Shown here piece after piece: positions 1-64,000 of a stretch of 64,000 bases of DNA. Positions within the stretch are counted from its first letter, which is position 1. The number at the start of each line of letters is the position of its first letter. This stretch comes from Candidatus Cloacimonadales bacterium (GTDB taxonomy: Bacteria; Cloacimonadota; Cloacimonadia; Cloacimonadales; JAIOQZ01): the NCBI GenBank assembly GCA_963665815.1, contig OY762463.1:2528001-2592000 (forward strand), read 5' to 3'. A program made the position numbers and the translations under genes. The notes beneath the pieces were generated by a model. It saw only the letters and a program-made list of their open reading frames with translations, was not told the DNA's origin and made no database searches.

Positions 1-460
1 ATTTCTCACCTTTGTGTATATCCCAGATTTCATCTTTCTTATCTCTGACTCCAATAAATACCGTTCCATCTCGACTGTATCCATCCTTCTCTACATGTCT
101 CGAAGCTTTCTTATACGTTTTGTATTTTTCTGCTCCAAAAACTATCATTTTCAAAGAATCCGGACTATAAAAGATATCCCCAATCTCTACATCGGTACTT
201 CCCTTTATAATATTGTTGCTTGACCTTCTTAAATAATACTCTTTTAAGTAATTTCTTACAAGCAGGCTGTCTCTGTATACATACTTTTTTACACCATCAG
301 GATAAACTGAGTTTATGTACTCATTATATGCTTGATGAGCAGCAGGAACAATCTCCTCATTATATCTTTCTAAAGCAAGATTACCTTTTATTTCATGATA
401 CACATAACTAGTGAACCATATAGTCCCAACGATTATTGGATACAATAAATACTTATTCAA
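1..460 (-). CDS. Hypothetical protein with N-terminal membrane anchor; 3' end runs off the window
   Basis: Read by hand: TTG start at 460 preceded by AGGAG; open frame MNKYLLYPIIVGTIWFTSYVYHEIKG... continues to the window edge without a stop. Not in the ORF track. Confidence 0.7.
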   Translation of the reverse strand, partial: MNKYLLYPIIVGTIWFTSYVYHEIKGNLALERYNEEIVPAAHQAYNEYINSVYPDGVKKYVYRDSLLVRNYLKEYYLRRSSNNIIKGSTDVEIGDIFYSPDSLKMIVFGAEKYKTYKKASRHVEKDGYSRDGTVFIGVRDKKDEIWDIHKGEK

Positions 461-468
461 TGTTACTC

Positions 469-670
469 CTAATATTTTAGATGTTCTTTGACTTTATCAT
501 TATTATAGTATTTTAAAGAATGTCCATAATTGACGGCATCATGATCATCAATTTTTTCGGCTCCCTTAATGGCTTTGTCTCCGGCAACATGATCTTTTAC
601 TCCAACATAATAGAATGTTTTAATATTTTCTCCTTCAGGTGCGGCAACATCCTTTCTTCTATCCCCGCCT
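469..670 (-). pseudogene. Start-less ORF fragment, possibly the C-terminus of an alpha/beta-hydrolase-like protein
   Basis: Frame GGDRRKDVAAPEGENIKTFYYVGVKDHVAGDKAIKGAEKIDDHDAVNYGHSLKYY...HLKY* has upstream stops and no in-frame start; its stop overlaps the RBS of the next gene. Confidence 0.35.
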
Positions 671-793
671 GAGAATTATCATATGTGTTTTCTCAAAAAC
701 ATCAAGCTTTCTAAAAAAGCGTACAATCCTGTCTCCTTACTCCATAATATTGCAAAAATGAACTCATTAGTGGCAAAAGGTCAAGAAAATTCT

Positions 794-935
794 GAAACAA
801 ACGACCGGTTGTCTCTACGCGTATTACAGGACTGCACAGGCTGGTGCAGACAATGTTCTCCCTTGATGTATTTCTGAAGAAACATCTCCGTTAATTCTGG
901 ATGTGTTTCTTCGAAAACATCTACGGAAGAAAGAT
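794..935. repeat. REP-like composite intergenic repeat, copy 1
   Basis: GAAACAAACGACCGGTTGTCTCTAC followed by GATGT..TTCTTCGAAAACATC hairpin modules shared with the copies at 2896, 6790 and 23785. Confidence 0.75.
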
Positions 936-1353
936 TCAACTGTGTTGAAGTAAAGGGTTAAATATTCAGTATAAATATATCAGCTCCAGAGATTATCAAT
1001 TGCAATGCAAAAGAAAAGAGTGTTTCTTTCAATTAATTTCCTGCTCGGTACAAAATGCATTTTGTGCTGTATACCTAAATCATATTGGATATCAAATTCA
1101 AAATAGTCATTTAATTTCTTAATTGGTAGTAGAAGTACCTGAGCAAGTTGGTTATGCAAAGATACTACAGAGAAATTATTCTTTCTTTTGTTATATGGAT
1201 CATCAACCAACCAGTTTAAATGAGCACCACCGTATTCTACATAATATCTTTGTTCAGCTTGTGACAGCCATTAATATTTATATGAAAAGATGTAGATTCA
1301 TAATATCCGATACGGGTTTTGTCTCTTACAAGATTATCATTGATATCTGATTT

Positions 1354-2214
1354 TTAGATTGATCCAAGTATTTCCATCAATTCAGAATGTTCGAAGGAAT
1401 AAACTTTATTGCAGAAGTGGCATTCTGTATCAATTGGTTTGCCTTCATCGCATATCTGTTTCAGTTCTTCTTTTCCCAGAGATATTATACCACGTCTGAA
1501 TTTATCCTTTGAACAATCACAATGATAGAATGGTTCTACTTCTTCAGTGTATTCAATATCAAAACCTTTCAGAACGAATTCTTCCATGATTTTCTCAAGG
1601 GAATATTCCATATCCAACAGGTCAGTAAAGCTGGGTAGTTTCGCCAAATTATTTTCAAGGATCGTAATTGATTCTTCCTTTGCATTTGGCAGAAGCTGAA
1701 CCATGAAACCGCCAGCCTGACGATATTCATCCTGCACGAAGAGAACACCAAGGCTTACAGCAGAATTAATCTGTTCTGATTTCAGGTAGTAATAAGCCAG
1801 GTCTTCCCCGATTTCACCTGATAGAAGTTCAACAAGACCTATGTAAGGTTTTTTATCACCAATGGAACGCATAACTGTAAGAGTTCCGTTTCCAACTATC
1901 TCCTTAAAGGTTTTGGCAGTTATGTTACTCATATCAAGATAATTATTCAGGTATCCTTTAATAGCTCCTGCTTTAGTAACAGAGACAAGTCCTCCTGATA
2001 AAGGTCCGTCAGTATCGAGTTTTATAGTTATTGAGTCGTCAGTATTTTTCAGAGTCTGGGACGTGAGCAGTCCGGCAATAATGAGTCTTCCCATGAGATC
2101 AGTCTCAATCAACGGCAATTTGTGGATGCTTTTTGCTTCTTTAATTACGTTAGTAGCGTTCAGCACGAAGAATCTGAAGTCATCAGCTGAGCCGCGGATA
2201 ATTTTATCTTTCAT
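1354..2214 (-). CDS. hslO: Hsp33 redox-regulated chaperone
   Basis: 286 aa; C-terminal CDCS...ECHFC zinc motif; YYLKSEQ and AGGFMVQLLP signatures. Confidence 0.95.
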   Translation of the reverse strand: MKDKIIRGSADDFRFFVLNATNVIKEAKSIHKLPLIETDLMGRLIIAGLLTSQTLKNTDDSITIKLDTDGPLSGGLVSVTKAGAIKGYLNNYLDMSNITAKTFKEIVGNGTLTVMRSIGDKKPYIGLVELLSGEIGEDLAYYYLKSEQINSAVSLGVLFVQDEYRQAGGFMVQLLPNAKEESITILENNLAKLPSFTDLLDMEYSLEKIMEEFVLKGFDIEYTEEVEPFYHCDCSKDKFRRGIISLGKEELKQICDEGKPIDTECHFCNKVYSFEHSELMEILGSI

Positions 2215-2399
2215 TAGTACTCCATATGCGTAAAATTATGTTTTCTAAATACTTTATATTGGATTTTGTAATAAAAACGAAGCAGGGTAAAAGAATCAAG
2301 AAAAATTTTTAAAAAATAGTTTGACACAAAAAGTCCGCTCTATAAAAAGGACATCGTTGATCATTGATGAATGAAAATTGAAATGAAAAGAAATTACAC

Positions 2400-2476
2400 G
2401 GGGGTGTAGTTCAGTTGGTTAGAACGTCTGCCTGTCACGCAGAAGGTCGCGAGTTCGAGTCCCGTCACTCCCGCCA
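2400..2476 (+). tRNA. tRNA-Asp(GTC)
   Basis: GGGGGTG/CACTCCC acceptor stem, D-loop AGTTGGTTA, anticodon loop CT-GTC-AC, TTCGAGT T-loop, discriminator G plus CCA; one A-C mismatch in the T-stem. Confidence 0.95.
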
Positions 2477-2487
2477 TTTATATACAA

Positions 2488-2519
2488 GCTGATCCAGAAT
2501 TGGGTTAGCTTTTTTTTTT
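2488..2519 (+). terminator. Rho-independent terminator after tRNA-Asp (duplicated near 2620-2649)
   Basis: AGCTGATCCA-GAAT-TGGGTTAGCT hairpin followed by a T-run. Confidence 0.85.
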
Positions 2520-2555
2520 ATTGTTCATAGATTGGTTTGTTTATTGGATGAGCGA

Positions 2556-2695
2556 ACGCAGAAGGTCGTCCCGAGTGCAAGTCTCGGGAAGTCCCGTCAC
2601 TCCCGCCATTTATATACAAGCTGATCCAGAATTGGGTTAGCTTTTTTTTATTGTTCATAGATTGGTTTGTTTAATGGATGAGCGAACGCAGAAGG
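2556..2695 (+). repeat. Tandem duplication of the tRNA-Asp 3' half plus terminator, with a palindromic insert
   Basis: Unit 2437-2555 recurs at 2556-2685, and a third start ACGCAGAAGG lies at 2686-2695. Confidence 0.9.
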
Positions 2696-2895
2696 TTGCC
2701 GCTTCTGCCTCCTTCGCAATGGCTGAAATCCTTGCTAATGGTGGGCTTGACTAACTCTAAGAGCTATTTTGGGAGTGCATTGACTATGTCAATGCAGGTT
2801 TCAGTTTGCATCAAATAAATCCCATAAAATCATATTATTAAAAACAACATTACTGGTCTGGATAAAGCGAGCAGGGATGCTCGGGCACCAATACC

Positions 2896-3052
2896 GAGCC
2901 ACCCATCCGGTTGTCTTTATTCGGATGGAAAGATGCTCATGTCCTGCAAGTGCTATGTTCTCTCTGGATGTTCTTCTGTACATCCGCCTAATCTGGATGT
3001 ATTTCTTCGAAAACATCTACGGGGAGATGTCGACAGAATGGAGACAGAGGGT
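2896..3052. repeat. REP-like composite repeat, copy 2
   Basis: CATCCGGTTGTCTTTA...TGTTCTCTCTGGATG...GATGTATTTCTTCGAAAACATC...GGGGAGATGTC...GACAGAGGGT. Confidence 0.75.
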
Positions 3053-3134
3053 ACTCCTTTGTGTCATGGTACTGTCACCTATATGACAAGTCTATTTTGT
3101 TACCCATGTCCTCGGTTTATACAGGTGCTTAACT

Positions 3135-3240
3135 GAGGCACTCATCCGGTTGTCTCTACGCGGTTGAGTAGAGCTCTTAGGTTCTACACGTATTAGTTCT
3201 CCCTCGTCAGGGAGATGTCTAGCGTGCGGGACAGAGGGTT
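3135..3240. repeat. REP-like composite repeat, copy 3
   Basis: CATCCGGTTGTCTCTAC...GTTCTCCCTCGTCAGGGAGATGTC...GACAGAGGGTT; closely similar to 4760-4865. Confidence 0.8.
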
Positions 3241-3254
3241 CATAAAACCCGGAC

Positions 3255-3286
3255 AAAAAAGACCCGTTCCATTCAGAACAGGTCTT
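3255..3286 (-). terminator. Rho-independent terminator of the Ig-repeat lipoprotein gene
   Basis: AAAAAAGACCCGTTC..GAACAGGTCTT hairpin; the A-run reads as a T-run on the minus strand. Confidence 0.7.
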
Positions 3287-3313
3287 AGTTATAGTTTTAA
3301 AAACTATGGTTTT

Positions 3314-4621
3314 CTATTGAAATCTACAGCTTCCGGTTCTGCGATAACGAACTAAAGAAAACCCCCTGAAAACAGTACGATCATCAACACTGAAGTTAGT
3401 GTTATATATACCTACTTCGAATATTTCGCCTGACTGTATTGATGTTAAATCTATACCGTTGAACCAGTCATCTGGTATTGTTGCTGTTGTTGTATCTGTA
3501 TCCAATGAAATTTTTTCATCAATGTTAACACTTGTAGTCTCGTAATGTCCATGCAGGGATTGAAACTCACTTTCATGGTCAAGATCCCAATTAATTGTCA
3601 ATGTTTGTGAGCTATCCCAGACATCCGGCCAAACAACATCATACGGTAAATAGGGTAATTGCAGCTCAGCAGAAGTCGTATTTCCATTGATTGTTACTGA
3701 AAAATTATATGTACGTCCGGGGTTGAAGTTAAATGAATAGCTCGGACTCCACTCATCTCCATGAGGTTGATCTGTGTAAATAGTTCCGGGTATTGTTGTA
3801 TCATCAACTTTAACTGTTATAGAATCTATACTTGTAGATATATCAGAAGGATATATGTGTAGTTCCGTCAAGTAATCTGCTCCATAAGAATAACATCCAC
3901 ACGATACTACAAAATCACAATTTTCTTCACTCATGATGTCATCAGGTTGATAAGATGTCTCAATTGTAAAGATATCGGTTTCACCAATATTGCCAGATGC
4001 ATCCCATGCTTTTGCCTGTAATAGATGATCTCCATCAGTAAAATCTGAACAGCTTAAAGTAAAAGTTGATGTTGATCTGGAAGGATTATCCTCAGCTATC
4101 AACAAGCTATCTATATATAATGCAACTTTTTCAATCTCACTATTATCTGTTGCATCAACATTAACAATGAAAGTTCCTGTTAACTGATCACCATTATGGA
4201 TATTTGTGAATGTAACAACAGGAGTTTCATTATCCGTAGACTGAGATGATATCTCAATTGTAAAGATATCGGTTTCACCAATATTGCCAGATGCATCCCA
4301 TGCTTTTGCCTGTAATAGATGCTCTCCATCAGTATAATCTGAACAGGTTAAAGTAAAAGTTGATGTTGATCTGGAAGGATTATCCTCAGCTATCAACAAG
4401 CTATCTATATATAATGCAACTTTTTCAATCTCACTATTATCTGTTGCATCAACATTAACAATGAAAGTTCCTGTTAACAGATCACCATTATGGATATTTG
4501 TGAAAGCAACAACAGGAGTTTCATTATCCGTTGTAGGACTGGTTGATGAATCCGATTTGCATGATGAGAACAGAAAAGCTATGAAAACTATAATGAGAAG
4601 AAAAAGAAACCTTTTACACAT
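3314..4621 (-). CDS. Lipoprotein with two tandem bacterial Ig-like (Big_7-type) domains
   Basis: Lipobox FSSC; two near-identical units of about 98 aa (DNETPVV...VDATDNSEIEKVALYID...LQAKAWDASGN). Confidence 0.85.
   Translation of the reverse strand: MCKRFLFLLIIVFIAFLFSSCKSDSSTSPTTDNETPVVAFTNIHNGDLLTGTFIVNVDATDNSEIEKVALYIDSLLIAEDNPSRSTSTFTLTCSDYTDGEHLLQAKAWDASGNIGETDIFTIEISSQSTDNETPVVTFTNIHNGDQLTGTFIVNVDATDNSEIEKVALYIDSLLIAEDNPSRSTSTFTLSCSDFTDGDHLLQAKAWDASGNIGETDIFTIETSYQPDDIMSEENCDFVVSCGCYSYGADYLTELHIYPSDISTSIDSITVKVDDTTIPGTIYTDQPHGDEWSPSYSFNFNPGRTYNFSVTINGNTTSAELQLPYLPYDVVWPDVWDSSQTLTINWDLDHESEFQSLHGHYETTSVNIDEKISLDTDTTTATIPDDWFNGIDLTSIQSGEIFEVGIYNTNFSVDDRTVFRGFSLVRYRRTGSCRFQ
3958..4531. 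repeat. Intragenic direct repeat, 280 bp x2, period 294 bp
   Basis: 3958-4237 and 4252-4531 are near-identical at DNA level. Confidence 0.95.
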
Positions 4622-4759
4622 ATTTTACCTCAAAAACTATTTAATTCACACCATGTTTTTCTTTTTATGACGTTATGTCCAGTAAAAAAACTACTATAAT
4701 TATTTACTCAATTTGCCATAATTTTGAAGGTTTTTAACCATTACAAAGATATTCCCTTT

Positions 4760-4865
4760 AGCCAATCGTCCGGTTGTCTTTATGCGGATAGGTAAAGCTC
4801 TCAGGTTCTACACATATTATGTTCTCTCTCGTCAGGGAGATGTCGAGCGTGCGAGACAGAGGATT
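4760..4865. repeat. REP-like composite repeat, copy 4
   Basis: CGTCCGGTTGTCTTTATGCGG...GTTCTCTCTCGTCAGGGAGATGTCGAGCGTGCGAGACAGAGG. Confidence 0.8.
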
Positions 4866-5057
4866 AGAATAAGATGCAATGATTATTGTTGCCTGCATCT
4901 GATTTACACACCCCAATTCATTTCTGTTCCGAAATGAATTGGCACTCCTCTTTTATTTTTTAACACTAAGGAAGAGGGGATTCTGCACAACGCTTTGCGT
5001 TGTTGTTGAAAGCCCTTGCGAATGGTCCTAAGACCTTCGCAATGGTGGGATTGAAAA

Positions 5058-6032
5058 TCATCTAGAATAAATATCTTCTATCTCTTTTCTCAATTCATCT
5101 GTCCATTGTCCGGCTAATGAAATATAAACAATTCCATCTATATCTGAGGGGTTTTCAACACTATCTTCTTTCAAAATAATAACATTTTTGCGACCAAGTT
5201 TTCCAGTGAAAATACCAGCCTCAAAAACAACATTTTGTCTTGCTCGAGATTTCGGCTCTCCTGAATCCTTCTTAGCCTTACCTTCATCATCAGCTGTATA
5301 AAGACAAACAGCAAAATCAACATCTGAGTGTGCTTCGAATTTTTCAATTATTGTTCGACCCTGATTACTCTGCTCATGAAGGATAATTACTTCAATTTTG
5401 TGATTGTTGATATTCAAGCTTTCAATAAATCTTGCAACTTTCAATTTAACAACATCATTATGCCCATGGACTATGAAGCATTTATATTTTCTATTGCTTT
5501 CCATAATATGATCCTCCTTCTTATTATTAACTTGAAGATTTTCAACAAAATCTATACCTCTCATGGAAAGATAAATCTCACAATAAGAATCGATAGATAT
5601 TTCTACCTTAATATATTCAGATTCTTCTACATATTCACGAAATCTATAAAATTCTGTTATGTTCTCAACTCCAAACAATGTAGAACTAATGTAGGATAGA
5701 GTAAAAACACCTGTATGTTGTTTGTATAGATGAAGCAAAAGCAATTCTAATTTTTCTTTACTGGTCCTTGGAAATTTAGTCTTCCCAATAATTTCTACAG
5801 CTTTATCATAAGAATCTATCTCAATAATGTTATCTTTACTGCTTGAGTGATGGAGTGCAAAAATAAGCTTGTTTCTTATTTCAGAATTTCTGAAAGTATT
5901 TTCTTGTATTTCAGAGCGTGTAAACTTGAAATATCCACAAAGATTACAATGATATGTCCTTTCTCTATTAAAATCATAAGTTTTCAGTAGAACTGCATCT
6001 TGATTACAGATTGGGCATTTCACATTTTCCAT
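5058..6032 (-). CDS. TIR-like nucleotide-binding domain protein (CAP12/Pycsar-effector TIR family) with N-terminal Zn ribbon
   Basis: C-terminal FIVHGH...LHEQSNQGRTIIEKFE...DFAVCLYTADD...RARQNVVFEAG...PSDIDGI motifs; N-terminal CPIC..CNLC. Confidence 0.9.
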   Translation of the reverse strand: MENVKCPICNQDAVLLKTYDFNRERTYHCNLCGYFKFTRSEIQENTFRNSEIRNKLIFALHHSSSKDNIIEIDSYDKAVEIIGKTKFPRTSKEKLELLLLHLYKQHTGVFTLSYISSTLFGVENITEFYRFREYVEESEYIKVEISIDSYCEIYLSMRGIDFVENLQVNNKKEDHIMESNRKYKCFIVHGHNDVVKLKVARFIESLNINNHKIEVIILHEQSNQGRTIIEKFEAHSDVDFAVCLYTADDEGKAKKDSGEPKSRARQNVVFEAGIFTGKLGRKNVIILKEDSVENPSDIDGIVYISLAGQWTDELRKEIEDIYSR

Positions 6033-6181
6033 AATTTCTCCATATTGTTAGTTGCTTCGATTACAATAATGCTTTGATAAACTGTTATATATTGTCAACA
6101 CAAAATCTTTAGTTCAAATTAGAATAAACCAATAAATTATAAAAAATCAACCATTAATTCAAAAATAGTAGATTTGATATA

Positions 6182-6622
6182 TTAATTTTTTAGAAACACA
6201 GTATAATAATCATCGCTTATGAAATTACTTTGATCGATATCAGCGTAAACACACCATGGAGGATCATCTGATCTAATTTCCTGAGGATCAAGACACTCAA
6301 TTATATTATTATTAGGAACTTTTACTCCATTTTGTCGAAGAAAATCTGCTACTTTATTGGGTATCGATATTCTATGAGATCTATCATGAGCTGTACCATC
6401 AATATTTATTGAGAAAAGTTTTTTATTCCTCTTATACACATGATAATGGGAAAGCGTTTTGGGAATATGAGCAGAATGCTTTTGAACGGAATATTGTCCT
6501 CCTATTGATGTTCCTTTATGCATAGCTTCAAGTAGAATTCTACTATTTGATTTTTCATTTTCTCTATAGTAAAGACTTATAACACATTGTTCTTCAAATA
6601 TAATCACTAATCTACTTAACAT
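6182..6622 (-). CDS. His-rich hypothetical protein (DUF6367-like)
   Basis: 146 aa with good RBS; HYHVY...SINIDGTAHD motif resembles DUF6367 (recalled, not searched). Confidence 0.55.
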   Translation of the reverse strand: MLSRLVIIFEEQCVISLYYRENEKSNSRILLEAMHKGTSIGGQYSVQKHSAHIPKTLSHYHVYKRNKKLFSINIDGTAHDRSHRISIPNKVADFLRQNGVKVPNNNIIECLDPQEIRSDDPPWCVYADIDQSNFISDDYYTVFLKN

Positions 6623-6789
6623 AATATCTCCTTAACTGTATTTCATCATTCTTCAAATTTGTTTAAGATAAGTATGATAACTAAATCTTGTCAATTCATA
6701 AATCTTTAGTTCAAATCTGCACACACATGGATAAGCTATCAAATCCACCATTGCGTAGGTTTCCAACCATACGCAAGGTTTTTTTGACT

Positions 6790-6970
6790 GAGACAACCGT
6801 CCGGTTGTCTCTATGCAGATGGATAGAGCTGCTCACGTATTGCATGTTTTGTTCTCTCTGGATATTTATAGAGCATCCGCAGGGAGATGTCGAATTTCCG
6901 AGAAAGTGGGATTAAAAGGCGGAACAATGATTATTGTTGCCTACATAGCCGATGCGTGCATCGGCTCTAC
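6790..6970. repeat. REP-like composite repeat, copy 5, plus two other CTAC-ending palindromes
   Basis: GAGACAACC-GTCC-GGTTGTCTC perfect inverted repeat; AACAATGATTATTGTTGCCTAC; AGCCGATGC-GT-GCATCGGCT-CTAC. Confidence 0.8.
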
Positions 6971-6987
6971 ATCTGATTCAACAGCCT

Positions 6988-7022
6988 AAAAAAAGACCCA
7001 TTCCGATCAGAACAGGTCTTTT
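6988..7022 (-). terminator. Terminator of the methylmalonyl-CoA mutase operon
   Basis: AAAAAAAGACCCATTCCGATCAGAACAGGTCTTTT; nearly the same sequence as 3255-3286. Confidence 0.7.
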
Positions 7023-7051
7023 AAATATATTTTACAGGTTATAAGATATTC

Positions 7052-9223
7052 TTAGTAACCAAGTCTCTTATTGAGTTCTGCCATCATAATCTTAGCAGCT
7101 TCAGGAAGCACCGTTCCCGGTCCGAAGATTGCGGCAGCACCGTGTTCGTAAAGGTAATCATAATCCTGTGCAGGGATAACACCACCGCAGATAACCATAA
7201 TATCTTCACGTCCGAGTTTCTTCAGTTCATCCATAAGTTGTGGAAGAAGTGTTTTGTGTCCTGCAGCAAGTGAGCTCATACCGATTATATGAACATCATT
7301 TTCTACAGCCTGTTTTGCTGTTTCTTCCGGAGTCTGGAATAAAGGACCTATATCCACGTCGAATCCCATATCCGCATAAGCTGTAGAAACAACTTTTGCA
7401 CCACGGTCGTGTCCGTCCTGACCCATCTTGGCAATCATGATTCTTGGACGACGTCCTTCGTTTTCTTCAAACTCATCGGTAAGTCTTCTTACTTCGGTAA
7501 TCTCGTCTTCTTTACCGTATTCACTACTGTAAACACCACTGATTGATCTGATCACAGCTTTATGTCTCCCATAAGTTTTTTCCATTGCATCGGAGATTTC
7601 TCCCAGAGAAGCTCTTGCTCTGGTTGCAGCAACAGCAAGTTCAAGCAGATTGCCTTCACCTGTTTCAGCTGAAACTTCAATAGCTTTAAGAGCAGCCTGA
7701 ACTTTTTCTTCGTCACGTTCTTCTCTGAGCTTGTTAAGACGCTCAATCTGAGAAATACGTACGGAAGTATTGTCAACTTCAAGAATCTCGATAGGATCTT
7801 CTTTATCAAGTCTGTATTTATTGGTTCCGACGATAGTTTCAGTCTTAGAATCTATATGTGCCTGACGTCTCGCAGCAGCTTCTTCGATACGCATTTTCGG
7901 AATACCTTTTTCGATAGCTTTTGTCATTCCGCCGTAAGATTCTATTTCCTCAATATGTTCCCAGGCTCTCTTAATCAGTTGGTCTGTAAGAGCTTCAACA
8001 TAATAAGAACCGCCCCATGGATCAACTACGCGGCAGATTCCGGTTTCATGCTGGAGATAAAGCTGAGTATTTCTGGCAATCCTTGCTGAGAAATCAGTAG
8101 GAAGTGCAATAGCCTCATCCAGAGAGTTTGTATGAAGTGACTGAGTATGACCGAGAGCGGCACTCATTGCTTCAATACATGTTCTGGTTACATTATTGAA
8201 TGGGTCTTGTTCTGTAAGTGACCAGCCGGAAGTTTGAGAGTGAGTTCTGAGAGCCATTGATTTTGGATTCTTAGGATTAAACTGTTTGATCAGTTTAGCC
8301 CAGATAATTCTGGCAGCTCTCATTTTCGCAACTTCCATGAAGTAGTTCATTCCCACAGCCCAGAAGAAAGAAAGTCTTGGAGCAAATGCATCAACATCAA
8401 TACCGGCTTTGATACCGGTGCGAACGTATTCAAGACCGTCTGCGAGTGTATATGCCATTTCAATATCAGCAGTTGCACCGGCTTCCTGCATGTGGTAACC
8501 GGAGATACTGATACTGTTGAACTTAGGCATATGGTTTGATGTATATTCGAAGATGTCTGCAATAATCTTCATAGATGGTGTTGGTGGGTAGATATAAGTG
8601 TTTCTTACCATGTATTCTTTGAGAATATCATTCTGGATTGTACCGGTAAGCTGTTCGTGAGATACACCCTGTTCTTCTGCAGCAACAATATAGAATGCCA
8701 TTACAGGAAGAACCGCACCGTTCATTGTCATGGAAACAGACATTTTATCAAGTGGGATGCCGTCGAACAATGTTTTCATATCAAGGATAGAATCAACTGC
8801 AACACCAGCTTTACCAACATCACCGACAACTCTTTGGTGATCTGAATCATAACCCCTGTGAGTTGCAAGGTCAAACGCTATGGAAAGACCTTTTTGTCCG
8901 GCAGCAAGATTTCTTTTGTAGAAAGCGTTACTTTCTTCTGCTGTTGAAAAACCTGCATACTGACGTACAGTCCATGGACGCATTACATACATGGTTGCAT
9001 AAGGTCCTCTGAAAAACGGTGGAATACCTGCTGTATAATCTTTGTTTTCCAGATCTTTTGTACCTTCTTTTGTATAAAGAGATTCAACAGGGATCTGTTC
9101 GTTTGTATTCCAGAGAATTTCATCGAAATTCTTTTCTACTTCTTTACGGTAAAGTTCTCTCCATTGTTCAGGAGATACACTTTTTTGTTTTTTAATCTTT
9201 ATTTTTGAGAAATCAAGTTTCAT
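7052..9223 (-). CDS. scpA: Methylmalonyl-CoA mutase, large (catalytic, B12-binding) subunit
   Basis: [23 protein letters not shown] (DxHxxG) and SSLAAGH motifs; 723 aa. Confidence 0.97.
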
Positions 9224-11283
9224 TATTGGATTCCTCCTTTTTTAGCGATATCAGTCAGAATTTGAAGTGCATTAGCCCTCATGTGAATGAATTCATCAAT
9301 TCCGGCTTCTTTAAGCATTTCAATCTGATCTTTCGGATAACCTGCCAGTACAAACTGAACACCTTCAACGTTTGCTTTAACTTCTTTGATGAAATCAGGA
9401 GCAAGTTCCGGATAAGTGTCATCTGTAGAGCAGAGAACCATTACTTTAGCACCTGAATTGATTGCATGAAGAGCAACATTCCCGGCACAACAGCATTCTT
9501 TTCCGTAAACAACGTTAAATCCGGCAACTTCAAAGAAACCTCTGGAGAAGTCGGCTCTTGCTTTGTGCTGTCTGAGCGGTCCGAAGTTCGCAAGATAAAC
9601 TGTTGGAGCTTCTTCTTTTTCACTGATTTTGATTCTCAGTTGTTCGAAAGCTTCAGTTGCTCTTACTTTAGCGATTCCTGCAATCTTAACTTCCTCACCT
9701 GCCCATATAGCTTTGGATACTTCTTCAAGAGTAGCACCGTCAGCATAAGCTTTTGCAGTAGATTCGATAAGATCTGCATTATCTATTTTAATTTCCTTTC
9801 CTGAAAGTTTAACTGCTGCGACTCTCTCATTTTTGAGATCTTCGTCTGTATCTGTGGAAAGGAGTTCTTCCGTAAGGTTCGGATACATGTTAGTTCCAAC
9901 AAAAACATCTTTTCTGTGAGCAAGATTCTTTTGTTTGGCAGCCATTACTTCAGCTACTTTCTTTTGTGGAACTTCGTTTTCCAGAGCTTTAATGATTCCG
10001 CCCATTTCTTCGATCTCTGCAATCTTACCAAGTACCAACTCAGAAAGCTGTTCTGTAAGATGTTCAACAAGATAAGAACCACCGGCAGGGTCAATCACAT
10101 GATCAAGATGAGATTCTTCTTTAAGTACGATGTGTACGTTTCTGGCGATTCTTCTTGAGAAGGTTTGAGATGATCTGATTGTTGCATCAAACTCGGAAAC
10201 CTGAAGGGAATCAACAGAGGATACAACACCTGAGAAAGCTTCGGTAGTAACACGGAGCATGTTCACGTAAGGATCGTATACTGTTTTGTTCCATTCAGAT
10301 GTTTTAGCATGAACGAAAAGTTTTTGTGCTTCTGCAGAACCGCCCATTGCATCAATAAGCGTAGACCAGATGATCCTGGCAGTTCTTATTTTTGCAACTT
10401 CCATAAAGAACTGAGCTCCGAGTGAGAAAGAAACTTCCATTGCTGCTGAAACAGTTTCAACATCAAGTCCGCGTTTTTCCATCTCATCCATATATAAAAG
10501 AGCTGTGTTCATTACGTAAGTAAGTTCTTCAACTGCGCTTCCGCCACCGTTATGATAAGGTGTAGAGTCGATAGAGATAACTCTCATCAGAGGCATGTTT
10601 TCCTGAGCCCATTTAATCATCTGAGCCATCTGGTCGAACATGCAGTCCCATGATGCAGGAAGATATCCGTTTTCTACAGCGAATCCTGCAGGATCCATCA
10701 TAATGCATCCGCTGATCTGTTCTGCTTTGTCACCGGCTACTTCTTTAAGCATGGCAAGAGCAGTTGGAGCAGCGATTCCCGCTTTGATTCTGATCGGATA
10801 TTTTGTAATATCGACATTATTGAAGATAGTTTTCATATCTTCGAGTGTGCTTACGGAAACACCGTTTGCAAACAGATCTTCTGATTCCGCAGGATTAAGC
10901 CCTTTGGAAGAAAGATTGTCGAATCGTATATTAATAGCATTGAGACCTTTTTCAAGATCATGACTTAAAATTTCGTTAATTAATTGTGGTGTAGGAGCAC
11001 TTGCTTCCTGAGCAGTCTCCCATGATTTTGAGTGATAACCTGCGGCATTTGTTCCTCTTTTGTAAGGAGCAACTCCGGGCAGAGTATCTTCAATATTATC
11101 TACATCCCACTGGTGGTAGATAGGCTGAAGCTGAAGCCCTTCGTAGGTATTTGTGAGAAGAATCTTATCAAAAGGTTTACCCTTAAGTAACTTCTCCGCA
11201 GCAAGTTTCCAGTCTTCATAAGTCGGTTTTTCAAAGTTCATAGACTTCGCAACGGAAATCCCTTGATCTTTAGTATTATCCAT
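9223..11283 (-). CDS. mutA: Methylmalonyl-CoA mutase, small subunit
   Basis: [24 protein letters not shown] and HKARADF motifs; lacks DxHxxG; its stop overlaps the large-subunit start. Confidence 0.92.
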
Positions 11284-11310
11284 TTTTAATCTCCATGATT
11301 ACTTACTCAG

Positions 11311-11426
11311 ATCTTTGCACAACCGATATGTTAAAACATCAGTGATTCGATGAAACCTTCAGGTTTCAGCAACTCCCATATTTTGATTTAAAACATGAAA
11401 GAAGACCACTTTAAGTGTGCAAAGAC
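11311..11426 (-). promoter_or_regulatory. Candidate structured 5' leader RNA of the mutase operon
   Basis: An 11-bp closing helix encloses several hairpins, between a TTGACA at 11470-11475 and the RBS. Confidence 0.45.
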
Positions 11427-11550
11427 TGCTTACTTTATTTCATTGCAAATATTTATCAGGTGAAAGTCATGTCAATTAAAATCGGTTTTTATGTGGGGGA
11501 GGGGGGGGGAGGTATTGTGCCGGGATTTTGAATGAAGTGAATGGATAATT

Positions 11551-11601
11551 GAGACAACCGTCCGGTTGTCTCTACGCGGTGCGAGCTTTATGCTCGCGTA
11601 G
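11551..11601. repeat. REP-like repeat, copy 6
   Basis: GAGACAACCGTCCGGTTGTCTCTAC followed by a GCGAGC-TTTAT-GCTCGC hairpin. Confidence 0.8.
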
Positions 11602-11627
11602 TTTTGTTTGCATTTAGATAACTGTGA

Positions 11628-12548
11628 TCAACAGAACATATCATTTACACTGAAATAACTCTTCCCTGTCTCAGCCGCATGTCTCCTCTTTCTATATATC
11701 ATATTGGGTAATGTGATCCTATCCTCCAAAATAGCGTACAGATCATTACCATCCACTAGTATTAAAGATCTGTAATTATCAGAATTATCAACAACATTCT
11801 TACTAAATCCATTAAATGAAATAAAAAGACCTAATGTTAACTTATTCTTGTCTTCAATTTTGCCTTGAAATGAAAGCAGGCTAGAACGATTTACAAGCTC
11901 AGTTTGCCATTTAGCTTCTACTAAGTAATCCGAAGAATCAAAAGTAAATGCTCCATCAATTTGCTCACCTTTTATTCTAAATGAATTCTTGTAATCAAGA
12001 TCATAAAAATCAAACAGTTCTTTTAGGAATTTTTCAAACTTGTACCCTCTTATTTGTGAATCATTCTCATTAAAAACTTCATTAAATTCTTTTTTAATTC
12101 CAAGTAACAGTTTTTTCCTTCTTTTCTCTCCTTCAATTCTCTTCTCTTGCTGTTCCTCACGAAAGATGGCTCTCTTCTTCTCAGTTTCTTCATTAAAAAA
12201 CTTTGAGCAGCATTTTCTCACTGCACTTACTGCATTCTTAGCCTTTTCAATTTTCTTCTCTGAATCATCCCATTGCTTTAAATGTGAGTAACCTTTAAAA
12301 TTATTAATTGCCTCAAATAAGGCTAAAATATCATCATTGTACAAATCTTTTCTTTTGAGTAAACGATCTATAAGTTCTACTACACTTTCCCTTTTAGTGC
12401 AATTATCAAAATCAATCGTTGCTATAATAGCAGTATTCTTCATTGTAATTTTCAAAAAATCTTTTAAATTTTTTCTTCTCCAATAAACATGTACTAGTGC
12501 TTCTTTTAATGCAATTATTGCATCGGCAGAAAAATCCTTATTATTCAT
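11628..12548 (-). CDS. Mrr-like PD-(D/E)xK restriction endonuclease with N-terminal helical domain
   Basis: RGYKFE...EQIDGAF...YLVEAKW...GLFISFNGFS motifs. Confidence 0.85.
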   Translation of the reverse strand: MNNKDFSADAIIALKEALVHVYWRRKNLKDFLKITMKNTAIIATIDFDNCTKRESVVELIDRLLKRKDLYNDDILALFEAINNFKGYSHLKQWDDSEKKIEKAKNAVSAVRKCCSKFFNEETEKKRAIFREEQQEKRIEGEKRRKKLLLGIKKEFNEVFNENDSQIRGYKFEKFLKELFDFYDLDYKNSFRIKGEQIDGAFTFDSSDYLVEAKWQTELVNRSSLLSFQGKIEDKNKLTLGLFISFNGFSKNVVDNSDNYRSLILVDGNDLYAILEDRITLPNMIYRKRRHAAETGKSYFSVNDMFC

Positions 12549-13618
12549 AAATCCTCCCCCATCTCAAACTTTCGTCTTAGCTCATTATGCTCATAGGGTT
12601 TCAGGTATTTGTCATGCTGCAGGCGTCCGACAACTATTCCCGGATCAATATCAATTTCCTCAGCAAATTTGAGAATGTTCTCCGCAGTTAAATCCGTTAT
12701 GGCAATCCAGTAATTGTATTTATCACTTGGGATCAAGACTCCGGAAGCAAATTCGTTTGCCTGTGTTTCTTTCTCATTGCTTATCTGGTCATCATCAATA
12801 AGGATTTCCTTTCTGCTGTGCTCAAACAGTATATGCCCTATTTCATGAAATGAAGTAAACCAGAATACGTCGGCGTACTTCCCTTTTAAGCTGACCTGCA
12901 GCAAAACCTTTTCCCTGTTAATCCACTTTGTGGCTCCATTAACATGTGTATGCTTCAAATGTGGTACTAAAGCCATAGCAACACCGCATTCAGCAAGTAA
13001 AGCCTGCATTTCATCAACAAAACTATCCGGCTCCCTCTTAGTGAACGACCGTAGAACCGGTAATGCCCTTTTCAGTTTGGATTTACTGTACTGTTTTACA
13101 ACAATATCCTGGGCAATCAGTTCACCTTTCCTGAGCCAGACTGCCAATGCGTAGTCAGAAGCTTCAAAAGCTGTAGATTTACGGAAATTTGCTGCCACCC
13201 TTGGTATTATAGACAAATCGGCAACTCTGAAGTACTCTTTCAGGTTCTGTACTTTCTCTTCTATCTTTCTTGTAGGTTCAACCCAACCCAAACTCGCAAT
13301 CTGGCTGTATTCGATCTTCTTAGCTATTTCTTTTTCTTCTTCGCCGATTTCCAGTAATTTCATCTGAGCAATAGCGTTCTGATATCTCATTTCCAACTTC
13401 AACCAGAATTCGGACGGTATTCCGAGAACACTTTGCAGTTTTATGGCGGTATCTGGTAAGAGCGGAGCTTTGCCGTTAATAATCTGGTTCACATGTTTAT
13501 CAGACATATCCAGCCTTATTGCCAGATCTTTCTGTTTCATCCCGATAATCTCGAGTTGTTCTTTCAGGGTTTCTCCCGGAGGAACAGGGATTGGTGCTAA
13601 TCTTAATTTATCAGCCAT
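12545..13618 (-). CDS. higA: HigA-family antitoxin: XRE HTH fused to an ImmA/IrrE (DUF955) metallopeptidase
   Basis: PPGETLKE...QKDLA HTH; FWFTSFHEIGH (HExxH); ETQANEFA. Confidence 0.88.
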   Translation of the reverse strand: MADKLRLAPIPVPPGETLKEQLEIIGMKQKDLAIRLDMSDKHVNQIINGKAPLLPDTAIKLQSVLGIPSEFWLKLEMRYQNAIAQMKLLEIGEEEKEIAKKIEYSQIASLGWVEPTRKIEEKVQNLKEYFRVADLSIIPRVAANFRKSTAFEASDYALAVWLRKGELIAQDIVVKQYSKSKLKRALPVLRSFTKREPDSFVDEMQALLAECGVAMALVPHLKHTHVNGATKWINREKVLLQVSLKGKYADVFWFTSFHEIGHILFEHSRKEILIDDDQISNEKETQANEFASGVLIPSDKYNYWIAITDLTAENILKFAEEIDIDPGIVVGRLQHDKYLKPYEHNELRRKFEMGEDL

Positions 13619-13931
13619 GGTAATCTCCCGTTTCTAAAACGTTAACGATTTCTACTTGTTCGATTCTTTCATTATTATCACTATAAACCGGTTCTATAAT
13701 CATTCTCTGTGGATGGTGTAAATCCAGAGCATATTTACCTTTTAAGTTCCCGGTTAAAGCGTGGCATCTGCCAATTTTGTATTTCACCATAATACCAAAA
13801 TTCGGAGCATCTTCTAACTCACCAAGTCTCTGAATAATCTTTATTGCATTTTCATATCCATACAGTTTGGTTAGCTTTGCTGAATTATCAACAGCTTTCC
13901 TTAATTTCCTGTCTAAAATTTCAACTTTCAA
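13611..13931 (-). CDS. higB: HigB/RelE-like toxin (killer-suppression family)
   Basis: CHALTGNLKGKYALDLHHPQRMI...DYHG; TTG start at 13931 after AGGAG (the ORF-track start is further upstream); overlaps higA. Confidence 0.85.
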   Translation of the reverse strand: MKVEILDRKLRKAVDNSAKLTKLYGYENAIKIIQRLGELEDAPNFGIMVKYKIGRCHALTGNLKGKYALDLHHPQRMIIEPVYSDNNERIEQVEIVNVLETGDYHG

Positions 13932-13981
13932 AGTGAACTCCTGAAGACAAATTAATTTTCCTACACGAAATGTCAATAAAA

Positions 13982-14000
13982 CTTTACCTGACAGGTAAAG
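13982..14000. promoter_or_regulatory. Palindromic operator next to the higBA promoter
   Basis: CTTTACCTG-A-CAGGTAAAG perfect 9-bp inverted repeat, 5 bp from a minus-strand TTGACA (13971-13976). Confidence 0.65.
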
Positions 14001-14003
14001 ATT

Positions 14004-15356
14004 TTATAATATTCTAATCTCCAAACACTGACTCAATCCACGATAATGCACAAAAATTTGCAGGTTATCAGAAACTATAGATAATTTCAGTATCTTGAAA
14101 TTACTTTCCTCTAAGTATTTCTGTCCATCCATTTCATGTCTTTCAACAATCTCATTACCACTGTAGACTATTATATTATCCCAGACAGATAATTTATAGA
14201 ATGACTCGTAGTGGAAAATAAATGAATCTTCCTGTTCTTCTAAGCTAAGATCAGATATAATCACATCGTTACAATTATGTGCAGAAACCTGGAATATCAA
14301 TATTATGTTTTGCTCCCAGTCTTTAAGCAGATTTTCAGCATTAACGCCAAAATAAAGCTCAATATATTGCACAAAAGAGTTGCCATGTTCGTAATCATTA
14401 GATTGACTATATAAATTATTAACTTTTTCATATCCGAACTTATCGATCAAATATGATATGAATGAAACAAGACAATTATACAATATCAGTTTCTTCTTAG
14501 TGGGTACTAATCTTACTTCGAACTCATTCAGGATTTTATCACTGCTCAGCAAATTTGAATTAAATAAATGAAAAGCCAGCATATTGGATTGTTGAGTTAC
14601 TTCTTCAAGTTTCCTTGCAAACTCCCATCCCTTGAAATCTGCATAAGCTTCATTAAAGAAACGCCAGATATTCTTGTCCTTCACAGATAAATTTATACCC
14701 CACTTGTAGTAATGATTTTGATATAAATGAGTGTATTCATGCAACAAGGTTTGAATAAACATCTCTCTGTCGAACTCTTCATCACTATAAATGCCTGTAT
14801 TAATTATTATTTCCTTAATAAACGGACTTGCTGTAGCTATTCGTCCGCCATCCAGAATTGTTACAAATACCTTTGCAAATCTGTGATCCGTATATTTTTT
14901 TTTAATGAATTCAAGAACTTCATCAAAATCTTTCAAGAAGTAATCGATTTTGCTTTGTATGTTAGCATCATATCTGATACACATAAAGTCATTTACATAT
15001 GATTTTATATCAGCTTTAGCAATTCCTTCGATAACTTCTTTTTTACTGACTAAGAATTCCGATTTCAATTCAGATAGTACTTTTTTTGCATTATCTATAT
15101 CGAAAATGTGAACATAAGAGTAAAATAATGCAACCAATTCAATGTTTGATAAAATATCATAGTTATCATTACATATTTCAATGAAAGAAGATATCGTTTC
15201 CGGATATCTCGCTAACAAAACAAGTAAATGATTATTAATGAAAAAATTTCTTTCACTTTCCAAAACACCGGAAATCAGATGTAATATTGATTCGTAATTA
15301 CTTTTTTCATCACTACACAATTCTTTATACTCTTTTAGAAATGAATTTTTATCCAC
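14004..15356 (-). CDS. Putative gluzincin-type metallopeptidase
   Basis: LLHEYTH followed by FFNEAYA third-ligand motif; SFISYLIDKFGYEK as in peptidase MA-like proteins. Confidence 0.65.
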   Translation of the reverse strand: MDKNSFLKEYKELCSDEKSNYESILHLISGVLESERNFFINNHLLVLLARYPETISSFIEICNDNYDILSNIELVALFYSYVHIFDIDNAKKVLSELKSEFLVSKKEVIEGIAKADIKSYVNDFMCIRYDANIQSKIDYFLKDFDEVLEFIKKKYTDHRFAKVFVTILDGGRIATASPFIKEIIINTGIYSDEEFDREMFIQTLLHEYTHLYQNHYYKWGINLSVKDKNIWRFFNEAYADFKGWEFARKLEEVTQQSNMLAFHLFNSNLLSSDKILNEFEVRLVPTKKKLILYNCLVSFISYLIDKFGYEKVNNLYSQSNDYEHGNSFVQYIELYFGVNAENLLKDWEQNIILIFQVSAHNCNDVIISDLSLEEQEDSFIFHYESFYKLSVWDNIIVYSGNEIVERHEMDGQKYLEESNFKILKLSIVSDNLQIFVHYRGLSQCLEIRIL

Positions 15357-15414
15357 AAAATCTCCATAAGATAATTAACATTAACAAGCTCTTTTCAATA
15401 CTCCGTAATACTTA

Positions 15415-16404
15415 TTACTCCTGAATCACAAACTTATATATCATCCCGGAGAACACATCCTGAAGATAGATATTACTACCTGATTTAGCAAACGAGAACT
15501 CCTTTCCCAGAATACTTATTGGGAACTTGTATGTGTTAAGTACTTTACCTTCAATTGAGTATTCAACGAGGTACGTTTTCAAGCCGCCTTCTTCAGCAAG
15601 AAGATTACTTGAAATTTCCTCTTCTCTACCATCCTCTATCATTTTTGTAATAGTTTTTGATAGATCCTTATCCAGAGAATACTGTACAATATACAAGCGG
15701 TTATCATCTATAACAAAACATGAAATAAAAACATAATCACCAATAAAAGATGGGGTTTCAAAGAACATATTGCTGTTAACTTCCAGAATCTTATCCTTTA
15801 AATGCAGAAAACTGATAATTGTTTTGTCATCAATTTTTGCTACTGCAAATCGTTTATTAGATTCCTTTGGAAGTTCCAGTCTAAATATTAAATCAGTAAT
15901 GGATAAATCAATAACAGGATTATCTTCTACCAGTTTATAAAGGTTTATCTCCGGTTTTCCGGCAAGGTCTGAGTAATACAAATTACCATTAAAGTTATAT
16001 ACTTCTGCAGGATGCTGCAGCTTAACTGATTTAATGTATTGACCGTCTTGCCTTAACCACTGTATTCTTGAATTAAACAAATCAGCAATTACAATATTAC
16101 CATCATTATCGAAAGTGAAACTCAGAGGATAGTTAAATTCACCCGGTGCTTTTCCTGGTTTTCCGAATGATTTTTCGAATTTCAGTGTTTCTTCATCGAA
16201 GATGCTCATTTTACTGCTTGTAGCATCCAGAATAAAAAGTTTTGAATCTCTACAGTTGATTGAACAGTCCTGACTGAAGTAATATTCCTCACTATCCTGC
16301 CAACCAAGAGAATCTGCAAGCCTAAGTGTAGAAGTTCGATTAGCCGTTTTATTACAGGAAAATAAAACAAATATAAAAGAAAAAAGAACAAACACTCTCT
16401 TCAT
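15415..16404 (-). CDS. 6-bladed beta-propeller (NHL-like) lipoprotein
   Basis: Lipobox LFSC; FGKPGKAPGEFNYP; IADLFNSRIQ. Confidence 0.85.
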   Translation of the reverse strand: MKRVFVLFSFIFVLFSCNKTANRTSTLRLADSLGWQDSEEYYFSQDCSINCRDSKLFILDATSSKMSIFDEETLKFEKSFGKPGKAPGEFNYPLSFTFDNDGNIVIADLFNSRIQWLRQDGQYIKSVKLQHPAEVYNFNGNLYYSDLAGKPEINLYKLVEDNPVIDLSITDLIFRLELPKESNKRFAVAKIDDKTIISFLHLKDKILEVNSNMFFETPSFIGDYVFISCFVIDDNRLYIVQYSLDKDLSKTITKMIEDGREEEISSNLLAEEGGLKTYLVEYSIEGKVLNTYKFPISILGKEFSFAKSGSNIYLQDVFSGMIYKFVIQE

Positions 16405-16584
16405 TAAATACTCCTTGAGAGTTTGGAATGATAACAAAATTAATCAGCTTTGTTAAAAGTCTCTCTTTCAAATTATCAGCATTAACAATATTTATAAATT
16501 CATTGTCAATAAATATCAGATGATTCCCTTGACAAAAGTACTAATCAAAGAAAGCTTTTGTTGAAAATAGTTTATGGAGGATTG

Positions 16585-17577
16585 ATGAGGTGTGATCAAT
16601 TAATTGCTATAACAATAACACTAATGGGTTTTATTATTATCTCAGGTTGTACTGGTACCGAGGAAAAAATCGGATCGATGACAGTTATTGATTCACTTGA
16701 TATTTCTGATGATATTGATCATAGTTTGAGTTTCTGCTCAGCCATTAATGTATATAAGGATGAACTATTCATTACAGATCAAGACAAATTCAATGTATAT
16801 GATTTAAATGATTTCTCTTTTAAACGATCTTTTGGTAAAAAAGGCAGATCTCCGGGTGAATATTTAGGAGCAAGTGATTTTCTTATTGAGAACGATACAA
16901 TCTATGTTTGCGATATGGTGAACAGCAGGCTTCAGCTATTAGATATAACCGGTAATTATATTAAATCAGTGAAGTCTCAATTTCCGCAAATGATTGAGAA
17001 ATGGAACGATGATATCTATGTTTTAAGTTTCAACAGGATGCCAACTTATACAATGTGGAAATATAAAAATGGTATTTTGGGAGAAGAGCTTAAACTGGGT
17101 GAACTTAGAGAAAAAAGCGGCTTTACTCTTAATAATGTTGAAGAAATGGAAACAAATTGCATATTGTTTAACAATGACCTGTTATTCATTCGCTATTTTT
17201 TCCCTGATAAGTTTCACATCCTGAATGATAAGGGTATGTTTGAAGAACATCAATTAACGAAGACTTTGGCTAATCTAAAATTAAATAGTATGTCAACTGC
17301 AACAGTGCAGAATAACAAGCTGTATGTCGTCGCAACTCATGTAAGAGAAGAGTTAATTAATAAAGATGTTGAGTATACTTCTTCCAGACAGTTTAAAACA
17401 GCGGGAATATCTACAGAGTATCTGCTGATTTTTAATGATAAATATGAAATGGAAAGAAGATATGAGTTTCCGGTAAACTCTTTCACCTACTACAATACTT
17501 TAGTAATATATGATGATTATATCATGGTTTTTGATGCAGGGAGTGATGTTATATACAGATACAGGCTGGAGATATAA
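16585..17577 (+). CDS. 6-bladed beta-propeller (NHL-like) lipoprotein
   Basis: Lipobox ISGC; FGKKGRSPGEY; VCDMVNSRLQ. Confidence 0.85.
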   Translation: MRCDQLIAITITLMGFIIISGCTGTEEKIGSMTVIDSLDISDDIDHSLSFCSAINVYKDELFITDQDKFNVYDLNDFSFKRSFGKKGRSPGEYLGASDFLIENDTIYVCDMVNSRLQLLDITGNYIKSVKSQFPQMIEKWNDDIYVLSFNRMPTYTMWKYKNGILGEELKLGELREKSGFTLNNVEEMETNCILFNNDLLFIRYFFPDKFHILNDKGMFEEHQLTKTLANLKLNSMSTATVQNNKLYVVATHVREELINKDVEYTSSRQFKTAGISTEYLLIFNDKYEMERRYEFPVNSFTYYNTLVIYDDYIMVFDAGSDVIYRYRLEI

Positions 17578-17578
17578 A

Positions 17579-18559
17579 ATGAAAAGTGTCATATATTTTC
17601 TACTTCCTGTACTGGTTTTAGTTTCAGCCTGTACTAAACAGGATAATCAAGTTCTTTCAATGACTTTTGTGGATTCTGTCAATGTGGCAGATGATATCAC
17701 GGAATATATGAAATACTGTACAACATTGAAAGTATATGGTAATGAACTGTTTGCTACAGAGTACAGCAAGATAAATGTTTTCGACCTTGAGGATTTATCC
17801 TATAAAAGAACTATTGGAAGAGAAGGAAGTGCTCCAGGGGAATTCAGGCTTGCAGCAGATATTGTTGTGTTTAATGACACACTATATGCGGCAGATTATG
17901 GAAACAGCAGGATTCAGCTTTTCACTGTTGAAGGTGAATATATAAAGTCGGTTAAAAGTCGTAATCCATACTTAATAGATGTTTATGATAACAAAATATA
18001 TGTTTCAAACTTCCACAGACAACCGGATTTTACCCTTTGGAAATATGAAAACGGACAGTTTTTCGAGCATTACAAAATAGGTGAGTTGATACGTCAAGAC
18101 CTGATAAAACAGGAAACGTTAGATGAACTGGAGAATCAGTTTGTCCTTTTTAATGGAGAGTTGATTTTCATTCGTCCTAATCTTAAAGAAAAGTTTTACA
18201 GGTTGAACTCACATAATAAATTCGAATATATGGAACTGAATGATAAACTTCTTGAACGCAATATTGATGTGATGTCAAATTCAATTGTGCATGATGGAAA
18301 ACTTTGTATAGTTGCCACCTACAGAAAGGAACATCTTTATGATAAGAATGTTAAGTATGAGACATCCCGTCAGTACAAAGAAGCCGGCATTGCTGAAGAA
18401 TATCTATTTATCATCAATAAGGATTTTGAAATTGAGAAGCAGTATTTATTTCCTGTGAACTCTTTTGCTTATACAGAAACTTTGGTCTTATGGAATAACT
18501 ATGTGATAGTCTTTGATGCCCATAACAGTACAATCTACAAATATAAACTGGAAGGATAA
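17579..18559 (+). CDS. 6-bladed beta-propeller (NHL-like) lipoprotein
   Basis: Lipobox VSAC; IGREGSAPGEF; ADYGNSRIQ; close paralog of the preceding gene. Confidence 0.85.
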   Translation: MKSVIYFLLPVLVLVSACTKQDNQVLSMTFVDSVNVADDITEYMKYCTTLKVYGNELFATEYSKINVFDLEDLSYKRTIGREGSAPGEFRLAADIVVFNDTLYAADYGNSRIQLFTVEGEYIKSVKSRNPYLIDVYDNKIYVSNFHRQPDFTLWKYENGQFFEHYKIGELIRQDLIKQETLDELENQFVLFNGELIFIRPNLKEKFYRLNSHNKFEYMELNDKLLERNIDVMSNSIVHDGKLCIVATYRKEHLYDKNVKYETSRQYKEAGIAEEYLFIINKDFEIEKQYLFPVNSFAYTETLVLWNNYVIVFDAHNSTIYKYKLEG

Positions 18560-18561
18560 AA

Positions 18562-19539
18562 ATGAAGTTCTATACACTTATAGCGGCACTTATGGCTATT
18601 CTTCTATTTGGCTGTAGTGAGAGTCAGGAGGCGAAATCTGGCAAACTGTCTATCATAGACTCGTTGGGCTGGCAGGACTCAGATGAATATGCTTTTAGTG
18701 AATCAACTGTCAGCAGAATCAGGGATCGAGAATTGTTTGTTCTGGATACGGACACATCAATATTTCATGTGTACGAAACAGGATCTCTGCAGTTTAAAAG
18801 AACATTTGGTGGATCAGGCAGAGCTCCTGGGGAATTCATGTTCCCTAATTCTTTCACTTTTGACAGAGAGGGGAATATTGTTGTTGCAGATTTTGCAAAC
18901 TCAAGACTTCAATGGATTACTCAGGAAGGAGATTTTGTCAAAGCGATAAATTTTCATCCACTTGGAAAGGTATATAATTTTAACGATACGATCTTCGCAT
19001 CAACAGCTCATTTTGCACCGGATTATAAGCTGGTAAAAATTAACGGAACGGCAATAGATTCAGTTAGCAGTCTGGATGAAGTGTGCAGAAAAATGGATTT
19101 GCATGATGAAGGAAAACATCTTGAGATTGTTCGAATGGGGAACAGAATGGCAGCTTTTCCTGTGAACTCCGTAGGTGAGTTGTATTTGTATAATGGTTCC
19201 AGAATAGTTAACACGATTTCAGGTAACGAGTCAGTTGAAAAAGAGTATTCAAAGTCTTCCAATGCAGTTATTGATGAGAAAGGATTTTGGATTGTTGAAA
19301 GAACTTTCAGTGAAAAACCAAAATCAAGCGATAAGTTAAAGACAATAACCAGGATGAAAGATGTATATAATATAAGAGAATATTTGCGATTGTATTCATT
19401 TGATGGGATACTGTTAGAGCAATATAAGCTACCTGACAGAATGATGACTCTTCAGGGAGAAACTCTGGCAATGAGTGATTCTATGATATTTGTTACTAAT
19501 TATGACGGAATTATCTACAAACTGAAAATGGAGGATTGA
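18562..19539 (+). CDS. 6-bladed beta-propeller (NHL-like) lipoprotein
   Basis: Lipobox LFGC; FGGSGRAPGEFMFP; VADFANSRLQ. Confidence 0.85.
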   Translation: MKFYTLIAALMAILLFGCSESQEAKSGKLSIIDSLGWQDSDEYAFSESTVSRIRDRELFVLDTDTSIFHVYETGSLQFKRTFGGSGRAPGEFMFPNSFTFDREGNIVVADFANSRLQWITQEGDFVKAINFHPLGKVYNFNDTIFASTAHFAPDYKLVKINGTAIDSVSSLDEVCRKMDLHDEGKHLEIVRMGNRMAAFPVNSVGELYLYNGSRIVNTISGNESVEKEYSKSSNAVIDEKGFWIVERTFSEKPKSSDKLKTITRMKDVYNIREYLRLYSFDGILLEQYKLPDRMMTLQGETLAMSDSMIFVTNYDGIIYKLKMED

Positions 19540-19724
19540 TTGTGAGGAAATTTCTTATTGTTGTTGTAATCTGATTTGATCCATAAATATGTCAATATTT
19601 TGCATTCAACAGTTAATGTGGAGAGTTATTTTCTTTGTTACTAAGATAGCATCTGGAACCTTTTACAACTTGACATCATTCAAATAGTATTTTTAGTTGC
19701 AGTATGTCATACAGGAGATGTGGA

Positions 19725-21779
19725 ATGAATATATATAATCTGATTGGGGTTGCCAATAAACAATTTTTTGACGTTTTTAGCGAAAGCAGCATAAAAAAAA
19801 TGGAAGAAGGCTTAAAGCAAAAGAAAGAAAAAACTTATTTAACCTGCTTGAAGCGTGAAAAAGAAATTATAGCAAAGCCGGAAGAAATTGTAAGACAACT
19901 TATGCTTCATAAACTAGTTGAAGAATATAATTATCCTCTGGATTTAATTAGGGTTGAATATACTGTACCATTTGGACGAGAAAAGAAATTAGCAGACATT
20001 GTAATTCTCAATAAAGAGGACAAGACCAGCGTATATTGTGTTCTTGAGATAAAAAAGCATAAAGCTAAAGATGGGAAGGAACAGCTCAAAAGCTACACAA
20101 ATGCAACCGGAGCACCTCTTGCAGTCTGGACTAATGGAATGGAGATTGACTATTATGAAAGACTCGACCCAAACTATTTTGAACCTCTTTCTGACATTCC
20201 AAAGTATGATGAAACAATAGAAGATGTAAAAAATGAGATTTTCACTTACCTAGAACTTATGCAGAAAGACAGGCTTGCAGAAGAGATGAAAACGTTGAAA
20301 AAGCTGATCCAGGAAATGGAAGATGAAGTTCTGGCAAATGCCGGAGTTGATGTTTTCGAAGAAGTTTTCAAGCTCATTTTTACTAAGCTGTATGATGAAA
20401 TGGAAAGTGCCGGAGATAGAGAATTCATTGAAAGAGACTTTAAGAAAATACGCAGATATAATATTGGAATGAGTGACAGAGATATCTTGGCTCAATTGAT
20501 AGATGAAAATAAAGATAATGCTAATGATTATAGAAAACTGCAGTTCAGAAGTCGAGGTGATGCTCATCTGACTAAAAAAACAATTAACATGTTATTCCTT
20601 AAGGCCAAAAATAAATGGAGTGGAATCTTTGAAAAAGGAGAACCAATCAGGATTTCCGATGAAAACCATTTACAGATATGTGTTGGTTTCCTGCAGAATG
20701 TAAAACTTTTCAACTCCAACTTGCAGGTAATAGATGAAGCTTTTGAATATCTCGTTAATAAATCTGCCAAAGGTGAAAAAGGCCAGTACTTTACTCCCAG
20801 AAATGTTATAGATATGTGCGTTTATATGCTTAACCCTCAAGCCAATGAATACATGATTGATACTGCATGCGGCAGTTGCGGTTTTACAGTTCATACACTA
20901 TTTAATGTCTGGAAAAAACTTGTTAATGACGGTAAAGCACAATTTGCGAATTTCTCAAATCAGAAACTTACTCCTGAACAAAAAGAGTATGTTGAAAAGG
21001 TGTTTGGAATTGACTTCGATGAAAAATCTGTTCGCGTTGCCAGAACTCTGAATATGATTGCCGGTGACGGTAAAACCAATGTACTGCACTTGAATACACT
21101 CGATTATTCCAGATGGAGTGAGAAGCAAAAAAACAGAGAGTGGACAAAAACATATAATGATGGATATAACAGACTTCTGGATCTGGCTGTTGATGCCGAA
21201 AATCCGAAAGAATTTAACTTTGATATTGTTATGGCGAATCCACCATTTGCAGGAGATATAAAGGATAGTAGACTAATAGCCAACTATGAAGTTGCATTTA
21301 AAAACAATAAAAAACTCAGCAAGGTTTCCAGAGATATATTGTTTATAGAACGAAATCTGGACTTCCTTAAACCGGGTGGAAGAATGGCAATTGTTCTCCC
21401 ACAGGGACGCTTTAACAATACTTCCGATAAAAGAATAAGAGATTATGTAATGCAGAAAGCCAGACTGCTTGCTGTTGTAGGCTTAGATGGAAATACATTT
21501 AAACCGCACACAGGAACTAAAACGTCCGTTTTATTTGTGCAGAAATGGGAAGAAAATATTAATCCCGAGCTGGATGATTACCCGGTATTTATGGCTGTTT
21601 CTGAGAACTCAGGTAAGGATAACTCAGGACAGGAAATTTATGAAACCAATATGCATGGTGAATTAATGCTTGATGAACATAACCATTTGATACAGAAACA
21701 CGATCTTGCAGAGATTGCTTATGCTTTTGAAAAATGGGCTAAACAACAAGGGCTTTCGTTTTGGAGTCAGGATGAGTGA
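19725..21779 (+). CDS. Fused restriction endonuclease (HSDR_N-type) / N6-adenine DNA methyltransferase
   Basis: PEEIVRQ...ADIV...LEIK...WTNG nuclease domain; GQYFTPR, DTACGSCGF (motif I) and NPPF (motif IV). Confidence 0.92.
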   Translation: MNIYNLIGVANKQFFDVFSESSIKKMEEGLKQKKEKTYLTCLKREKEIIAKPEEIVRQLMLHKLVEEYNYPLDLIRVEYTVPFGREKKLADIVILNKEDKTSVYCVLEIKKHKAKDGKEQLKSYTNATGAPLAVWTNGMEIDYYERLDPNYFEPLSDIPKYDETIEDVKNEIFTYLELMQKDRLAEEMKTLKKLIQEMEDEVLANAGVDVFEEVFKLIFTKLYDEMESAGDREFIERDFKKIRRYNIGMSDRDILAQLIDENKDNANDYRKLQFRSRGDAHLTKKTINMLFLKAKNKWSGIFEKGEPIRISDENHLQICVGFLQNVKLFNSNLQVIDEAFEYLVNKSAKGEKGQYFTPRNVIDMCVYMLNPQANEYMIDTACGSCGFTVHTLFNVWKKLVNDGKAQFANFSNQKLTPEQKEYVEKVFGIDFDEKSVRVARTLNMIAGDGKTNVLHLNTLDYSRWSEKQKNREWTKTYNDGYNRLLDLAVDAENPKEFNFDIVMANPPFAGDIKDSRLIANYEVAFKNNKKLSKVSRDILFIERNLDFLKPGGRMAIVLPQGRFNNTSDKRIRDYVMQKARLLAVVGLDGNTFKPHTGTKTSVLFVQKWEENINPELDDYPVFMAVSENSGKDNSGQEIYETNMHGELMLDEHNHLIQKHDLAEIAYAFEKWAKQQGLSFWSQDE

Positions 21780-22164
21780 TATAATTATTTATAATAATGA
21801 CAATGGTGATGTCAGACTCAAAGTCAATTTACTGGACGAAACAGTATGGTTAACTCAAGAGCAGATTTCTGTTTTATATGGAAAAGCTAAATCAACAATT
21901 AATGAACATATAAAAAATATCTTCAGAGATGGAGAGTTAATCGAGAGTGAATCTTTAAAGAAATTCGGAATTTCCGAATTTCAGCAAAAAGTCCCTAATA
22001 GTTACAATCTCGACGTTATTATTTCGGTTGGTTACAGAGCCAGGTCACTTGAAGGTACAAAATTCAGGAGCAAAGAAAGCAAAAAACTTGTTTCAGATTT
22101 TGATAAAGATGTTAAACAACTTATAAAGAAAGTGAAAAACAATGGCACAAATAAGTTTAATTAA
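21772..22164 (+). CDS. RhuM-family protein, short, apparently internally deleted
   Basis: ETVWLTQ..I..LYG...STINEHIKNIF..GEL...YNLDVIISVGYR, then a jump to a SDFDK C-terminal segment; 130 aa. Confidence 0.75.
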   Translation: MSDIIIYNNDNGDVRLKVNLLDETVWLTQEQISVLYGKAKSTINEHIKNIFRDGELIESESLKKFGISEFQQKVPNSYNLDVIISVGYRARSLEGTKFRSKESKKLVSDFDKDVKQLIKKVKNNGTNKFN

Positions 22165-23530
22165 TAAGAGTGATATAGTTAAGAGTAATAGAATAGATTC
22201 CGAGTTCTATAGTCCTGAGTACTTGCATTACGAAAAAATTATTGATTCAATAAACTCCTTAAGTATTGTGGATATTGATTGTACTTTAGATTGCAGCGCT
22301 TTTTATCCATCAATTACAGATTATTATAATTTTGATAAAAAAGGGATACCTTTTTTGAGAGTAAATGAAATTCAAAATGGCATGTTAGAAGTTACAGACA
22401 ATACTGCATTTTTACCCAATGATATAGTTAATGAATACTCTTCCAACATTAAGATAGCTTATCCTGGTGATATTATAATTGCCAAAGGAGGAAACAGCTT
22501 GGGAAAAGTATGTATTATCACAGCTCAATATGAGTATTACTCTGTTTGCAGAGATTTAATAATTCTAAGTACCAATAATTTAAAGTATATCAATAATTAT
22601 CTGCTATGGCTGTACTTACATAGTGACTATGGTCAGAAAATGATTCTGAGAACTGCAAGTCAAACAGGTCAACCGCATATTACAATTAATTCAATAGGAA
22701 AATTGAAAATCCCCATACTGCCAGAAATAAATAATGTGATTGCTTCTCAGTTCCAAGATCACATAAAACTGAATCAACTCTCCAAACAGCTCTACAAGGA
22801 AGCAGAGAATATACTACTACAGGAGCTTAACCTATTAGATTTTAAGCCTGAGCATAAACTTACATTTGAAGCAACAAAATCTGACATAGAAAACGCAGAA
22901 AGATTTGATTCAGAGTATTTCCAGCCTAAGTATGAGGAGATAATTAAGAAAATTGAAGAATATGAAGGCGGTTGGGATTATGTTGAGAACTTACTCAGTT
23001 TTAATAGTAATAATTTTTTCCCTGATTCCAATACGGAGTATTATTACGTGCCATTATCAAAAGTGACTAATGCAGGAGAGATTCTAGAAATTGAGAAAGA
23101 ATATGGCAAAAATTTACCAACCAGAGCAAGACGAAAAGTTAAAACAGGAGAGGTAATATTATCTTCGATTGAGGGGAGTATAGAAACTTCTGCTTTGATT
23201 GGTGCCGAGAATAATGATTACATTGTTTCAAATGGATTCTATGTATTCAGTTCTAAAAAAATTAACTCCGAATCTTTGTTTGTGTTGTTCAAATCAAGTA
23301 TAATGCTTGAATTACTTAGAAAAATTTCAAAAGGAGCAATATTAGGAGGGTATGATTTAAGTAGTTTTAAAACTCTTAAAATCCCTCTTATAAAGCCTGA
23401 AGTTCAAGAGCAGATTGCAGACAAAGTCAGGGAATCACATAGACTCAGAAAAGAGAGCAAACAGCTTTTGGAAGATGCAAAGCTCATGGTTGAACAAGAA
23501 ATAGAGAAGAATGCAAAAGGGTTTGTATAG
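22142..23530 (+). CDS. R-M specificity (HsdS-like) subunit
   Basis: Two TRD-containing halves, each starting R(I/F)DSE(F/Y) and ending LKIP...; C-terminal helix EQIADKV...LLEDAKLMVE. Confidence 0.88.
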   Translation: MAQISLINKSDIVKSNRIDSEFYSPEYLHYEKIIDSINSLSIVDIDCTLDCSAFYPSITDYYNFDKKGIPFLRVNEIQNGMLEVTDNTAFLPNDIVNEYSSNIKIAYPGDIIIAKGGNSLGKVCIITAQYEYYSVCRDLIILSTNNLKYINNYLLWLYLHSDYGQKMILRTASQTGQPHITINSIGKLKIPILPEINNVIASQFQDHIKLNQLSKQLYKEAENILLQELNLLDFKPEHKLTFEATKSDIENAERFDSEYFQPKYEEIIKKIEEYEGGWDYVENLLSFNSNNFFPDSNTEYYYVPLSKVTNAGEILEIEKEYGKNLPTRARRKVKTGEVILSSIEGSIETSALIGAENNDYIVSNGFYVFSSKKINSESLFVLFKSSIMLELLRKISKGAILGGYDLSSFKTLKIPLIKPEVQEQIADKVRESHRLRKESKQLLEDAKLMVEQEIEKNAKGFV

Positions 23531-23784
23531 TCTGTTTTTCTACTTCTTTTATCTATTCTTAGATTCTGAATCTACAAACTGAAAATGAAGGATTGTTGTG
23601 TACAGAAAACAGATGTAGATGCTTGAACTTACACCCAGGGAAAACAATCTTTGTACGGACTTGAATTCGCTGTATTATGCTATCTAAAATACGTTTGGGC
23701 AACAATATCTTTATATGCTGGCAGGGATGCATGCGTACAGCTTACTCTGATCACATTTGGAATGAGTGTTCGTTTTCAAGCTGC

Positions 23785-23808
23785 GTAGAGACAACCGGAC
23801 GATTGTCT
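23785..23808. repeat. REP-like repeat, copy 7 (inverted orientation)
   Basis: GTAGAGACAACCGGACGATTGTCT; a GATGTTTTCAAGAAATTCATCC module follows near 23844. Confidence 0.75.
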
Positions 23809-24024
23809 AATTATGATCTCTTGGGGAATGGTTGTAACCCATAGATGTTTTCAAGAAATTCATCCAAATTATAATCAATAGTATGATAATTGATTTTAAT
23901 ACTCCTCTTGATAAAAGAGATTTATTAGCAAAGTTGTATGCAACTTCTATGTTTTGAGCGATTATCTTTTATCTATTTCTTCAAAACTTTTAGTGCTGTT
24001 TAAAAAATATTTGAACAGTGTATC

Positions 24025-25107
24025 CTACTTCATCATCAGTTCAACAAACTTATCCCAGTTAAATCCTATATGTGTCAGGATAGAGATATAATCATCTTTC
24101 TCTATCTTTGTTTCAGGGGTCGGGCAGGTATCCGGAATACCATTCTTGACCAGAGCAAATGTATTCACTCTGATATTGTTTTTATGTGAAGTCTCCAGCA
24201 TTTTTCTGGTGAAATCACCCCAGCTCCAGCCAACCAGTTTCTCCGAACTGACAGTGTGCGGATTAGCCCCTTCCGTATTAGAAAGCAGTTTTTCTATAAT
24301 TCTGGCAGAATATTTATCCTGGCACTCCTGTACTACAGCGTTAATACCTATTTCCTCTATCACCTGAGTAGATATGGATTTTTCGAATAACCAACCATGA
24401 TCAGGATCGACAAGTATATGGATAATTCGTGTTTTATCTGGGTTAATAAACTGACTAACAAGCTTGGTTATTGTCTCGGTTGTAGAATCGGATTCAGATA
24501 CTGCGGAATCAAATGGGAACACAATCACAGCTTTTGCATCACCAAGGTTTGCTCTTTCGTAAGTCGATCTGTCCAGCAGTCCACCTCTCACAAATCGCAC
24601 ATCGCCTGTCATAATAATCTCTTTCGGAAGTTCTTCCAGTCGGGAATCTATGATGCATAATGGAGCGTGTTCTTCCTTTCTGCGAATCTCGGTAATGAAT
24701 TTTTCAGTCTTAGCTGTTCCCGGAAAATTGAATATGATGTATCCGTTTTTATGTGTGTTATCCATAAGTCCCATCCTTATTTTTTCTCTTCTGCTTGTCA
24801 CAAAATCAACTGAATACCCGATAATCACAGGTAAATAAGATATTGTAATTGTTCCGAAGAACATAGTCATCAGTCTGCCCCAGAGTCCTTCTGCCGGAGC
24901 ATTTCCATAGCCTACTGTCGTAGCTGTCTGCCAGGTCTGCCATATAGCTTCTATCCAGGTTGTTTTCTCAAAAAATCTGTAGCCCAGAGCAAACAAAGCA
25001 CAACTAAGCAGGAATGTAAGTATAACATTCAGCAGATGCAGCAGTGTCCGCTGGCTATGCTTAAGCTTGATTCTGAGTTTTCTTGGTAATATATAGAGTA
25101 AAAGCAT
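24025..25107 (-). CDS. Two-TM potassium channel with RCK/TrkA-type domain
   Basis: TATTVGYG selectivity filter between two TM helices; YERANLGDAKAVIV RCK-like segment. Confidence 0.9.
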   Translation of the reverse strand: MLLLYILPRKLRIKLKHSQRTLLHLLNVILTFLLSCALFALGYRFFEKTTWIEAIWQTWQTATTVGYGNAPAEGLWGRLMTMFFGTITISYLPVIIGYSVDFVTSRREKIRMGLMDNTHKNGYIIFNFPGTAKTEKFITEIRRKEEHAPLCIIDSRLEELPKEIIMTGDVRFVRGGLLDRSTYERANLGDAKAVIVFPFDSAVSESDSTTETITKLVSQFINPDKTRIIHILVDPDHGWLFEKSISTQVIEEIGINAVVQECQDKYSARIIEKLLSNTEGANPHTVSSEKLVGWSWGDFTRKMLETSHKNNIRVNTFALVKNGIPDTCPTPETKIEKDDYISILTHIGFNWDKFVELMMK

Positions 25108-25136
25108 ACGCTGTCCTTCTATAATTTGTTAAGGTT

Positions 25137-26858
25137 CTATTCTACTTTCCAGCTGTCATTTATGTAATGTTCCAGAATAATCGGATACATCAGAGTACTG
25201 ACATCATTATATTTCGACACAAGTGATTTTTTCCCGAACACGAGAGAAGCTCTGAATTGCTCAGGAGTAAGATATGATGTTTCGACGGAGAAAGAATCTA
25301 TTTCACCTATCATCTGTAACAGGAAGTCTTTTGTAATATGTTCCTTACCTGCAATGTACCAGCCCCAGTCACCGAAACTCGGAACATTATCGTGGTACGG
25401 TAATGTATTAAATCCAGCATGCTCCAATGTTCTGCCAATACAAAGGTATGCTTCTTTAGCATGGTATGGAGATGTAGACTGAATACTCATCAATCCGTCA
25501 TTTGCCAGAGCAAGATTCAGTTTTCCATAGAAAGAACTGCTGTATAATTTAGAAAGCTCCACACTGTTAGGATCAGGTAAATCCACAATAATCACATCCC
25601 ACTTTTTCTTCTGGCCATCCAGAAATTTATCTGCGTCGATATTGAAAACATTTACTCGTGCAACTCTCTTAGTAACAGGTCGTTTATTAACTAATTTACC
25701 TGTCTCCTGGTATATATCCCTGAAAAGTGTATCAGTTATGACTCCTGCTGATTTTATTGCTTTAACTTTCGCACTTGAAAACGAGTTTTCATTCAGCTTT
25801 GTCAGAATATCATTTTGGGAGCAGAATTCAACCATCTCCGGGTCAAGATCCACAAGTACAACCTGTTTTACGTCCTGGTACTTGAGAACTTCTCTGAGAG
25901 CAAGTCCGTCACCACCACCAAGAATCAGTACATTTTCTCTGCTGGCTGCAAGTTCCATAACCGGATGCACTAATTGTTCATGGTAGATTTTTTCGTCCAG
26001 ACTGGAGAACTGCAGATTCCCGTTGATGTAAAAGCGATATTCATTAATGAAAGAGTTGTGAGTCATTACCAGATGCTGATATTTTGTTGTATGTGAAAAT
26101 TCTATTTTATCTTCGTAAAGTCTCTGTTCTGTCTTGAAGTTCCAGTTTCTGTTGCTTTTATAGCCAAACAAAAGAACAGTTATTACAAGTATAAACATGA
26201 GAATCGGAATAACTTTGTTTTTTATCAGTCCATGCTTCATGAAGTACATACATGTAACAACTGCAACTCCAAAATTTAGCATTGCCAGCAGAAAACTGAT
26301 TTCTGTCAGCGGGAAGTTCTTAAGCAGTACTTTAACCCAGATCCAGGCACCAATAAACGAACCCACATAATCTGCAGCAGAGACAACTGCTACATTAGCT
26401 CTGAGTGTCTTTGAAAAGCTCTCGTTTATACGCAGGATTAGAGGTATTTCAAAGCCGATCAGGAATCCGATACTGAGAATCAGTGAATACTGCACCAGCA
26501 TGAAGTGGTTTTCCATGAAGCCGTAAGACGCATACATGGCAATAGGAGCATAACTCCCGATAATAGCCAGCAGAATCTCAATGACTATGAAAGATCTGAT
26601 CAGATTATTGTCTGAAAAGAACTTCTGCAGCCAGCTTGCAACCCCCATCATAAACAGCATAAGGGCTATGGTGATACTGAATTGTTCTATACTGCTCCCC
26701 AGAATATAGGTAGAAACAGTACTCAAAACGTATTCTGTTACGAGACCGGACGCACCGGTAGCAAGCATGGAAATCGCCAGAAAGAACGTAGCGAACGACA
26801 GTTTTTTCTGATCAGTAGCACTGACTGTTTTATTATCTGATATCGTCATCATCTCCAA
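25137..26858 (-). CDS. speE: Membrane-anchored polyamine aminopropyltransferase (spermidine synthase family)
   Basis: About 7 N-terminal TM helices; INGNLQFSSLDE..YHE, VLILGGGDGLALRE, DLPDP, KLYS and VPSFGDWG motifs. Confidence 0.92.
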   Translation of the reverse strand: MEMMTISDNKTVSATDQKKLSFATFFLAISMLATGASGLVTEYVLSTVSTYILGSSIEQFSITIALMLFMMGVASWLQKFFSDNNLIRSFIVIEILLAIIGSYAPIAMYASYGFMENHFMLVQYSLILSIGFLIGFEIPLILRINESFSKTLRANVAVVSAADYVGSFIGAWIWVKVLLKNFPLTEISFLLAMLNFGVAVVTCMYFMKHGLIKNKVIPILMFILVITVLLFGYKSNRNWNFKTEQRLYEDKIEFSHTTKYQHLVMTHNSFINEYRFYINGNLQFSSLDEKIYHEQLVHPVMELAASRENVLILGGGDGLALREVLKYQDVKQVVLVDLDPEMVEFCSQNDILTKLNENSFSSAKVKAIKSAGVITDTLFRDIYQETGKLVNKRPVTKRVARVNVFNIDADKFLDGQKKKWDVIIVDLPDPNSVELSKLYSSSFYGKLNLALANDGLMSIQSTSPYHAKEAYLCIGRTLEHAGFNTLPYHDNVPSFGDWGWYIAGKEHITKDFLLQMIGEIDSFSVETSYLTPEQFRASLVFGKKSLVSKYNDVSTLMYPIILEHYINDSWKVE

Positions 26859-27725
26859 TTAAAGCAGGGTTGAAATCAGAAGAGCAAATCCGATGTTGAT
26901 GAATTGAGCTACCAGAACAGCAGCAATGTTTTTGTCTCTTTTTATCTCTGTGTTAAGTGTTGTATGAGGAAGGAAAATCCTGTCTATCAGAGGAATGAGG
27001 ATGATTAATACGACAATCCCGATCAGTGCACTGAGACCGAATGCTTTAAGGTCTGTAACCCAGTCTGTGAATGGTCCCATAATAGATTTTCTGAGGATCA
27101 GTCCAAGAGCAATTGACACACCGGCAGCCATAACACCTGCTGAAGCATTAGCATCTTTTATCTCGTTAATCCATTTGAATGGTGTAAGTAATTCATAGAG
27201 TTTCAGTGCGATTATAAGCACTGCCTGACCAATAGCGAAGAAAGCTATTATACTGAGAAAATCAGTACATAATGAGTTCATATTGCTTTCCAGAACAGGT
27301 GTTGAATCTCCCATTATACTTGCAGATATAATCAGAGCTGAAGATATGTAAATTCCAAGCTCTACGAGTCCAACTGCAGAGTTTCCTTCTTTACAGGCTT
27401 CATCGTTTTTAATACCGTTAAGTATAATGTTATCTGCAACAAGTCTGGCAAAGAATAACAGTATAAAGCCGAGGATGCCATACACTACCAAGTCAACTAT
27501 ATCGTTCAGAAGTCCGTTGGTTGTTCCCAGAAATACTGAGCTCATTACTATCATTCCACCGAGGTAAAGCCCTGCTCTGCGTGCTCCAACCGCGAAATTT
27601 GAATTCTCTTCTATCTCATGATCATCATCTATGTTTTTTGTTCTGAAATCAGCAATTTTCTTAACAATAAAAGTAATAATCAGTGCTATTAACACACTCA
27701 CAATATCATTTAAAATTTTGTTCAT
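26859..27725 (-). CDS. DUF350 membrane protein (multi-repeat)
   Basis: Repeated EIEENSNFAVG / CKEGNSAVG / EIKDANASAG / EIKRDKNIAA motifs between TM pairs. Confidence 0.85.
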   Translation of the reverse strand: MNKILNDIVSVLIALIITFIVKKIADFRTKNIDDDHEIEENSNFAVGARRAGLYLGGMIVMSSVFLGTTNGLLNDIVDLVVYGILGFILLFFARLVADNIILNGIKNDEACKEGNSAVGLVELGIYISSALIISASIMGDSTPVLESNMNSLCTDFLSIIAFFAIGQAVLIIALKLYELLTPFKWINEIKDANASAGVMAAGVSIALGLILRKSIMGPFTDWVTDLKAFGLSALIGIVVLIILIPLIDRIFLPHTTLNTEIKRDKNIAAVLVAQFINIGFALLISTLL

Positions 27726-27739
27726 CTATTTCTCCTTGA

Positions 27740-29245
27740 TTATTTTCCGCCGGCTCCGGGACCTCTACCGCGAGATGTTCTTCCCGCTCCTCTCACAGAA
27801 GTCGCCTGACTTTTAAAGCTTTTAGTTTTTCCGTAACTTGATCCTTGATAACGTTTATCACTCTGTACTGCACTGCCATAAGTTCCATAGACATCATCGT
27901 CTCTGCCGTAGTAGGCTTTTCTACCTCTATATGAACCATGCCAGGTATTCCAGTCATTATAATAGTATCTTCTACCGCCAAACATTGTACCGTAAAAATG
28001 ATATCTACCGTACCATGCCCAGTATCTGTTTCCGCTTCTGTCTCTTTCCCAGCGTCCGCATTCTTTATTACCTACCAGAGCCATTCCTTCCGGTGTTGGC
28101 TGGGTCAGTTTCTCATCTTCGTAGAAACCGTATGGCTTGGCTACAACGTCCATACCAAGATCATCCTCGTGTTTTTCGTAAGTTTCTTCGCTTACTTCCC
28201 ACCAGTTTGTCTCGGTTCTCTCGCCATTTTCAGTAATTGCGAATTTATGATAGTATTTTTCATTAAGTTCAAGTTCTTCCGCCCAGATTTCATAGTCTGA
28301 CCCGGATTTAACCAGAAAACCGTCAGGATATTTATTGAAATGCTGTAGATATTTCTCGTATTCCTGCATTGTCAGACGTTCTTTTGTCTCTCCTACTTTT
28401 CTTGTGTTGTCATAATCAGCATAATTACTCCATGCGTATTTCACTAGAAGCACCCATGGATGAGGTTCCATTTTCATGTCTATTAAGGTTTTTGTGTAAC
28501 ACCTGTATAGCTGTTCAATCTTGAGTTTGTTATCTCCGAATTTCTTCTGAATAGTATTGAGCTCATCCGATACTAACTGACTTTTATCAACGATCAGAGC
28601 ATAATCAGGATTGTCATTCTTTGTCTCTGATTTCACCATTTTGTCAGCATTCTTCAGTGAATCCCAGTTCAAGTGAATACTTTTGATTCTGTTCTGTAGA
28701 TCTTCCTGTTTATTGCTGTAATCATCCTGTGCTTTTCGAGCCAGTTTATCATGTTCTTTAATTGTTGCTTTTGCTGTATTGAAATTCTTTTTATTAGTAT
28801 TAAGAACATCATTTGTGCTGTTAATAGCATGAAGTATTTTTTCAGCTCTTATCATTGGGTATGACGATTCTTTACCAGCATTTTTCATTACTGTTTTAAT
28901 ATCTTCCATCAGCTTCACTGCCTGAGGAATGGTTTCTTTTTTCTGCTTCTTTAACAGCGGAATCATCTGAGTTTCATACATGCTTTCAGCTTTGGCTATC
29001 TCCTGCTCAGCTTTATTCAGATGATCTTCCCAGTTTTCCTTTTCCGCATAGACTTTTACCATTGTGTAGTTCGAAGATTTTGTGAAATCCTGAAACTTTT
29101 TCCTTTTCTCAGAGGTTTTCCCTTTTACACTTGTTATTATCTCAGGTATTTCTTTTACTCTTCTTTTAAACTGCTTGTTCCAACATCCTGTCATCATCAG
29201 ACTGATTATCAGCAGCAGAAAAAGTATGTATTTTCTTTTGTTCAC
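27740..29245 (-). CDS. Lipoprotein with coiled coil and a Tyr/Gly/Arg-rich tail ending RGRGPGAGGK
   Basis: Lipobox MTGC; long helical region; PTPEGMALVGN...WAWYGRY segment; low-complexity C-terminal tail. Confidence 0.8.
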   Translation of the reverse strand: MNKRKYILFLLLIISLMMTGCWNKQFKRRVKEIPEIITSVKGKTSEKRKKFQDFTKSSNYTMVKVYAEKENWEDHLNKAEQEIAKAESMYETQMIPLLKKQKKETIPQAVKLMEDIKTVMKNAGKESSYPMIRAEKILHAINSTNDVLNTNKKNFNTAKATIKEHDKLARKAQDDYSNKQEDLQNRIKSIHLNWDSLKNADKMVKSETKNDNPDYALIVDKSQLVSDELNTIQKKFGDNKLKIEQLYRCYTKTLIDMKMEPHPWVLLVKYAWSNYADYDNTRKVGETKERLTMQEYEKYLQHFNKYPDGFLVKSGSDYEIWAEELELNEKYYHKFAITENGERTETNWWEVSEETYEKHEDDLGMDVVAKPYGFYEDEKLTQPTPEGMALVGNKECGRWERDRSGNRYWAWYGRYHFYGTMFGGRRYYYNDWNTWHGSYRGRKAYYGRDDDVYGTYGSAVQSDKRYQGSSYGKTKSFKSQATSVRGAGRTSRGRGPGAGGK

Positions 29246-29796
29246 TTATTACCTCCGTCTATATGCAAGGTCGTATAAGAATAGACTACATTATTTTCAT
29301 TCGGATAGGAATGTACCGTAGATATCTTTATCTTACATCCCTCATGCTCAAGCAGAACCATCGTTTTAGGTATTCCGGTATCATTTCCCGGAAACTCAAA
29401 AACAATACCTTTTGTTTTTTCTGCTTCAGTGTTGATTATGCTTTCAATTTTCTCAATACTTCCGGCTTCATCTATCAGTTTACACTTTTTCGCACTGAAT
29501 TCGTATTTATAGGTGTTTGAAAGCATCAGAGAGTGATTCCCATAGACTTTGTTAAGAGGACCACTCAGAAGAATCGCTGTTTCTTTTTTCACTCTGTTGC
29601 AGGCAAAAATCTCATGTAATATCAAGTCACCCATACGATAAGTTATAAGGTGACTTCCTCCAATAATCCTGAGTACTATCTTACATTCCTTACAGGAAAA
29701 AGACACTTCTTTCAGAATATTGAATTGAGATAAATCCAGTTTACCTTCAACAAGTGTGAGTATTAGATTGTTAGCGGATTGATCTAAATATTCCAT
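29242..29796 (-). CDS. DUF2617-family protein
   Basis: LRIIGGSH...EIFAC...FPG...KTMV...TVHSYP pattern matches the recalled DUF2617 motifs. Confidence 0.75.
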   Translation of the reverse strand: MEYLDQSANNLILTLVEGKLDLSQFNILKEVSFSCKECKIVLRIIGGSHLITYRMGDLILHEIFACNRVKKETAILLSGPLNKVYGNHSLMLSNTYKYEFSAKKCKLIDEAGSIEKIESIINTEAEKTKGIVFEFPGNDTGIPKTMVLLEHEGCKIKISTVHSYPNENNVVYSYTTLHIDGGNK

Positions 29797-29797
29797 T

Positions 29798-30373
29798 TTA
29801 TTTTCCCAGTGAGATTACCTCAATTTTCCTTGCTTCTCGACTAAGCCAGATCTCAAAATCCTTACGATCTTCATTCTGACTCCAGTTTTCGATAGTTATA
29901 CATTCACCGTCAGTTGCTTCAAAGTCATAAAACTTAACGTTAAATTCCTTACCATCTCTGGCTCGAACGTATTTTGCCTTGTAAGAATCATCAAACTCAT
30001 ACTTCTTATTTTTGTAGAATATATCATCTTCATCGCGAACTATCTGCTGTAGATCTGACTCATCTATTTCCTCGTTTTCATCATCATACAATTGAGAAAA
30101 ACTCAGTTCTCTCGTTGTCAGATATACCTCCAGTTCATCATCTTCTTCCCATTCTATGAAAGTAGAGTTCCCTGTCATTACATCAGTTATTTTCAGTTCA
30201 AACCATTCGCCTTCACTGTCGTAGTATTTTCCATACGGTTTAACGTGAAACAGATCGTTCTTTATCTTCATGAATCCGTCATTCCCGATATTCTTAATAT
30301 TATACTTACGTCTGTCATTAGGAGGAACGGGATTCTCCAGTTTTCGTATTAAGTCAAAACATTCGGAAAGCAT
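29798..30373 (-). CDS. DUF4178-family protein
   Basis: Y..SEGEWFE...FIEWEEDDELEV...KFYDFE...ITIENW acidic/aromatic pattern. Confidence 0.75.
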   Translation of the reverse strand: MLSECFDLIRKLENPVPPNDRRKYNIKNIGNDGFMKIKNDLFHVKPYGKYYDSEGEWFELKITDVMTGNSTFIEWEEDDELEVYLTTRELSFSQLYDDENEEIDESDLQQIVRDEDDIFYKNKKYEFDDSYKAKYVRARDGKEFNVKFYDFEATDGECITIENWSQNEDRKDFEIWLSREARKIEVISLGK

Positions 30374-30375
30374 TT

Positions 30376-31578
30376 TTACTCCTCAATCTGTTTCCTTACA
30401 GAGTTAGTAAGTGATTCAACAGAACCTTTGCCGTCTTCAACTCTTTCTCTGAGTTTCTGAGAAAGCTTAGTCAGTCTCTGGCTTGTTGCAGCACCGTTAT
30501 TGATGATTTCCTTATTAGCATTAGCCTGCTTTTTGAAAAGGTCATCAAGCTGATTACATGCTTCTTCCAGTTTATCGATGTTTACAATAGCTTCTGATCT
30601 GGCTTTTGTAATCTGATCACCTGTTTTATTAAGGCTCTTTGCTGTATCAACAAGTGTATTACCTATCGCTTCCTTAAGACCTTCCGTCACTTTTACCGAA
30701 GCACTTAATTCCGCCGCAACTACTGCAAGACCAAGACTGGCAAGAATGGATCTTTCCAGCAGATTAGACATTCTTTTAATATTGTCAAGCTGCTGAATAG
30801 TCAGTTTTGCTACCATCTGCGATCCTGCAAAAAACTGCAGATTAACATTTTCCTCCGTCTGAAGTGAGTTAATAACCGTTGTTACTGTAGCCAGAACTTC
30901 TTCTACATTCTGCTTTGAAATACCTTCCGGTAGAGTTGCTACATAAGCTGTAAGCTGATTGTGTATTCTCTGACCGATATATATGTCTCTTTCTATAAGC
31001 TGCTGCCCGGAAAGCAGCCCTTTATATATTGCATCAAGTTGAATCAGGTCAGATTTCAGCCCTTCTGAAATCTCCCACAATGTTTTCTTGATACCAGTTA
31101 AGGTTGATTTAACTGTCTCGCGTCTTTCATAGATCATGGATAAAACTTTTTCTGAACCCGGAAGTCCGGTTTTCTTGAACAGAAAAGCTACTTTGGTTGT
31201 TACTGGCTGTTGTTTGAGAACTGCCGGATTGATAAAATCTGTAGCTTTCTTGAACTCAAGCAGGGTTGCATTCTTAAGAGATCCTTCCTGATTGTCTTTC
31301 ATCAGAGTAGCTATCTTTTTATCATAAAGTTCAACCTGAGGCATCATAGCTCTGGAACCGTCGTCACCGAGAGAGTTTATTTCCTGAGAGAGCATGATGT
31401 CATTCGGGTTTGTTTTCACTTTTTCCATGAACTTATCTGCAATCATGTTTGCTTCCTGTTCTTTGTCGGCATCCATCCATTTTGGTTTTGCAGGTGCAAG
31501 TCCTTCAGATACCGATAAAGTCGGAACTAATTCACTTACTTCGTTTTGTGGAATTTCTGCTACTTGTGTATCTGCCAT
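30376..31578 (-). CDS. Toxic anion resistance protein (TelA/YaaN/KlaB family)
   Basis: 400 aa coiled-coil; ETVKSTLTGIKKTL...LKSDLIQLDAIY...ERDIYIG pattern; directly follows an XpaC-like gene. Confidence 0.75.
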   Translation of the reverse strand: MADTQVAEIPQNEVSELVPTLSVSEGLAPAKPKWMDADKEQEANMIADKFMEKVKTNPNDIMLSQEINSLGDDGSRAMMPQVELYDKKIATLMKDNQEGSLKNATLLEFKKATDFINPAVLKQQPVTTKVAFLFKKTGLPGSEKVLSMIYERRETVKSTLTGIKKTLWEISEGLKSDLIQLDAIYKGLLSGQQLIERDIYIGQRIHNQLTAYVATLPEGISKQNVEEVLATVTTVINSLQTEENVNLQFFAGSQMVAKLTIQQLDNIKRMSNLLERSILASLGLAVVAAELSASVKVTEGLKEAIGNTLVDTAKSLNKTGDQITKARSEAIVNIDKLEEACNQLDDLFKKQANANKEIINNGAATSQRLTKLSQKLRERVEDGKGSVESLTNSVRKQIEE

Positions 31579-31591
31579 TTTTACTCTCCTT

Positions 31592-32191
31592 CTATTTTAA
31601 TAGATTTGAAAATCTTAAACTTATCTCGTTTGCTTTCATATCAAAATCAGCAACTTGAGCGCTGCTTGTCAGTTCTTCTATACTTTTGAGTTCTCCGAGT
31701 AAAGCTTTCAGGCTCTGCTTGAAGTTCTCACTTTGTTCCTGTCTTTTAGCTTCATTTAAAGTGATGTATGCTTTCAGGATATCTGGTAGATAACCGGTTG
31801 CAATCTTTTCTGTCTGCCAGGTGATTTCTTTATCCGGAAACTTGTTCTTCATATGAGGAATCAGGATTATCAGTTGATCGATAATAGATTCCAAGTTTGT
31901 CAGATGTGGAATTCCTTCTACTCTGGCATCAATATTCAGCTTAAGCAGAGATTTTTTAAGTACATCCTGAGGATCTTCTTTTTGGGTTGTTTTTTTCACT
32001 GTGTTCTGTGCAGGAGCAGTTTTCTTCTTTTCCTGTTTATTAGAACCTCTTCTGAATACAACAATAGCCAGGATAATGGCAATAAACAGAATAATATAGG
32101 ATATTGGAGCGTCGGTAATTATTAAACCTGCACCACCAATCACAATTAAGATAATTAGAGAAAAAATCAAATTTTTCCACGAGAATTCCAT
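31592..32191 (-). CDS. XpaC-like membrane protein (TelA partner)
   Basis: Two N-terminal TM helices; IATGYLPDILKAYITL motif; C-terminal DF..K...LRF. Confidence 0.6.
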   Translation of the reverse strand: MEFSWKNLIFSLIILIVIGGAGLIITDAPISYIILFIAIILAIVVFRRGSNKQEKKKTAPAQNTVKKTTQKEDPQDVLKKSLLKLNIDARVEGIPHLTNLESIIDQLIILIPHMKNKFPDKEITWQTEKIATGYLPDILKAYITLNEAKRQEQSENFKQSLKALLGELKSIEELTSSAQVADFDMKANEISLRFSNLLK

Positions 32192-32572
32192 ATTGTTTCC
32201 TCCTTACGGTAAATATCATTTTCCGTGAGTTTTACATGGTCATAAAACTATTCTATTATGCAAATAATTCTTTTCCAGCATGATTTTTATTACAATGCAA
32301 ATTTATGACAATATTTTTTTTGTATTTACAATGTTTTTCTGGTTTTGAGAAGTTATAAATCATGATTATTGCAGTTTGTGATAAACAAAGGATATTTCCA
32401 GTATTCATAAAATCCATAATTATTAACACTGTAGTGCATTCAAATATATTACTGTTGACAGAAGATAATAGCTTCATTTTTTCTATTGTGTTGTATTTAA
32501 AGAACAATTTATGCACGAATTACAATAACTTCAGAGATTATGAAATGTTCGGGAAATGAAATGGAGGAAAAA

Positions 32573-33508
32573 ATGAAATTCTATAAAGTATTACTAATTT
32601 TACTCGTGTTATTCGGTTGTGCAAAAGAGAATAGAACTTTTTCAGTATCTGTTAGTAACAGAATACCCTACAAGGAAGATTTTGTTCCCTCGCAACTAAT
32701 TAAAATTGATAATGAAACTATTTTGATTGGTAATGACTTTGAACCGCACCTTGTTCTCGGTAAGATTAAGGACAATGAATTTAATGTTCTGCAGAAATTC
32801 GGGAAAAAGGGTCCGGGTCCTGAGGAATTCTCATTCTTTGATTATGGTACTGTTTCGTTTGATGGTGATTCTCTGTATGCCGTCGATGGCTTTAAGGGAA
32901 ACACAATAAAGATATATGACTATAATAATGATGAGTTCAAGTTTGTTAAAACAATTAAACATTTCAGAACTTACGAGCACTTCAAGTTTGCAGAGCATAC
33001 TCTTGAAAGTTATTTCCTGACTCTTGATGACGTTAAACTGAAAAATGTTGTTACCAGTGATACAATACGAAAGAAAACTAAATTTTCGACAGATCATGAT
33101 ATTAATGAGTTAGCCAATCATGTAACAATTCGTTACAATGAGGATTACTTGTTTATGTTTTACAATTACTTCGGTAAACTGACAATACTGGACAAGAAAT
33201 TGAATACTGTGAAAGAGATTGATTTGTGCAACACATATAAAGCTGAAAAGGAACTGGGAGTATTCTTGACAAATGATGGGTTTGAGAGAGTATACCTGTT
33301 CAGCAAAATGCTTATTCTAGATGACTCAAATTTACTGTTCTATAAGTATTCTGAAGAAGATAAAGGAAAATTCTTTCTATATAACTGGAGAAATGAAACT
33401 GCTGAAGGAGAAGCATCGGTAGATGAGCAGCTATGGCAAATGATTAAGCTCGAAGACGATATCCTGGCAACTACTGAGGATGGTTTTGTTGTGTATGAAA
33501 TAAAATAA
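32573..33508 (+). CDS. 6-bladed beta-propeller lipoprotein
   Basis: Lipobox LFGC; FGKKGPGPEEF. Confidence 0.75.
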   Translation: MKFYKVLLILLVLFGCAKENRTFSVSVSNRIPYKEDFVPSQLIKIDNETILIGNDFEPHLVLGKIKDNEFNVLQKFGKKGPGPEEFSFFDYGTVSFDGDSLYAVDGFKGNTIKIYDYNNDEFKFVKTIKHFRTYEHFKFAEHTLESYFLTLDDVKLKNVVTSDTIRKKTKFSTDHDINELANHVTIRYNEDYLFMFYNYFGKLTILDKKLNTVKEIDLCNTYKAEKELGVFLTNDGFERVYLFSKMLILDDSNLLFYKYSEEDKGKFFLYNWRNETAEGEASVDEQLWQMIKLEDDILATTEDGFVVYEIK

Positions 33509-33675
33509 TTCTCTTATTCTTCGAACTTTAGTCTTGATCCGGAATCACATAAAGAGCATTTCGTAAATACACTTTGATCAGGTATATTTACTTTTAAAAA
33601 AGTTTTATTCTTGACTATTTCTATTGAAGTTAGCTTTACTTTGAATATACGGAATCTTAAAACTAAGGAGTGCAT

Positions 33676-36162
33676 ATGTTCGCAGTAATCCTGGGTTTCA
33701 TTACAATAATTCTGGCAGTTGTGATTATCGGCAAACTGAATGATCTGAAATCAGAGACTCAGGATCATTTAAACAAAATACTGGATAAAATCAAAAAGCT
33801 TGAAAGTAAACTGAGTCATTATGAGAAAACCGATACAGGGATTACTATTGAGCCGGAACACATTGATATTCCTGAAAATTCTTCTACAGAGAACAAACAG
33901 GAAGAGGATATATCCTATTATATTCCGGCAGAATCTGTTATCTCTAAGTCTAAAGAAGCTGGACCAGAAAATTCTGTTACAGAAGATAATTTCAAAGAGG
34001 TTACTGATCAGAAGGAACAAAAAATCGAAGAGCCGATTACATCTGATGAAAAAACTGTTAAATTAACTCCGAAAATTGTAGAAGATGCTCGTACTGTTCT
34101 CAAGAAAATATGGAGCTGGATTCTGGTTGGTGAGGAGTACCGTCCGGAAAACATGTCGATGGAATATGCAATTGCAAGCACCTGGCTGATGCGCTTTGGT
34201 ATTGTTGCAATTGTTTTCTGTATTGGATACCTGCTTAACAGTAATATAGATAATAAGATACTTAGTGAAACTACTCGGGTAGTAATCTCAATTGCAGTAG
34301 GAATTGCTGTAATATTCTTTGGATTGAAGCAGATCGGAAAAGCATATCATCTTCTCGGGCAGGGATTTATTGGAGGCGGATTTGCAATTTTGTATAATAG
34401 TATATATGCCGTCGGACCTTTGTACAATAAAATTCCGATACCTCTTGCCTTCGGACTGATGTTTCTGCTGACAATATCTTCCGGACTAATAGCAGTAAAG
34501 CTGGACTCTCTGCTTATTGCTATTCTGGGGATAATTGGCGGATACTGTACACCTCTTCTGCTCAACTCGTCTGTTGGCAGTCCGAATGTATTTTATGGGT
34601 ATTTATTGATTCTCAGCTTAGGAATACTTGGTATATCACATATAAAACAATGGCGTCTGTTGAATTATCTTGGATTTATTTTTACCTGGACGCTAATTCT
34701 CTATACAGACTGTAAAATCCCGGACAAGATATACTTTGCAAATAAGATAGTATTTCTATCACTTTTCTTTATGATACACTCCATGATAACATTCTATTTT
34801 AACCTGATTAAAAGAAAACAATCTGTTATTCTTGATATCATACATTTGATATTAAATACTACTATGTTTGCAGGAATGAGCTATGAGCTGATAAATCATG
34901 TTGCAGGCAGACCTTATCCTGCAATTATGTCTATATCAGTAACCATATACTTTATAGTGGAAATTCTTTTCTTCCTGAAGATAAAAGTAACTGATAAGAA
35001 TCTGCTAACAACTCTTATTGGTATGGCTGCATTCTTTCTTATCTGGTCAATTCCACTTCTCGCAAAAAATGAATCTCTGACTATAAGCTGGGCGATCATG
35101 GCATTTGTAATGCTATGGCTGGGATTCAAATTAAAAAGCAATCTTATGAGGTGGATATCTGCAATACTATACATAATTGTAATCTACAGGGCAGGCTTCA
35201 TGGAAATACCGGACAAGTTTACAGGGAATCAATGGATTAGTAAACCGATTATTGAATACTGGAAAATGTTCCTGACCAGACTTTGGACAATTGGAACAGT
35301 GATAGCGTCAGTATTTGGAGCGCATTTACTGTGCAACCGCAGAGCAAAAGCAATTGATGAGCTTGTAATAAAAAGTGACAATGATATTAAATTACAATTC
35401 AGAGAAAGCTATTTCATGCGTTTTGTGTTCTGGGCAGGTATTATTTTCACATTTATCTACCTTTTCCTGGAAACCGGTGAAATGTTCAGTTTCAATTTGT
35501 CTCTGAGTCTTACGATTCCAATGCTTGTTTTGTGCAGCTTCACGTATTTTATCATCTCAAGATTTATGAAGAGTGAAAATGGATTGATGTTGTTTATAAC
35601 ACTGATGGCTCTTTTCATCATTGTTCTTAAACAGTATATTTATGATTTTCATTTATGGCTTTTTACTACGGAATATCATGTATTTAATTCACATCCGGGA
35701 TTGTCCATCTTCCGATTGATTCAATATGCAGGTATACTGTATGTTATATACTTTGCTGTCAGAAACTTCAGAACAAAAACAACTTTGAATGGTTTATCAA
35801 AAGGATTAACTATTATTGGACTGGTTCTTCTGATTACTTACACAACATTGGAAATCAAAACGTTTTTCTACCATTATCTGAGAGATTTTATGGATGGAGC
35901 TGTTTCTATGAACTGGGCATTTTTTGCAATTGCCTTTGTAATCTTCGGAATAGTTAAAGACAGTAAAGCTTATAGATTCTCCGGTCTGATAATGTTCCTG
36001 ATAGTAATGATAAAAGTGTTCTTCATAGATCTGTCTGAAATGCCAGTTATTTACCGTGTTCTGGCATTTTTGATTGTCGGTATTCTGATGATTTTCGGAT
36101 CTTTCTTATACTTGAAATCAAACTCACTGTTTAAATTAAAGGGAAAATCAAATGAGGATTAG
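33676..36162 (+). CDS. DUF2339 predicted membrane protein
   Basis: WLMRFGIV...GGGFAILY...GIIGGYCTPLL...IKVFFIDL...YRVLAFLIVG. Confidence 0.88.
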   Translation: MFAVILGFITIILAVVIIGKLNDLKSETQDHLNKILDKIKKLESKLSHYEKTDTGITIEPEHIDIPENSSTENKQEEDISYYIPAESVISKSKEAGPENSVTEDNFKEVTDQKEQKIEEPITSDEKTVKLTPKIVEDARTVLKKIWSWILVGEEYRPENMSMEYAIASTWLMRFGIVAIVFCIGYLLNSNIDNKILSETTRVVISIAVGIAVIFFGLKQIGKAYHLLGQGFIGGGFAILYNSIYAVGPLYNKIPIPLAFGLMFLLTISSGLIAVKLDSLLIAILGIIGGYCTPLLLNSSVGSPNVFYGYLLILSLGILGISHIKQWRLLNYLGFIFTWTLILYTDCKIPDKIYFANKIVFLSLFFMIHSMITFYFNLIKRKQSVILDIIHLILNTTMFAGMSYELINHVAGRPYPAIMSISVTIYFIVEILFFLKIKVTDKNLLTTLIGMAAFFLIWSIPLLAKNESLTISWAIMAFVMLWLGFKLKSNLMRWISAILYIIVIYRAGFMEIPDKFTGNQWISKPIIEYWKMFLTRLWTIGTVIASVFGAHLLCNRRAKAIDELVIKSDNDIKLQFRESYFMRFVFWAGIIFTFIYLFLETGEMFSFNLSLSLTIPMLVLCSFTYFIISRFMKSENGLMLFITLMALFIIVLKQYIYDFHLWLFTTEYHVFNSHPGLSIFRLIQYAGILYVIYFAVRNFRTKTTLNGLSKGLTIIGLVLLITYTTLEIKTFFYHYLRDFMDGAVSMNWAFFAIAFVIFGIVKDSKAYRFSGLIMFLIVMIKVFFIDLSEMPVIYRVLAFLIVGILMIFGSFLYLKSNSLFKLKGKSNED

Positions 36163-37477
36163 ATATACAATAATATTACTTCTGCTGACGTCTTCTATGG
36201 TATTCTGTGTAAATGAGAATATTTTTCCATATTCCAGAGATGTTCAACTTTCGGAGAATAACGGCTCTTCTTTGGGAAAATTTATTCTGGATTCAGAATG
36301 TCTGGATAAATTGAATAACTCATATAGTAATATGCGGTTATACGAAGAGAATGAAGTTGCATTTATGGTCAGAACTTCCACCAAAGATGATTCAATTACT
36401 TCTGTTGTTACTTCTGAAACCGAAATTTTGTCTTTTATAAAAAACAAAGACTATTCCGAGATCATTTTTAAACTGACAGATAAGGATATGATTCCTGAGA
36501 AATGCGTTGTAGAAACATCTGCAAGGAATTTTGAGAATCAAGTATTCGTTTACGGTAGTAATGACAAAAAGCGATGGAAACTACTGTCGGAAAATCAGAT
36601 AATCTTTGACTACTCAAAATATGTTGATTTAAGAAATACAGAGATATTCTTTTCTAAGGAAAAATTCTCACTCTATAAGCTTGTGGTGAGTAGACAGATG
36701 CGGCAAAATGAATCACCTCTGTTAAGGATCATCGAGAGTTCCGGCTCAGGTACAAGTAATATTACTGATGTCAGCGAGCTGCGGAATTCAAGTATAAAGA
36801 TATCAGATATAAAATGCTCGGTAGAAATGTACAAGAAGAGTCATTCTCAGAGTGTGGATATTAAATATCCGGTTAGAGAATTCACAATTGAGGAAGTAGA
36901 GAAAACATCTCAGATTATTCTGGAAACATACAGAGAACCCATAAAAGAAATTAAGCTTCTGACAGATAACGAATATTTCTATAGAAATGTGATAGTGTAT
37001 GGATCAGAAGACAGTAATAGCTGGTCTATAATAAAACAAGATGTAATAAGTCGTTATGCAAAAAGTGACACAAGGAAGGATCATACTTTAATCAGATTCA
37101 GTAATTCCGTAAGAAGTCATTTCTTCAGAATTGTAATTAAAAATGAAGATAATGTACCGCTTATAATTAACAATACAGAGCTCAAAGGAGAACAGAAGGA
37201 ACTGATCTTTGTACATAATAACATCGAGTCTTTTCAGTTATACTACGGAGGAGATTCTAATTTAAGACCATCCTATGATATAGTAAAAATCAATTTGGAT
37301 GAGTTCAGCAAATTTAATTTGTATAACCTGAAATCTGAAAAAACAAATCCTGATTTCGAGAGTGTCAGAGATTTAGGGCAGTTATCAAAATATGCATTAT
37401 GGCTGATGATACTGATTTTGATTCCGGTTCTTATCTATCTCCTTTATTTCAGTATTAAGAAAGTGGATAAGATGTAA
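36152..37477 (+). CDS. DUF3999-like exported protein (usual DUF2339 partner)
   Basis: Signal peptide; VYGSNDKKRW, NEDNVPL and LYYGG..PSYD motifs; C-terminal TM; overlaps DUF2339. Confidence 0.7.
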   Translation: MRIRYTIILLLLTSSMVFCVNENIFPYSRDVQLSENNGSSLGKFILDSECLDKLNNSYSNMRLYEENEVAFMVRTSTKDDSITSVVTSETEILSFIKNKDYSEIIFKLTDKDMIPEKCVVETSARNFENQVFVYGSNDKKRWKLLSENQIIFDYSKYVDLRNTEIFFSKEKFSLYKLVVSRQMRQNESPLLRIIESSGSGTSNITDVSELRNSSIKISDIKCSVEMYKKSHSQSVDIKYPVREFTIEEVEKTSQIILETYREPIKEIKLLTDNEYFYRNVIVYGSEDSNSWSIIKQDVISRYAKSDTRKDHTLIRFSNSVRSHFFRIVIKNEDNVPLIINNTELKGEQKELIFVHNNIESFQLYYGGDSNLRPSYDIVKINLDEFSKFNLYNLKSEKTNPDFESVRDLGQLSKYALWLMILILIPVLIYLLYFSIKKVDKM

Positions 37478-37602
37478 AACTGAAACTATAGATGCTATTT
37501 GAAACTTTTGAATAATAGAGTTATTACTGACTTTGCTTCACATAAAGAACAAGTACAAATTCACAGGCAATTCAATCTTATTGAACTATAAGCTAGTATA
37601 TC

Positions 37603-38178
37603 TTAGTTTTCACTATACCAGTTAAATCCCGGAATATCTTCATATAACATCAGGACATCAGTGTAAAACGTATCATCTCCGAGCTTCAGGAAAATTCTGT
37701 AAAACCCTTGCTGTACTACTTCACCTTCAGAAAGCCAGACAAGATTTTTAAATCCTGCAGTAACTTCCTCGTCTATCAGTATATCAATAACATTTTTTTC
37801 TTTAGAATCAGGTACATTGAAAAAGTTGTTTAACTCAGAATTCAGTGAATTTGAGGGATATGCGTTTTCTATCCATACTTTACAGTGCATATCCTCAGGT
37901 GATGTAAACACTACTACAGGACGTCCATTATTTGGGTTAGGACATAATTTCATATTGGGATAGACAACTGTAAATGTTTCGTCTGATCCACCATATTCAA
38001 CCTCTTGATTTTCAATCACATGAGGTGTACCTACTTCTCTAACAACTCCTCCACATTCATCAGTAACAAAAATACCTTCAACGATATTGTATTCTGAACC
38101 GGGTCCTATAGAGCTTCCATCTTCACAACTTGTACCCATAAGCAAAAATGCCAAAGCAATTAAAACTATATATTTCAT
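37603..38178 (-). CDS. Lipoprotein with an FlgD-Ig/sorting-domain-like fold
   Basis: Lipobox GTSC; CPNPNNG...ILIDEEVTAG...LVW...GFYRIFLK. Confidence 0.55.
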   Translation of the reverse strand: MKYIVLIALAFLLMGTSCEDGSSIGPGSEYNIVEGIFVTDECGGVVREVGTPHVIENQEVEYGGSDETFTVVYPNMKLCPNPNNGRPVVVFTSPEDMHCKVWIENAYPSNSLNSELNNFFNVPDSKEKNVIDILIDEEVTAGFKNLVWLSEGEVVQQGFYRIFLKLGDDTFYTDVLMLYEDIPGFNWYSEN

Positions 38179-38292
38179 AATTTTCCTCCTGTAAAATTGA
38201 GTCAGATTCAATATATATTTTTTTTAATATGTCAAGTTTTTTATACTAAATATTACACCATGCCGATATTATTATCAAAAAATCATCACAGA

Positions 38293-41200
38293 TCAAATGT
38301 ATCTTCCCGTAACAGACTCAGAAACATCTTTCAGTTCTTCAGGAATACATGTTGCTATAACAAAACCACCCTTACTGCCACCTACCGGTCCCAGATCAAT
38401 CACAAAATCGGCATTACGTATAACATCTGTATTATGCTCAATAATCACAATTGTATTACCGGAGTCTCTAAGCTTTTCCAGCAGCTTCAGGAGTCTTTCT
38501 ATATCCTCAAGATGAAGCCCTGTTGTAGGTTCATCAAGAAGAAAAAGTTTCTCACCCTTATTGTCTGTCAGCAGATTCTTACAAAGTTTTAACCTCTGAA
38601 CTTCTCCTCCGGACAATGTATTGAGGGATTGACCCAGCTTTATGTATCCCAGTCCTACTTCAGTCAGCATATTCAATACTTCGGATATCTTCTTATACTC
38701 AGCGAAGAATTCAAGAGCCTGCTGAACCGATAACTCCAGCACATCATGAATACTCCTTCCATACAGTTTAATTGCCAGTACTTCTTCTTTATAACGTTTC
38801 CCGTGACACATATCACATTCAAGGTTCACATCAGCGAGAAAATCCATACTGACCTTCATACGCCCTGACCCCTTACAGTTCGGGCATTGACCCTGTTTAT
38901 TCACATAGGAAAAGTGGGTTGCTCTATATCCATTTTCAACAGATTCCGGTAGTTTTGCAAACAACTTCCTTATATCATCGAATAACCCTGTATAAGTTGC
39001 AGGAACGCTGTTGGTTGATTTTCCCGGTTGCTGCTGATCTGACAGTATTACATCAGAAAAGTTTTCAAAACCATTAACCTTATCAGCATACTGAGGTTTA
39101 CCCATTGAATAGGAATCATAAATAACATCATTCATCAATGAGGATTTTCCGCTTCCAGAAACACCGGATATAACTGTGATCAAGCCTTTTGGAATATCTA
39201 TATCAATATTCTTCAAATTATTTGCTCTTGCACCGGTTATTCTTAAAGCTGATTCATCGGAATGCTTTCTTTTGATCGATATTGATTGCTCATGATTTAA
39301 ATATCTTCCGGTCTTGCTGTCGGGGTTAGCTTTAAGATCTTCAAAACTGCAATTGGCAATCAGATTTCCTCCATAAATTCCTGCTCCGCTACCTAATTCT
39401 ATTATTCTGTCTGCATTTTCAATTACATCCCTGTCATGCTCTGATACAATCACAGTATTACCTTTATCTCTGAGTTTTTTCAGGGTCGTAATCAGTTTGT
39501 CTGTATCTGCAGGATGAAGTCCTTTAGTTGGTTCATCAAAAATGTATGTTATACCTGAAAGTTCACTATTTGTCTGCACAGCAATTCTTAGTCTCTGAAA
39601 TTCACCACCTGAAAGCGAGTTTATTCTTCTTGATAGAGAAAGATACTCCAGACCGGTGCTCTCTATTGTTTCGAGCTTTTCTATCATTTCAGGATTTATC
39701 TTCTCAATCACAGCTTGTTCTTCAATTGTATAGCTTGAACTGAATTTCAACATCTCATTTAATTGCAGCTTTAACTCAGAGATACTGAGGGAAGCGAAAT
39801 CATGTATGTTTTTCCCATCTATAATGTAGGACAGTCCTTCCTGTTTCAAACCTGAACCATCACAATGCATACATTCTACTTCTGTAAAAAGATCCAGCAT
39901 CTGATTCCCACGCTTATCTTGATGTTTCCTCTCATATTCTTCTGCAATATAGCCGGTAAATCCCAGCCATACGGTCTTCATTCGGTGTTCACCTTCCCTA
40001 TTCTTGCGCTTGTACTTCCATACTACATCGTATTCACGACTACCTGTTCCGTACATGGCAATATCTTTTGCATCATTACTAAGATTACTCCAGATTTGAG
40101 AAAAATCTATTTGATGTTCAAAGCCAACCTGCAATAAAATCGCAACATACTGACCATAAGGATCACCATAGAACTTCCCTGTTTTACTCCCATCCATTGC
40201 TCCGGAAATCAATGCTTTTTCAGGTTCAGTAACAATTTTATCAGGATCAGCCATATTCATAAAACCAAGTCCCTTACAGACAGGACATGCACCTTTTTCG
40301 TCATTGAACGAGAATATGGATGATAAAACATTTTCATGGGCTGTATTCAGCTCGGACTTACCTATTCTGGCAAACATCAGACGGAGAATATCGTAAATAC
40401 CTGTTAATGTTCCCACAGTTGAACGAGGATTGTTATAATCTGTACTTTGCTTAAGGGCAATACAAGGAGAAAGTCCGGTTATACTTTCAGCATTCGGCTT
40501 TGCCATGTTTTTGAGGAATCGTCTGGCATATGTGCTCATACTCTCTGTAAAACAACGATGAGCTTCTGCAAAGATTGTATCAAACAGGAGGGAAGATTTG
40601 CCACTACCGGAAATCCCTGTTAAGACAGTCAGTGAATTATGTGGAATCTTAAGTGAGATGCTCTTCAGATTGTTCGTAGAAACACCATTCAGCTCTATCT
40701 CATCAGATAATTCTTCTCCTGTGAAATCTACTTTATTACATTCACTATTTGTAAAAGAATTAAATACAGAAGCTGAACTATCAAGCATATCCTGTGGATT
40801 TCCACTGAAAACTACATTTCCACCTGACGGACCACTTCCGGGACCAAGTTCAATGACATGATCACCCGAATACACAACATAAGGATTATGTTCAATGATG
40901 ATGATTGTATTTCCCTTATCTGCGAGTTTATGTAGGGCATTTAGAAGTACTTTCACATCATAAGTGTGCAGCCCGGTTGTAGGTTCATCCAGTATGTAAA
41001 GGGTTGAGCCGGTGTCCGGCTTGCAAAGCTCAGAAGCCAGTTTAACTCTCTGTGCTTCTCCACCGGAAAGTGTTGTAGATGGTTGACCAAGTGTGAGATA
41101 CCCAAGTCCTACATTCTTTAGAGTGTTAAGTATATGTGAAATTTTCTTGTTATCGCTGAAGAATTCTACTGCTTCATTTATTGTCATTTCCAGAACATCG

Positions 41201-43191
41201 AATATGTTCTTTTTGTTTATTTTAACATCAAGAGTTTCTTTGTTAAATCTGCTGCCGTTACATTCCGGGCAAGTATAAGACACATTACCGGAAAAATGCA
41301 TTCCAATCTCTTTTATACCTGCACCTTCACATGCTTCGCAGCGTCCACCTTTTACATTGAATGAAAATCTATTATTTTTGTAGCCTCTTTCTTTGGCAAG
41401 AGCCTGAGATGCAAAGACTGCTCTGATACGATCAAACACTTTTGTGTATGTTGCAGGGTTACTTCTCGGAGTTTTACCAATTGGTGACTGATCAATATCT
41501 ATTACCTTATCGAGATTCTCCCAGCCTTCTATTGTGCTGAATCTGCCGGGGATATCTTTTGATTTATGCAGTCTGTTTCTTAGGAATCTGGCAGTAATCT
41601 GTTCAGTCAAAGTCGATTTACCTGCTCCCGAAACACCGCAGACCACATTAATGCAGCCCAGCTTGAACTCTACATCTATGTTTTTCAGATTGTTTTCTGT
41701 TGCTCCATAGATAATTAAAGACTTACCTGAACCGACTCTGTTTGCAGATAATTGCGAAAAATCCTGTTCTTCGGCTATATACTTCCAGGTTTGACTCGCT
41801 ATGACTTGCTTCTGCTGAAAATCCTGTGTTTCCCCGCAATAAAGGAGTTCTCCACCTTCTGTTCCGGCTTTTGGTCCTATATCTATCAGCCATTCTGAGT
41901 TCTTTATAAAATCCTCGTCATGCTCTACAATGAGAAGAGTGTTCCCTTTGTTTTTAAGTGATTTCAGTGATTCCAGTAATGCGAGATTGTGTTTTGGATG
42001 CAGACCGATTGAAGGTTCATCAAGAACATACAGAATATTCCTGAGATTGCTCATGGTTTGCACTGCCAGCCTGATTCTCTGTGCTTCTCCACCGGATAAA
42101 GATGTTGATGTCCTGTTCAGAGAGAGATAATCCAGTCCAAGCTGAGATAAAACTCTGATCCGCTCCTGTATCTCATTTACTATCGGCTGTACGATTATTG
42201 TTTCGGATGTATTATTGAGATATAAACGTAGAAAATCAGATACATCTCTCAGAGTCAAAGATGATACCTGAGCAATGTTTTTATTCTCAATTGTTACAGA
42301 AAGAGCTGTTTTGTTAAGTCTTGATCCATGGCAGCTACTGCAGGGAACAGATCTGGCAAATCTTAAAATATTTCCGTTTCTGTCACGTCTGAGGATATCT
42401 TCCATGATGTTCATGATACCGGGATAATAACCTTCTTCACGAGGTTTTGCAGTAATTCCGCTCCATTTGAGTCTGCTTTCCAGAGTATGTTTACCGAATG
42501 GTACTTTGAGCATATCTGATCCTCTCAGGATAATTGTTTTCTGCTCATCTGTCATATCCTGCCAGGGAATATCTACCGAAAATCCATGTGCTTCACAGAC
42601 AGTGTTCAATACGTCCATGGTGACTTGAGAATATACGATATATCCTGATGGCGTTGTCATTACAAAAGCACCCTCACGGACAGTTTTCTCAGGATCAGCT
42701 ATCAGCAGTCCAGGATCAATAATATCCTCTACACCAAGTCCCTTGCATACCGGGCAGGCACCTTTGGGGGAGTTGAACGAGAAAAGCGATCTGTCAACGG
42801 CAGGTCCGGAGTAATCGGTAGGTACAGTACCGGTTCTGGCATAAAGCAGTCTGAGCAGATCATATATTTCGCTGAGTGTTCCAACGGTGGATCTGATGTT
42901 TCCTGTAGTGGTTTTCTGATCCAGAGCAATTGTCGGGAGCATACCGGAAATCCGTTCTGCTGATGGTTTGGCTGTTTTTCCCAAGAATGTTCTGGAGTAA
43001 CCGGAAAACGTCTGCATGTAGAGCCTTTGTCCTTCTTTGAAGACAGTATCAAAGGCCAGGGATGATTTACCGCTTCCCGAAACACCGGTCACGATGGTGA
43101 ATTTATCTTTTGGTATGGAAACGCTTATGTCTTTTAAGTTATGTTCTGCTGCTTTTTCTATGGTAATAAATTTATCTCTGGATTTTTTCAT
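38293..43191 (-). CDS. uvrA: Double-length class II UvrA-family ABC ATPase
   Basis: 1632 aa; four Walker A motifs (GVSGSGKS, GVSGAGKS, GISGSGKS, GVSGSGKS) and four LSGGE signatures; Zn-finger CxxC pairs. Confidence 0.93.
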   Translation of the reverse strand: MKKSRDKFITIEKAAEHNLKDISVSIPKDKFTIVTGVSGSGKSSLAFDTVFKEGQRLYMQTFSGYSRTFLGKTAKPSAERISGMLPTIALDQKTTTGNIRSTVGTLSEIYDLLRLLYARTGTVPTDYSGPAVDRSLFSFNSPKGACPVCKGLGVEDIIDPGLLIADPEKTVREGAFVMTTPSGYIVYSQVTMDVLNTVCEAHGFSVDIPWQDMTDEQKTIILRGSDMLKVPFGKHTLESRLKWSGITAKPREEGYYPGIMNIMEDILRRDRNGNILRFARSVPCSSCHGSRLNKTALSVTIENKNIAQVSSLTLRDVSDFLRLYLNNTSETIIVQPIVNEIQERIRVLSQLGLDYLSLNRTSTSLSGGEAQRIRLAVQTMSNLRNILYVLDEPSIGLHPKHNLALLESLKSLKNKGNTLLIVEHDEDFIKNSEWLIDIGPKAGTEGGELLYCGETQDFQQKQVIASQTWKYIAEEQDFSQLSANRVGSGKSLIIYGATENNLKNIDVEFKLGCINVVCGVSGAGKSTLTEQITARFLRNRLHKSKDIPGRFSTIEGWENLDKVIDIDQSPIGKTPRSNPATYTKVFDRIRAVFASQALAKERGYKNNRFSFNVKGGRCEACEGAGIKEIGMHFSGNVSYTCPECNGSRFNKETLDVKINKKNIFDVLEMTINEAVEFFSDNKKISHILNTLKNVGLGYLTLGQPSTTLSGGEAQRVKLASELCKPDTGSTLYILDEPTTGLHTYDVKVLLNALHKLADKGNTIIIIEHNPYVVYSGDHVIELGPGSGPSGGNVVFSGNPQDMLDSSASVFNSFTNSECNKVDFTGEELSDEIELNGVSTNNLKSISLKIPHNSLTVLTGISGSGKSSLLFDTIFAEAHRCFTESMSTYARRFLKNMAKPNAESITGLSPCIALKQSTDYNNPRSTVGTLTGIYDILRLMFARIGKSELNTAHENVLSSIFSFNDEKGACPVCKGLGFMNMADPDKIVTEPEKALISGAMDGSKTGKFYGDPYGQYVAILLQVGFEHQIDFSQIWSNLSNDAKDIAMYGTGSREYDVVWKYKRKNREGEHRMKTVWLGFTGYIAEEYERKHQDKRGNQMLDLFTEVECMHCDGSGLKQEGLSYIIDGKNIHDFASLSISELKLQLNEMLKFSSSYTIEEQAVIEKINPEMIEKLETIESTGLEYLSLSRRINSLSGGEFQRLRIAVQTNSELSGITYIFDEPTKGLHPADTDKLITTLKKLRDKGNTVIVSEHDRDVIENADRIIELGSGAGIYGGNLIANCSFEDLKANPDSKTGRYLNHEQSISIKRKHSDESALRITGARANNLKNIDIDIPKGLITVISGVSGSGKSSLMNDVIYDSYSMGKPQYADKVNGFENFSDVILSDQQQPGKSTNSVPATYTGLFDDIRKLFAKLPESVENGYRATHFSYVNKQGQCPNCKGSGRMKVSMDFLADVNLECDMCHGKRYKEEVLAIKLYGRSIHDVLELSVQQALEFFAEYKKISEVLNMLTEVGLGYIKLGQSLNTLSGGEVQRLKLCKNLLTDNKGEKLFLLDEPTTGLHLEDIERLLKLLEKLRDSGNTIVIIEHNTDVIRNADFVIDLGPVGGSKGGFVIATCIPEELKDVSESVTGRYI

Positions 43192-43314
43192 GTACCTATT
43201 TTTGCAGAATGGATAGAATGGGGCAAATGAAAAATAAATTCAAATCAGAATAAAATTTTCATAGACTGAAATATTAAATAGTTAAGATAAAAGATATTTT
43301 CAAGGAGGTAAATT

Positions 43315-44232
43315 TTGAGATCTATGTTATTTATTCCAGCTTTTGTTATTGCATCAATACTATATTGCATAGTTATGTTAAACTTTATCTACAAAGCAAT
43401 TATTAAACCAGAAGAAAAAAGATTTATCAGAATAAAACTGAAAAGATATTGGAGAAAGTTTCTTTCAAAAGATATCGAAGATCTTGGTCAGAAAATGATA
43501 TCTTCAACCCTATCATTGTTTAAAAGCTTATTCTTCAAAAGAGAATCTAAGATTATCAGATTTCTTTCAATTTTCGCATTCAGTTTTATGCTGACATCAA
43601 TTGCTTTAGTGCTGGGGAGGTATCTGGAAACTTATGATAGAAGATCATTTATTACTTGTATTGAAAAAGTATTATATGGACTAATACCTTTTAGAGGGGC
43701 ATATCAATCTCAATATGTACTACCTATAAATTTTGTTTTTGACTTTCTGACTATAATTGTAACGATAAAGATTCTTGAAAAACTAACTATAACAAAGAGT
43801 TTCTATATGAAAGCAATACTTGTTATTACAGATATTCTCTTCGCCTTTATATGCTCTTTATTTACAATGAGTTTTGTAAAATTTGCAACAAGAAATTTTC
43901 GTTATACTAGAATTGATGGAAGCAATTCATTCTTTGAATGTATTGTCAGTTCTTTTGAAAACTATGATAATCTCACGCACATGAATTTTCAATCAGTAGA
44001 TTTTGATGGTCTTCTTCTTGGTATCACTACATTTCTACCTACAATAGTTTATTTCATAATTTTGACTTTTTTACTAATCGTTTTGATTTCAGATAGAATA
44101 ACAAAAGGAATACTCAGAACAATAAATGAAAGAGTAAAAAGAAATATTGGTGAACTTTCCGGTTCTCAGCTATGTATATTTTTTGGAACTTTAGCTAATT
44201 TTATTGGATTTATTATAGCTTACTTTAAATAG
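43315..44232 (+). CDS. Hypothetical multi-pass membrane protein
   Basis: 305 aa, several hydrophobic segments, AGGAGG RBS. Confidence 0.7.
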   Translation: MRSMLFIPAFVIASILYCIVMLNFIYKAIIKPEEKRFIRIKLKRYWRKFLSKDIEDLGQKMISSTLSLFKSLFFKRESKIIRFLSIFAFSFMLTSIALVLGRYLETYDRRSFITCIEKVLYGLIPFRGAYQSQYVLPINFVFDFLTIIVTIKILEKLTITKSFYMKAILVITDILFAFICSLFTMSFVKFATRNFRYTRIDGSNSFFECIVSSFENYDNLTHMNFQSVDFDGLLLGITTFLPTIVYFIILTFLLIVLISDRITKGILRTINERVKRNIGELSGSQLCIFFGTLANFIGFIIAYFK

Positions 44233-44279
44233 AGTCATTTGAGGATTCCCTAATAATTTTTAAACTCAATCATCTAACC

Positions 44280-45446
44280 TCACTTCTTCCCATCAAAAGC
44301 ATTATCTGTTTCCTTACTGTATATTGTCATAATTCGGACACCTTTTTCATCTTCTGAAAACTTCATATAACCGAAGTACGTATCTGATTCAAAGATATCG
44401 AATGTTTTGGTGTATCTGTACATGTCAAAATCCGTAAGTTCATATACTTCACTGAAATGATGTTCTGTAATGTCTCCGGTAAAGTGCTGCCTGATTGTAT
44501 ATATCAGGTGATCATCAATAAACTCAAGATCATCGTGCAGAATATTATTGCGATCCATCACGCCAAACAATTTCATCGCTGTACTGTCTTTAAGATTAAA
44601 CTGAAAGCATAATTCGTTCTTCTCATCAGTGCCGTAAACAAAAAGAGCATCTTCGGTGCTACCTGTAACAGTAAACACTTTACCACACCATTCCGGCATA
44701 TAGTACGTATTTTCGACTGTTTTTGTATCTGGATTCAATATGGATATACTATTTTTCTCATCCTGAGACCTTTTCCCGAATACAAGCTTATCATCTATTT
44801 CCTTCAAACATGTTATTGAGATGTTATATGCCCATTTGTCTTTCAGGAAATCTTCGGAGTAAACTACAGTTTTTGATTCAGTTTCTCTACTGTATTCCAA
44901 TATTTGTAATTTTCTTCTTTCAAAATCAGGTTCCAGCCAGAAAGTATCATTCTTAACTAAAACAGGAAATGCTCCAAAATGCTTACAATTACCATCGTCA
45001 TTAAAGTTAATTTCACTGATTTTCTTTAAAACTGATTTTGCAATATCATACATGTAAACCTGAATTTTATACTTTTTGTCTCTTTTCTCACAAACATCAA
45101 ACACTATGAATTCATCATTATTATCAACTCTCCTGATTGATTGCGTATCTCTTTCAATTCTGAATATTTCTTTAGCAATTTTATGGCTATTCAGATCGTA
45201 TTCGATCAAAGCATCATTATTGCTTAAAAAATTCTCAGCGATGTAGAAGAGTTTTCCCTTTTCAAACAAAGCTTCTGAGAAAAGTATTCTGTACGGATTT
45301 GAATCTCCAAGGTCAAAATCCTGTTTTAAAACATAATCCCGGGGAATATTCTTGTCTTTATAATATCCGCTTGGATAAACTCGAGAGTACATACATCCGG
45401 ATAATATTAAAGCAAGTAATATACATATTATTAATATTCTCTTCAT
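44280..45446 (-). CDS. Hypothetical lipoprotein (beta-rich, possible propeller)
   Basis: Lipobox LSGC; GGAGG RBS. Confidence 0.7.
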   Translation of the reverse strand: MKRILIICILLALILSGCMYSRVYPSGYYKDKNIPRDYVLKQDFDLGDSNPYRILFSEALFEKGKLFYIAENFLSNNDALIEYDLNSHKIAKEIFRIERDTQSIRRVDNNDEFIVFDVCEKRDKKYKIQVYMYDIAKSVLKKISEINFNDDGNCKHFGAFPVLVKNDTFWLEPDFERRKLQILEYSRETESKTVVYSEDFLKDKWAYNISITCLKEIDDKLVFGKRSQDEKNSISILNPDTKTVENTYYMPEWCGKVFTVTGSTEDALFVYGTDEKNELCFQFNLKDSTAMKLFGVMDRNNILHDDLEFIDDHLIYTIRQHFTGDITEHHFSEVYELTDFDMYRYTKTFDIFESDTYFGYMKFSEDEKGVRIMTIYSKETDNAFDGKK

Positions 45447-45815
45447 ATCTCCTCCATAAGTAAAATATTTACCATGATAAACACAAAGTCAAGTATAGAT
45501 TTGGTATGGATATCATTAGCGAAATACAGAACAATATTATCAGTAACCAAATGATTTGTTTTCAGTTATTTTCTATAGAATTCTATCAATGATAATTTAT
45601 GCATAGATAATATATATTTTTTGAAACTTCAAAAAAACCGAGCCTATAAGATTTATAGGCAATCTTGTTGGGTTTTGTATTATGCAAAGCCCTCATTGAT
45701 TAAAAATAATTAGAAAACTTGCCAAAATTTCCATTACAGCTTTTTTGGAATATAATAGATAGTTTTGCATTATTATCTTAATGTTGCAAGGCTATCAGCA
45801 GTTTAAGGACACAAA

Positions 45816-46508
45816 ATGAATGCTGATAACATAATTATTAAGACAGAATCTTTGATAAAAGATTACGATATGGGCAAAATCAAAGTTAGAGCTCTGAACG
45901 GTATAGACCTGACAATCTCCAAAGGTGAATTTGTGGCGGTAATGGGACCTTCCGGTTCAGGTAAATCAACCCTGATGCATATCCTCGGATGTCTCGATAC
46001 ACCTACTCTGGGAAAGTTTTTTCTCGAAGAAGAAGAAATATCCAAACTCTCTAAATCCAAACTGGCTATGATCCGCAATAAAAAGATCGGATTTGTGTTC
46101 CAGACTTTCAATCTGCTGCCGCACATCAATATACTGAAGAACGTGGAACTGCCGTTGATGTATTCCGGTATCAGTGCAAAAGAAAGAAAGCAGAAAGCAT
46201 CGTATATTCTTGATCAGGTTGGACTCGGTAACAGACTTCGTCATAAACCTTCCGAACTCTCCGGTGGTCAGAGACAGAGAGTAGCTATTGCCAGGGCAAT
46301 TGTTAACGACCCATCTATAACTTTTGCTGATGAACCTACCGGAAACCTCGATACCGGATCAGGTCATGATATTTTACATTTATTTGAAGAGCTTCATAAA
46401 ATGGGTAACACAATTGTTATGGTTACTCACGATCCGGCAGTTGCTAAAAGAGCAAACCGGGTCATCAGAATTGTAGACGGGTTGATTTCAGATGGCGATA
46501 TCATTTAA
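45816..46508 (+). CDS. ABC transporter ATP-binding protein (MacB/LolD type)
   Basis: GPSGSGKS, LSGGQRQR and ADEPTGNLD motifs. Confidence 0.95.
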   Translation: MNADNIIIKTESLIKDYDMGKIKVRALNGIDLTISKGEFVAVMGPSGSGKSTLMHILGCLDTPTLGKFFLEEEEISKLSKSKLAMIRNKKIGFVFQTFNLLPHINILKNVELPLMYSGISAKERKQKASYILDQVGLGNRLRHKPSELSGGQRQRVAIARAIVNDPSITFADEPTGNLDTGSGHDILHLFEELHKMGNTIVMVTHDPAVAKRANRVIRIVDGLISDGDII

Positions 46509-47721
46509 CGAAAGTGTTTCAGTAGGATTCTCAGACATCTGGTCCAGAAAAGTCAGAAGTATTGTTACTCTGCTTGGTGTTTTACTGGGTACAATGTCAA
46601 TAATCGTTGTGATGGCACTTGTTAATGGCGTTCATAAGGAAACAATTCAATGGATGATGGAACGTGGAGGTCTGAACAGGGTCTTCATCAGAAGAAACTG
46701 GAGATATCAATCACCTACAAATCAAAGACGCCATTTTACATATCGCGAAGTTGAATTGATTAAATCTCTTTTACCGGAAGATGTGATATTCAATCCGGCA
46801 ATCAGACACTATGGCAGAACGAGCTATGGAAGAAACGAATACTGGTCAGGTATTCGTGGAGTACTTCCTGACTTTGCCCAGATAGAAGAATGGACTGCTG
46901 ACGAAGGGCGTTTTATAACAGATTATGATGTTAAAGAACGTAATGATGTGGTTGTTATCGGAACAACAATAAAAAAAGAAGTTTTCGGTAATACCGATCC
47001 TGTCGGTAAATATCTGACTATTAATGGTAAACGGTTGATGGTTATTGGAGTAATGCGTCATAGATTCATGACATCCATGATGGGAGGAAACTCCGGAGAA
47101 AACCAGCTTGAATACCTCAATCAGAGGTGCTTTATACCGCTTACAACAATGATATACAAGTTTAAAGGTGAGAACGAAATTGATAATATTGGTCTTAAAG
47201 CTCCAACAGTTGCCAAAGCTCTGGAACTATCTGATCAGGTAAACTCAATACTTTTGAACCTGAGGAGAAACGAACCCATTTTTTACGTTTCCTCGGCCAA
47301 AGAGCGAGCTGATGAAATGAAGAAAGATAATATCATATTCCAGCTTGTTTTTACTCTTATCAGCGGAATTTCTCTGCTGGTCGGTGGTATAGTTATTATG
47401 AATATCATGCTGGCAACAATTCAGGAGCGTACTCGGGAAATTGGTATCAGGCTTGCAGTTGGTGCCAGAAGAATAGATATTTTTATGCAATTCCTTATAC
47501 AGTCAATTCTGCTGACGGCTCTGGGTGGAATTCTCGGGATTGGAATTGGAGTATCAATACTTAAAACAGTGGGATCCTATATTCAGGTACCCACAGAAGC
47601 TTCTCTGAACATTATTCTGGTTGCACTGACAGTTTCTGTTGGTGTTGGCTTTGTATTCGGGATATTCCCGTCAATCATTGCCAGTAATCTGGATCCGGTA
47701 AAAGCACTGAGATATGAGTAG
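46492..47721 (+). CDS. ABC transporter permease (MacB/FtsX type)
   Basis: VGGIVIMNIML..ERTREIGIR.AVGA and LDPVKALRYE motifs. Confidence 0.93.
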   Translation: MAISFNESVSVGFSDIWSRKVRSIVTLLGVLLGTMSIIVVMALVNGVHKETIQWMMERGGLNRVFIRRNWRYQSPTNQRRHFTYREVELIKSLLPEDVIFNPAIRHYGRTSYGRNEYWSGIRGVLPDFAQIEEWTADEGRFITDYDVKERNDVVVIGTTIKKEVFGNTDPVGKYLTINGKRLMVIGVMRHRFMTSMMGGNSGENQLEYLNQRCFIPLTTMIYKFKGENEIDNIGLKAPTVAKALELSDQVNSILLNLRRNEPIFYVSSAKERADEMKKDNIIFQLVFTLISGISLLVGGIVIMNIMLATIQERTREIGIRLAVGARRIDIFMQFLIQSILLTALGGILGIGIGVSILKTVGSYIQVPTEASLNIILVALTVSVGVGFVFGIFPSIIASNLDPVKALRYE

Positions 47722-48730
47722 GCTTTTTGGTAAACTGCTGCTGAAAATTATCCCCGAAGAATCGAGGATACACAAATGTTTCAGGTCGGTTTCCCGTTTT
47801 CTGTCAATTTTCAAGAGAGTCTTTGATGAAAGATCCATCTACAAGGAATCCGCCGCACTTACATTTGTTACAATAATGGGATTCCTTCCATTTGTAACAT
47901 TCATTATCTATATGATCCCAAAGACATCTCTGATAGGGGAAAACAGTGCACTTAAGCAGATGCTTCTGTCTGTTTTCGTACCGGATTCTGCAGAGCAGGT
48001 TTCCATATATATGGAACAACTTATTAACAGACAATTGTCACTCAATCTGATCAGTATACTGATGATATTCATTACATCATTCTCATTGTTCAGAATAATA
48101 AATGATACTTTCGACAGGATACTGAATGTTCACGAGATAAAAGAGAAAGGGCTGATCAAGAACCTGTTGAAATTCTTCGGAATGATTTTATTCGGTTTCT
48201 TTATTCTGCTTCTGATATTCTCATCCCCGGCATTATCGCTTTTATCCAATATAATGGATAAGCCTTATCTTAATATTATTGCAAATTATTTCATACCATT
48301 CTTAATGCTGTTTTTTATAATTCTGCTGGTATTTATATTTGTACCTACAATCAGAATCAGAAATAAATCTTCGGTAATCGGAGCTGCAATATCTGCAGTT
48401 CTTTGGATTATTGTTAAGAACTTTTACTCCTGGTATGTGAGTAATGTTCTGTCCATGAAACTGATCTGGGGATTTCTGTCGTCTATCCCTGTAATGATTA
48501 TGTGGATTTACTTCAACTGGATGATTATCATGTCCGGTTTCATAATTGTTGCTATACTTGAAAACAGACACAATTCACCTGATAAAAAGAAAATAGTTTC
48601 TGATACGCTGACAATCACTCTTCACAGATGCGTTGAAGGATCTGATGAGGAAGAGGTCAGTGATATTCCTGAAAACGATCTGAGATCAATTATTAGAGAA
48701 ATTGTAAACGAAGGAAAGAAGAAAAAGTGA
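47714..48730 (+). CDS. YihY/virulence factor BrkB family membrane protein
   Basis: SAALTF...P and WIYFNW.I motifs. Confidence 0.85.
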   Translation: MSRLFGKLLLKIIPEESRIHKCFRSVSRFLSIFKRVFDERSIYKESAALTFVTIMGFLPFVTFIIYMIPKTSLIGENSALKQMLLSVFVPDSAEQVSIYMEQLINRQLSLNLISILMIFITSFSLFRIINDTFDRILNVHEIKEKGLIKNLLKFFGMILFGFFILLLIFSSPALSLLSNIMDKPYLNIIANYFIPFLMLFFIILLVFIFVPTIRIRNKSSVIGAAISAVLWIIVKNFYSWYVSNVLSMKLIWGFLSSIPVMIMWIYFNWMIIMSGFIIVAILENRHNSPDKKKIVSDTLTITLHRCVEGSDEEEVSDIPENDLRSIIREIVNEGKKKK

Positions 48731-49773
48731 GTTTTAGAGAAGTGCTCGTCATTGATAACGATACTGCAATGCTCAGTATTATCAGTGATGCGTTGACACT
48801 TCAGAATTATCATGTTCATGTTACAAACAATCCGCTCAAAGTAAAAGCAATTCTTCAGACTCTCAAAGTATCAACAATAATAATGGATATTAATATGCCT
48901 CAGATGAGTGGTCTGGAGGTTCTTGAAGATCTTCAGGTAGAGCATCCTGATATCCCAGTAATAATGATTACAGGCGATGCTGATTCTGATAACATTATGC
49001 AGTCATTCAAACTCGGAGCTTACGATTTTCTGAAAAAACCTTTCACAATGGATGAACTTGTAATATCTGTTTCAAAAGCACTGGAAAAGTTCCTTATGCA
49101 GAAAGAACTTAATGACTACCACGAACATCTCGAAGAAAAAATACTTCAGCAGACCAGTGAACTAAGATCTGCCAAGATCAAGATCGAAAAAAACCTGATG
49201 CAGACTATTCTGACTCTGGTCAATGTAATAGAAGCTAATGACGAATATACTAAAGGGCATTCGGAAAGAGTAACTATTCTGAGCCTGAAAATAGGCCATC
49301 AGCTTAATCTGTCTTACAACGAACTTCAGCATCTGCAGCTTGGAGCTATCCTGCATGATATTGGCAAAATCGGTATTGCAGACTCAATTTTGCGTAAACC
49401 GGAAAGATTATCTGAAACTGAATTCGAACTGATGAAGAAGCACCCTGAAATTGGTGTGAATGTAATATCACCTATTGATCTGCATGATGAAGTACTGAAG
49501 ATTATCCAGCAGCATCACGAAAAAATCAACGGAACAGGTTATCCTGATGGATTAAAAGAAGATCAGATTACAAACCTTACGAAAATAGTATCTGTAGCCG
49601 ATGCTTTTGATGCAATGACATCTGACCGACCTTACAGAAAAGGTATGGATAAGGACAAAGCACTTAAAGAAATAGTAAGATTCAGCGGGGTTTACTTCGA
49701 TCAATATGTTGTTGAAGCATTCGAAAACACTGATCTTGATACTGAATCTTCATTTTTACACAGCCGTACATAG
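48727..49773 (+). CDS. Response regulator with HD-GYP phosphodiesterase domain
   Basis: REC domain (DINMP); GHSERV, LHDIGK and HHEKINGTGYP motifs. Confidence 0.93.
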   Translation: MSFREVLVIDNDTAMLSIISDALTLQNYHVHVTNNPLKVKAILQTLKVSTIIMDINMPQMSGLEVLEDLQVEHPDIPVIMITGDADSDNIMQSFKLGAYDFLKKPFTMDELVISVSKALEKFLMQKELNDYHEHLEEKILQQTSELRSAKIKIEKNLMQTILTLVNVIEANDEYTKGHSERVTILSLKIGHQLNLSYNELQHLQLGAILHDIGKIGIADSILRKPERLSETEFELMKKHPEIGVNVISPIDLHDEVLKIIQQHHEKINGTGYPDGLKEDQITNLTKIVSVADAFDAMTSDRPYRKGMDKDKALKEIVRFSGVYFDQYVVEAFENTDLDTESSFLHSRT

Positions 49774-49804
49774 AAATTTATAACAAAAATAAAAGAGGAT
49801 TATA

Positions 49805-51346
49805 ATGAAAAAAGCCTTACTGAGTGTATCAGACAAGACTAACCTGCAGGAACTGGCAAAAAAGCTTGTTTCTCTTGGATATGACATCGTTTCTTCCGGA
49901 GGTACAGCAAAGTTTCTTGAAGATAATGACATTGAAGTAACCAGAGTAAGTGAAATAACAGATTTTCCGGAAATTATGAATGGCAGAGTTAAGACTCTTC
50001 ACCCAAAAATTCATGGTGGAATCCTGGCAGACAGAGATATTGAAGAACATCTTGAGCAAGCAAAAAAGCTTGATATCGACATGTTTGATTTCGTCGTTGT
50101 TAACCTTTATCCTTTTGCAGAAACTCTCAAAAATAACCGTGAAAATCATGCTCTTATTATTGAAAACATAGATATCGGTGGACCTACTCTGGTAAGATCT
50201 GCAGCTAAGAACTATAAGCATGTTGGTATAATAGTTGATCCGGCAGATTACGATTATATTGTTGCCGAACTTGAAGAAAACAAAGAACTGTCCTTTAAAA
50301 CAAGAACAGAACTTGCTTTGAAAGCATTCGAACACACTGCTGCATATGACTCTCTGATCAGCAGTTATTTCCAGAATATTACAGGAGTTAATCTTCCTGA
50401 GACTTACCTTGCAGCCGGCAATAAGCTTAATGATCTAAGATATGGTGAAAACCCTCATCAATCCGCAGCAATTTATAACGGAAATGAAGATATGCCGATT
50501 ACTCAGCATCACGGTAAACAGCTTTCCTATAACAACTATCTGGACATTGATTCTGCTCTGAGAGTACTCTATAAAATGAAAGATTATGACAAAACCGTAG
50601 TTGCTATACTCAAACACCTGAATCCATGCGGAATAGGATTGGGTGATACAATCACAGAAGCTTATGATAAAGCTTTTGCAACAGACACACTTTCTCCATT
50701 TGGCGGAATAGTTGTTACAAATAAGACTGTAGATCTTGAAGCTGCTGAAAAAATCAACTCCGTATTTACAGAAATCATCATTGCTCCGGATTATACTGAA
50801 GATGCAATGAAAAAGCTGAAACGTAAGAAAAACAGACGTCTAATCACCGTTGATATGGAAAAACTGAGCATAATGGAAAAACAGAAAAAGATAATAACAT
50901 GCATGAACGGTTATCTTGTACAGGATGCAGATTTAACTCCGGATAATGAAGAAAACTGGCAGGTTGTTACTGAAATCAAACCTGATAAGGAATATATGGA
51001 TGCTCTCAGATTCGGTTGGAAAACAGTATCTACATTGAAATCTAACGCAGTCTGTTTTACTACCCATGACAGAACTATCGGTCTTGGTATCGGTCAGACA
51101 AGCCGTATAGACTCAACAGAAATAGCTGTCAGCAAAGCAGGAAAATTCGGTCTTAAGCTTGAAGGATCAATCTGTGCTTCCGATGGTTTCTTCCCATTCA
51201 GAGACAGTGCAGATAAAATGGCAGAGCTTGGAATCAAAGGTATTATCCAGCCAGGCGGCTCCAATGGTGATGAAGAAGTGATAAAAGCCTGTAATGAACA
51301 CGGTATTTTCATGATCTTCACAGGTACACGTCATTTCAGGCATTAA
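49805..51346 (+). CDS. purH: Bifunctional AICAR transformylase/IMP cyclohydrolase
   Basis: ALLSVSDK, RVKTLHP, IDIGGP, LRYGENPHQ, SDGFFPF and TGTRHFRH motifs. Confidence 0.97.
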   Translation: MKKALLSVSDKTNLQELAKKLVSLGYDIVSSGGTAKFLEDNDIEVTRVSEITDFPEIMNGRVKTLHPKIHGGILADRDIEEHLEQAKKLDIDMFDFVVVNLYPFAETLKNNRENHALIIENIDIGGPTLVRSAAKNYKHVGIIVDPADYDYIVAELEENKELSFKTRTELALKAFEHTAAYDSLISSYFQNITGVNLPETYLAAGNKLNDLRYGENPHQSAAIYNGNEDMPITQHHGKQLSYNNYLDIDSALRVLYKMKDYDKTVVAILKHLNPCGIGLGDTITEAYDKAFATDTLSPFGGIVVTNKTVDLEAAEKINSVFTEIIIAPDYTEDAMKKLKRKKNRRLITVDMEKLSIMEKQKKIITCMNGYLVQDADLTPDNEENWQVVTEIKPDKEYMDALRFGWKTVSTLKSNAVCFTTHDRTIGLGIGQTSRIDSTEIAVSKAGKFGLKLEGSICASDGFFPFRDSADKMAELGIKGIIQPGGSNGDEEVIKACNEHGIFMIFTGTRHFRH

Positions 51347-51415
51347 GACTCAGTTATTTAATCCGATTAAAAATTTGTTTACAAAAAAAAACGATAAATC
51401 TTTTTAGGTTCACTC

Positions 51416-51501
51416 GGAGAGGTTGGAGAATTGGTACTCCGCTCGCCTGGAACGCGGGTATGCCTTCGGCTATGCAGGTTCGAGTCCTGTCCTCTCCGCC
51501 A
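51416..51501 (+). tRNA. tRNA-Ser(GGA)
   Basis: GGAGAGG/CCTCTCC acceptor stem, anticodon loop CT-GGA-AC, extra arm, GCAGG-TTCGAGT-CCTGT, G-CCA. Confidence 0.9.
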
Positions 51502-51546
51502 TAACCTTTTAAATCCATATATCATCCTCATCTAAACAATGCAATC

Positions 51547-51882
51547 CTAAAATACAGTAAAAAGAACGATTCCAATAATTCCCCTTACAATACTTATTGA
51601 TGAAACGAATATAAAGAACCAGTTGATCTGAGGGAAAAACATGTAAACTATAGCCATTATAACTGCTACAAGCATACTTTCATAGCTGTTTGACTTTTGA
51701 AGAAGAGCCATTTCTCTTTCATCCGGTGTATAGTTTTTCTGAACTGCAGTCATTCCCACAAGGAACGGGATAAAACCAATAACTATTCCGACCATTCCAA
51801 ATTTGATGCAGGCAAAATACGTTACTACTCCTGCCAAAAACTGTATTGCAAACATAAATACATAGTTTCCTTTTAATTTCAT
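51547..51882 (-). CDS. Small membrane protein (DERE motif) coupled to an HTH regulator
   Basis: Four TM segments; PDERE; overlaps the upstream HTH gene. Confidence 0.75.
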   Translation of the reverse strand: MKLKGNYVFMFAIQFLAGVVTYFACIKFGMVGIVIGFIPFLVGMTAVQKNYTPDEREMALLQKSNSYESMLVAVIMAIVYMFFPQINWFFIFVSSISIVRGIIGIVLFTVF

Positions 51883-52088
51883 TTTTCCTCCTTAATTAAT
51901 GTGAATATTTCTTCCACCTTTGTTTCGAATACTTCAGCTAGCTTTAAGGCAGTTATAACAGATGGCACAAATTTACCTTTCTCAATTGAATGTATTGTCT
52001 GACGACTCATTTCAACGGCTTTGCCAAGTTCTTCCTGAGTTAAATCAAATTTGGCTCTCCAAATTTTCAGACTGTTATTTATTTTCAT
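51879..52088 (-). CDS. XRE/Cro-family helix-turn-helix regulator
   Basis: LTQEELG..V.MSRQTIHSIEKGKFVPS..ALKLA. Confidence 0.92.
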   Translation of the reverse strand: MKINNSLKIWRAKFDLTQEELGKAVEMSRQTIHSIEKGKFVPSVITALKLAEVFETKVEEIFTLIKEEK

Positions 52089-52241
52089 GTTCACCTCTGA
52101 CTACAGAGTTTATTATAATATTCTTTTTGTCAAGTATACTTTACATTTTTATAATTATAATTGTCATATTTAGACTATTTTCAATGAAATTGAAGTGTAA
52201 TAATTCTGGAGATTTCTAGTTTAAAAATGGTGTATCATTAA

Positions 52242-52259
52242 GACAAACGGCCGTTTGTC
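52242..52259. repeat. Divergent REP-like palindrome
   Basis: GACAAACGGCCGTTTGTC, similar to the GACAACCGTCCGGTTGTC family. Confidence 0.5.
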
Positions 52260-52396
52260 GCTGCGAGATTGGCTGAGACCTAATTAATAGACTTTTACTT
52301 AAAAGGATCAGTTGACTCGATACTTCTTTAACAAATTCTGTATGATTTTACTGTTATGCAAAGCACTGATACTTAAGATCAAAACTAAGCAGAAGG

Positions 52397-52807
52397 TTAC
52401 AATTCCCATCCTCTGGCGTTTTTTTCTGAATTCTGATGTCTCTTCATACTTTTTTTGTACTCTGGAGAGACCATTCTTTTTTTCTGCAAGATATTTACTT
52501 CTTTTGTTATAGTATTGAGAATAATTTGTATCTCACATAAATTCTGAGCTTTATTAGAATTGTTTACATTACCGGATATATTAGAAAGTTCATTATATTG
52601 TTTTGTTCCTGCATTCAGCAAGCAACATGAAGCACAGATAATACCCTTACTTCTATTAGTAACATTATTAACCTGCAAACCTCTGGGTCTGACTGCTCCC
52701 TGATAATTAAATGAAGCATTCGTTAATCCGTTTAAAAGCGTCCTTTTAAGAAACTGGTTTATACCGGGATTCACACACACGCAAAGTTGCGATAACATCA
52801 CTACCAT
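52397..52807 (-). CDS. Hypothetical protein, paralog of the upstream gene
   Basis: Shares LSQL.V..NP.I...L.R.L.N...SF...G...P.GLQV...G.I.A.C.LL with 52809-53171. Confidence 0.7.
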   Translation of the reverse strand: MVVMLSQLCVCVNPGINQFLKRTLLNGLTNASFNYQGAVRPRGLQVNNVTNRSKGIICASCCLLNAGTKQYNELSNISGNVNNSNKAQNLCEIQIILNTITKEVNILQKKRMVSPEYKKSMKRHQNSEKNARGWEL

Positions 52808-52808
52808 T

Positions 52809-53171
52809 CTATCCTCCTTGTTCCTCCAATCCTAATCCATAATCCATAGACAACCTGACATCTCCGGCATTAGTATTTACTCTCAAATGAACTCCTGCCA
52901 GTTTATAAGCATCTTCAAATTGTTGAATTGATACATTACCTGATGCAATTGACTGGCATTCCTGCATGCTGATACTTAACAACGAACAGACAGCATAAAT
53001 AACACCATTTCCTTCATGTGATATGTAATCCACCTGTAATCCCTTAGGCTGAGAATGACCTTTAAATTCAAATGATGTGCTTCCTTTAACATTATTAAAC
53101 AGTGCTCTCTGTAGATGTTCCTCAATATCAGGATTAGTCCATACACTTAATTGTGATAGAGTTAACTGCAT
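52809..53171 (-). CDS. Hypothetical protein, paralog of the downstream gene
   Basis: ATG at 53171 after AGGAG; same shared motif. Confidence 0.7.
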   Translation of the reverse strand: MQLTLSQLSVWTNPDIEEHLQRALFNNVKGSTSFEFKGHSQPKGLQVDYISHEGNGVIYAVCSLLSISMQECQSIASGNVSIQQFEDAYKLAGVHLRVNTNAGDVRLSMDYGLGLEEQGG

Positions 53172-53535
53172 CACAAACTCCTTGAATAAAATATCCAGAA
53201 AAATCAAATACTCTTTTTTTTACACAGATATACAATACATTGAATTATCAATTATACATCAATAATTAAAACCTTTGTTACAATGTCAATTAAAAAAAAA
53301 CTTATTGAGTAATTTTCATTTAGAAACAGATTTGAATATATATTCAATAAACTTATTTTTTTGTCATGTCTCTGCTTTTAATACATCAAGATAATTCTCA
53401 TTTATTCGATATAGATAATGTCTGAATGTTTTCATTGACTATTAATCATGGTCGTCTAAAATATTTGACACAAAACTCGGCATAATATGAATGTTTATTA
53501 TTACCTTGAATTTTAGATTTGAATGGAGATAAATA

Positions 53536-56500
53536 ATGCTCAACAGCCTCAAATGGATGATGATAAAGAATGATCCTGATAAAATGTATAACACTTATTT
53601 TGATAATCCGGGAATGAAGGATCAGATTATTGAGAGATTGTTTGAACTGAACAGCCTGAAAGATCTTATAAATATTTCCATGAAGGATCCGGCTCACAGA
53701 ACTGAAATTCTGACCAGATTACATGAAGATAAACAACTTGATATCTACCATTATCGCGAAATACTCAAGTGGCTTCAACAATCAGTACTGCAAAGCAAAA
53801 TGATCCAGTATATCAGTAAAAACTTTAAAAGAAGAGAAATTAATAACCTACTGAATACCAAAGATATACCTCGACCAGTCAAGAATAAAATTGCTATTTT
53901 GAGCGGAATCCAGCAGAAATCAACAAGTAAGACCAAACCTGATAATGAAGATTATATAAAACTGAAAATACTGATTGAAGAAAACGATATTGCATTACAG
54001 GAATCATCTGGCAAAGAAAAAGTAGAAAACGAATCAACATCATCAGAGAGTGCAATTATTGCAGAGTTTATTGAGAAAAGAAAAACTTTCGGTCAACAGG
54101 AAGAGTTTGATTATCTGAAAAATATAATTATAGAATGTAAGAAAAAAAATTCATATAATGTGGATTTTATACTCTGCCTGATTAATCTCTCCAAACTGTC
54201 TTCTGCTAAAAAAATAGATATTGTTCGAGAGGTTGAGTGCGAAGAACTGATCGACCCTAAAGCATTCCAAATTATCAGCGACAGTTCCGAACTGCCATTT
54301 TCCATATTCAGATCTTTATTCTCTTTAACGACAATAAATGAATGGATTGCGACTTTTTTGAGAACTCATTATGATTCTGATTTGTTTTATCTGTATTCAA
54401 ACTATAAGGCATTCAGCTGGCTTTCTTCATTTCTGCATAATATTGAAATAGCAGAAAGTATTGATATTAATACATCTGACGTGAAATACTATCTAAGATC
54501 TGAGTTCGGATACTGGCTTTATGATCTGATTCCAAATCAGGATCTTCTAAAAAAACTGAAAGAATCCTGCCATCAACTGCAAAACTACATTGATCTGAAT
54601 ATTCACAATGAAAGTTTCGATATAGAGTTTTTCCTGAAACCTTTCCTTCTTATTGGCGGGGACGACAATATAAATTATATCGCATCACTTCTTAATAGAA
54701 GAGTAGTCGAAAGTACTCAGAATACAATTCGTCAAATTGAGTCTAACTACCTGATGCTGAAGACAAAAATTGATAATCCGGATGAACTTCAGAAACTGAT
54801 TGATAATGAAATTGTTGAGAAAGCAAACCTTATATCCAAACGCTCTTATCTGAGTGTTGCAAATCTGTTTTTCAAGACTTTTTCGGATGTAAAGAACCTG
54901 TATCCATCAGTAAAAAAAATACTTACCAATAATCTGCCTGATCTAAGCAAATATAAACACATGATCAGCAATCCTGAAGTTAAAATTATGATCTGCAAGT
55001 TTATAGGGTTTCTTAAACTTACCGATTATAAGAGTCTTCTTCAGGAATTTCTCGGTAGCAGTGACTACAGAGTATCCCTACAGGCAGCTATATCACTTGA
55101 ATGTATAAGTGATGCAAGTGTAAAGAAAGTACTTCAGGAGTTATCACAATCGCCAAACTATGTAATTCGTGCTAAGCTGGCTGAATCATTACAGTATCTT
55201 CAGAATAAACCGGATGATAAAATACTTTTTAAACTTGCCCAGGATAAGAACCTTGAGGTATGTAAGAATGCAATAAATACAATAAAAATGCTTCCTGTTG
55301 ACACTGCACTGAAGTATTTTGAGAAAATAATACCTAATACATATTATAAGAACAAACCATTCTTAAGTAAAGCCCTGGGAGAAATTGCTACAATTGATGT
55401 TCTACCGCTTCTTGTTGAGCTTGTCAGACACGCAGATAATGATGATTATCAAGCTATTATAAATGCAATATCCAACATTGACCATGATCTGAGTGAAGAA
55501 TTTCTCGGTTTGTTAAAGCTTAATGGAAATCATCATCTTGAGCTGGAAAGGGCAAAAGCCTTGATTAAGCTTGGTAGTACAAAAGCCTGGGGACAAATTG
55601 ACAAATACATGTCATTTAATTCTCCTAAAATAGCTACCGAAGCAAAAATATTCTTTCTTCAGCAAAGTTATGGGGAAAATCTTGATACATACAGAAAACT
55701 GACATTCGATAACTCTCCTATTATTGCTACTCTGGCAACAGGAAAACTGTTCATTTACGATGAAGAAGCCGGTTGGGAAGCTATAGAAAGACTTAGAAAT
55801 ATGGATAATCCCGATAAAAAGTATCTTCTCGCACATCTGTTTGCACATCTTCCGTTTGCAAAAATCAAAAAAACACTATACACAATCAGTCAAACAGGGG
55901 ATTATTCTACAAAAATAATATCAGCAATTATTTTCTACAAAAATGGAGTTCCAAATCATCTTCAGAATATTGAGAATGCTATATTAAGTCTTTCTTCCAA
56001 AGAACACCTGGAATTAATTAAGGGAATCAGAGAATTTCCTAATAAATACTGCATGTCTATCATTCGAAAGATTGCAATATTCCAGAACCCTGAAACATTC
56101 GAAAAAGCGTTGAATCTTCTTGAAAACCTGCCTGCTGATGAGGCACTGGAAATAGTGAAATTTCTGTGGAATAAAGCTAATATAAATTCCAAAGTATCAA
56201 TTGTCAAAATATGCTCGAGAATTAAAAGCAATCAGTTCATCCATTTCCTTAAATCAAACATATCTAATCAGTCACTCGAACTTACATCAGAACTTGCCTA
56301 TGCACTTATATGTCAGGGGGATGACTCAGGATGGAATATATTAAACAATCTGCTGCATACTAACCAGGAAATGCCTTTGATGATCGTTCTCGAAAGAGTT
56401 GCGAGAATTAACTCCCAGCAATCATTCACAATACTCACTAATCTTCTGTCTAATACAAGTGAAAATGTGCAGTCATTTATTATAAAATCACTTGGAACGA

Positions 56501-57459
56501 TGAAAATGCGTGAGGCGTTACCGGTACTTGAAAAATATTCCCGGTCTTTTTCAAATAAAGTAAAGATATCAGTAGCAAAATCTTTAGGTGAAATGAATAC
56601 ACCGGAATCTTATACGATTCTGAAATCACTGTCAAATGATAAGGATGAATATGTAAAAGTTGCCGCAGAAATTGGATTGCAGAAGATGGAAAAAGGTGTT
56701 GTATCTGATCTCACAAATTATTTCAATATTTTCCAGTCAATATTCAAAATGAGAGACTGGAAGTTATCACCTGACTGGTTTACAAAGAGTTATATCAATT
56801 TCGTAAATTTCTATGATAAGTATGAATCAAAAGATATCATGCTGTTTGATAAAGCATCTATCCTGGATGATATGGAAATGCAGAGAAGAAAGAAGAAGAT
56901 ACAGACTGACTTGAACAGAAAATTGATCGGCAGCACAAATGTTGACGAAATTATGAAAGCAAAAGAAAAAGCTGCTCTGGAAGAGAATTCCATTTCTACA
57001 AAAGGATCTCTTATAAAATCCATGCTGCAGTTAAACAGCTATAAAATCAAACCGGAAGTCTGGAATATCATTAATTCAGCTGTAAAATCCAATGATTCAC
57101 AAGTATTGAAAGCCGTTCTCCTTCTGTCTGTTAACTCCAGAGATAAGAAATGGCATAATGCACTGAAAATTATTTCTGAGAAAGTAGATCATGACCATCT
57201 GATTGATCTTCTCATATATTCTATTTTCAAGAAGAAATCAGGTCTGTTTCTGCCAATTATCATCACTATGCTGAATAAAGAAAGAGCCAGATACTATTTT
57301 CTTTATTTGTATAATCATTATCTGTTGTATTCAAATGAAATTGCTGTTACTCATTTGCGTGAAGCAAGAAAAACAGCTCAAACACTCAATGCTCCACCAC
57401 AAATTAAAGAAGCATTAAAACATATTCTGAATTCACTTGTTGAGCTGAAATTATCATAA
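53536..57459 (+). CDS. Large HEAT/PBS-lyase-like repeat protein
   Basis: 1307 aa; repeated units such as DYRVSLQAAISL, NYVIRAKLAESL, NKVKISVAKSLG and DEYVKVAA. Confidence 0.8.
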   Translation: MLNSLKWMMIKNDPDKMYNTYFDNPGMKDQIIERLFELNSLKDLINISMKDPAHRTEILTRLHEDKQLDIYHYREILKWLQQSVLQSKMIQYISKNFKRREINNLLNTKDIPRPVKNKIAILSGIQQKSTSKTKPDNEDYIKLKILIEENDIALQESSGKEKVENESTSSESAIIAEFIEKRKTFGQQEEFDYLKNIIIECKKKNSYNVDFILCLINLSKLSSAKKIDIVREVECEELIDPKAFQIISDSSELPFSIFRSLFSLTTINEWIATFLRTHYDSDLFYLYSNYKAFSWLSSFLHNIEIAESIDINTSDVKYYLRSEFGYWLYDLIPNQDLLKKLKESCHQLQNYIDLNIHNESFDIEFFLKPFLLIGGDDNINYIASLLNRRVVESTQNTIRQIESNYLMLKTKIDNPDELQKLIDNEIVEKANLISKRSYLSVANLFFKTFSDVKNLYPSVKKILTNNLPDLSKYKHMISNPEVKIMICKFIGFLKLTDYKSLLQEFLGSSDYRVSLQAAISLECISDASVKKVLQELSQSPNYVIRAKLAESLQYLQNKPDDKILFKLAQDKNLEVCKNAINTIKMLPVDTALKYFEKIIPNTYYKNKPFLSKALGEIATIDVLPLLVELVRHADNDDYQAIINAISNIDHDLSEEFLGLLKLNGNHHLELERAKALIKLGSTKAWGQIDKYMSFNSPKIATEAKIFFLQQSYGENLDTYRKLTFDNSPIIATLATGKLFIYDEEAGWEAIERLRNMDNPDKKYLLAHLFAHLPFAKIKKTLYTISQTGDYSTKIISAIIFYKNGVPNHLQNIENAILSLSSKEHLELIKGIREFPNKYCMSIIRKIAIFQNPETFEKALNLLENLPADEALEIVKFLWNKANINSKVSIVKICSRIKSNQFIHFLKSNISNQSLELTSELAYALICQGDDSGWNILNNLLHTNQEMPLMIVLERVARINSQQSFTILTNLLSNTSENVQSFIIKSLGTMKMREALPVLEKYSRSFSNKVKISVAKSLGEMNTPESYTILKSLSNDKDEYVKVAAEIGLQKMEKGVVSDLTNYFNIFQSIFKMRDWKLSPDWFTKSYINFVNFYDKYESKDIMLFDKASILDDMEMQRRKKKIQTDLNRKLIGSTNVDEIMKAKEKAALEENSISTKGSLIKSMLQLNSYKIKPEVWNIINSAVKSNDSQVLKAVLLLSVNSRDKKWHNALKIISEKVDHDHLIDLLIYSIFKKKSGLFLPIIITMLNKERARYYFLYLYNHYLLYSNEIAVTHLREARKTAQTLNAPPQIKEALKHILNSLVELKLS

Positions 57460-57462
57460 AAG

Positions 57463-57511
57463 AAAAGCCTGAAGACTTAGTCAACAGGCTCAGGCTGTAC
57501 ACTAACAGCCT
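57463..57511. terminator. Terminator hairpins between convergent genes
   Basis: AAAAGCCTG...CAGGCT and AGGCTGT-ACACTA-ACAGCCT. Confidence 0.55.
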
Positions 57512-57586
57512 CCTAAAAAAACTTATGCAAAAAACCTCTGCATTAACAGTATAAATTTACACTATAATACAGGGTTCTTAGAAATA

Positions 57587-58690
57587 TTAATATAAATTTA
57601 TCATTTCTGCAACTTTTTCTGCAATTGCAAGAGATGCTGTAAGGCCCGGAGACTCTATTCCCATCAAGTTTATGAAGTTCTTTAATCCTCTGTCAGACTC
57701 TTCCTTAATATAGAAATCTCTGAATTTTACATCCTTTGTATGAAGCTTAGGTCTTACTCCAACATCATCCGGGTGTAACTGCTCCTTGTCCACTGTCAAG
57801 TACTGGTTTATTGCTTTCCAGAACTCTTCTTTATAGGTCTCATCCATTTTATAATCTACTGAATCAACATAATATGCGTTTGGACCAAATCTTATCTCGT
57901 TATTAAGATTTATAGTAAGATGAATTCCAAGAAATACTCCTGCAGGATCAGGTAAAGGATAAACCAGACGGTTAACATCTGCAAACGCATTGGTTTTGTA
58001 ATATTCCCCCTTACACCAGTAAATTTTCAAGTTATCAGCTTCAGTATCAATGCCCAGCATCTTCGAAATACTCTCACAATATAGACCTGCACTGTTAATA
58101 AGATACTTGACTCTGAAAACTTCACCATTTTCAAACTTCACAATGTATTTATCATCTTCTTTGATAATCTCTGTGACTTTCATATCATAGACAACAAAGC
58201 CGTCATTTTCTTCGAAATTCTCTACAAGAGACTCCATATACTTATGAGTATCCAATATACCGGTAGAAGGAACATATAATCCTTCAGAAGCAATAATTCT
58301 CGGCTCAAGCTCAGAAATCTCTTCCTTATCAATCAGTCGAAGCCCTTCAACTCCGTTATTAACACCATTCTCCATCAGTTCAGACAGTTTAACTCTGTCC
58401 TCTTCACCATTACCAACAACTATCTTTGTACATTTTCTATATGGTACTTCATATTGCTCACAATAATCATATAGAAGCTCATTCCCCCTGACACAAAGTT
58501 CAGCTTTGTATGAATTCTGCTTGTAGTATATACCAGAATGAATCACCTCACTGTTTCGACTGCTTGTATGCCTTCCGAATGAGTTCTCCATCTCAACAAC
58601 TACGACATCATCCATTTTCCTGGAAATTTCATATCCTACTGCCAATCCGACAGCACCTGCTCCAATAATCAGAACATTAACATCTTCCAT
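57587..58690 (-). CDS. FAD-dependent oxidoreductase (L-2-hydroxyglutarate oxidase-like)
   Basis: IIGAGAVG, TSSRNSEVIHSGIYY and GIESPGLTASL motifs. Confidence 0.88.
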   Translation of the reverse strand: MEDVNVLIIGAGAVGLAVGYEISRKMDDVVVVEMENSFGRHTSSRNSEVIHSGIYYKQNSYKAELCVRGNELLYDYCEQYEVPYRKCTKIVVGNGEEDRVKLSELMENGVNNGVEGLRLIDKEEISELEPRIIASEGLYVPSTGILDTHKYMESLVENFEENDGFVVYDMKVTEIIKEDDKYIVKFENGEVFRVKYLINSAGLYCESISKMLGIDTEADNLKIYWCKGEYYKTNAFADVNRLVYPLPDPAGVFLGIHLTINLNNEIRFGPNAYYVDSVDYKMDETYKEEFWKAINQYLTVDKEQLHPDDVGVRPKLHTKDVKFRDFYIKEESDRGLKNFINLMGIESPGLTASLAIAEKVAEMINLY

Positions 58691-58691
58691 T

Positions 58692-59540
58692 TTATGCTCC
58701 TAAATTCATATTGTCGATAAGTCTGGTGTTACCATATCTTACAGCAATTACCACTCTTTCCTTACCGGTGGCAATTTTTACAGGACTAAGGTTGTTTTTG
58801 TCTATTATTTTTATATATTCTACCTTTCCATCATGTTCTGAGATCAGATTTTCCATTTTAAAAGCAATATCCTCAGTTGTCTTAATTCCTTCAGAATAAA
58901 GTTTTTGTGCAAACTTGAGACTCTTATATAATACAACAGCTCTTTCTCTCTCTTTTTTACTGAGATATTTGTTTCTGGAACTCATTGCCAGACCATCTTC
59001 TTCTCTGATTATAGGACAACCAACAACATTCACCTTCCAGAACATATCCTTGACCATTTTTTTAATTATTAACAATTGCTGATAATCTTTTTCACCCATA
59101 TACATGTTATCTGCTTCAGTAATATTTATGAGTTTGGCAACAACAGTAGTCACACCCTTAAAGTGATCTGGCCTTGTTACACCGCAAAGCAAAGAAGATA
59201 GTTTATTTACATAAACATTTGTTAAATCATTAGAAGAATACATCTCACCTGCATCAGGAGCAAAGACATAATCTGTTTCAAGTTCATTCAGCAGATCGAT
59301 ATCGCGCTTAAGATCTCTGGGATAGGAATCAAGGTCTTCATTTTCTCCAAACTGAGTCGGATTGACAAAAATACTGACTATAGTTGCATCATTGTTACTG
59401 ATTGATTCTTTCACAAGACTAATATGTCCATCATGCAGAAATCCCATTGTTGGCACAAAACCAATTGATTTGCCTTCAGAATGTAATGTCATACTTGTTT
59501 TTCTGACTTCATTCACTGTTCTGAGAAGTTTCAGGGCCAT
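58692..59540 (-). CDS. panC: Pantoate--beta-alanine ligase
   Basis: VPTMGFLHDGH, FVNPTQF, GEKDYQQ, GLAMSSRN and RLIDN motifs. Confidence 0.97.
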   Translation of the reverse strand: MALKLLRTVNEVRKTSMTLHSEGKSIGFVPTMGFLHDGHISLVKESISNNDATIVSIFVNPTQFGENEDLDSYPRDLKRDIDLLNELETDYVFAPDAGEMYSSNDLTNVYVNKLSSLLCGVTRPDHFKGVTTVVAKLINITEADNMYMGEKDYQQLLIIKKMVKDMFWKVNVVGCPIIREEDGLAMSSRNKYLSKKERERAVVLYKSLKFAQKLYSEGIKTTEDIAFKMENLISEHDGKVEYIKIIDKNNLSPVKIATGKERVVIAVRYGNTRLIDNMNLGA

Positions 59541-59554
59541 AATTTACCTCATTA

Positions 59555-59920
59555 TTAACCGGAAATTTTCTTGATATCCTTGTTTTCTTCATCTTCAACC
59601 ACAACAATCTGCGGAATAAGATTTTTTACTTCTTCATCATTCAGCATTGCATAAGCTACAATAATAACTTTGTCATGAATACTGGCAAGTCTTGCTGCAG
59701 CTCCATTAATACCAATAATACCACTTCCTCTTTCGCCTTTTATTACGTAAGTAGAGAATCTGTGTCCATTTGAGATATTATAAATATATACTCTTTGATT
59801 CTCCAGAATACCTGTCTGCAGCATCATTTCTTCGTCTATTGTAATACTACCGACATAATCAGGATCTCTCTGTGTCACCCTTGCCCTGTGTATCTTAGCT
59901 ATCATAAAATCTCTCAACAT
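59555..59920 (-). CDS. panD: Aspartate 1-decarboxylase
   Basis: MLRDFMIAKIHRARVT...YVGSITID (G-S cleavage site), NGAAAR; true start at 59920 with RBS (the ORF track over-extends). Confidence 0.96.
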   Translation of the reverse strand: MLRDFMIAKIHRARVTQRDPDYVGSITIDEEMMLQTGILENQRVYIYNISNGHRFSTYVIKGERGSGIIGINGAAARLASIHDKVIIVAYAMLNDEEVKNLIPQIVVVEDEENKDIKKISG

Positions 59921-60014
59921 GTTAACTCCTTTTTGTATTGAGGCAATTTCCGGAGACAAAAAAATATTGTCAATTTTTGTCATAAATATTATATGTACAC
60001 ATTGGAGGTAAAAA

Positions 60015-60452
60015 ATGAGAAAAACTAAATATTTGGTTCTATTTCTATTATTTTTCTCTTTTTCTGCTTTATCATCATTTACTGTGCTTATATCCGGAGA
60101 ACACAGTAAATTCAAAGATTGCATCAGAGAAAGTTTAATCAAAACGTTAAATGAAAAAAATATTATGTTTGAAGAAATCGATCTTAAGAAACTTAGAAAG
60201 ACGGATATCTCAAAGTATGATGCCTATATTCTTTTTGCTACCTGTAGGGCCTGGAACATTACAAAAAAAGTAAGAAAATTTATTGATAGAATTCCTGCTG
60301 AAAAGCATAGTAAAATACTTGTCTACTCAACAGCAGGAGACCCTGACTGGAAATATAAAGATGAAACTATTAATAATATATCTTCAGCCTCTAAGAAAGT
60401 TGATTTAAACAGCAAAATTGATAAAATAAAAGAATTTTTGAATACACTATAA
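60015..60452 (+). CDS. Exported flavodoxin-like fold protein
   Basis: Signal peptide; YDAYIL and ILVYSTAG segments. Confidence 0.55.
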   Translation: MRKTKYLVLFLLFFSFSALSSFTVLISGEHSKFKDCIRESLIKTLNEKNIMFEEIDLKKLRKTDISKYDAYILFATCRAWNITKKVRKFIDRIPAEKHSKILVYSTAGDPDWKYKDETINNISSASKKVDLNSKIDKIKEFLNTL

Positions 60453-60521
60453 AGATATTAAGTGATTCAATACTCTATATCTTTTGACCTTTCAAATTCA
60501 TAATGCAGTAATTTTACCTAT

Positions 60522-60537
60522 AGTTTCACGTGAAACA
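60522..60537. promoter_or_regulatory. parS centromere-like site
   Basis: AGTTTCACGTGAAACA, 15/16 match to TGTTTCACGTGAAACA, intergenic. Confidence 0.85.
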
Positions 60538-60539
60538 GC

Positions 60540-60571
60540 AAAAGCCTGCTGGTACTCAGCAGGCTTTTTTT
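60540..60571. terminator. Bidirectional Rho-independent terminator
   Basis: AAAAGCCTGCTG-GTACT-CAGCAGGCTTTTTTT between convergent genes. Confidence 0.9.
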
Positions 60572-60616
60572 ATAATCTATTACTATTTAAAAAATCAACT
60601 CAAAAGCTCATATTAT

Positions 60617-63502
60617 CTATTTCATTATAACGAACTTTCTTACTTTCTCGGACTTCCCAGATTTCAGTTTAGCAAAGTAAACTCCACTTGAAACAGATTT
60701 ACTTCTTTTGTCTTTCATATCCCATACCAAAGTATTACCTGTCTCACAATCCATAATTCTACTGTAAACCTGCTGACCTTTAATATTGTATATTTTTAGT
60801 TCAGCTCTGCTGGCCTCTATATTCTTCATACTGAACTTAACCTGATTTCCAGATACTGGATTTCCTGAGACATAGAAGTCCAGACCTTTAATTTCGGGAT
60901 TCTCTAATTCTTTAACAGAAACCTCTTCCCCGAGATAGTTCAGTATATAGTCCATATACTCATTAGTACCGTCTGGTGTAGTGTAATACAATGGAAAACC
61001 AAAAAGAATAATATGATTTCCCAAATCATATTCTTTATGGAATACAACATATTCATTCTCATATTCAGAATTATCACCATGAAACTTTAGTCTCACCAAG
61101 CCATCGCTTTCGGTTTCATCATTAAAAATGATTGTGTTGTTAAGTAAGTTGTTCCAGCTCGGATCCAGCTTTGACGGATCAAGAGTAAGATTATAACTTC
61201 CATTAGCTGCATAAGAAAAATCTCTGCTCAGGTTCAGCTCGATGTTTTCAGATATACCAAGCAGACTGTATATGTTTCTATCTATATAGTCTACTGTTTC
61301 CCAACCGGAAATTATCAAATTTCCACCACCGGCGACATAACCGGCAAGTAATATCTGGTATTCATCAATCTTCTTCATCGCACTCTCATCATCATGCACA
61401 ATGACGGTAGAGTATTGTCCAAGTATATCAAGACTTAATGAATCTCCACCATTATAATCAAGCTCTGTAATTCCTGAATCTATTATTCTATCGTAGAAAT
61501 AATCACAAGCAGAATCAGATGGAAAACCGGGAACATTATCTATATCGATAGTTTCATCAACAATCAGTATACCCTGATCCATTGTGAAATTAACCGGTGC
61601 TGCTGACATGATATTTGAGTATGCACCGTAAAACCCGTTCTTAACAGCAGCAATCATGTATTCATATTCGGTTCCTGAAACTGCTTCACTATCTATATAG
61701 TAGCTTTCTGTAACAGGCAGATCGTTCATCAAAACAAATTCAGTTTCAGTATCACTTCTTCTGTACACATTATAACCATCAATCTCGAACATATCTAACT
61801 GATCATTCCAATCAATCATAACTGCATTATTGGAAGCATATACATTGTTCAATGTTATTTCGTATGATCTTTTTCCAGTATTTATCACTAAATTTTCTTC
61901 ATCAAGAACACTTAACAGAGCGACATTACTCATTGAAAAAGTTTGAGGATTATCAGGAATATCCGGAACTGCTTTAACAATAATAGTATCAACGCTTGAA
62001 TCCGTATTATGAACATGCAAAGGCAAAAATATGTTAAATTGTGTCTGAGTTGTGGATTCTGTTTTAATAACAGGCATGATTTCGTCTGTATCATAGTTAT
62101 ATAGGACAATATATTTGAAACTTGGAAGTCCATCACTGAAAATCCACTGGTTGAAAAATTCGTCTACATCAGATTCTACTACACTCGTTTCACGTTTTAC
62201 GAGATCAATAAATTCCTGAGTAATAACATTCTGGTTACTATACTCATTAAACCAGGTCTGAAGTATATGCTTGAATGAATCTTCTCCAACCCAGGCACGT
62301 AATGCAAGAAGCACTGAAGCTGCTTTTTCATAGCTTGGAGGAGCAAAGAATTCGCTGTAGACAGGATCATAAATTATTCTCGGTCCATTAGAGTTAGTCC
62401 ATTGCTTGTAGACATTATGAATATTATCTTCTATATAATCCAGCATACTCTCATGTCCGTATCGAGCTTCATCATAGACTGCTTCTGAAAGTACTGCAAA
62501 ACCTTCTGAAAGCCATACATCCTTCCATGTCAATGGGGTAAGAGAGTTACCAAACCACTGGTGAGACAATTCATGTGCAATAGTGTGTTCTCCCCCGCTC
62601 TGACCATCAATTACATTTATTCCGAGGGTAGTCATCGTCTGATGCTCCATTGCTCCAAATGTCTGAATAGGAACAACAGTGTTACCATATTTTTCAAAAG
62701 GATATGCACCGTAATAATCACTGTAAGTATCTATCATAAATGGCATATCAGCAAAGTCGTGAGTTGCTTCGGTCAGAATATTATCTGTAACAAAATTCTG
62801 AATAGGAAGTCCATTATGCGTATTGCTGAGTTCATTAAAATCAGCTGCTGTTATACACGCAACATGCAGTGCAACAGGATCACTGCTTGACCAGTGATGG
62901 ATTCTTTTGTTTTCGGTAGTTACATCTTCTATACCAGTTCTTAAACCATTACATGCGACGAGCCAGTCATCCCTTATCTTTACGTGATAATCAATTGTAG
63001 CTTTATCCCATGGATGGTCATATGCAGGCATCCACCATCTTACTCCACTCGGATCAGACATAGTATAAGCATAAGTGTTTGAAATTGTCAAACCAAGATT
63101 ATAACCATCATTACTCATAACAGGTGTCCCGTTATATGTTATTTCAACACTAAAGTTTGATCCATTTGAAATGCTTACAGGAATACTTATTACATGACTA
63201 TCAAAATTGAAAGTTGCAGTAACATTATCTACTTTAACATCAATCACATTCAATTGCTCAAGTTCAAGTTCTACTAATGACAAATCAGCATTTGTTACAG
63301 CATCCATAGTCATTACGCCATATATTGAATCATTCATACTAATATCGATTTCCAGATCGTAATGCAATACATCAAATCCATGCAATGAATCAGCTCTATC
63401 GAAATTTGTATTTTCACGTGAATCATTTAAATAGTTATAATTTTTAGAAAGTAGAAATGAGAATACAAAAAGTAAGACAATTAAAAAAGCAGTTTTTTTC
63501 AC
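60617..63502 (-). CDS. Secreted M1 family aminopeptidase with FN3 and C-terminal FlgD-Ig/T9SS-like domain
   Basis: GAMEH, HELSHQWFGN...WLSEGFA; GYNVYR FN3; KIYNIKGQQV...SSGVYF C-terminal domain. Confidence 0.92.
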   Translation of the reverse strand: MKKTAFLIVLLFVFSFLLSKNYNYLNDSRENTNFDRADSLHGFDVLHYDLEIDISMNDSIYGVMTMDAVTNADLSLVELELEQLNVIDVKVDNVTATFNFDSHVISIPVSISNGSNFSVEITYNGTPVMSNDGYNLGLTISNTYAYTMSDPSGVRWWMPAYDHPWDKATIDYHVKIRDDWLVACNGLRTGIEDVTTENKRIHHWSSSDPVALHVACITAADFNELSNTHNGLPIQNFVTDNILTEATHDFADMPFMIDTYSDYYGAYPFEKYGNTVVPIQTFGAMEHQTMTTLGINVIDGQSGGEHTIAHELSHQWFGNSLTPLTWKDVWLSEGFAVLSEAVYDEARYGHESMLDYIEDNIHNVYKQWTNSNGPRIIYDPVYSEFFAPPSYEKAASVLLALRAWVGEDSFKHILQTWFNEYSNQNVITQEFIDLVKRETSVVESDVDEFFNQWIFSDGLPSFKYIVLYNYDTDEIMPVIKTESTTQTQFNIFLPLHVHNTDSSVDTIIVKAVPDIPDNPQTFSMSNVALLSVLDEENLVINTGKRSYEITLNNVYASNNAVMIDWNDQLDMFEIDGYNVYRRSDTETEFVLMNDLPVTESYYIDSEAVSGTEYEYMIAAVKNGFYGAYSNIMSAAPVNFTMDQGILIVDETIDIDNVPGFPSDSACDYFYDRIIDSGITELDYNGGDSLSLDILGQYSTVIVHDDESAMKKIDEYQILLAGYVAGGGNLIISGWETVDYIDRNIYSLLGISENIELNLSRDFSYAANGSYNLTLDPSKLDPSWNNLLNNTIIFNDETESDGLVRLKFHGDNSEYENEYVVFHKEYDLGNHIILFGFPLYYTTPDGTNEYMDYILNYLGEEVSVKELENPEIKGLDFYVSGNPVSGNQVKFSMKNIEASRAELKIYNIKGQQVYSRIMDCETGNTLVWDMKDKRSKSVSSGVYFAKLKSGKSEKVRKFVIMK

Positions 63503-63513
63503 AATACCTCCTT

Positions 63514-63972
63514 TTAAGGCAGTTTATCCCACATTTCAACATCTTCGTTTACCAGATGTCGCTTGAATTTTCTTTTAAAGTCCATTAATTTATGAAGCAG
63601 ATCAATATTTTTATAATCTTCTTCATTATATAAATTGTCAAGTATATCAACAAATTCTCTGTTTCTGTTAATCAGCATTTCGGATTCAGTTGTAAGTACA
63701 GCACTGAATTTTTTATTCTCATATTGAATGAGCGTATTGAAAGAATCTGAAACAGCTTTTAAGTTACTTCTTATCATAGAATGCTTATCCTGAATTATCA
63801 AGTCTTCAAGATCCTCTATTCTTTTAAACAGTTCCTTTACAAATTCATTATAATCGAAATCCCCAATAAGATAAACCGGATTAACCGGTGATTTTGCACC
63901 TGAATTAAGTTTTGTATCATCAATCAATACATTTAACTTTTCCAGAATCATCTTTACTTTTTTATCTTTCAT
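63514..63972 (-). CDS. Hypothetical helical protein (weak hemerythrin-like HxxxED)
   Basis: 152 aa; C-terminal RHLVNED; only one His ligand motif visible. Confidence 0.55.
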   Translation of the reverse strand: MKDKKVKMILEKLNVLIDDTKLNSGAKSPVNPVYLIGDFDYNEFVKELFKRIEDLEDLIIQDKHSMIRSNLKAVSDSFNTLIQYENKKFSAVLTTESEMLINRNREFVDILDNLYNEEDYKNIDLLHKLMDFKRKFKRHLVNEDVEMWDKLP

Positions 63973-64000
63973 ATCAAGAAAATCACTTCTGTCTTCCTGC

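Follow-up and report, generated by a model that had tools for sequence, protein, structure and literature searches.

The 64,000-nucleotide stretch of Candidatus Cloacimonadales DNA that we analyzed (the window) contains eight genes on the minus strand, in which a TelA-family gene lies close to genes for a membrane-fused aminopropyltransferase and a K+ channel. An initial annotation had proposed that these genes encode an undescribed envelope-stress system, with an XpaC-TelA pair at the head of the operon and TelA in the place of PspA. The question raised by this locus was whether it belongs to a known type of system and what its products might do. The features were as follows.

31592..32191, minus strand: g1, small membrane-anchored helical protein (199 aa; ORF list)
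30376..31578, minus strand: g2, divergent TelA-family protein (400 aa; Pfam)
29798..30373, minus strand: g3, DUF4178 protein (191 aa; Pfam)
29242..29796, minus strand: g4, DUF2617 protein (184 aa; Pfam and AF2 fold search)
27740..29245, minus strand: g5, lipoprotein (501 aa; lipobox)
26859..27725, minus strand: g6, tandem DUF350 membrane protein, YjfL-like (288 aa; Pfam and hydropathy)
25137..26858, minus strand: g7, 7TM-fused spermidine-synthase-type aminopropyltransferase (573 aa; Pfam and NCBIfam)
24025..25107, minus strand: g8, two-TM K+ channel (360 aa; Pfam and TVGYG filter)
32192..32539, no strand assigned: AT-rich spacer separating g1 from a divergently oriented gene; putative promoter region (348 bp)

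Operon layout, conservation, and published relatives

The ORF list placed eight co-directional genes at 24025 to 32191, with successive gaps of 13, 2, 1, -4, 14, 0, and 29 bp; coordinates and spacing were identical to those in the initial annotation. Six of the eight proteins matched a Pfam family at E ≤ 0.01, the exceptions being g1 and g5. An AGGAGG-type ribosome-binding site was located a few bases 5' of the g1 start codon, the ATG at 32191. Scans for promoters (36 promoter-like sites, with 27.9 ± 5.2 expected) and terminators (6 terminator-like sites, with 5.0 ± 2.1 expected) were at chance level. Judged from its sequence, the locus is a real, conserved eight-gene predicted operon.

Six genome loci, three from Cloacimonadota and three from Campylobacterota, were collected with the TelA profile. 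The TelA, DUF4178, DUF2617, lipoprotein, and DUF350 genes were in the same order in all six, and SpeE was present in five; the sequence of the sixth (L007) stops before SpeE. We also collected 58 SpeE-anchored metagenome loci, 29 of which had at least 4.25 kb of upstream DNA and formed the informative set. TelA was present in 27 of these 29 loci, a figure that overstates its frequency in TM-SpeE modules generally because the loci were found via SpeE motifs of the g7 subfamily; several loci were near-identical to each other. In each of the six genome loci, the gene immediately 5' of TelA encoded a g1 homologue, which was also present in 26 of the 29 informative metagenome loci. Thus, the predicted linkage of the pair at the XpaC-TelA position to this module held in other genomes.

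A plasmid of Alteromonas mediterranea carried a further version, with SpeE, speD, a g1-like gene, a "toxic anion resistance protein" gene, DUF4178, the lipoprotein, and DUF350; DUF2617 was absent. Through its speD gene, this version links the module to decarboxylated AdoMet, and its plasmid location links the module to mobile DNA. Because the gene order recurs in two phyla and many metagenome contigs, the arrangement is far beyond what chance would produce, and we are confident that the module is conserved and horizontally scattered.

The initial annotation had noted that DUF4178, lipoprotein, DUF350, and TM-SpeE genes often neighbor PspA, and this matched an operon described by Ravi and co-workers (mSystems 2024; PMC11237479). 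In the sections of that paper covered here, the "second major group" combines CesT/Tir-PspA with a 7TM spermine/spermidine synthase, YjfL (DUF350, 8TM), a Ctha_1186-type lipoprotein, and DUF4178. The published operon and the one in the window are comparable in size (six to eight genes) and share four core genes, namely those for the 7TM-SpeE, the 8TM tandem DUF350 protein, a lipoprotein, and DUF4178. In contrast, the CesT/Tir-PspA pair is absent from the window operon, which is headed instead by a membrane-anchored helical protein and TelA, and DUF2617 and the K+ channel are additions. The same sections describe a PspA-less DUF4247/DUF2617 variant and a "third group" with ATP-grasp and K+ channel genes, so PspA-free variants were already recognized; DUF2617, DUF350, a lipoprotein, a ligand-sensing K+ channel, and polyamine enzymes likewise occur together there. 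However, the ATP-grasp ligase, DUF4247, DUF1190, and DUF2491 of these variants and of E. coli yjfIJKLMC are absent from g1 to g8. The idea of an undescribed system therefore held in part: the core had been published, but the form with TelA was not found in the literature searched, and TelA is not mentioned in PMC11237479.

The proteins at the head of the operon

TelA is a poorly understood stress protein. The assignment of g2 to this family was upheld, with a PF05816 score of 31.8 bits (cut-off, 30) over model positions 36 to 330 of 332, an hhalign result of 80.8% against Firmicute TelA (E 1.3e-5; 270 collinear columns), and Pfam TelA matches for 107 of the 111 sequences scanned in a family-profile search. 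It was the sole TelA match in the source genome. The module-linked TelA proteins formed their own subfamily, with 40 to 78% identity across phyla, and by sequence this subfamily is distant from Firmicute TelA. The AF2 model (pLDDT 72.7) contained a long helical hairpin (residues 142 to 215 and 220 to 292), and g2 is modeled as an all-helical, probably cytoplasmic protein.

The proposal that TelA stands at PspA's place stood as regards position, which was conserved at the operon head, and as regards the surroundings of related loci, where 90 scanned ORFs included no PspA; genome-level PspA absence and fold gave no support. PspA reached the cut-off in none of 232 Cloacimonadota genomes, and since the absence is phylum-wide, absence from a genome is uninformative about substitution. 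Foldseek found nothing specific between g2 and PspA (E 0.07 to 0.3), and the VIA score against Vipp1 (Z 8.3) was below the level usual among long helical proteins. From its position in the operon, we infer that TelA may functionally replace PspA.

Based on hydropathy, g1 starts with two TM helices, the second followed by a K/R-rich stretch, and continues as a helical domain of some 120 aa in the cytoplasm. No Pfam family matched g1, even at E ≤ 10. The reading of this first gene as XpaC was not supported: PF10112 matched none of six members, and hhalign against four annotated XpaC proteins gave a probability of 22%, with the alignment confined to the membrane helices. The Firmicute xpaC-telA pair (B. 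subtilis xpaC-yaaN), which we take to be an envelope-stress pair, nevertheless resembles g1-g2 in layout, with a small protein that has N-terminal membrane helices and a cytoplasmic helical domain encoded directly 5' of TelA. In four annotated Firmicute loci, the two genes were separated by +12, +18, or +31 nt or shared a 23-nt overlap, versus 13 bp here; none of the four was linked to a polyamine module, whereas g1-TelA is. The xpaC-telA pair is reported to be upregulated in daptomycin-resistant E. faecium (PMC6811118). Separately, g1 had an Atlas feature score of 0.90 to a cluster automatically named BCIP-hydrolysis protein, which we treat as a lead.

The aminopropyltransferase, the DUF2617 protein, and the remaining operon products

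The g7 protein matched Spermine_synth (121.2 bits) and the NCBIfam polyamine aminopropyltransferase model NF002956 (594.5 bits; cut-off, 472), and it was 27% identical (E 7e-22) to the genome's own soluble SpeE. It kept the YHE, GGGDG, and D-x-x-DP motifs, which were invariant in 5/5 homologues, and the aminopropyltransferase is predicted to be intact. Mean K+R counts over 45 g7 homologues alternated strictly, from 2.64 at the N-terminus through 0.02, 1.87, 0.00, 2.40, 0.09, and 2.84 in successive loops. This pattern places the N-terminus inside and hence the domain that follows TM7 on the other side, in the compartment of the lipoprotein; the topology is based only on the positive-inside rule and on hydropathy, from which seven helices were counted. 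The SpeE catalytic domain is thus predicted to lie on the outer face of the membrane. Because decarboxylated AdoMet is a cytoplasmic product, this predicted location creates a donor problem that counts against the model presented below.

In the case of g4 (PF10936, 72.1 bits), the AF2 model (pLDDT 88.8) was compared with 48,161 chains by VIA-align. The sole match with Z ≥ 8 was the human AdoMetDC proenzyme (1msv_A; Z 9.1, rmsd 3.8), over 152 of the 184 g4 residues, and ranks 2 to 4 (a spermine synthase N-domain, T. maritima AdoMetDC, and T. brucei AdoMetDC/prozyme) all had the AdoMetDC fold. Bacterial AdoMetDC was matched over one half (Z 6.3), and eukaryotic AdoMetDC is about twice the size of g4. 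Eight residues were invariant in DUF2617 (Q6, G46, S48, H49, E62, H162, Y164, and E167); by eye, the invariant Ser-His and a T-x-H-x-Y-P-N-E stretch are similar to two motifs in the SpeD encoded by the genome itself, E-S-H and H-T-W-P-E. At the sequence level, g4 had no significant match to class 1 pyruvoyl SpeD/SpeH (PF02675); hhalign against SpeD gave 0.66%, a PDB sequence search gave no match, and Foldseek gave 0 matches at E ≤ 0.001. These models suggest that DUF2617 has an AdoMetDC-like fold and is a candidate source of decarboxylated AdoMet. The earlier statement that the locus has no SpeD is correct for sequence matches but may be functionally wrong. PF02675 was found in none of the five other genomes with a DUF2617-type operon, one of which is titled a complete genome. 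The source genome itself has a normal speD outside the operon and a soluble speD-speE pathway besides g7.

The g5 lipoprotein (lipobox MMTGC) matched no Pfam family. Its N-terminal half is coiled-coil, its C-terminal domain is rich in aromatic residues, and the chain finishes in a tail rich in Gly and Arg whose last two residues are Gly-Lys. This ending was found in 33 of 35 distinct homologues of at least 400 aa, and G199 and K200 were invariant when the C-terminal 200 residues of 15 sequences were aligned. The E. coli DUF1190 lipoproteins YjfM and YgiB, which adjoin the annotated peptide--spermidine ligases YjfC and YgiC, have a similar Gly/Arg/Ser-rich tail but end in Gly-Gly. Since no relationship between the lipoprotein domains was detected (hhalign of the g5 C-terminal domain against DUF1190, below 1%), the analogy depends on a visual comparison of the short tails. 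In the part of PMC11762307 covered here, peptide--spermidine ligase activity is reported and its physiological substrate is given as unknown.

The g3 protein matched PF13785 (36.9 bits; cut-off, 25) and had neither a TM segment nor a signal peptide. DUF4178 was kept in all six genome loci and was detected by tblastn in 27 of the 29 informative metagenome loci; the other two had Pfam DUF4178 ORFs. In g6, PF03994 matched two stretches, or two copies (156.9 bits), with about eight TM helices by hydropathy. Both DUF350 and the lipoprotein were present in 29/29 informative metagenome loci, and DUF2617 was present in 5 and missing from 24. The g8 protein matched Ion_trans_2 (39.1 bits; cut-off, 22.5), contained the filter TTVGYGN, and had a weak RCK/TrkA_N-like C-terminal domain (TrkA_N, 18.5 bits, under the cut-off of 23.8). 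Among the 42 metagenome loci whose downstream DNA was long enough, 10 had a K+ channel gene directly after SpeE, as did L006 and L008. Thus, the channel that the initial annotation had counted as part of the system is present at this locus but accessory, as is DUF2617, and the module core consists of an anchor protein, TelA, DUF4178, the lipoprotein, tandem DUF350, and the 7TM-aminopropyltransferase.

Competing explanations and a proposed mechanism

The catalytic motifs of g7 are those of an ordinary spermidine synthase, and its product could simply be free polyamine. The 7TM-SpeE would then make spermidine, norspermidine, or a longer polyamine at or across the membrane, coating and stabilizing the envelope with no protein modified; the lipoprotein and DUF350 would bind or export the product, TelA and DUF4178 would regulate, and the K+ channel would compensate charge. 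Surface spermidine protects the Pseudomonas outer membrane, and a free pool would suit the flavin amine oxidase genes found directly after TM-SpeE, or after SpeE and the K+ channel, in L056, L059, L060, and a Ralstonia megaplasmid. The covered sections of PMC11237479 also discuss polyamine concentration and membrane stability. However, this explanation leaves the Gly-Lys end of the lipoprotein unexplained, and a second synthase of the same product would need a special reason in a genome with a soluble speD-speE pathway; we consider it somewhat unlikely. The Gly-Lys end might instead reflect a structural tether, with the last lysine cross-linked to the cell wall and the aminopropyltransferase acting on a lipid head group or small amine. 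Braun's lipoprotein is attached to peptidoglycan via its C-terminal lysine, and g5 is likewise a lipoprotein, one half of which is coiled-coil, that carries such a lysine, but Lpp differs from the long, flexible Gly/Arg tail of g5. The strict linkage of the lipoprotein to TM-SpeE and DUF350 points to a functional connection with the enzyme. We consider a tether improbable.

It is also conceivable that the operon contains two units with no shared function, the anchor-TelA genes being an independent stress pair that lies upstream of a polyamine module by chance. The xpaC-telA pairs stand alone in all four annotated Firmicute loci, two modules (L059 and L067) lack TelA, and the canonical TelA gene of L014 has other neighbors. 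Against this are the identical order and tight spacing across two phyla and a plasmid, the 2-bp gap between TelA and DUF4178, the frequency of TelA in the informative loci, and the separate subfamily formed by module-linked TelA. We regard a chance association as very improbable.

In the explanation that we prefer, DUF2617 would supply decarboxylated AdoMet on the cytoplasmic side, and the 7TM domain of g7 would present it to the outer-face catalytic domain, which would transfer the aminopropyl group onto an envelope amine. The best candidate acceptor would be the epsilon-amine of the C-terminal lysine of the lipoprotein, which would yield a spermidine-like cationic tail. Tandem DUF350 may be the membrane partner, and the K+ channel may adjust ion balance or membrane potential or be gated by the product. 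On the cytoplasmic side, g1 would hold TelA at the membrane, where TelA may work with DUF4178. As a whole, this mechanism, with all of its biochemistry and the proposed TelA-g1 binding, is tentative and held with fairly low confidence. Identity and mechanism taken together seem to us about evenly balanced between right and wrong. The identity is much firmer: g1 to g8 very probably represent the PspA-linked 7TM-SpeE envelope module, with CesT/Tir-PspA replaced by an anchor protein and a divergent TelA and with DUF2617 and the K+ channel as accessory parts. In such a module, TelA would take the role of PspA, serving at the cytoplasmic side of the membrane as a helical scaffold or as a sensor through which the state of the membrane is relayed to the enzyme.

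Layout, conservation, and distribution of the operon

The coordinates of the eight genes in our open reading frame (ORF) list were identical to those in the initial annotation, with intergenic gaps of 13, 2, 1, -4, 14, 0, and 29 bp. The genes are listed below in the order in which they would be transcribed.

Genes of the operon, with window coordinates
g1, 31592-32191, minus strand: 199 aa; two hydrophobic helices at the N terminus, then a K/R-rich stretch; helical beyond that
g2, 30376-31578, minus strand: TelA family, 400 aa; Pfam TelA 31.8 bits, cut-off 30
g3, 29798-30373, minus strand: 191 aa; Pfam DUF4178 36.9 bits
g4, 29242-29796, minus strand: 184 aa; Pfam DUF2617 72.1 bits
g5, 27740-29245, minus strand: lipoprotein, 501 aa; lipobox
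g6, 26859-27725, minus strand: 288 aa; two DUF350 copies, Pfam 156.9 bits
g7, 25137-26858, minus strand: aminopropyltransferase fused to a seven-helix membrane part (7TM-SpeE, or TM-SpeE), 573 aa; Pfam Spermine_synth 121.2 bits
g8, 24025-25107, minus strand: K+ channel, 360 aa; Pfam Ion_trans_2 39.1 bits, TrkA_N below threshold

The Pfam scan bore out the earlier assignments to TelA, DUF4178, DUF2617, DUF350, Spermine_synth, and Ion_trans_2. No Pfam family matched g5, and none matched g1 even at E <= 10. Consensus scans of the operon for promoters and terminators gave matches at chance level.

To place the operon in a wider context, we searched a species-genome collection with a TelA profile, which identified six loci, split evenly between Cloacimonadota (n = 3) and Campylobacterota/Arcobacter (n = 3). 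The order TelA, DUF4178, DUF2617, lipoprotein, DUF350 was kept in all six. SpeE was present in 5/6, as one locus (L007) ended before SpeE; in another (L009), SpeE was divergent and just upstream. A K+ channel gene after SpeE was confined to Cloacimonadota, in the two loci that extended far enough. We also carried out a SpeE-anchored scan of metagenomes with two motifs of this subfamily, which yielded 58 loci. The 29 in which SpeE was preceded by 4.25 kb or more of sequence were scored by tblastn with the module proteins; several of the metagenome loci were near-identical, and the high-GC loci were frameshifted in the ORF calls. The lipoprotein and DUF350 were found in 29/29 of these loci, TelA in 27/29, g1 in 26/29, and DUF2617 in 5/29. 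DUF4178 was found in 27/29, and the other two loci had ORFs that matched Pfam DUF4178. Thus, the linkage of the TelA pair to this module, which the initial annotation had proposed, was found in other genomes. The results indicated that the operon, a putative single transcript, is real and conserved.

The loci fell into two subtypes. Subtype 1 has a low GC content, DUF2617, and an anchor (g1) with two helices; subtype 2 has a GC content of 0.37-0.56, no DUF2617, and a one-helix anchor. Of the 42 loci that extended far enough downstream, 10 had a channel gene directly 3' of SpeE; in 5 more it lay at another place in the locus. In a Pfam scan of 90 ORFs (86 of the 154 cluster representatives of unlabelled nearby ORFs, plus 4 module ORFs), the neighbors were mostly unrelated housekeeping genes and no PspA was detected; the ORFs left out were mostly antisense ORFs of the frameshifted high-GC loci, plus more distant ORFs. 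Because the neighbors were mostly unrelated housekeeping genes, the module and the operon end at the same point. A PAP2 phosphatase gene followed SpeE in three loci (L036, L030, and L049) and GNAT acetyltransferase genes adjoined the module in two (L006 and L044); these may be further accessory genes.

The TelA subfamily was detected in 4/232 Cloacimonadota species genomes (3/66 genera, in three families) and in 1/401 sampled Campylobacterota, the centre genome itself. A plasmid of Alteromonas mediterranea carried SpeE, speD, a g1-like gene, TelA, DUF4178, the lipoprotein, and DUF350, and its TelA was annotated as "toxic anion resistance protein" by the pipeline. An IS3-family transposase gene (rve, HTH_Tnp_1; L010:7852-9036) was located directly upstream of an Arcobacter copy of the operon. 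In the window, the GC content of the operon (0.36-0.40) was slightly higher than that of its flanks (0.31-0.36), and a type I restriction-modification cluster adjoined the operon at 19704-23530 on the plus strand. Taken together, the patchy distribution, the plasmid copy, the restriction-modification neighbor, the GC offset, and the transposase point to lateral spread of the module.

Within the restriction-modification cluster, an N6_Mtase/HSDR_N fusion was accompanied by a short fragment that was RhuM-like and by the specificity subunit HsdS. Five relatives gave no match to the HsdS-like protein at E <= 1e-30, and this region looks variable. In the insertion-site analysis, two flanking proteins gave no match in five relatives at this threshold, and therefore no empty insertion site could be defined. 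On the other side, the operon was flanked by a divergent gene (32540-33508, plus strand) for a 322-aa lipoprotein-like protein that had no Pfam family; this gene also flanked the operon in a locus of the same genus (L008). The next gene (33670-36162, plus strand) encoded an 830-aa DUF2339 membrane protein.

The head pair, g2 and g1

The initial annotation had called g2 a TelA protein rather than a PspA-like one. PF05816 (TelA) covered g2 over model positions 36-330 of 332, and in a genome-wide search g2 scored 35.4 bits and was the sole TelA match in the genome. Since the score in the operon scan was barely above the cut-off, membership was also tested in reverse, starting from relatives of g2. 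A profile built from 13 close relatives (A1) matched 169 cluster representatives at E <= 0.001 among 1.84 billion proteins. We then scanned g2 and 110 of the 150 A1 matches listed, those of at least 330 aa, against Pfam (n = 111; P0096, a 778-aa fusion, was left out). PF05816 was matched by 107/111 sequences, with a best E value of 1.7e-74. In addition, hhalign aligned the g2 subfamily with five Firmicute TelA proteins over 270 collinear columns (80.8%; E, 1.3e-5). PF04012 (PspA/IM30/ESCRT-III) was not among the g2 matches at E <= 10. The call was thus upheld, and we conclude from these profile comparisons that g2 is a divergent TelA.

The AF2 model of g2 (pLDDT, 72.7) was all-helical with a long hairpin. 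Comparison of this model with PspA/Vipp1 gave Foldseek E values of 0.07-0.3 and a VIA Z score of 8.3 at rank 33, among ClyA-type proteins and below F-BAR, CorA, and designed bundles. Foldseek detected no match in the PDB at E <= 0.001, and a wide VIA search returned generic long-helix matches only (best Z, 10.8). A sequence search of the PDB with the TelA profile gave two matches, both at chance level. One markedly hydrophobic stretch (residues 277-295; window 30694-30750), a possible site of membrane contact, lies at the end of the second long helix and adjoins residues 288-332, the sole part of the model with low confidence. L014 showed a second context for TelA within a contig encoding the membrane enzyme: a canonical TelA gene (L014:8514-9665; 188.8 bits), surrounded by genes for VWA, NIT, and OmpA-domain proteins, was located 6 kb downstream of paired genes for SpeE and a K+ channel.

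The initial annotation had identified the first gene as XpaC. The tests did not support this identification. PF10112 (XpaC/Halogen_Hydrol) was unmatched at E <= 10 in 6/6 members of the g1 family, and it was carried by 0/21 g1 relatives recovered in a word-based homologue search. The g1 family was aligned via hhalign first with a single annotated XpaC protein and later with four; 18 g1 members against the four gave 22%, over the membrane helices only and with a small XpaC alignment that leaves room for distant homology. A fifth XpaC candidate (L073:1862-2470) failed to align and was dropped. Hence, Pfam, the genome searches, the homologue search, and hhalign gave no XpaC support for g1 beyond the membrane helices. 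The architecture of g1 is nonetheless XpaC-type, with N-terminal membrane helices followed by a helical cytoplasmic domain, and a g1-type gene was located directly 5' of telA in 6/6 genome loci and 26/29 metagenome loci. Four Firmicute records contain an annotated xpaC gene with this same position and build. As a lead only, g1 had an Atlas feature score of 0.90 with a cluster auto-named after XpaC. We therefore regard g1 as an anchor that is XpaC-like in its position and architecture, not as a family member. Complex prediction for TelA and the cytoplasmic domain of g1 gave a score of 0.00, which counts neither for nor against binding.

The aminopropyltransferase, the DUF2617 protein, and the lipoprotein tail

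Membrane-fused aminopropyltransferases are a common family, and to our knowledge the substrate of the family is not known. In the case of g7, assignment to the membrane-fused polyamine aminopropyltransferases was clear (NCBIfam NF002956, 594.5 bits; cut-off, 472). The GGGDG, YHE, and D-x-x-DP motifs of g7, which we take to be the AdoMet-binding and catalytic motifs described for spermidine synthases, aligned with those of the genome's own SpeE and were invariant in 5/5 homologues. Family-averaged hydropathy indicated seven helices. When K and R residues were counted in 45 homologues, the values from the N terminus alternated sharply (2.64, 0.02, 1.87, 0.00, 2.40, 0.09, and 2.84). The positive-inside rule relates such a bias to the cytoplasmic side of the membrane, and therefore the N terminus of g7 is predicted to be inside and the catalytic domain outside, together with the lipoprotein.

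The genome also carried an ordinary polyamine cluster (L002; G000:C1:1007384-1010704, in which G000 is the genome of the window), with speD, a pyruvoyl arginine decarboxylase gene, and a soluble speE. The SpeD of this cluster is 126 aa in length and has E-S-H and H-T-W-P-E motifs. Because an ordinary soluble SpeE is present, g7 is the second aminopropyltransferase of the genome.

As for g8, the Ion_trans_2 match (cut-off, 22.5 bits) was accompanied by a TTVGYGN selectivity filter (TVGYG), and the RCK/TrkA_N part scored below both cut-offs (18.5 versus 23.8 and 17.7 versus 24). In four other loci (L056, L059, L060, and L078), a flavin amine oxidase gene was located directly 3' of TM-SpeE or of SpeE plus the K+ channel. 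One of these, on a Ralstonia megaplasmid (L078), had this arrangement without TelA, DUF4178, or the lipoprotein. The pairing of TM-SpeE with a flavin amine oxidase is a different type of TM-SpeE module.

For g4, the predicted model (pLDDT, 88.8) was searched with VIA, with no prefilter, against 48,161 solved chains. The top match, and the only one at Z >= 8, was the human AdoMetDC proenzyme (1msv_A; Z, 9.1; rmsd, 3.8; 152/184 residues). The next three were the AdoMetDC-like N-domain of spermine synthase (3c6k; Z, 6.6), T. maritima AdoMetDC (1vr7; Z, 6.3), and T. brucei AdoMetDC/prozyme (5tvf; Z, 5.9). These matches indicate that the modeled g4 has the alpha-beta sandwich fold of AdoMetDC. Foldseek gave no match for g4 at E <= 0.001, and the weak matches at the top of its list were to SciW and hot-dog folds. 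No sequence method matched g4 with SpeD: PF02675 (SpeD) had no match in g4, and hhalign against the genome's own SpeD gave 0.66%. Four residues of DUF2617 (S48, H49, H162, and E167) were invariant in 11/11 sequences and are candidate AdoMetDC residues. By eye, Ser48-His49 and the motif Thr-x-His-x-Tyr-Pro-Asn-Glu recall the Glu-Ser-His and His-Thr-Trp-Pro-Glu of SpeD. PF02675 was found in 0/5 other genomes with a DUF2617-type operon, and on the Alteromonas plasmid speD is present and DUF2617 absent. Two low-GC loci (L009:6196-7865 and L048:5312-7050) had a DUF2617 protein with an extra helical C-terminal extension of ~130 aa, and in both a gene for an SdiA-regulated/phytase-like beta-propeller was inserted between DUF2617 and the lipoprotein.

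The lipoprotein g5 ended in Gly-Lys after a Gly/Arg-rich tail, as did 33/35 distinct g5 homologues of at least 400 aa; the two without this end were ORFs from loci with fragmented calls. When 15 C-terminal domains of the family were aligned, the final Gly and Lys were also invariant. A similar tail occurs in E. coli K-12, in which the DUF1190 lipoproteins YjfM (L082:8388-9026) and YgiB (L083:1745-2416) adjoin YjfC and YgiC, which are annotated as peptide-spermidine ligases. The similarity is short and was noted by eye. In YjfM and YgiB, T-V-(S/T)-R-G-G-(Y/F)-G is followed by a terminal Gly-Gly, in contrast to the Gly-Lys of g5, and hhalign did not place the g5 C-terminal domain in DUF1190 (0.07% and 0.27%). 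According to PMC11762307, peptide-spermidine ligase activity has been demonstrated, and what the enzymes act on physiologically is not known. The Gly-Gly tails of YjfM and YgiB may point to that substrate.

Relation to the PspA-linked module and a proposed mechanism

The text of PMC11237479 describes an operon headed by a CesT/Tir-PspA pair (its second group) that contains a gene for a 7TM-fused spermine/spermidine synthase-like protein, an 8TM YjfL (DUF350) gene, and genes for a novel lipoprotein and an intracellular beta-rich DUF4178 protein. Counterparts of all four of these core genes, as described there, are present in the operon in the window, but the head pair differs: g1 and TelA stand in place of CesT/Tir and PspA. 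The same text describes variants without the CesT/Tir-PspA pair, one having DUF4247 and DUF2617, and versions having a ligand-sensing K+ channel. The TelA-headed operon is thus a variant form of an already published PspA-linked module. The term "TelA" does not occur in the main text of PMC11237479. Our literature search found no paper joining TelA and "toxic anion resistance" to spermidine synthase and none joining a transmembrane aminopropyltransferase to DUF350, and among the papers listed PMC11237479 was the sole one mentioning DUF4178. Among plasmids, a SpeE search matched 133 records, and the 5 examined comprised one TelA-type locus (Alteromonas) and four other contexts (Ralstonia, Burkholderia, Ensifer, and Novosphingobium), from all four of which PspA was absent. 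Since none of the five was PspA-type, the comparison with that type relies on the text of PMC11237479.

The initial annotation had noted the lack of PspA and suggested that TelA takes its place. The first point was borne out, as the PspA and CesT families were absent from all eight operon proteins in Pfam and PF04012 had no match anywhere in the genome, a 3.96-Mb assembly in one contig with a completeness of 98.7%. However, PspA was above the cut-off in 0/232 Cloacimonadota species genomes, so its absence is a lineage trait and says nothing about replacement by TelA; for the same reason, we rejected genome-level exclusivity of PspA and TelA as a test. That TelA occupies the place of PspA holds true of gene position; the corresponding functional claim is unproven.

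We infer the following mechanism. The cytoplasmic parts would be g1, TelA, DUF4178, and DUF2617, the outer parts would be the lipoprotein and the g7 catalytic domain, and the polytopic components, g6 and the 7TM portion of g7, would join the two sides. The g7 enzyme would aminopropylate an envelope amine, with the terminal lysine of the lipoprotein as the likeliest target and DUF2617 or the housekeeping SpeD as the source of the donor. TelA and its anchor g1 would form a membrane-associated scaffold or sensor, the role played by PspA in the sister operon. In chemical terms, this would be convergent with the ligation of spermidine to Gly-Gly tails by ATP-grasp modules. The weakest point of the mechanism is the route by which a cytoplasmic donor would reach an outward-facing active site.

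There are three rival explanations. In the first, g7 would make free polyamine at the membrane; in the second, the lysine of the lipoprotein would be a peptidoglycan anchor; and in the third, the operon would consist of two units without a shared function. We consider it rather unlikely, though worth stating, that the operon is a self-contained protein-polyamination pathway, in which DUF2617 is the decarboxylase, g7 modifies the lipoprotein lysine, and TelA is the sensor or scaffold. In such a pathway, DUF2617 would be a compact, previously unrecognised AdoMet decarboxylase, and the outward-facing 7TM-SpeE domain would aminopropylate the invariant C-terminal lysine to give a spermidine-like tail, which would differ from the YjfC/YgiC-type amide on Gly-Gly lipoproteins only by a carboxylate. 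TelA, like PspA in the sister operons, would be a cytoplasmic sensor of the membrane state or a scaffold for this machinery.

TelA is widespread and has been linked to tolerance of tellurite, bacteriocins, and daptomycin, and we know of no mechanism for it. Its location at the exact position of PspA in the sister operon, across phyla, provides a concrete and testable functional hypothesis. For the membrane aminopropyltransferase, the AdoMetDC-like fold predicted for DUF2617, the Gly-Lys end of the lipoprotein, and the predicted outside location of the catalytic domain provide clues to the substrate. The same lipoprotein-tail logic may explain the physiological substrate of E. coli YjfC and YgiC, which are also located beside lipoproteins. 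If the polyamination pathway is correct, an envelope lipoprotein with a polyamine tip would be reached by two routes in a convergent manner, one through a g7-type enzyme and one through an ATP-grasp ligase, and TelA would have its first mechanistic role.
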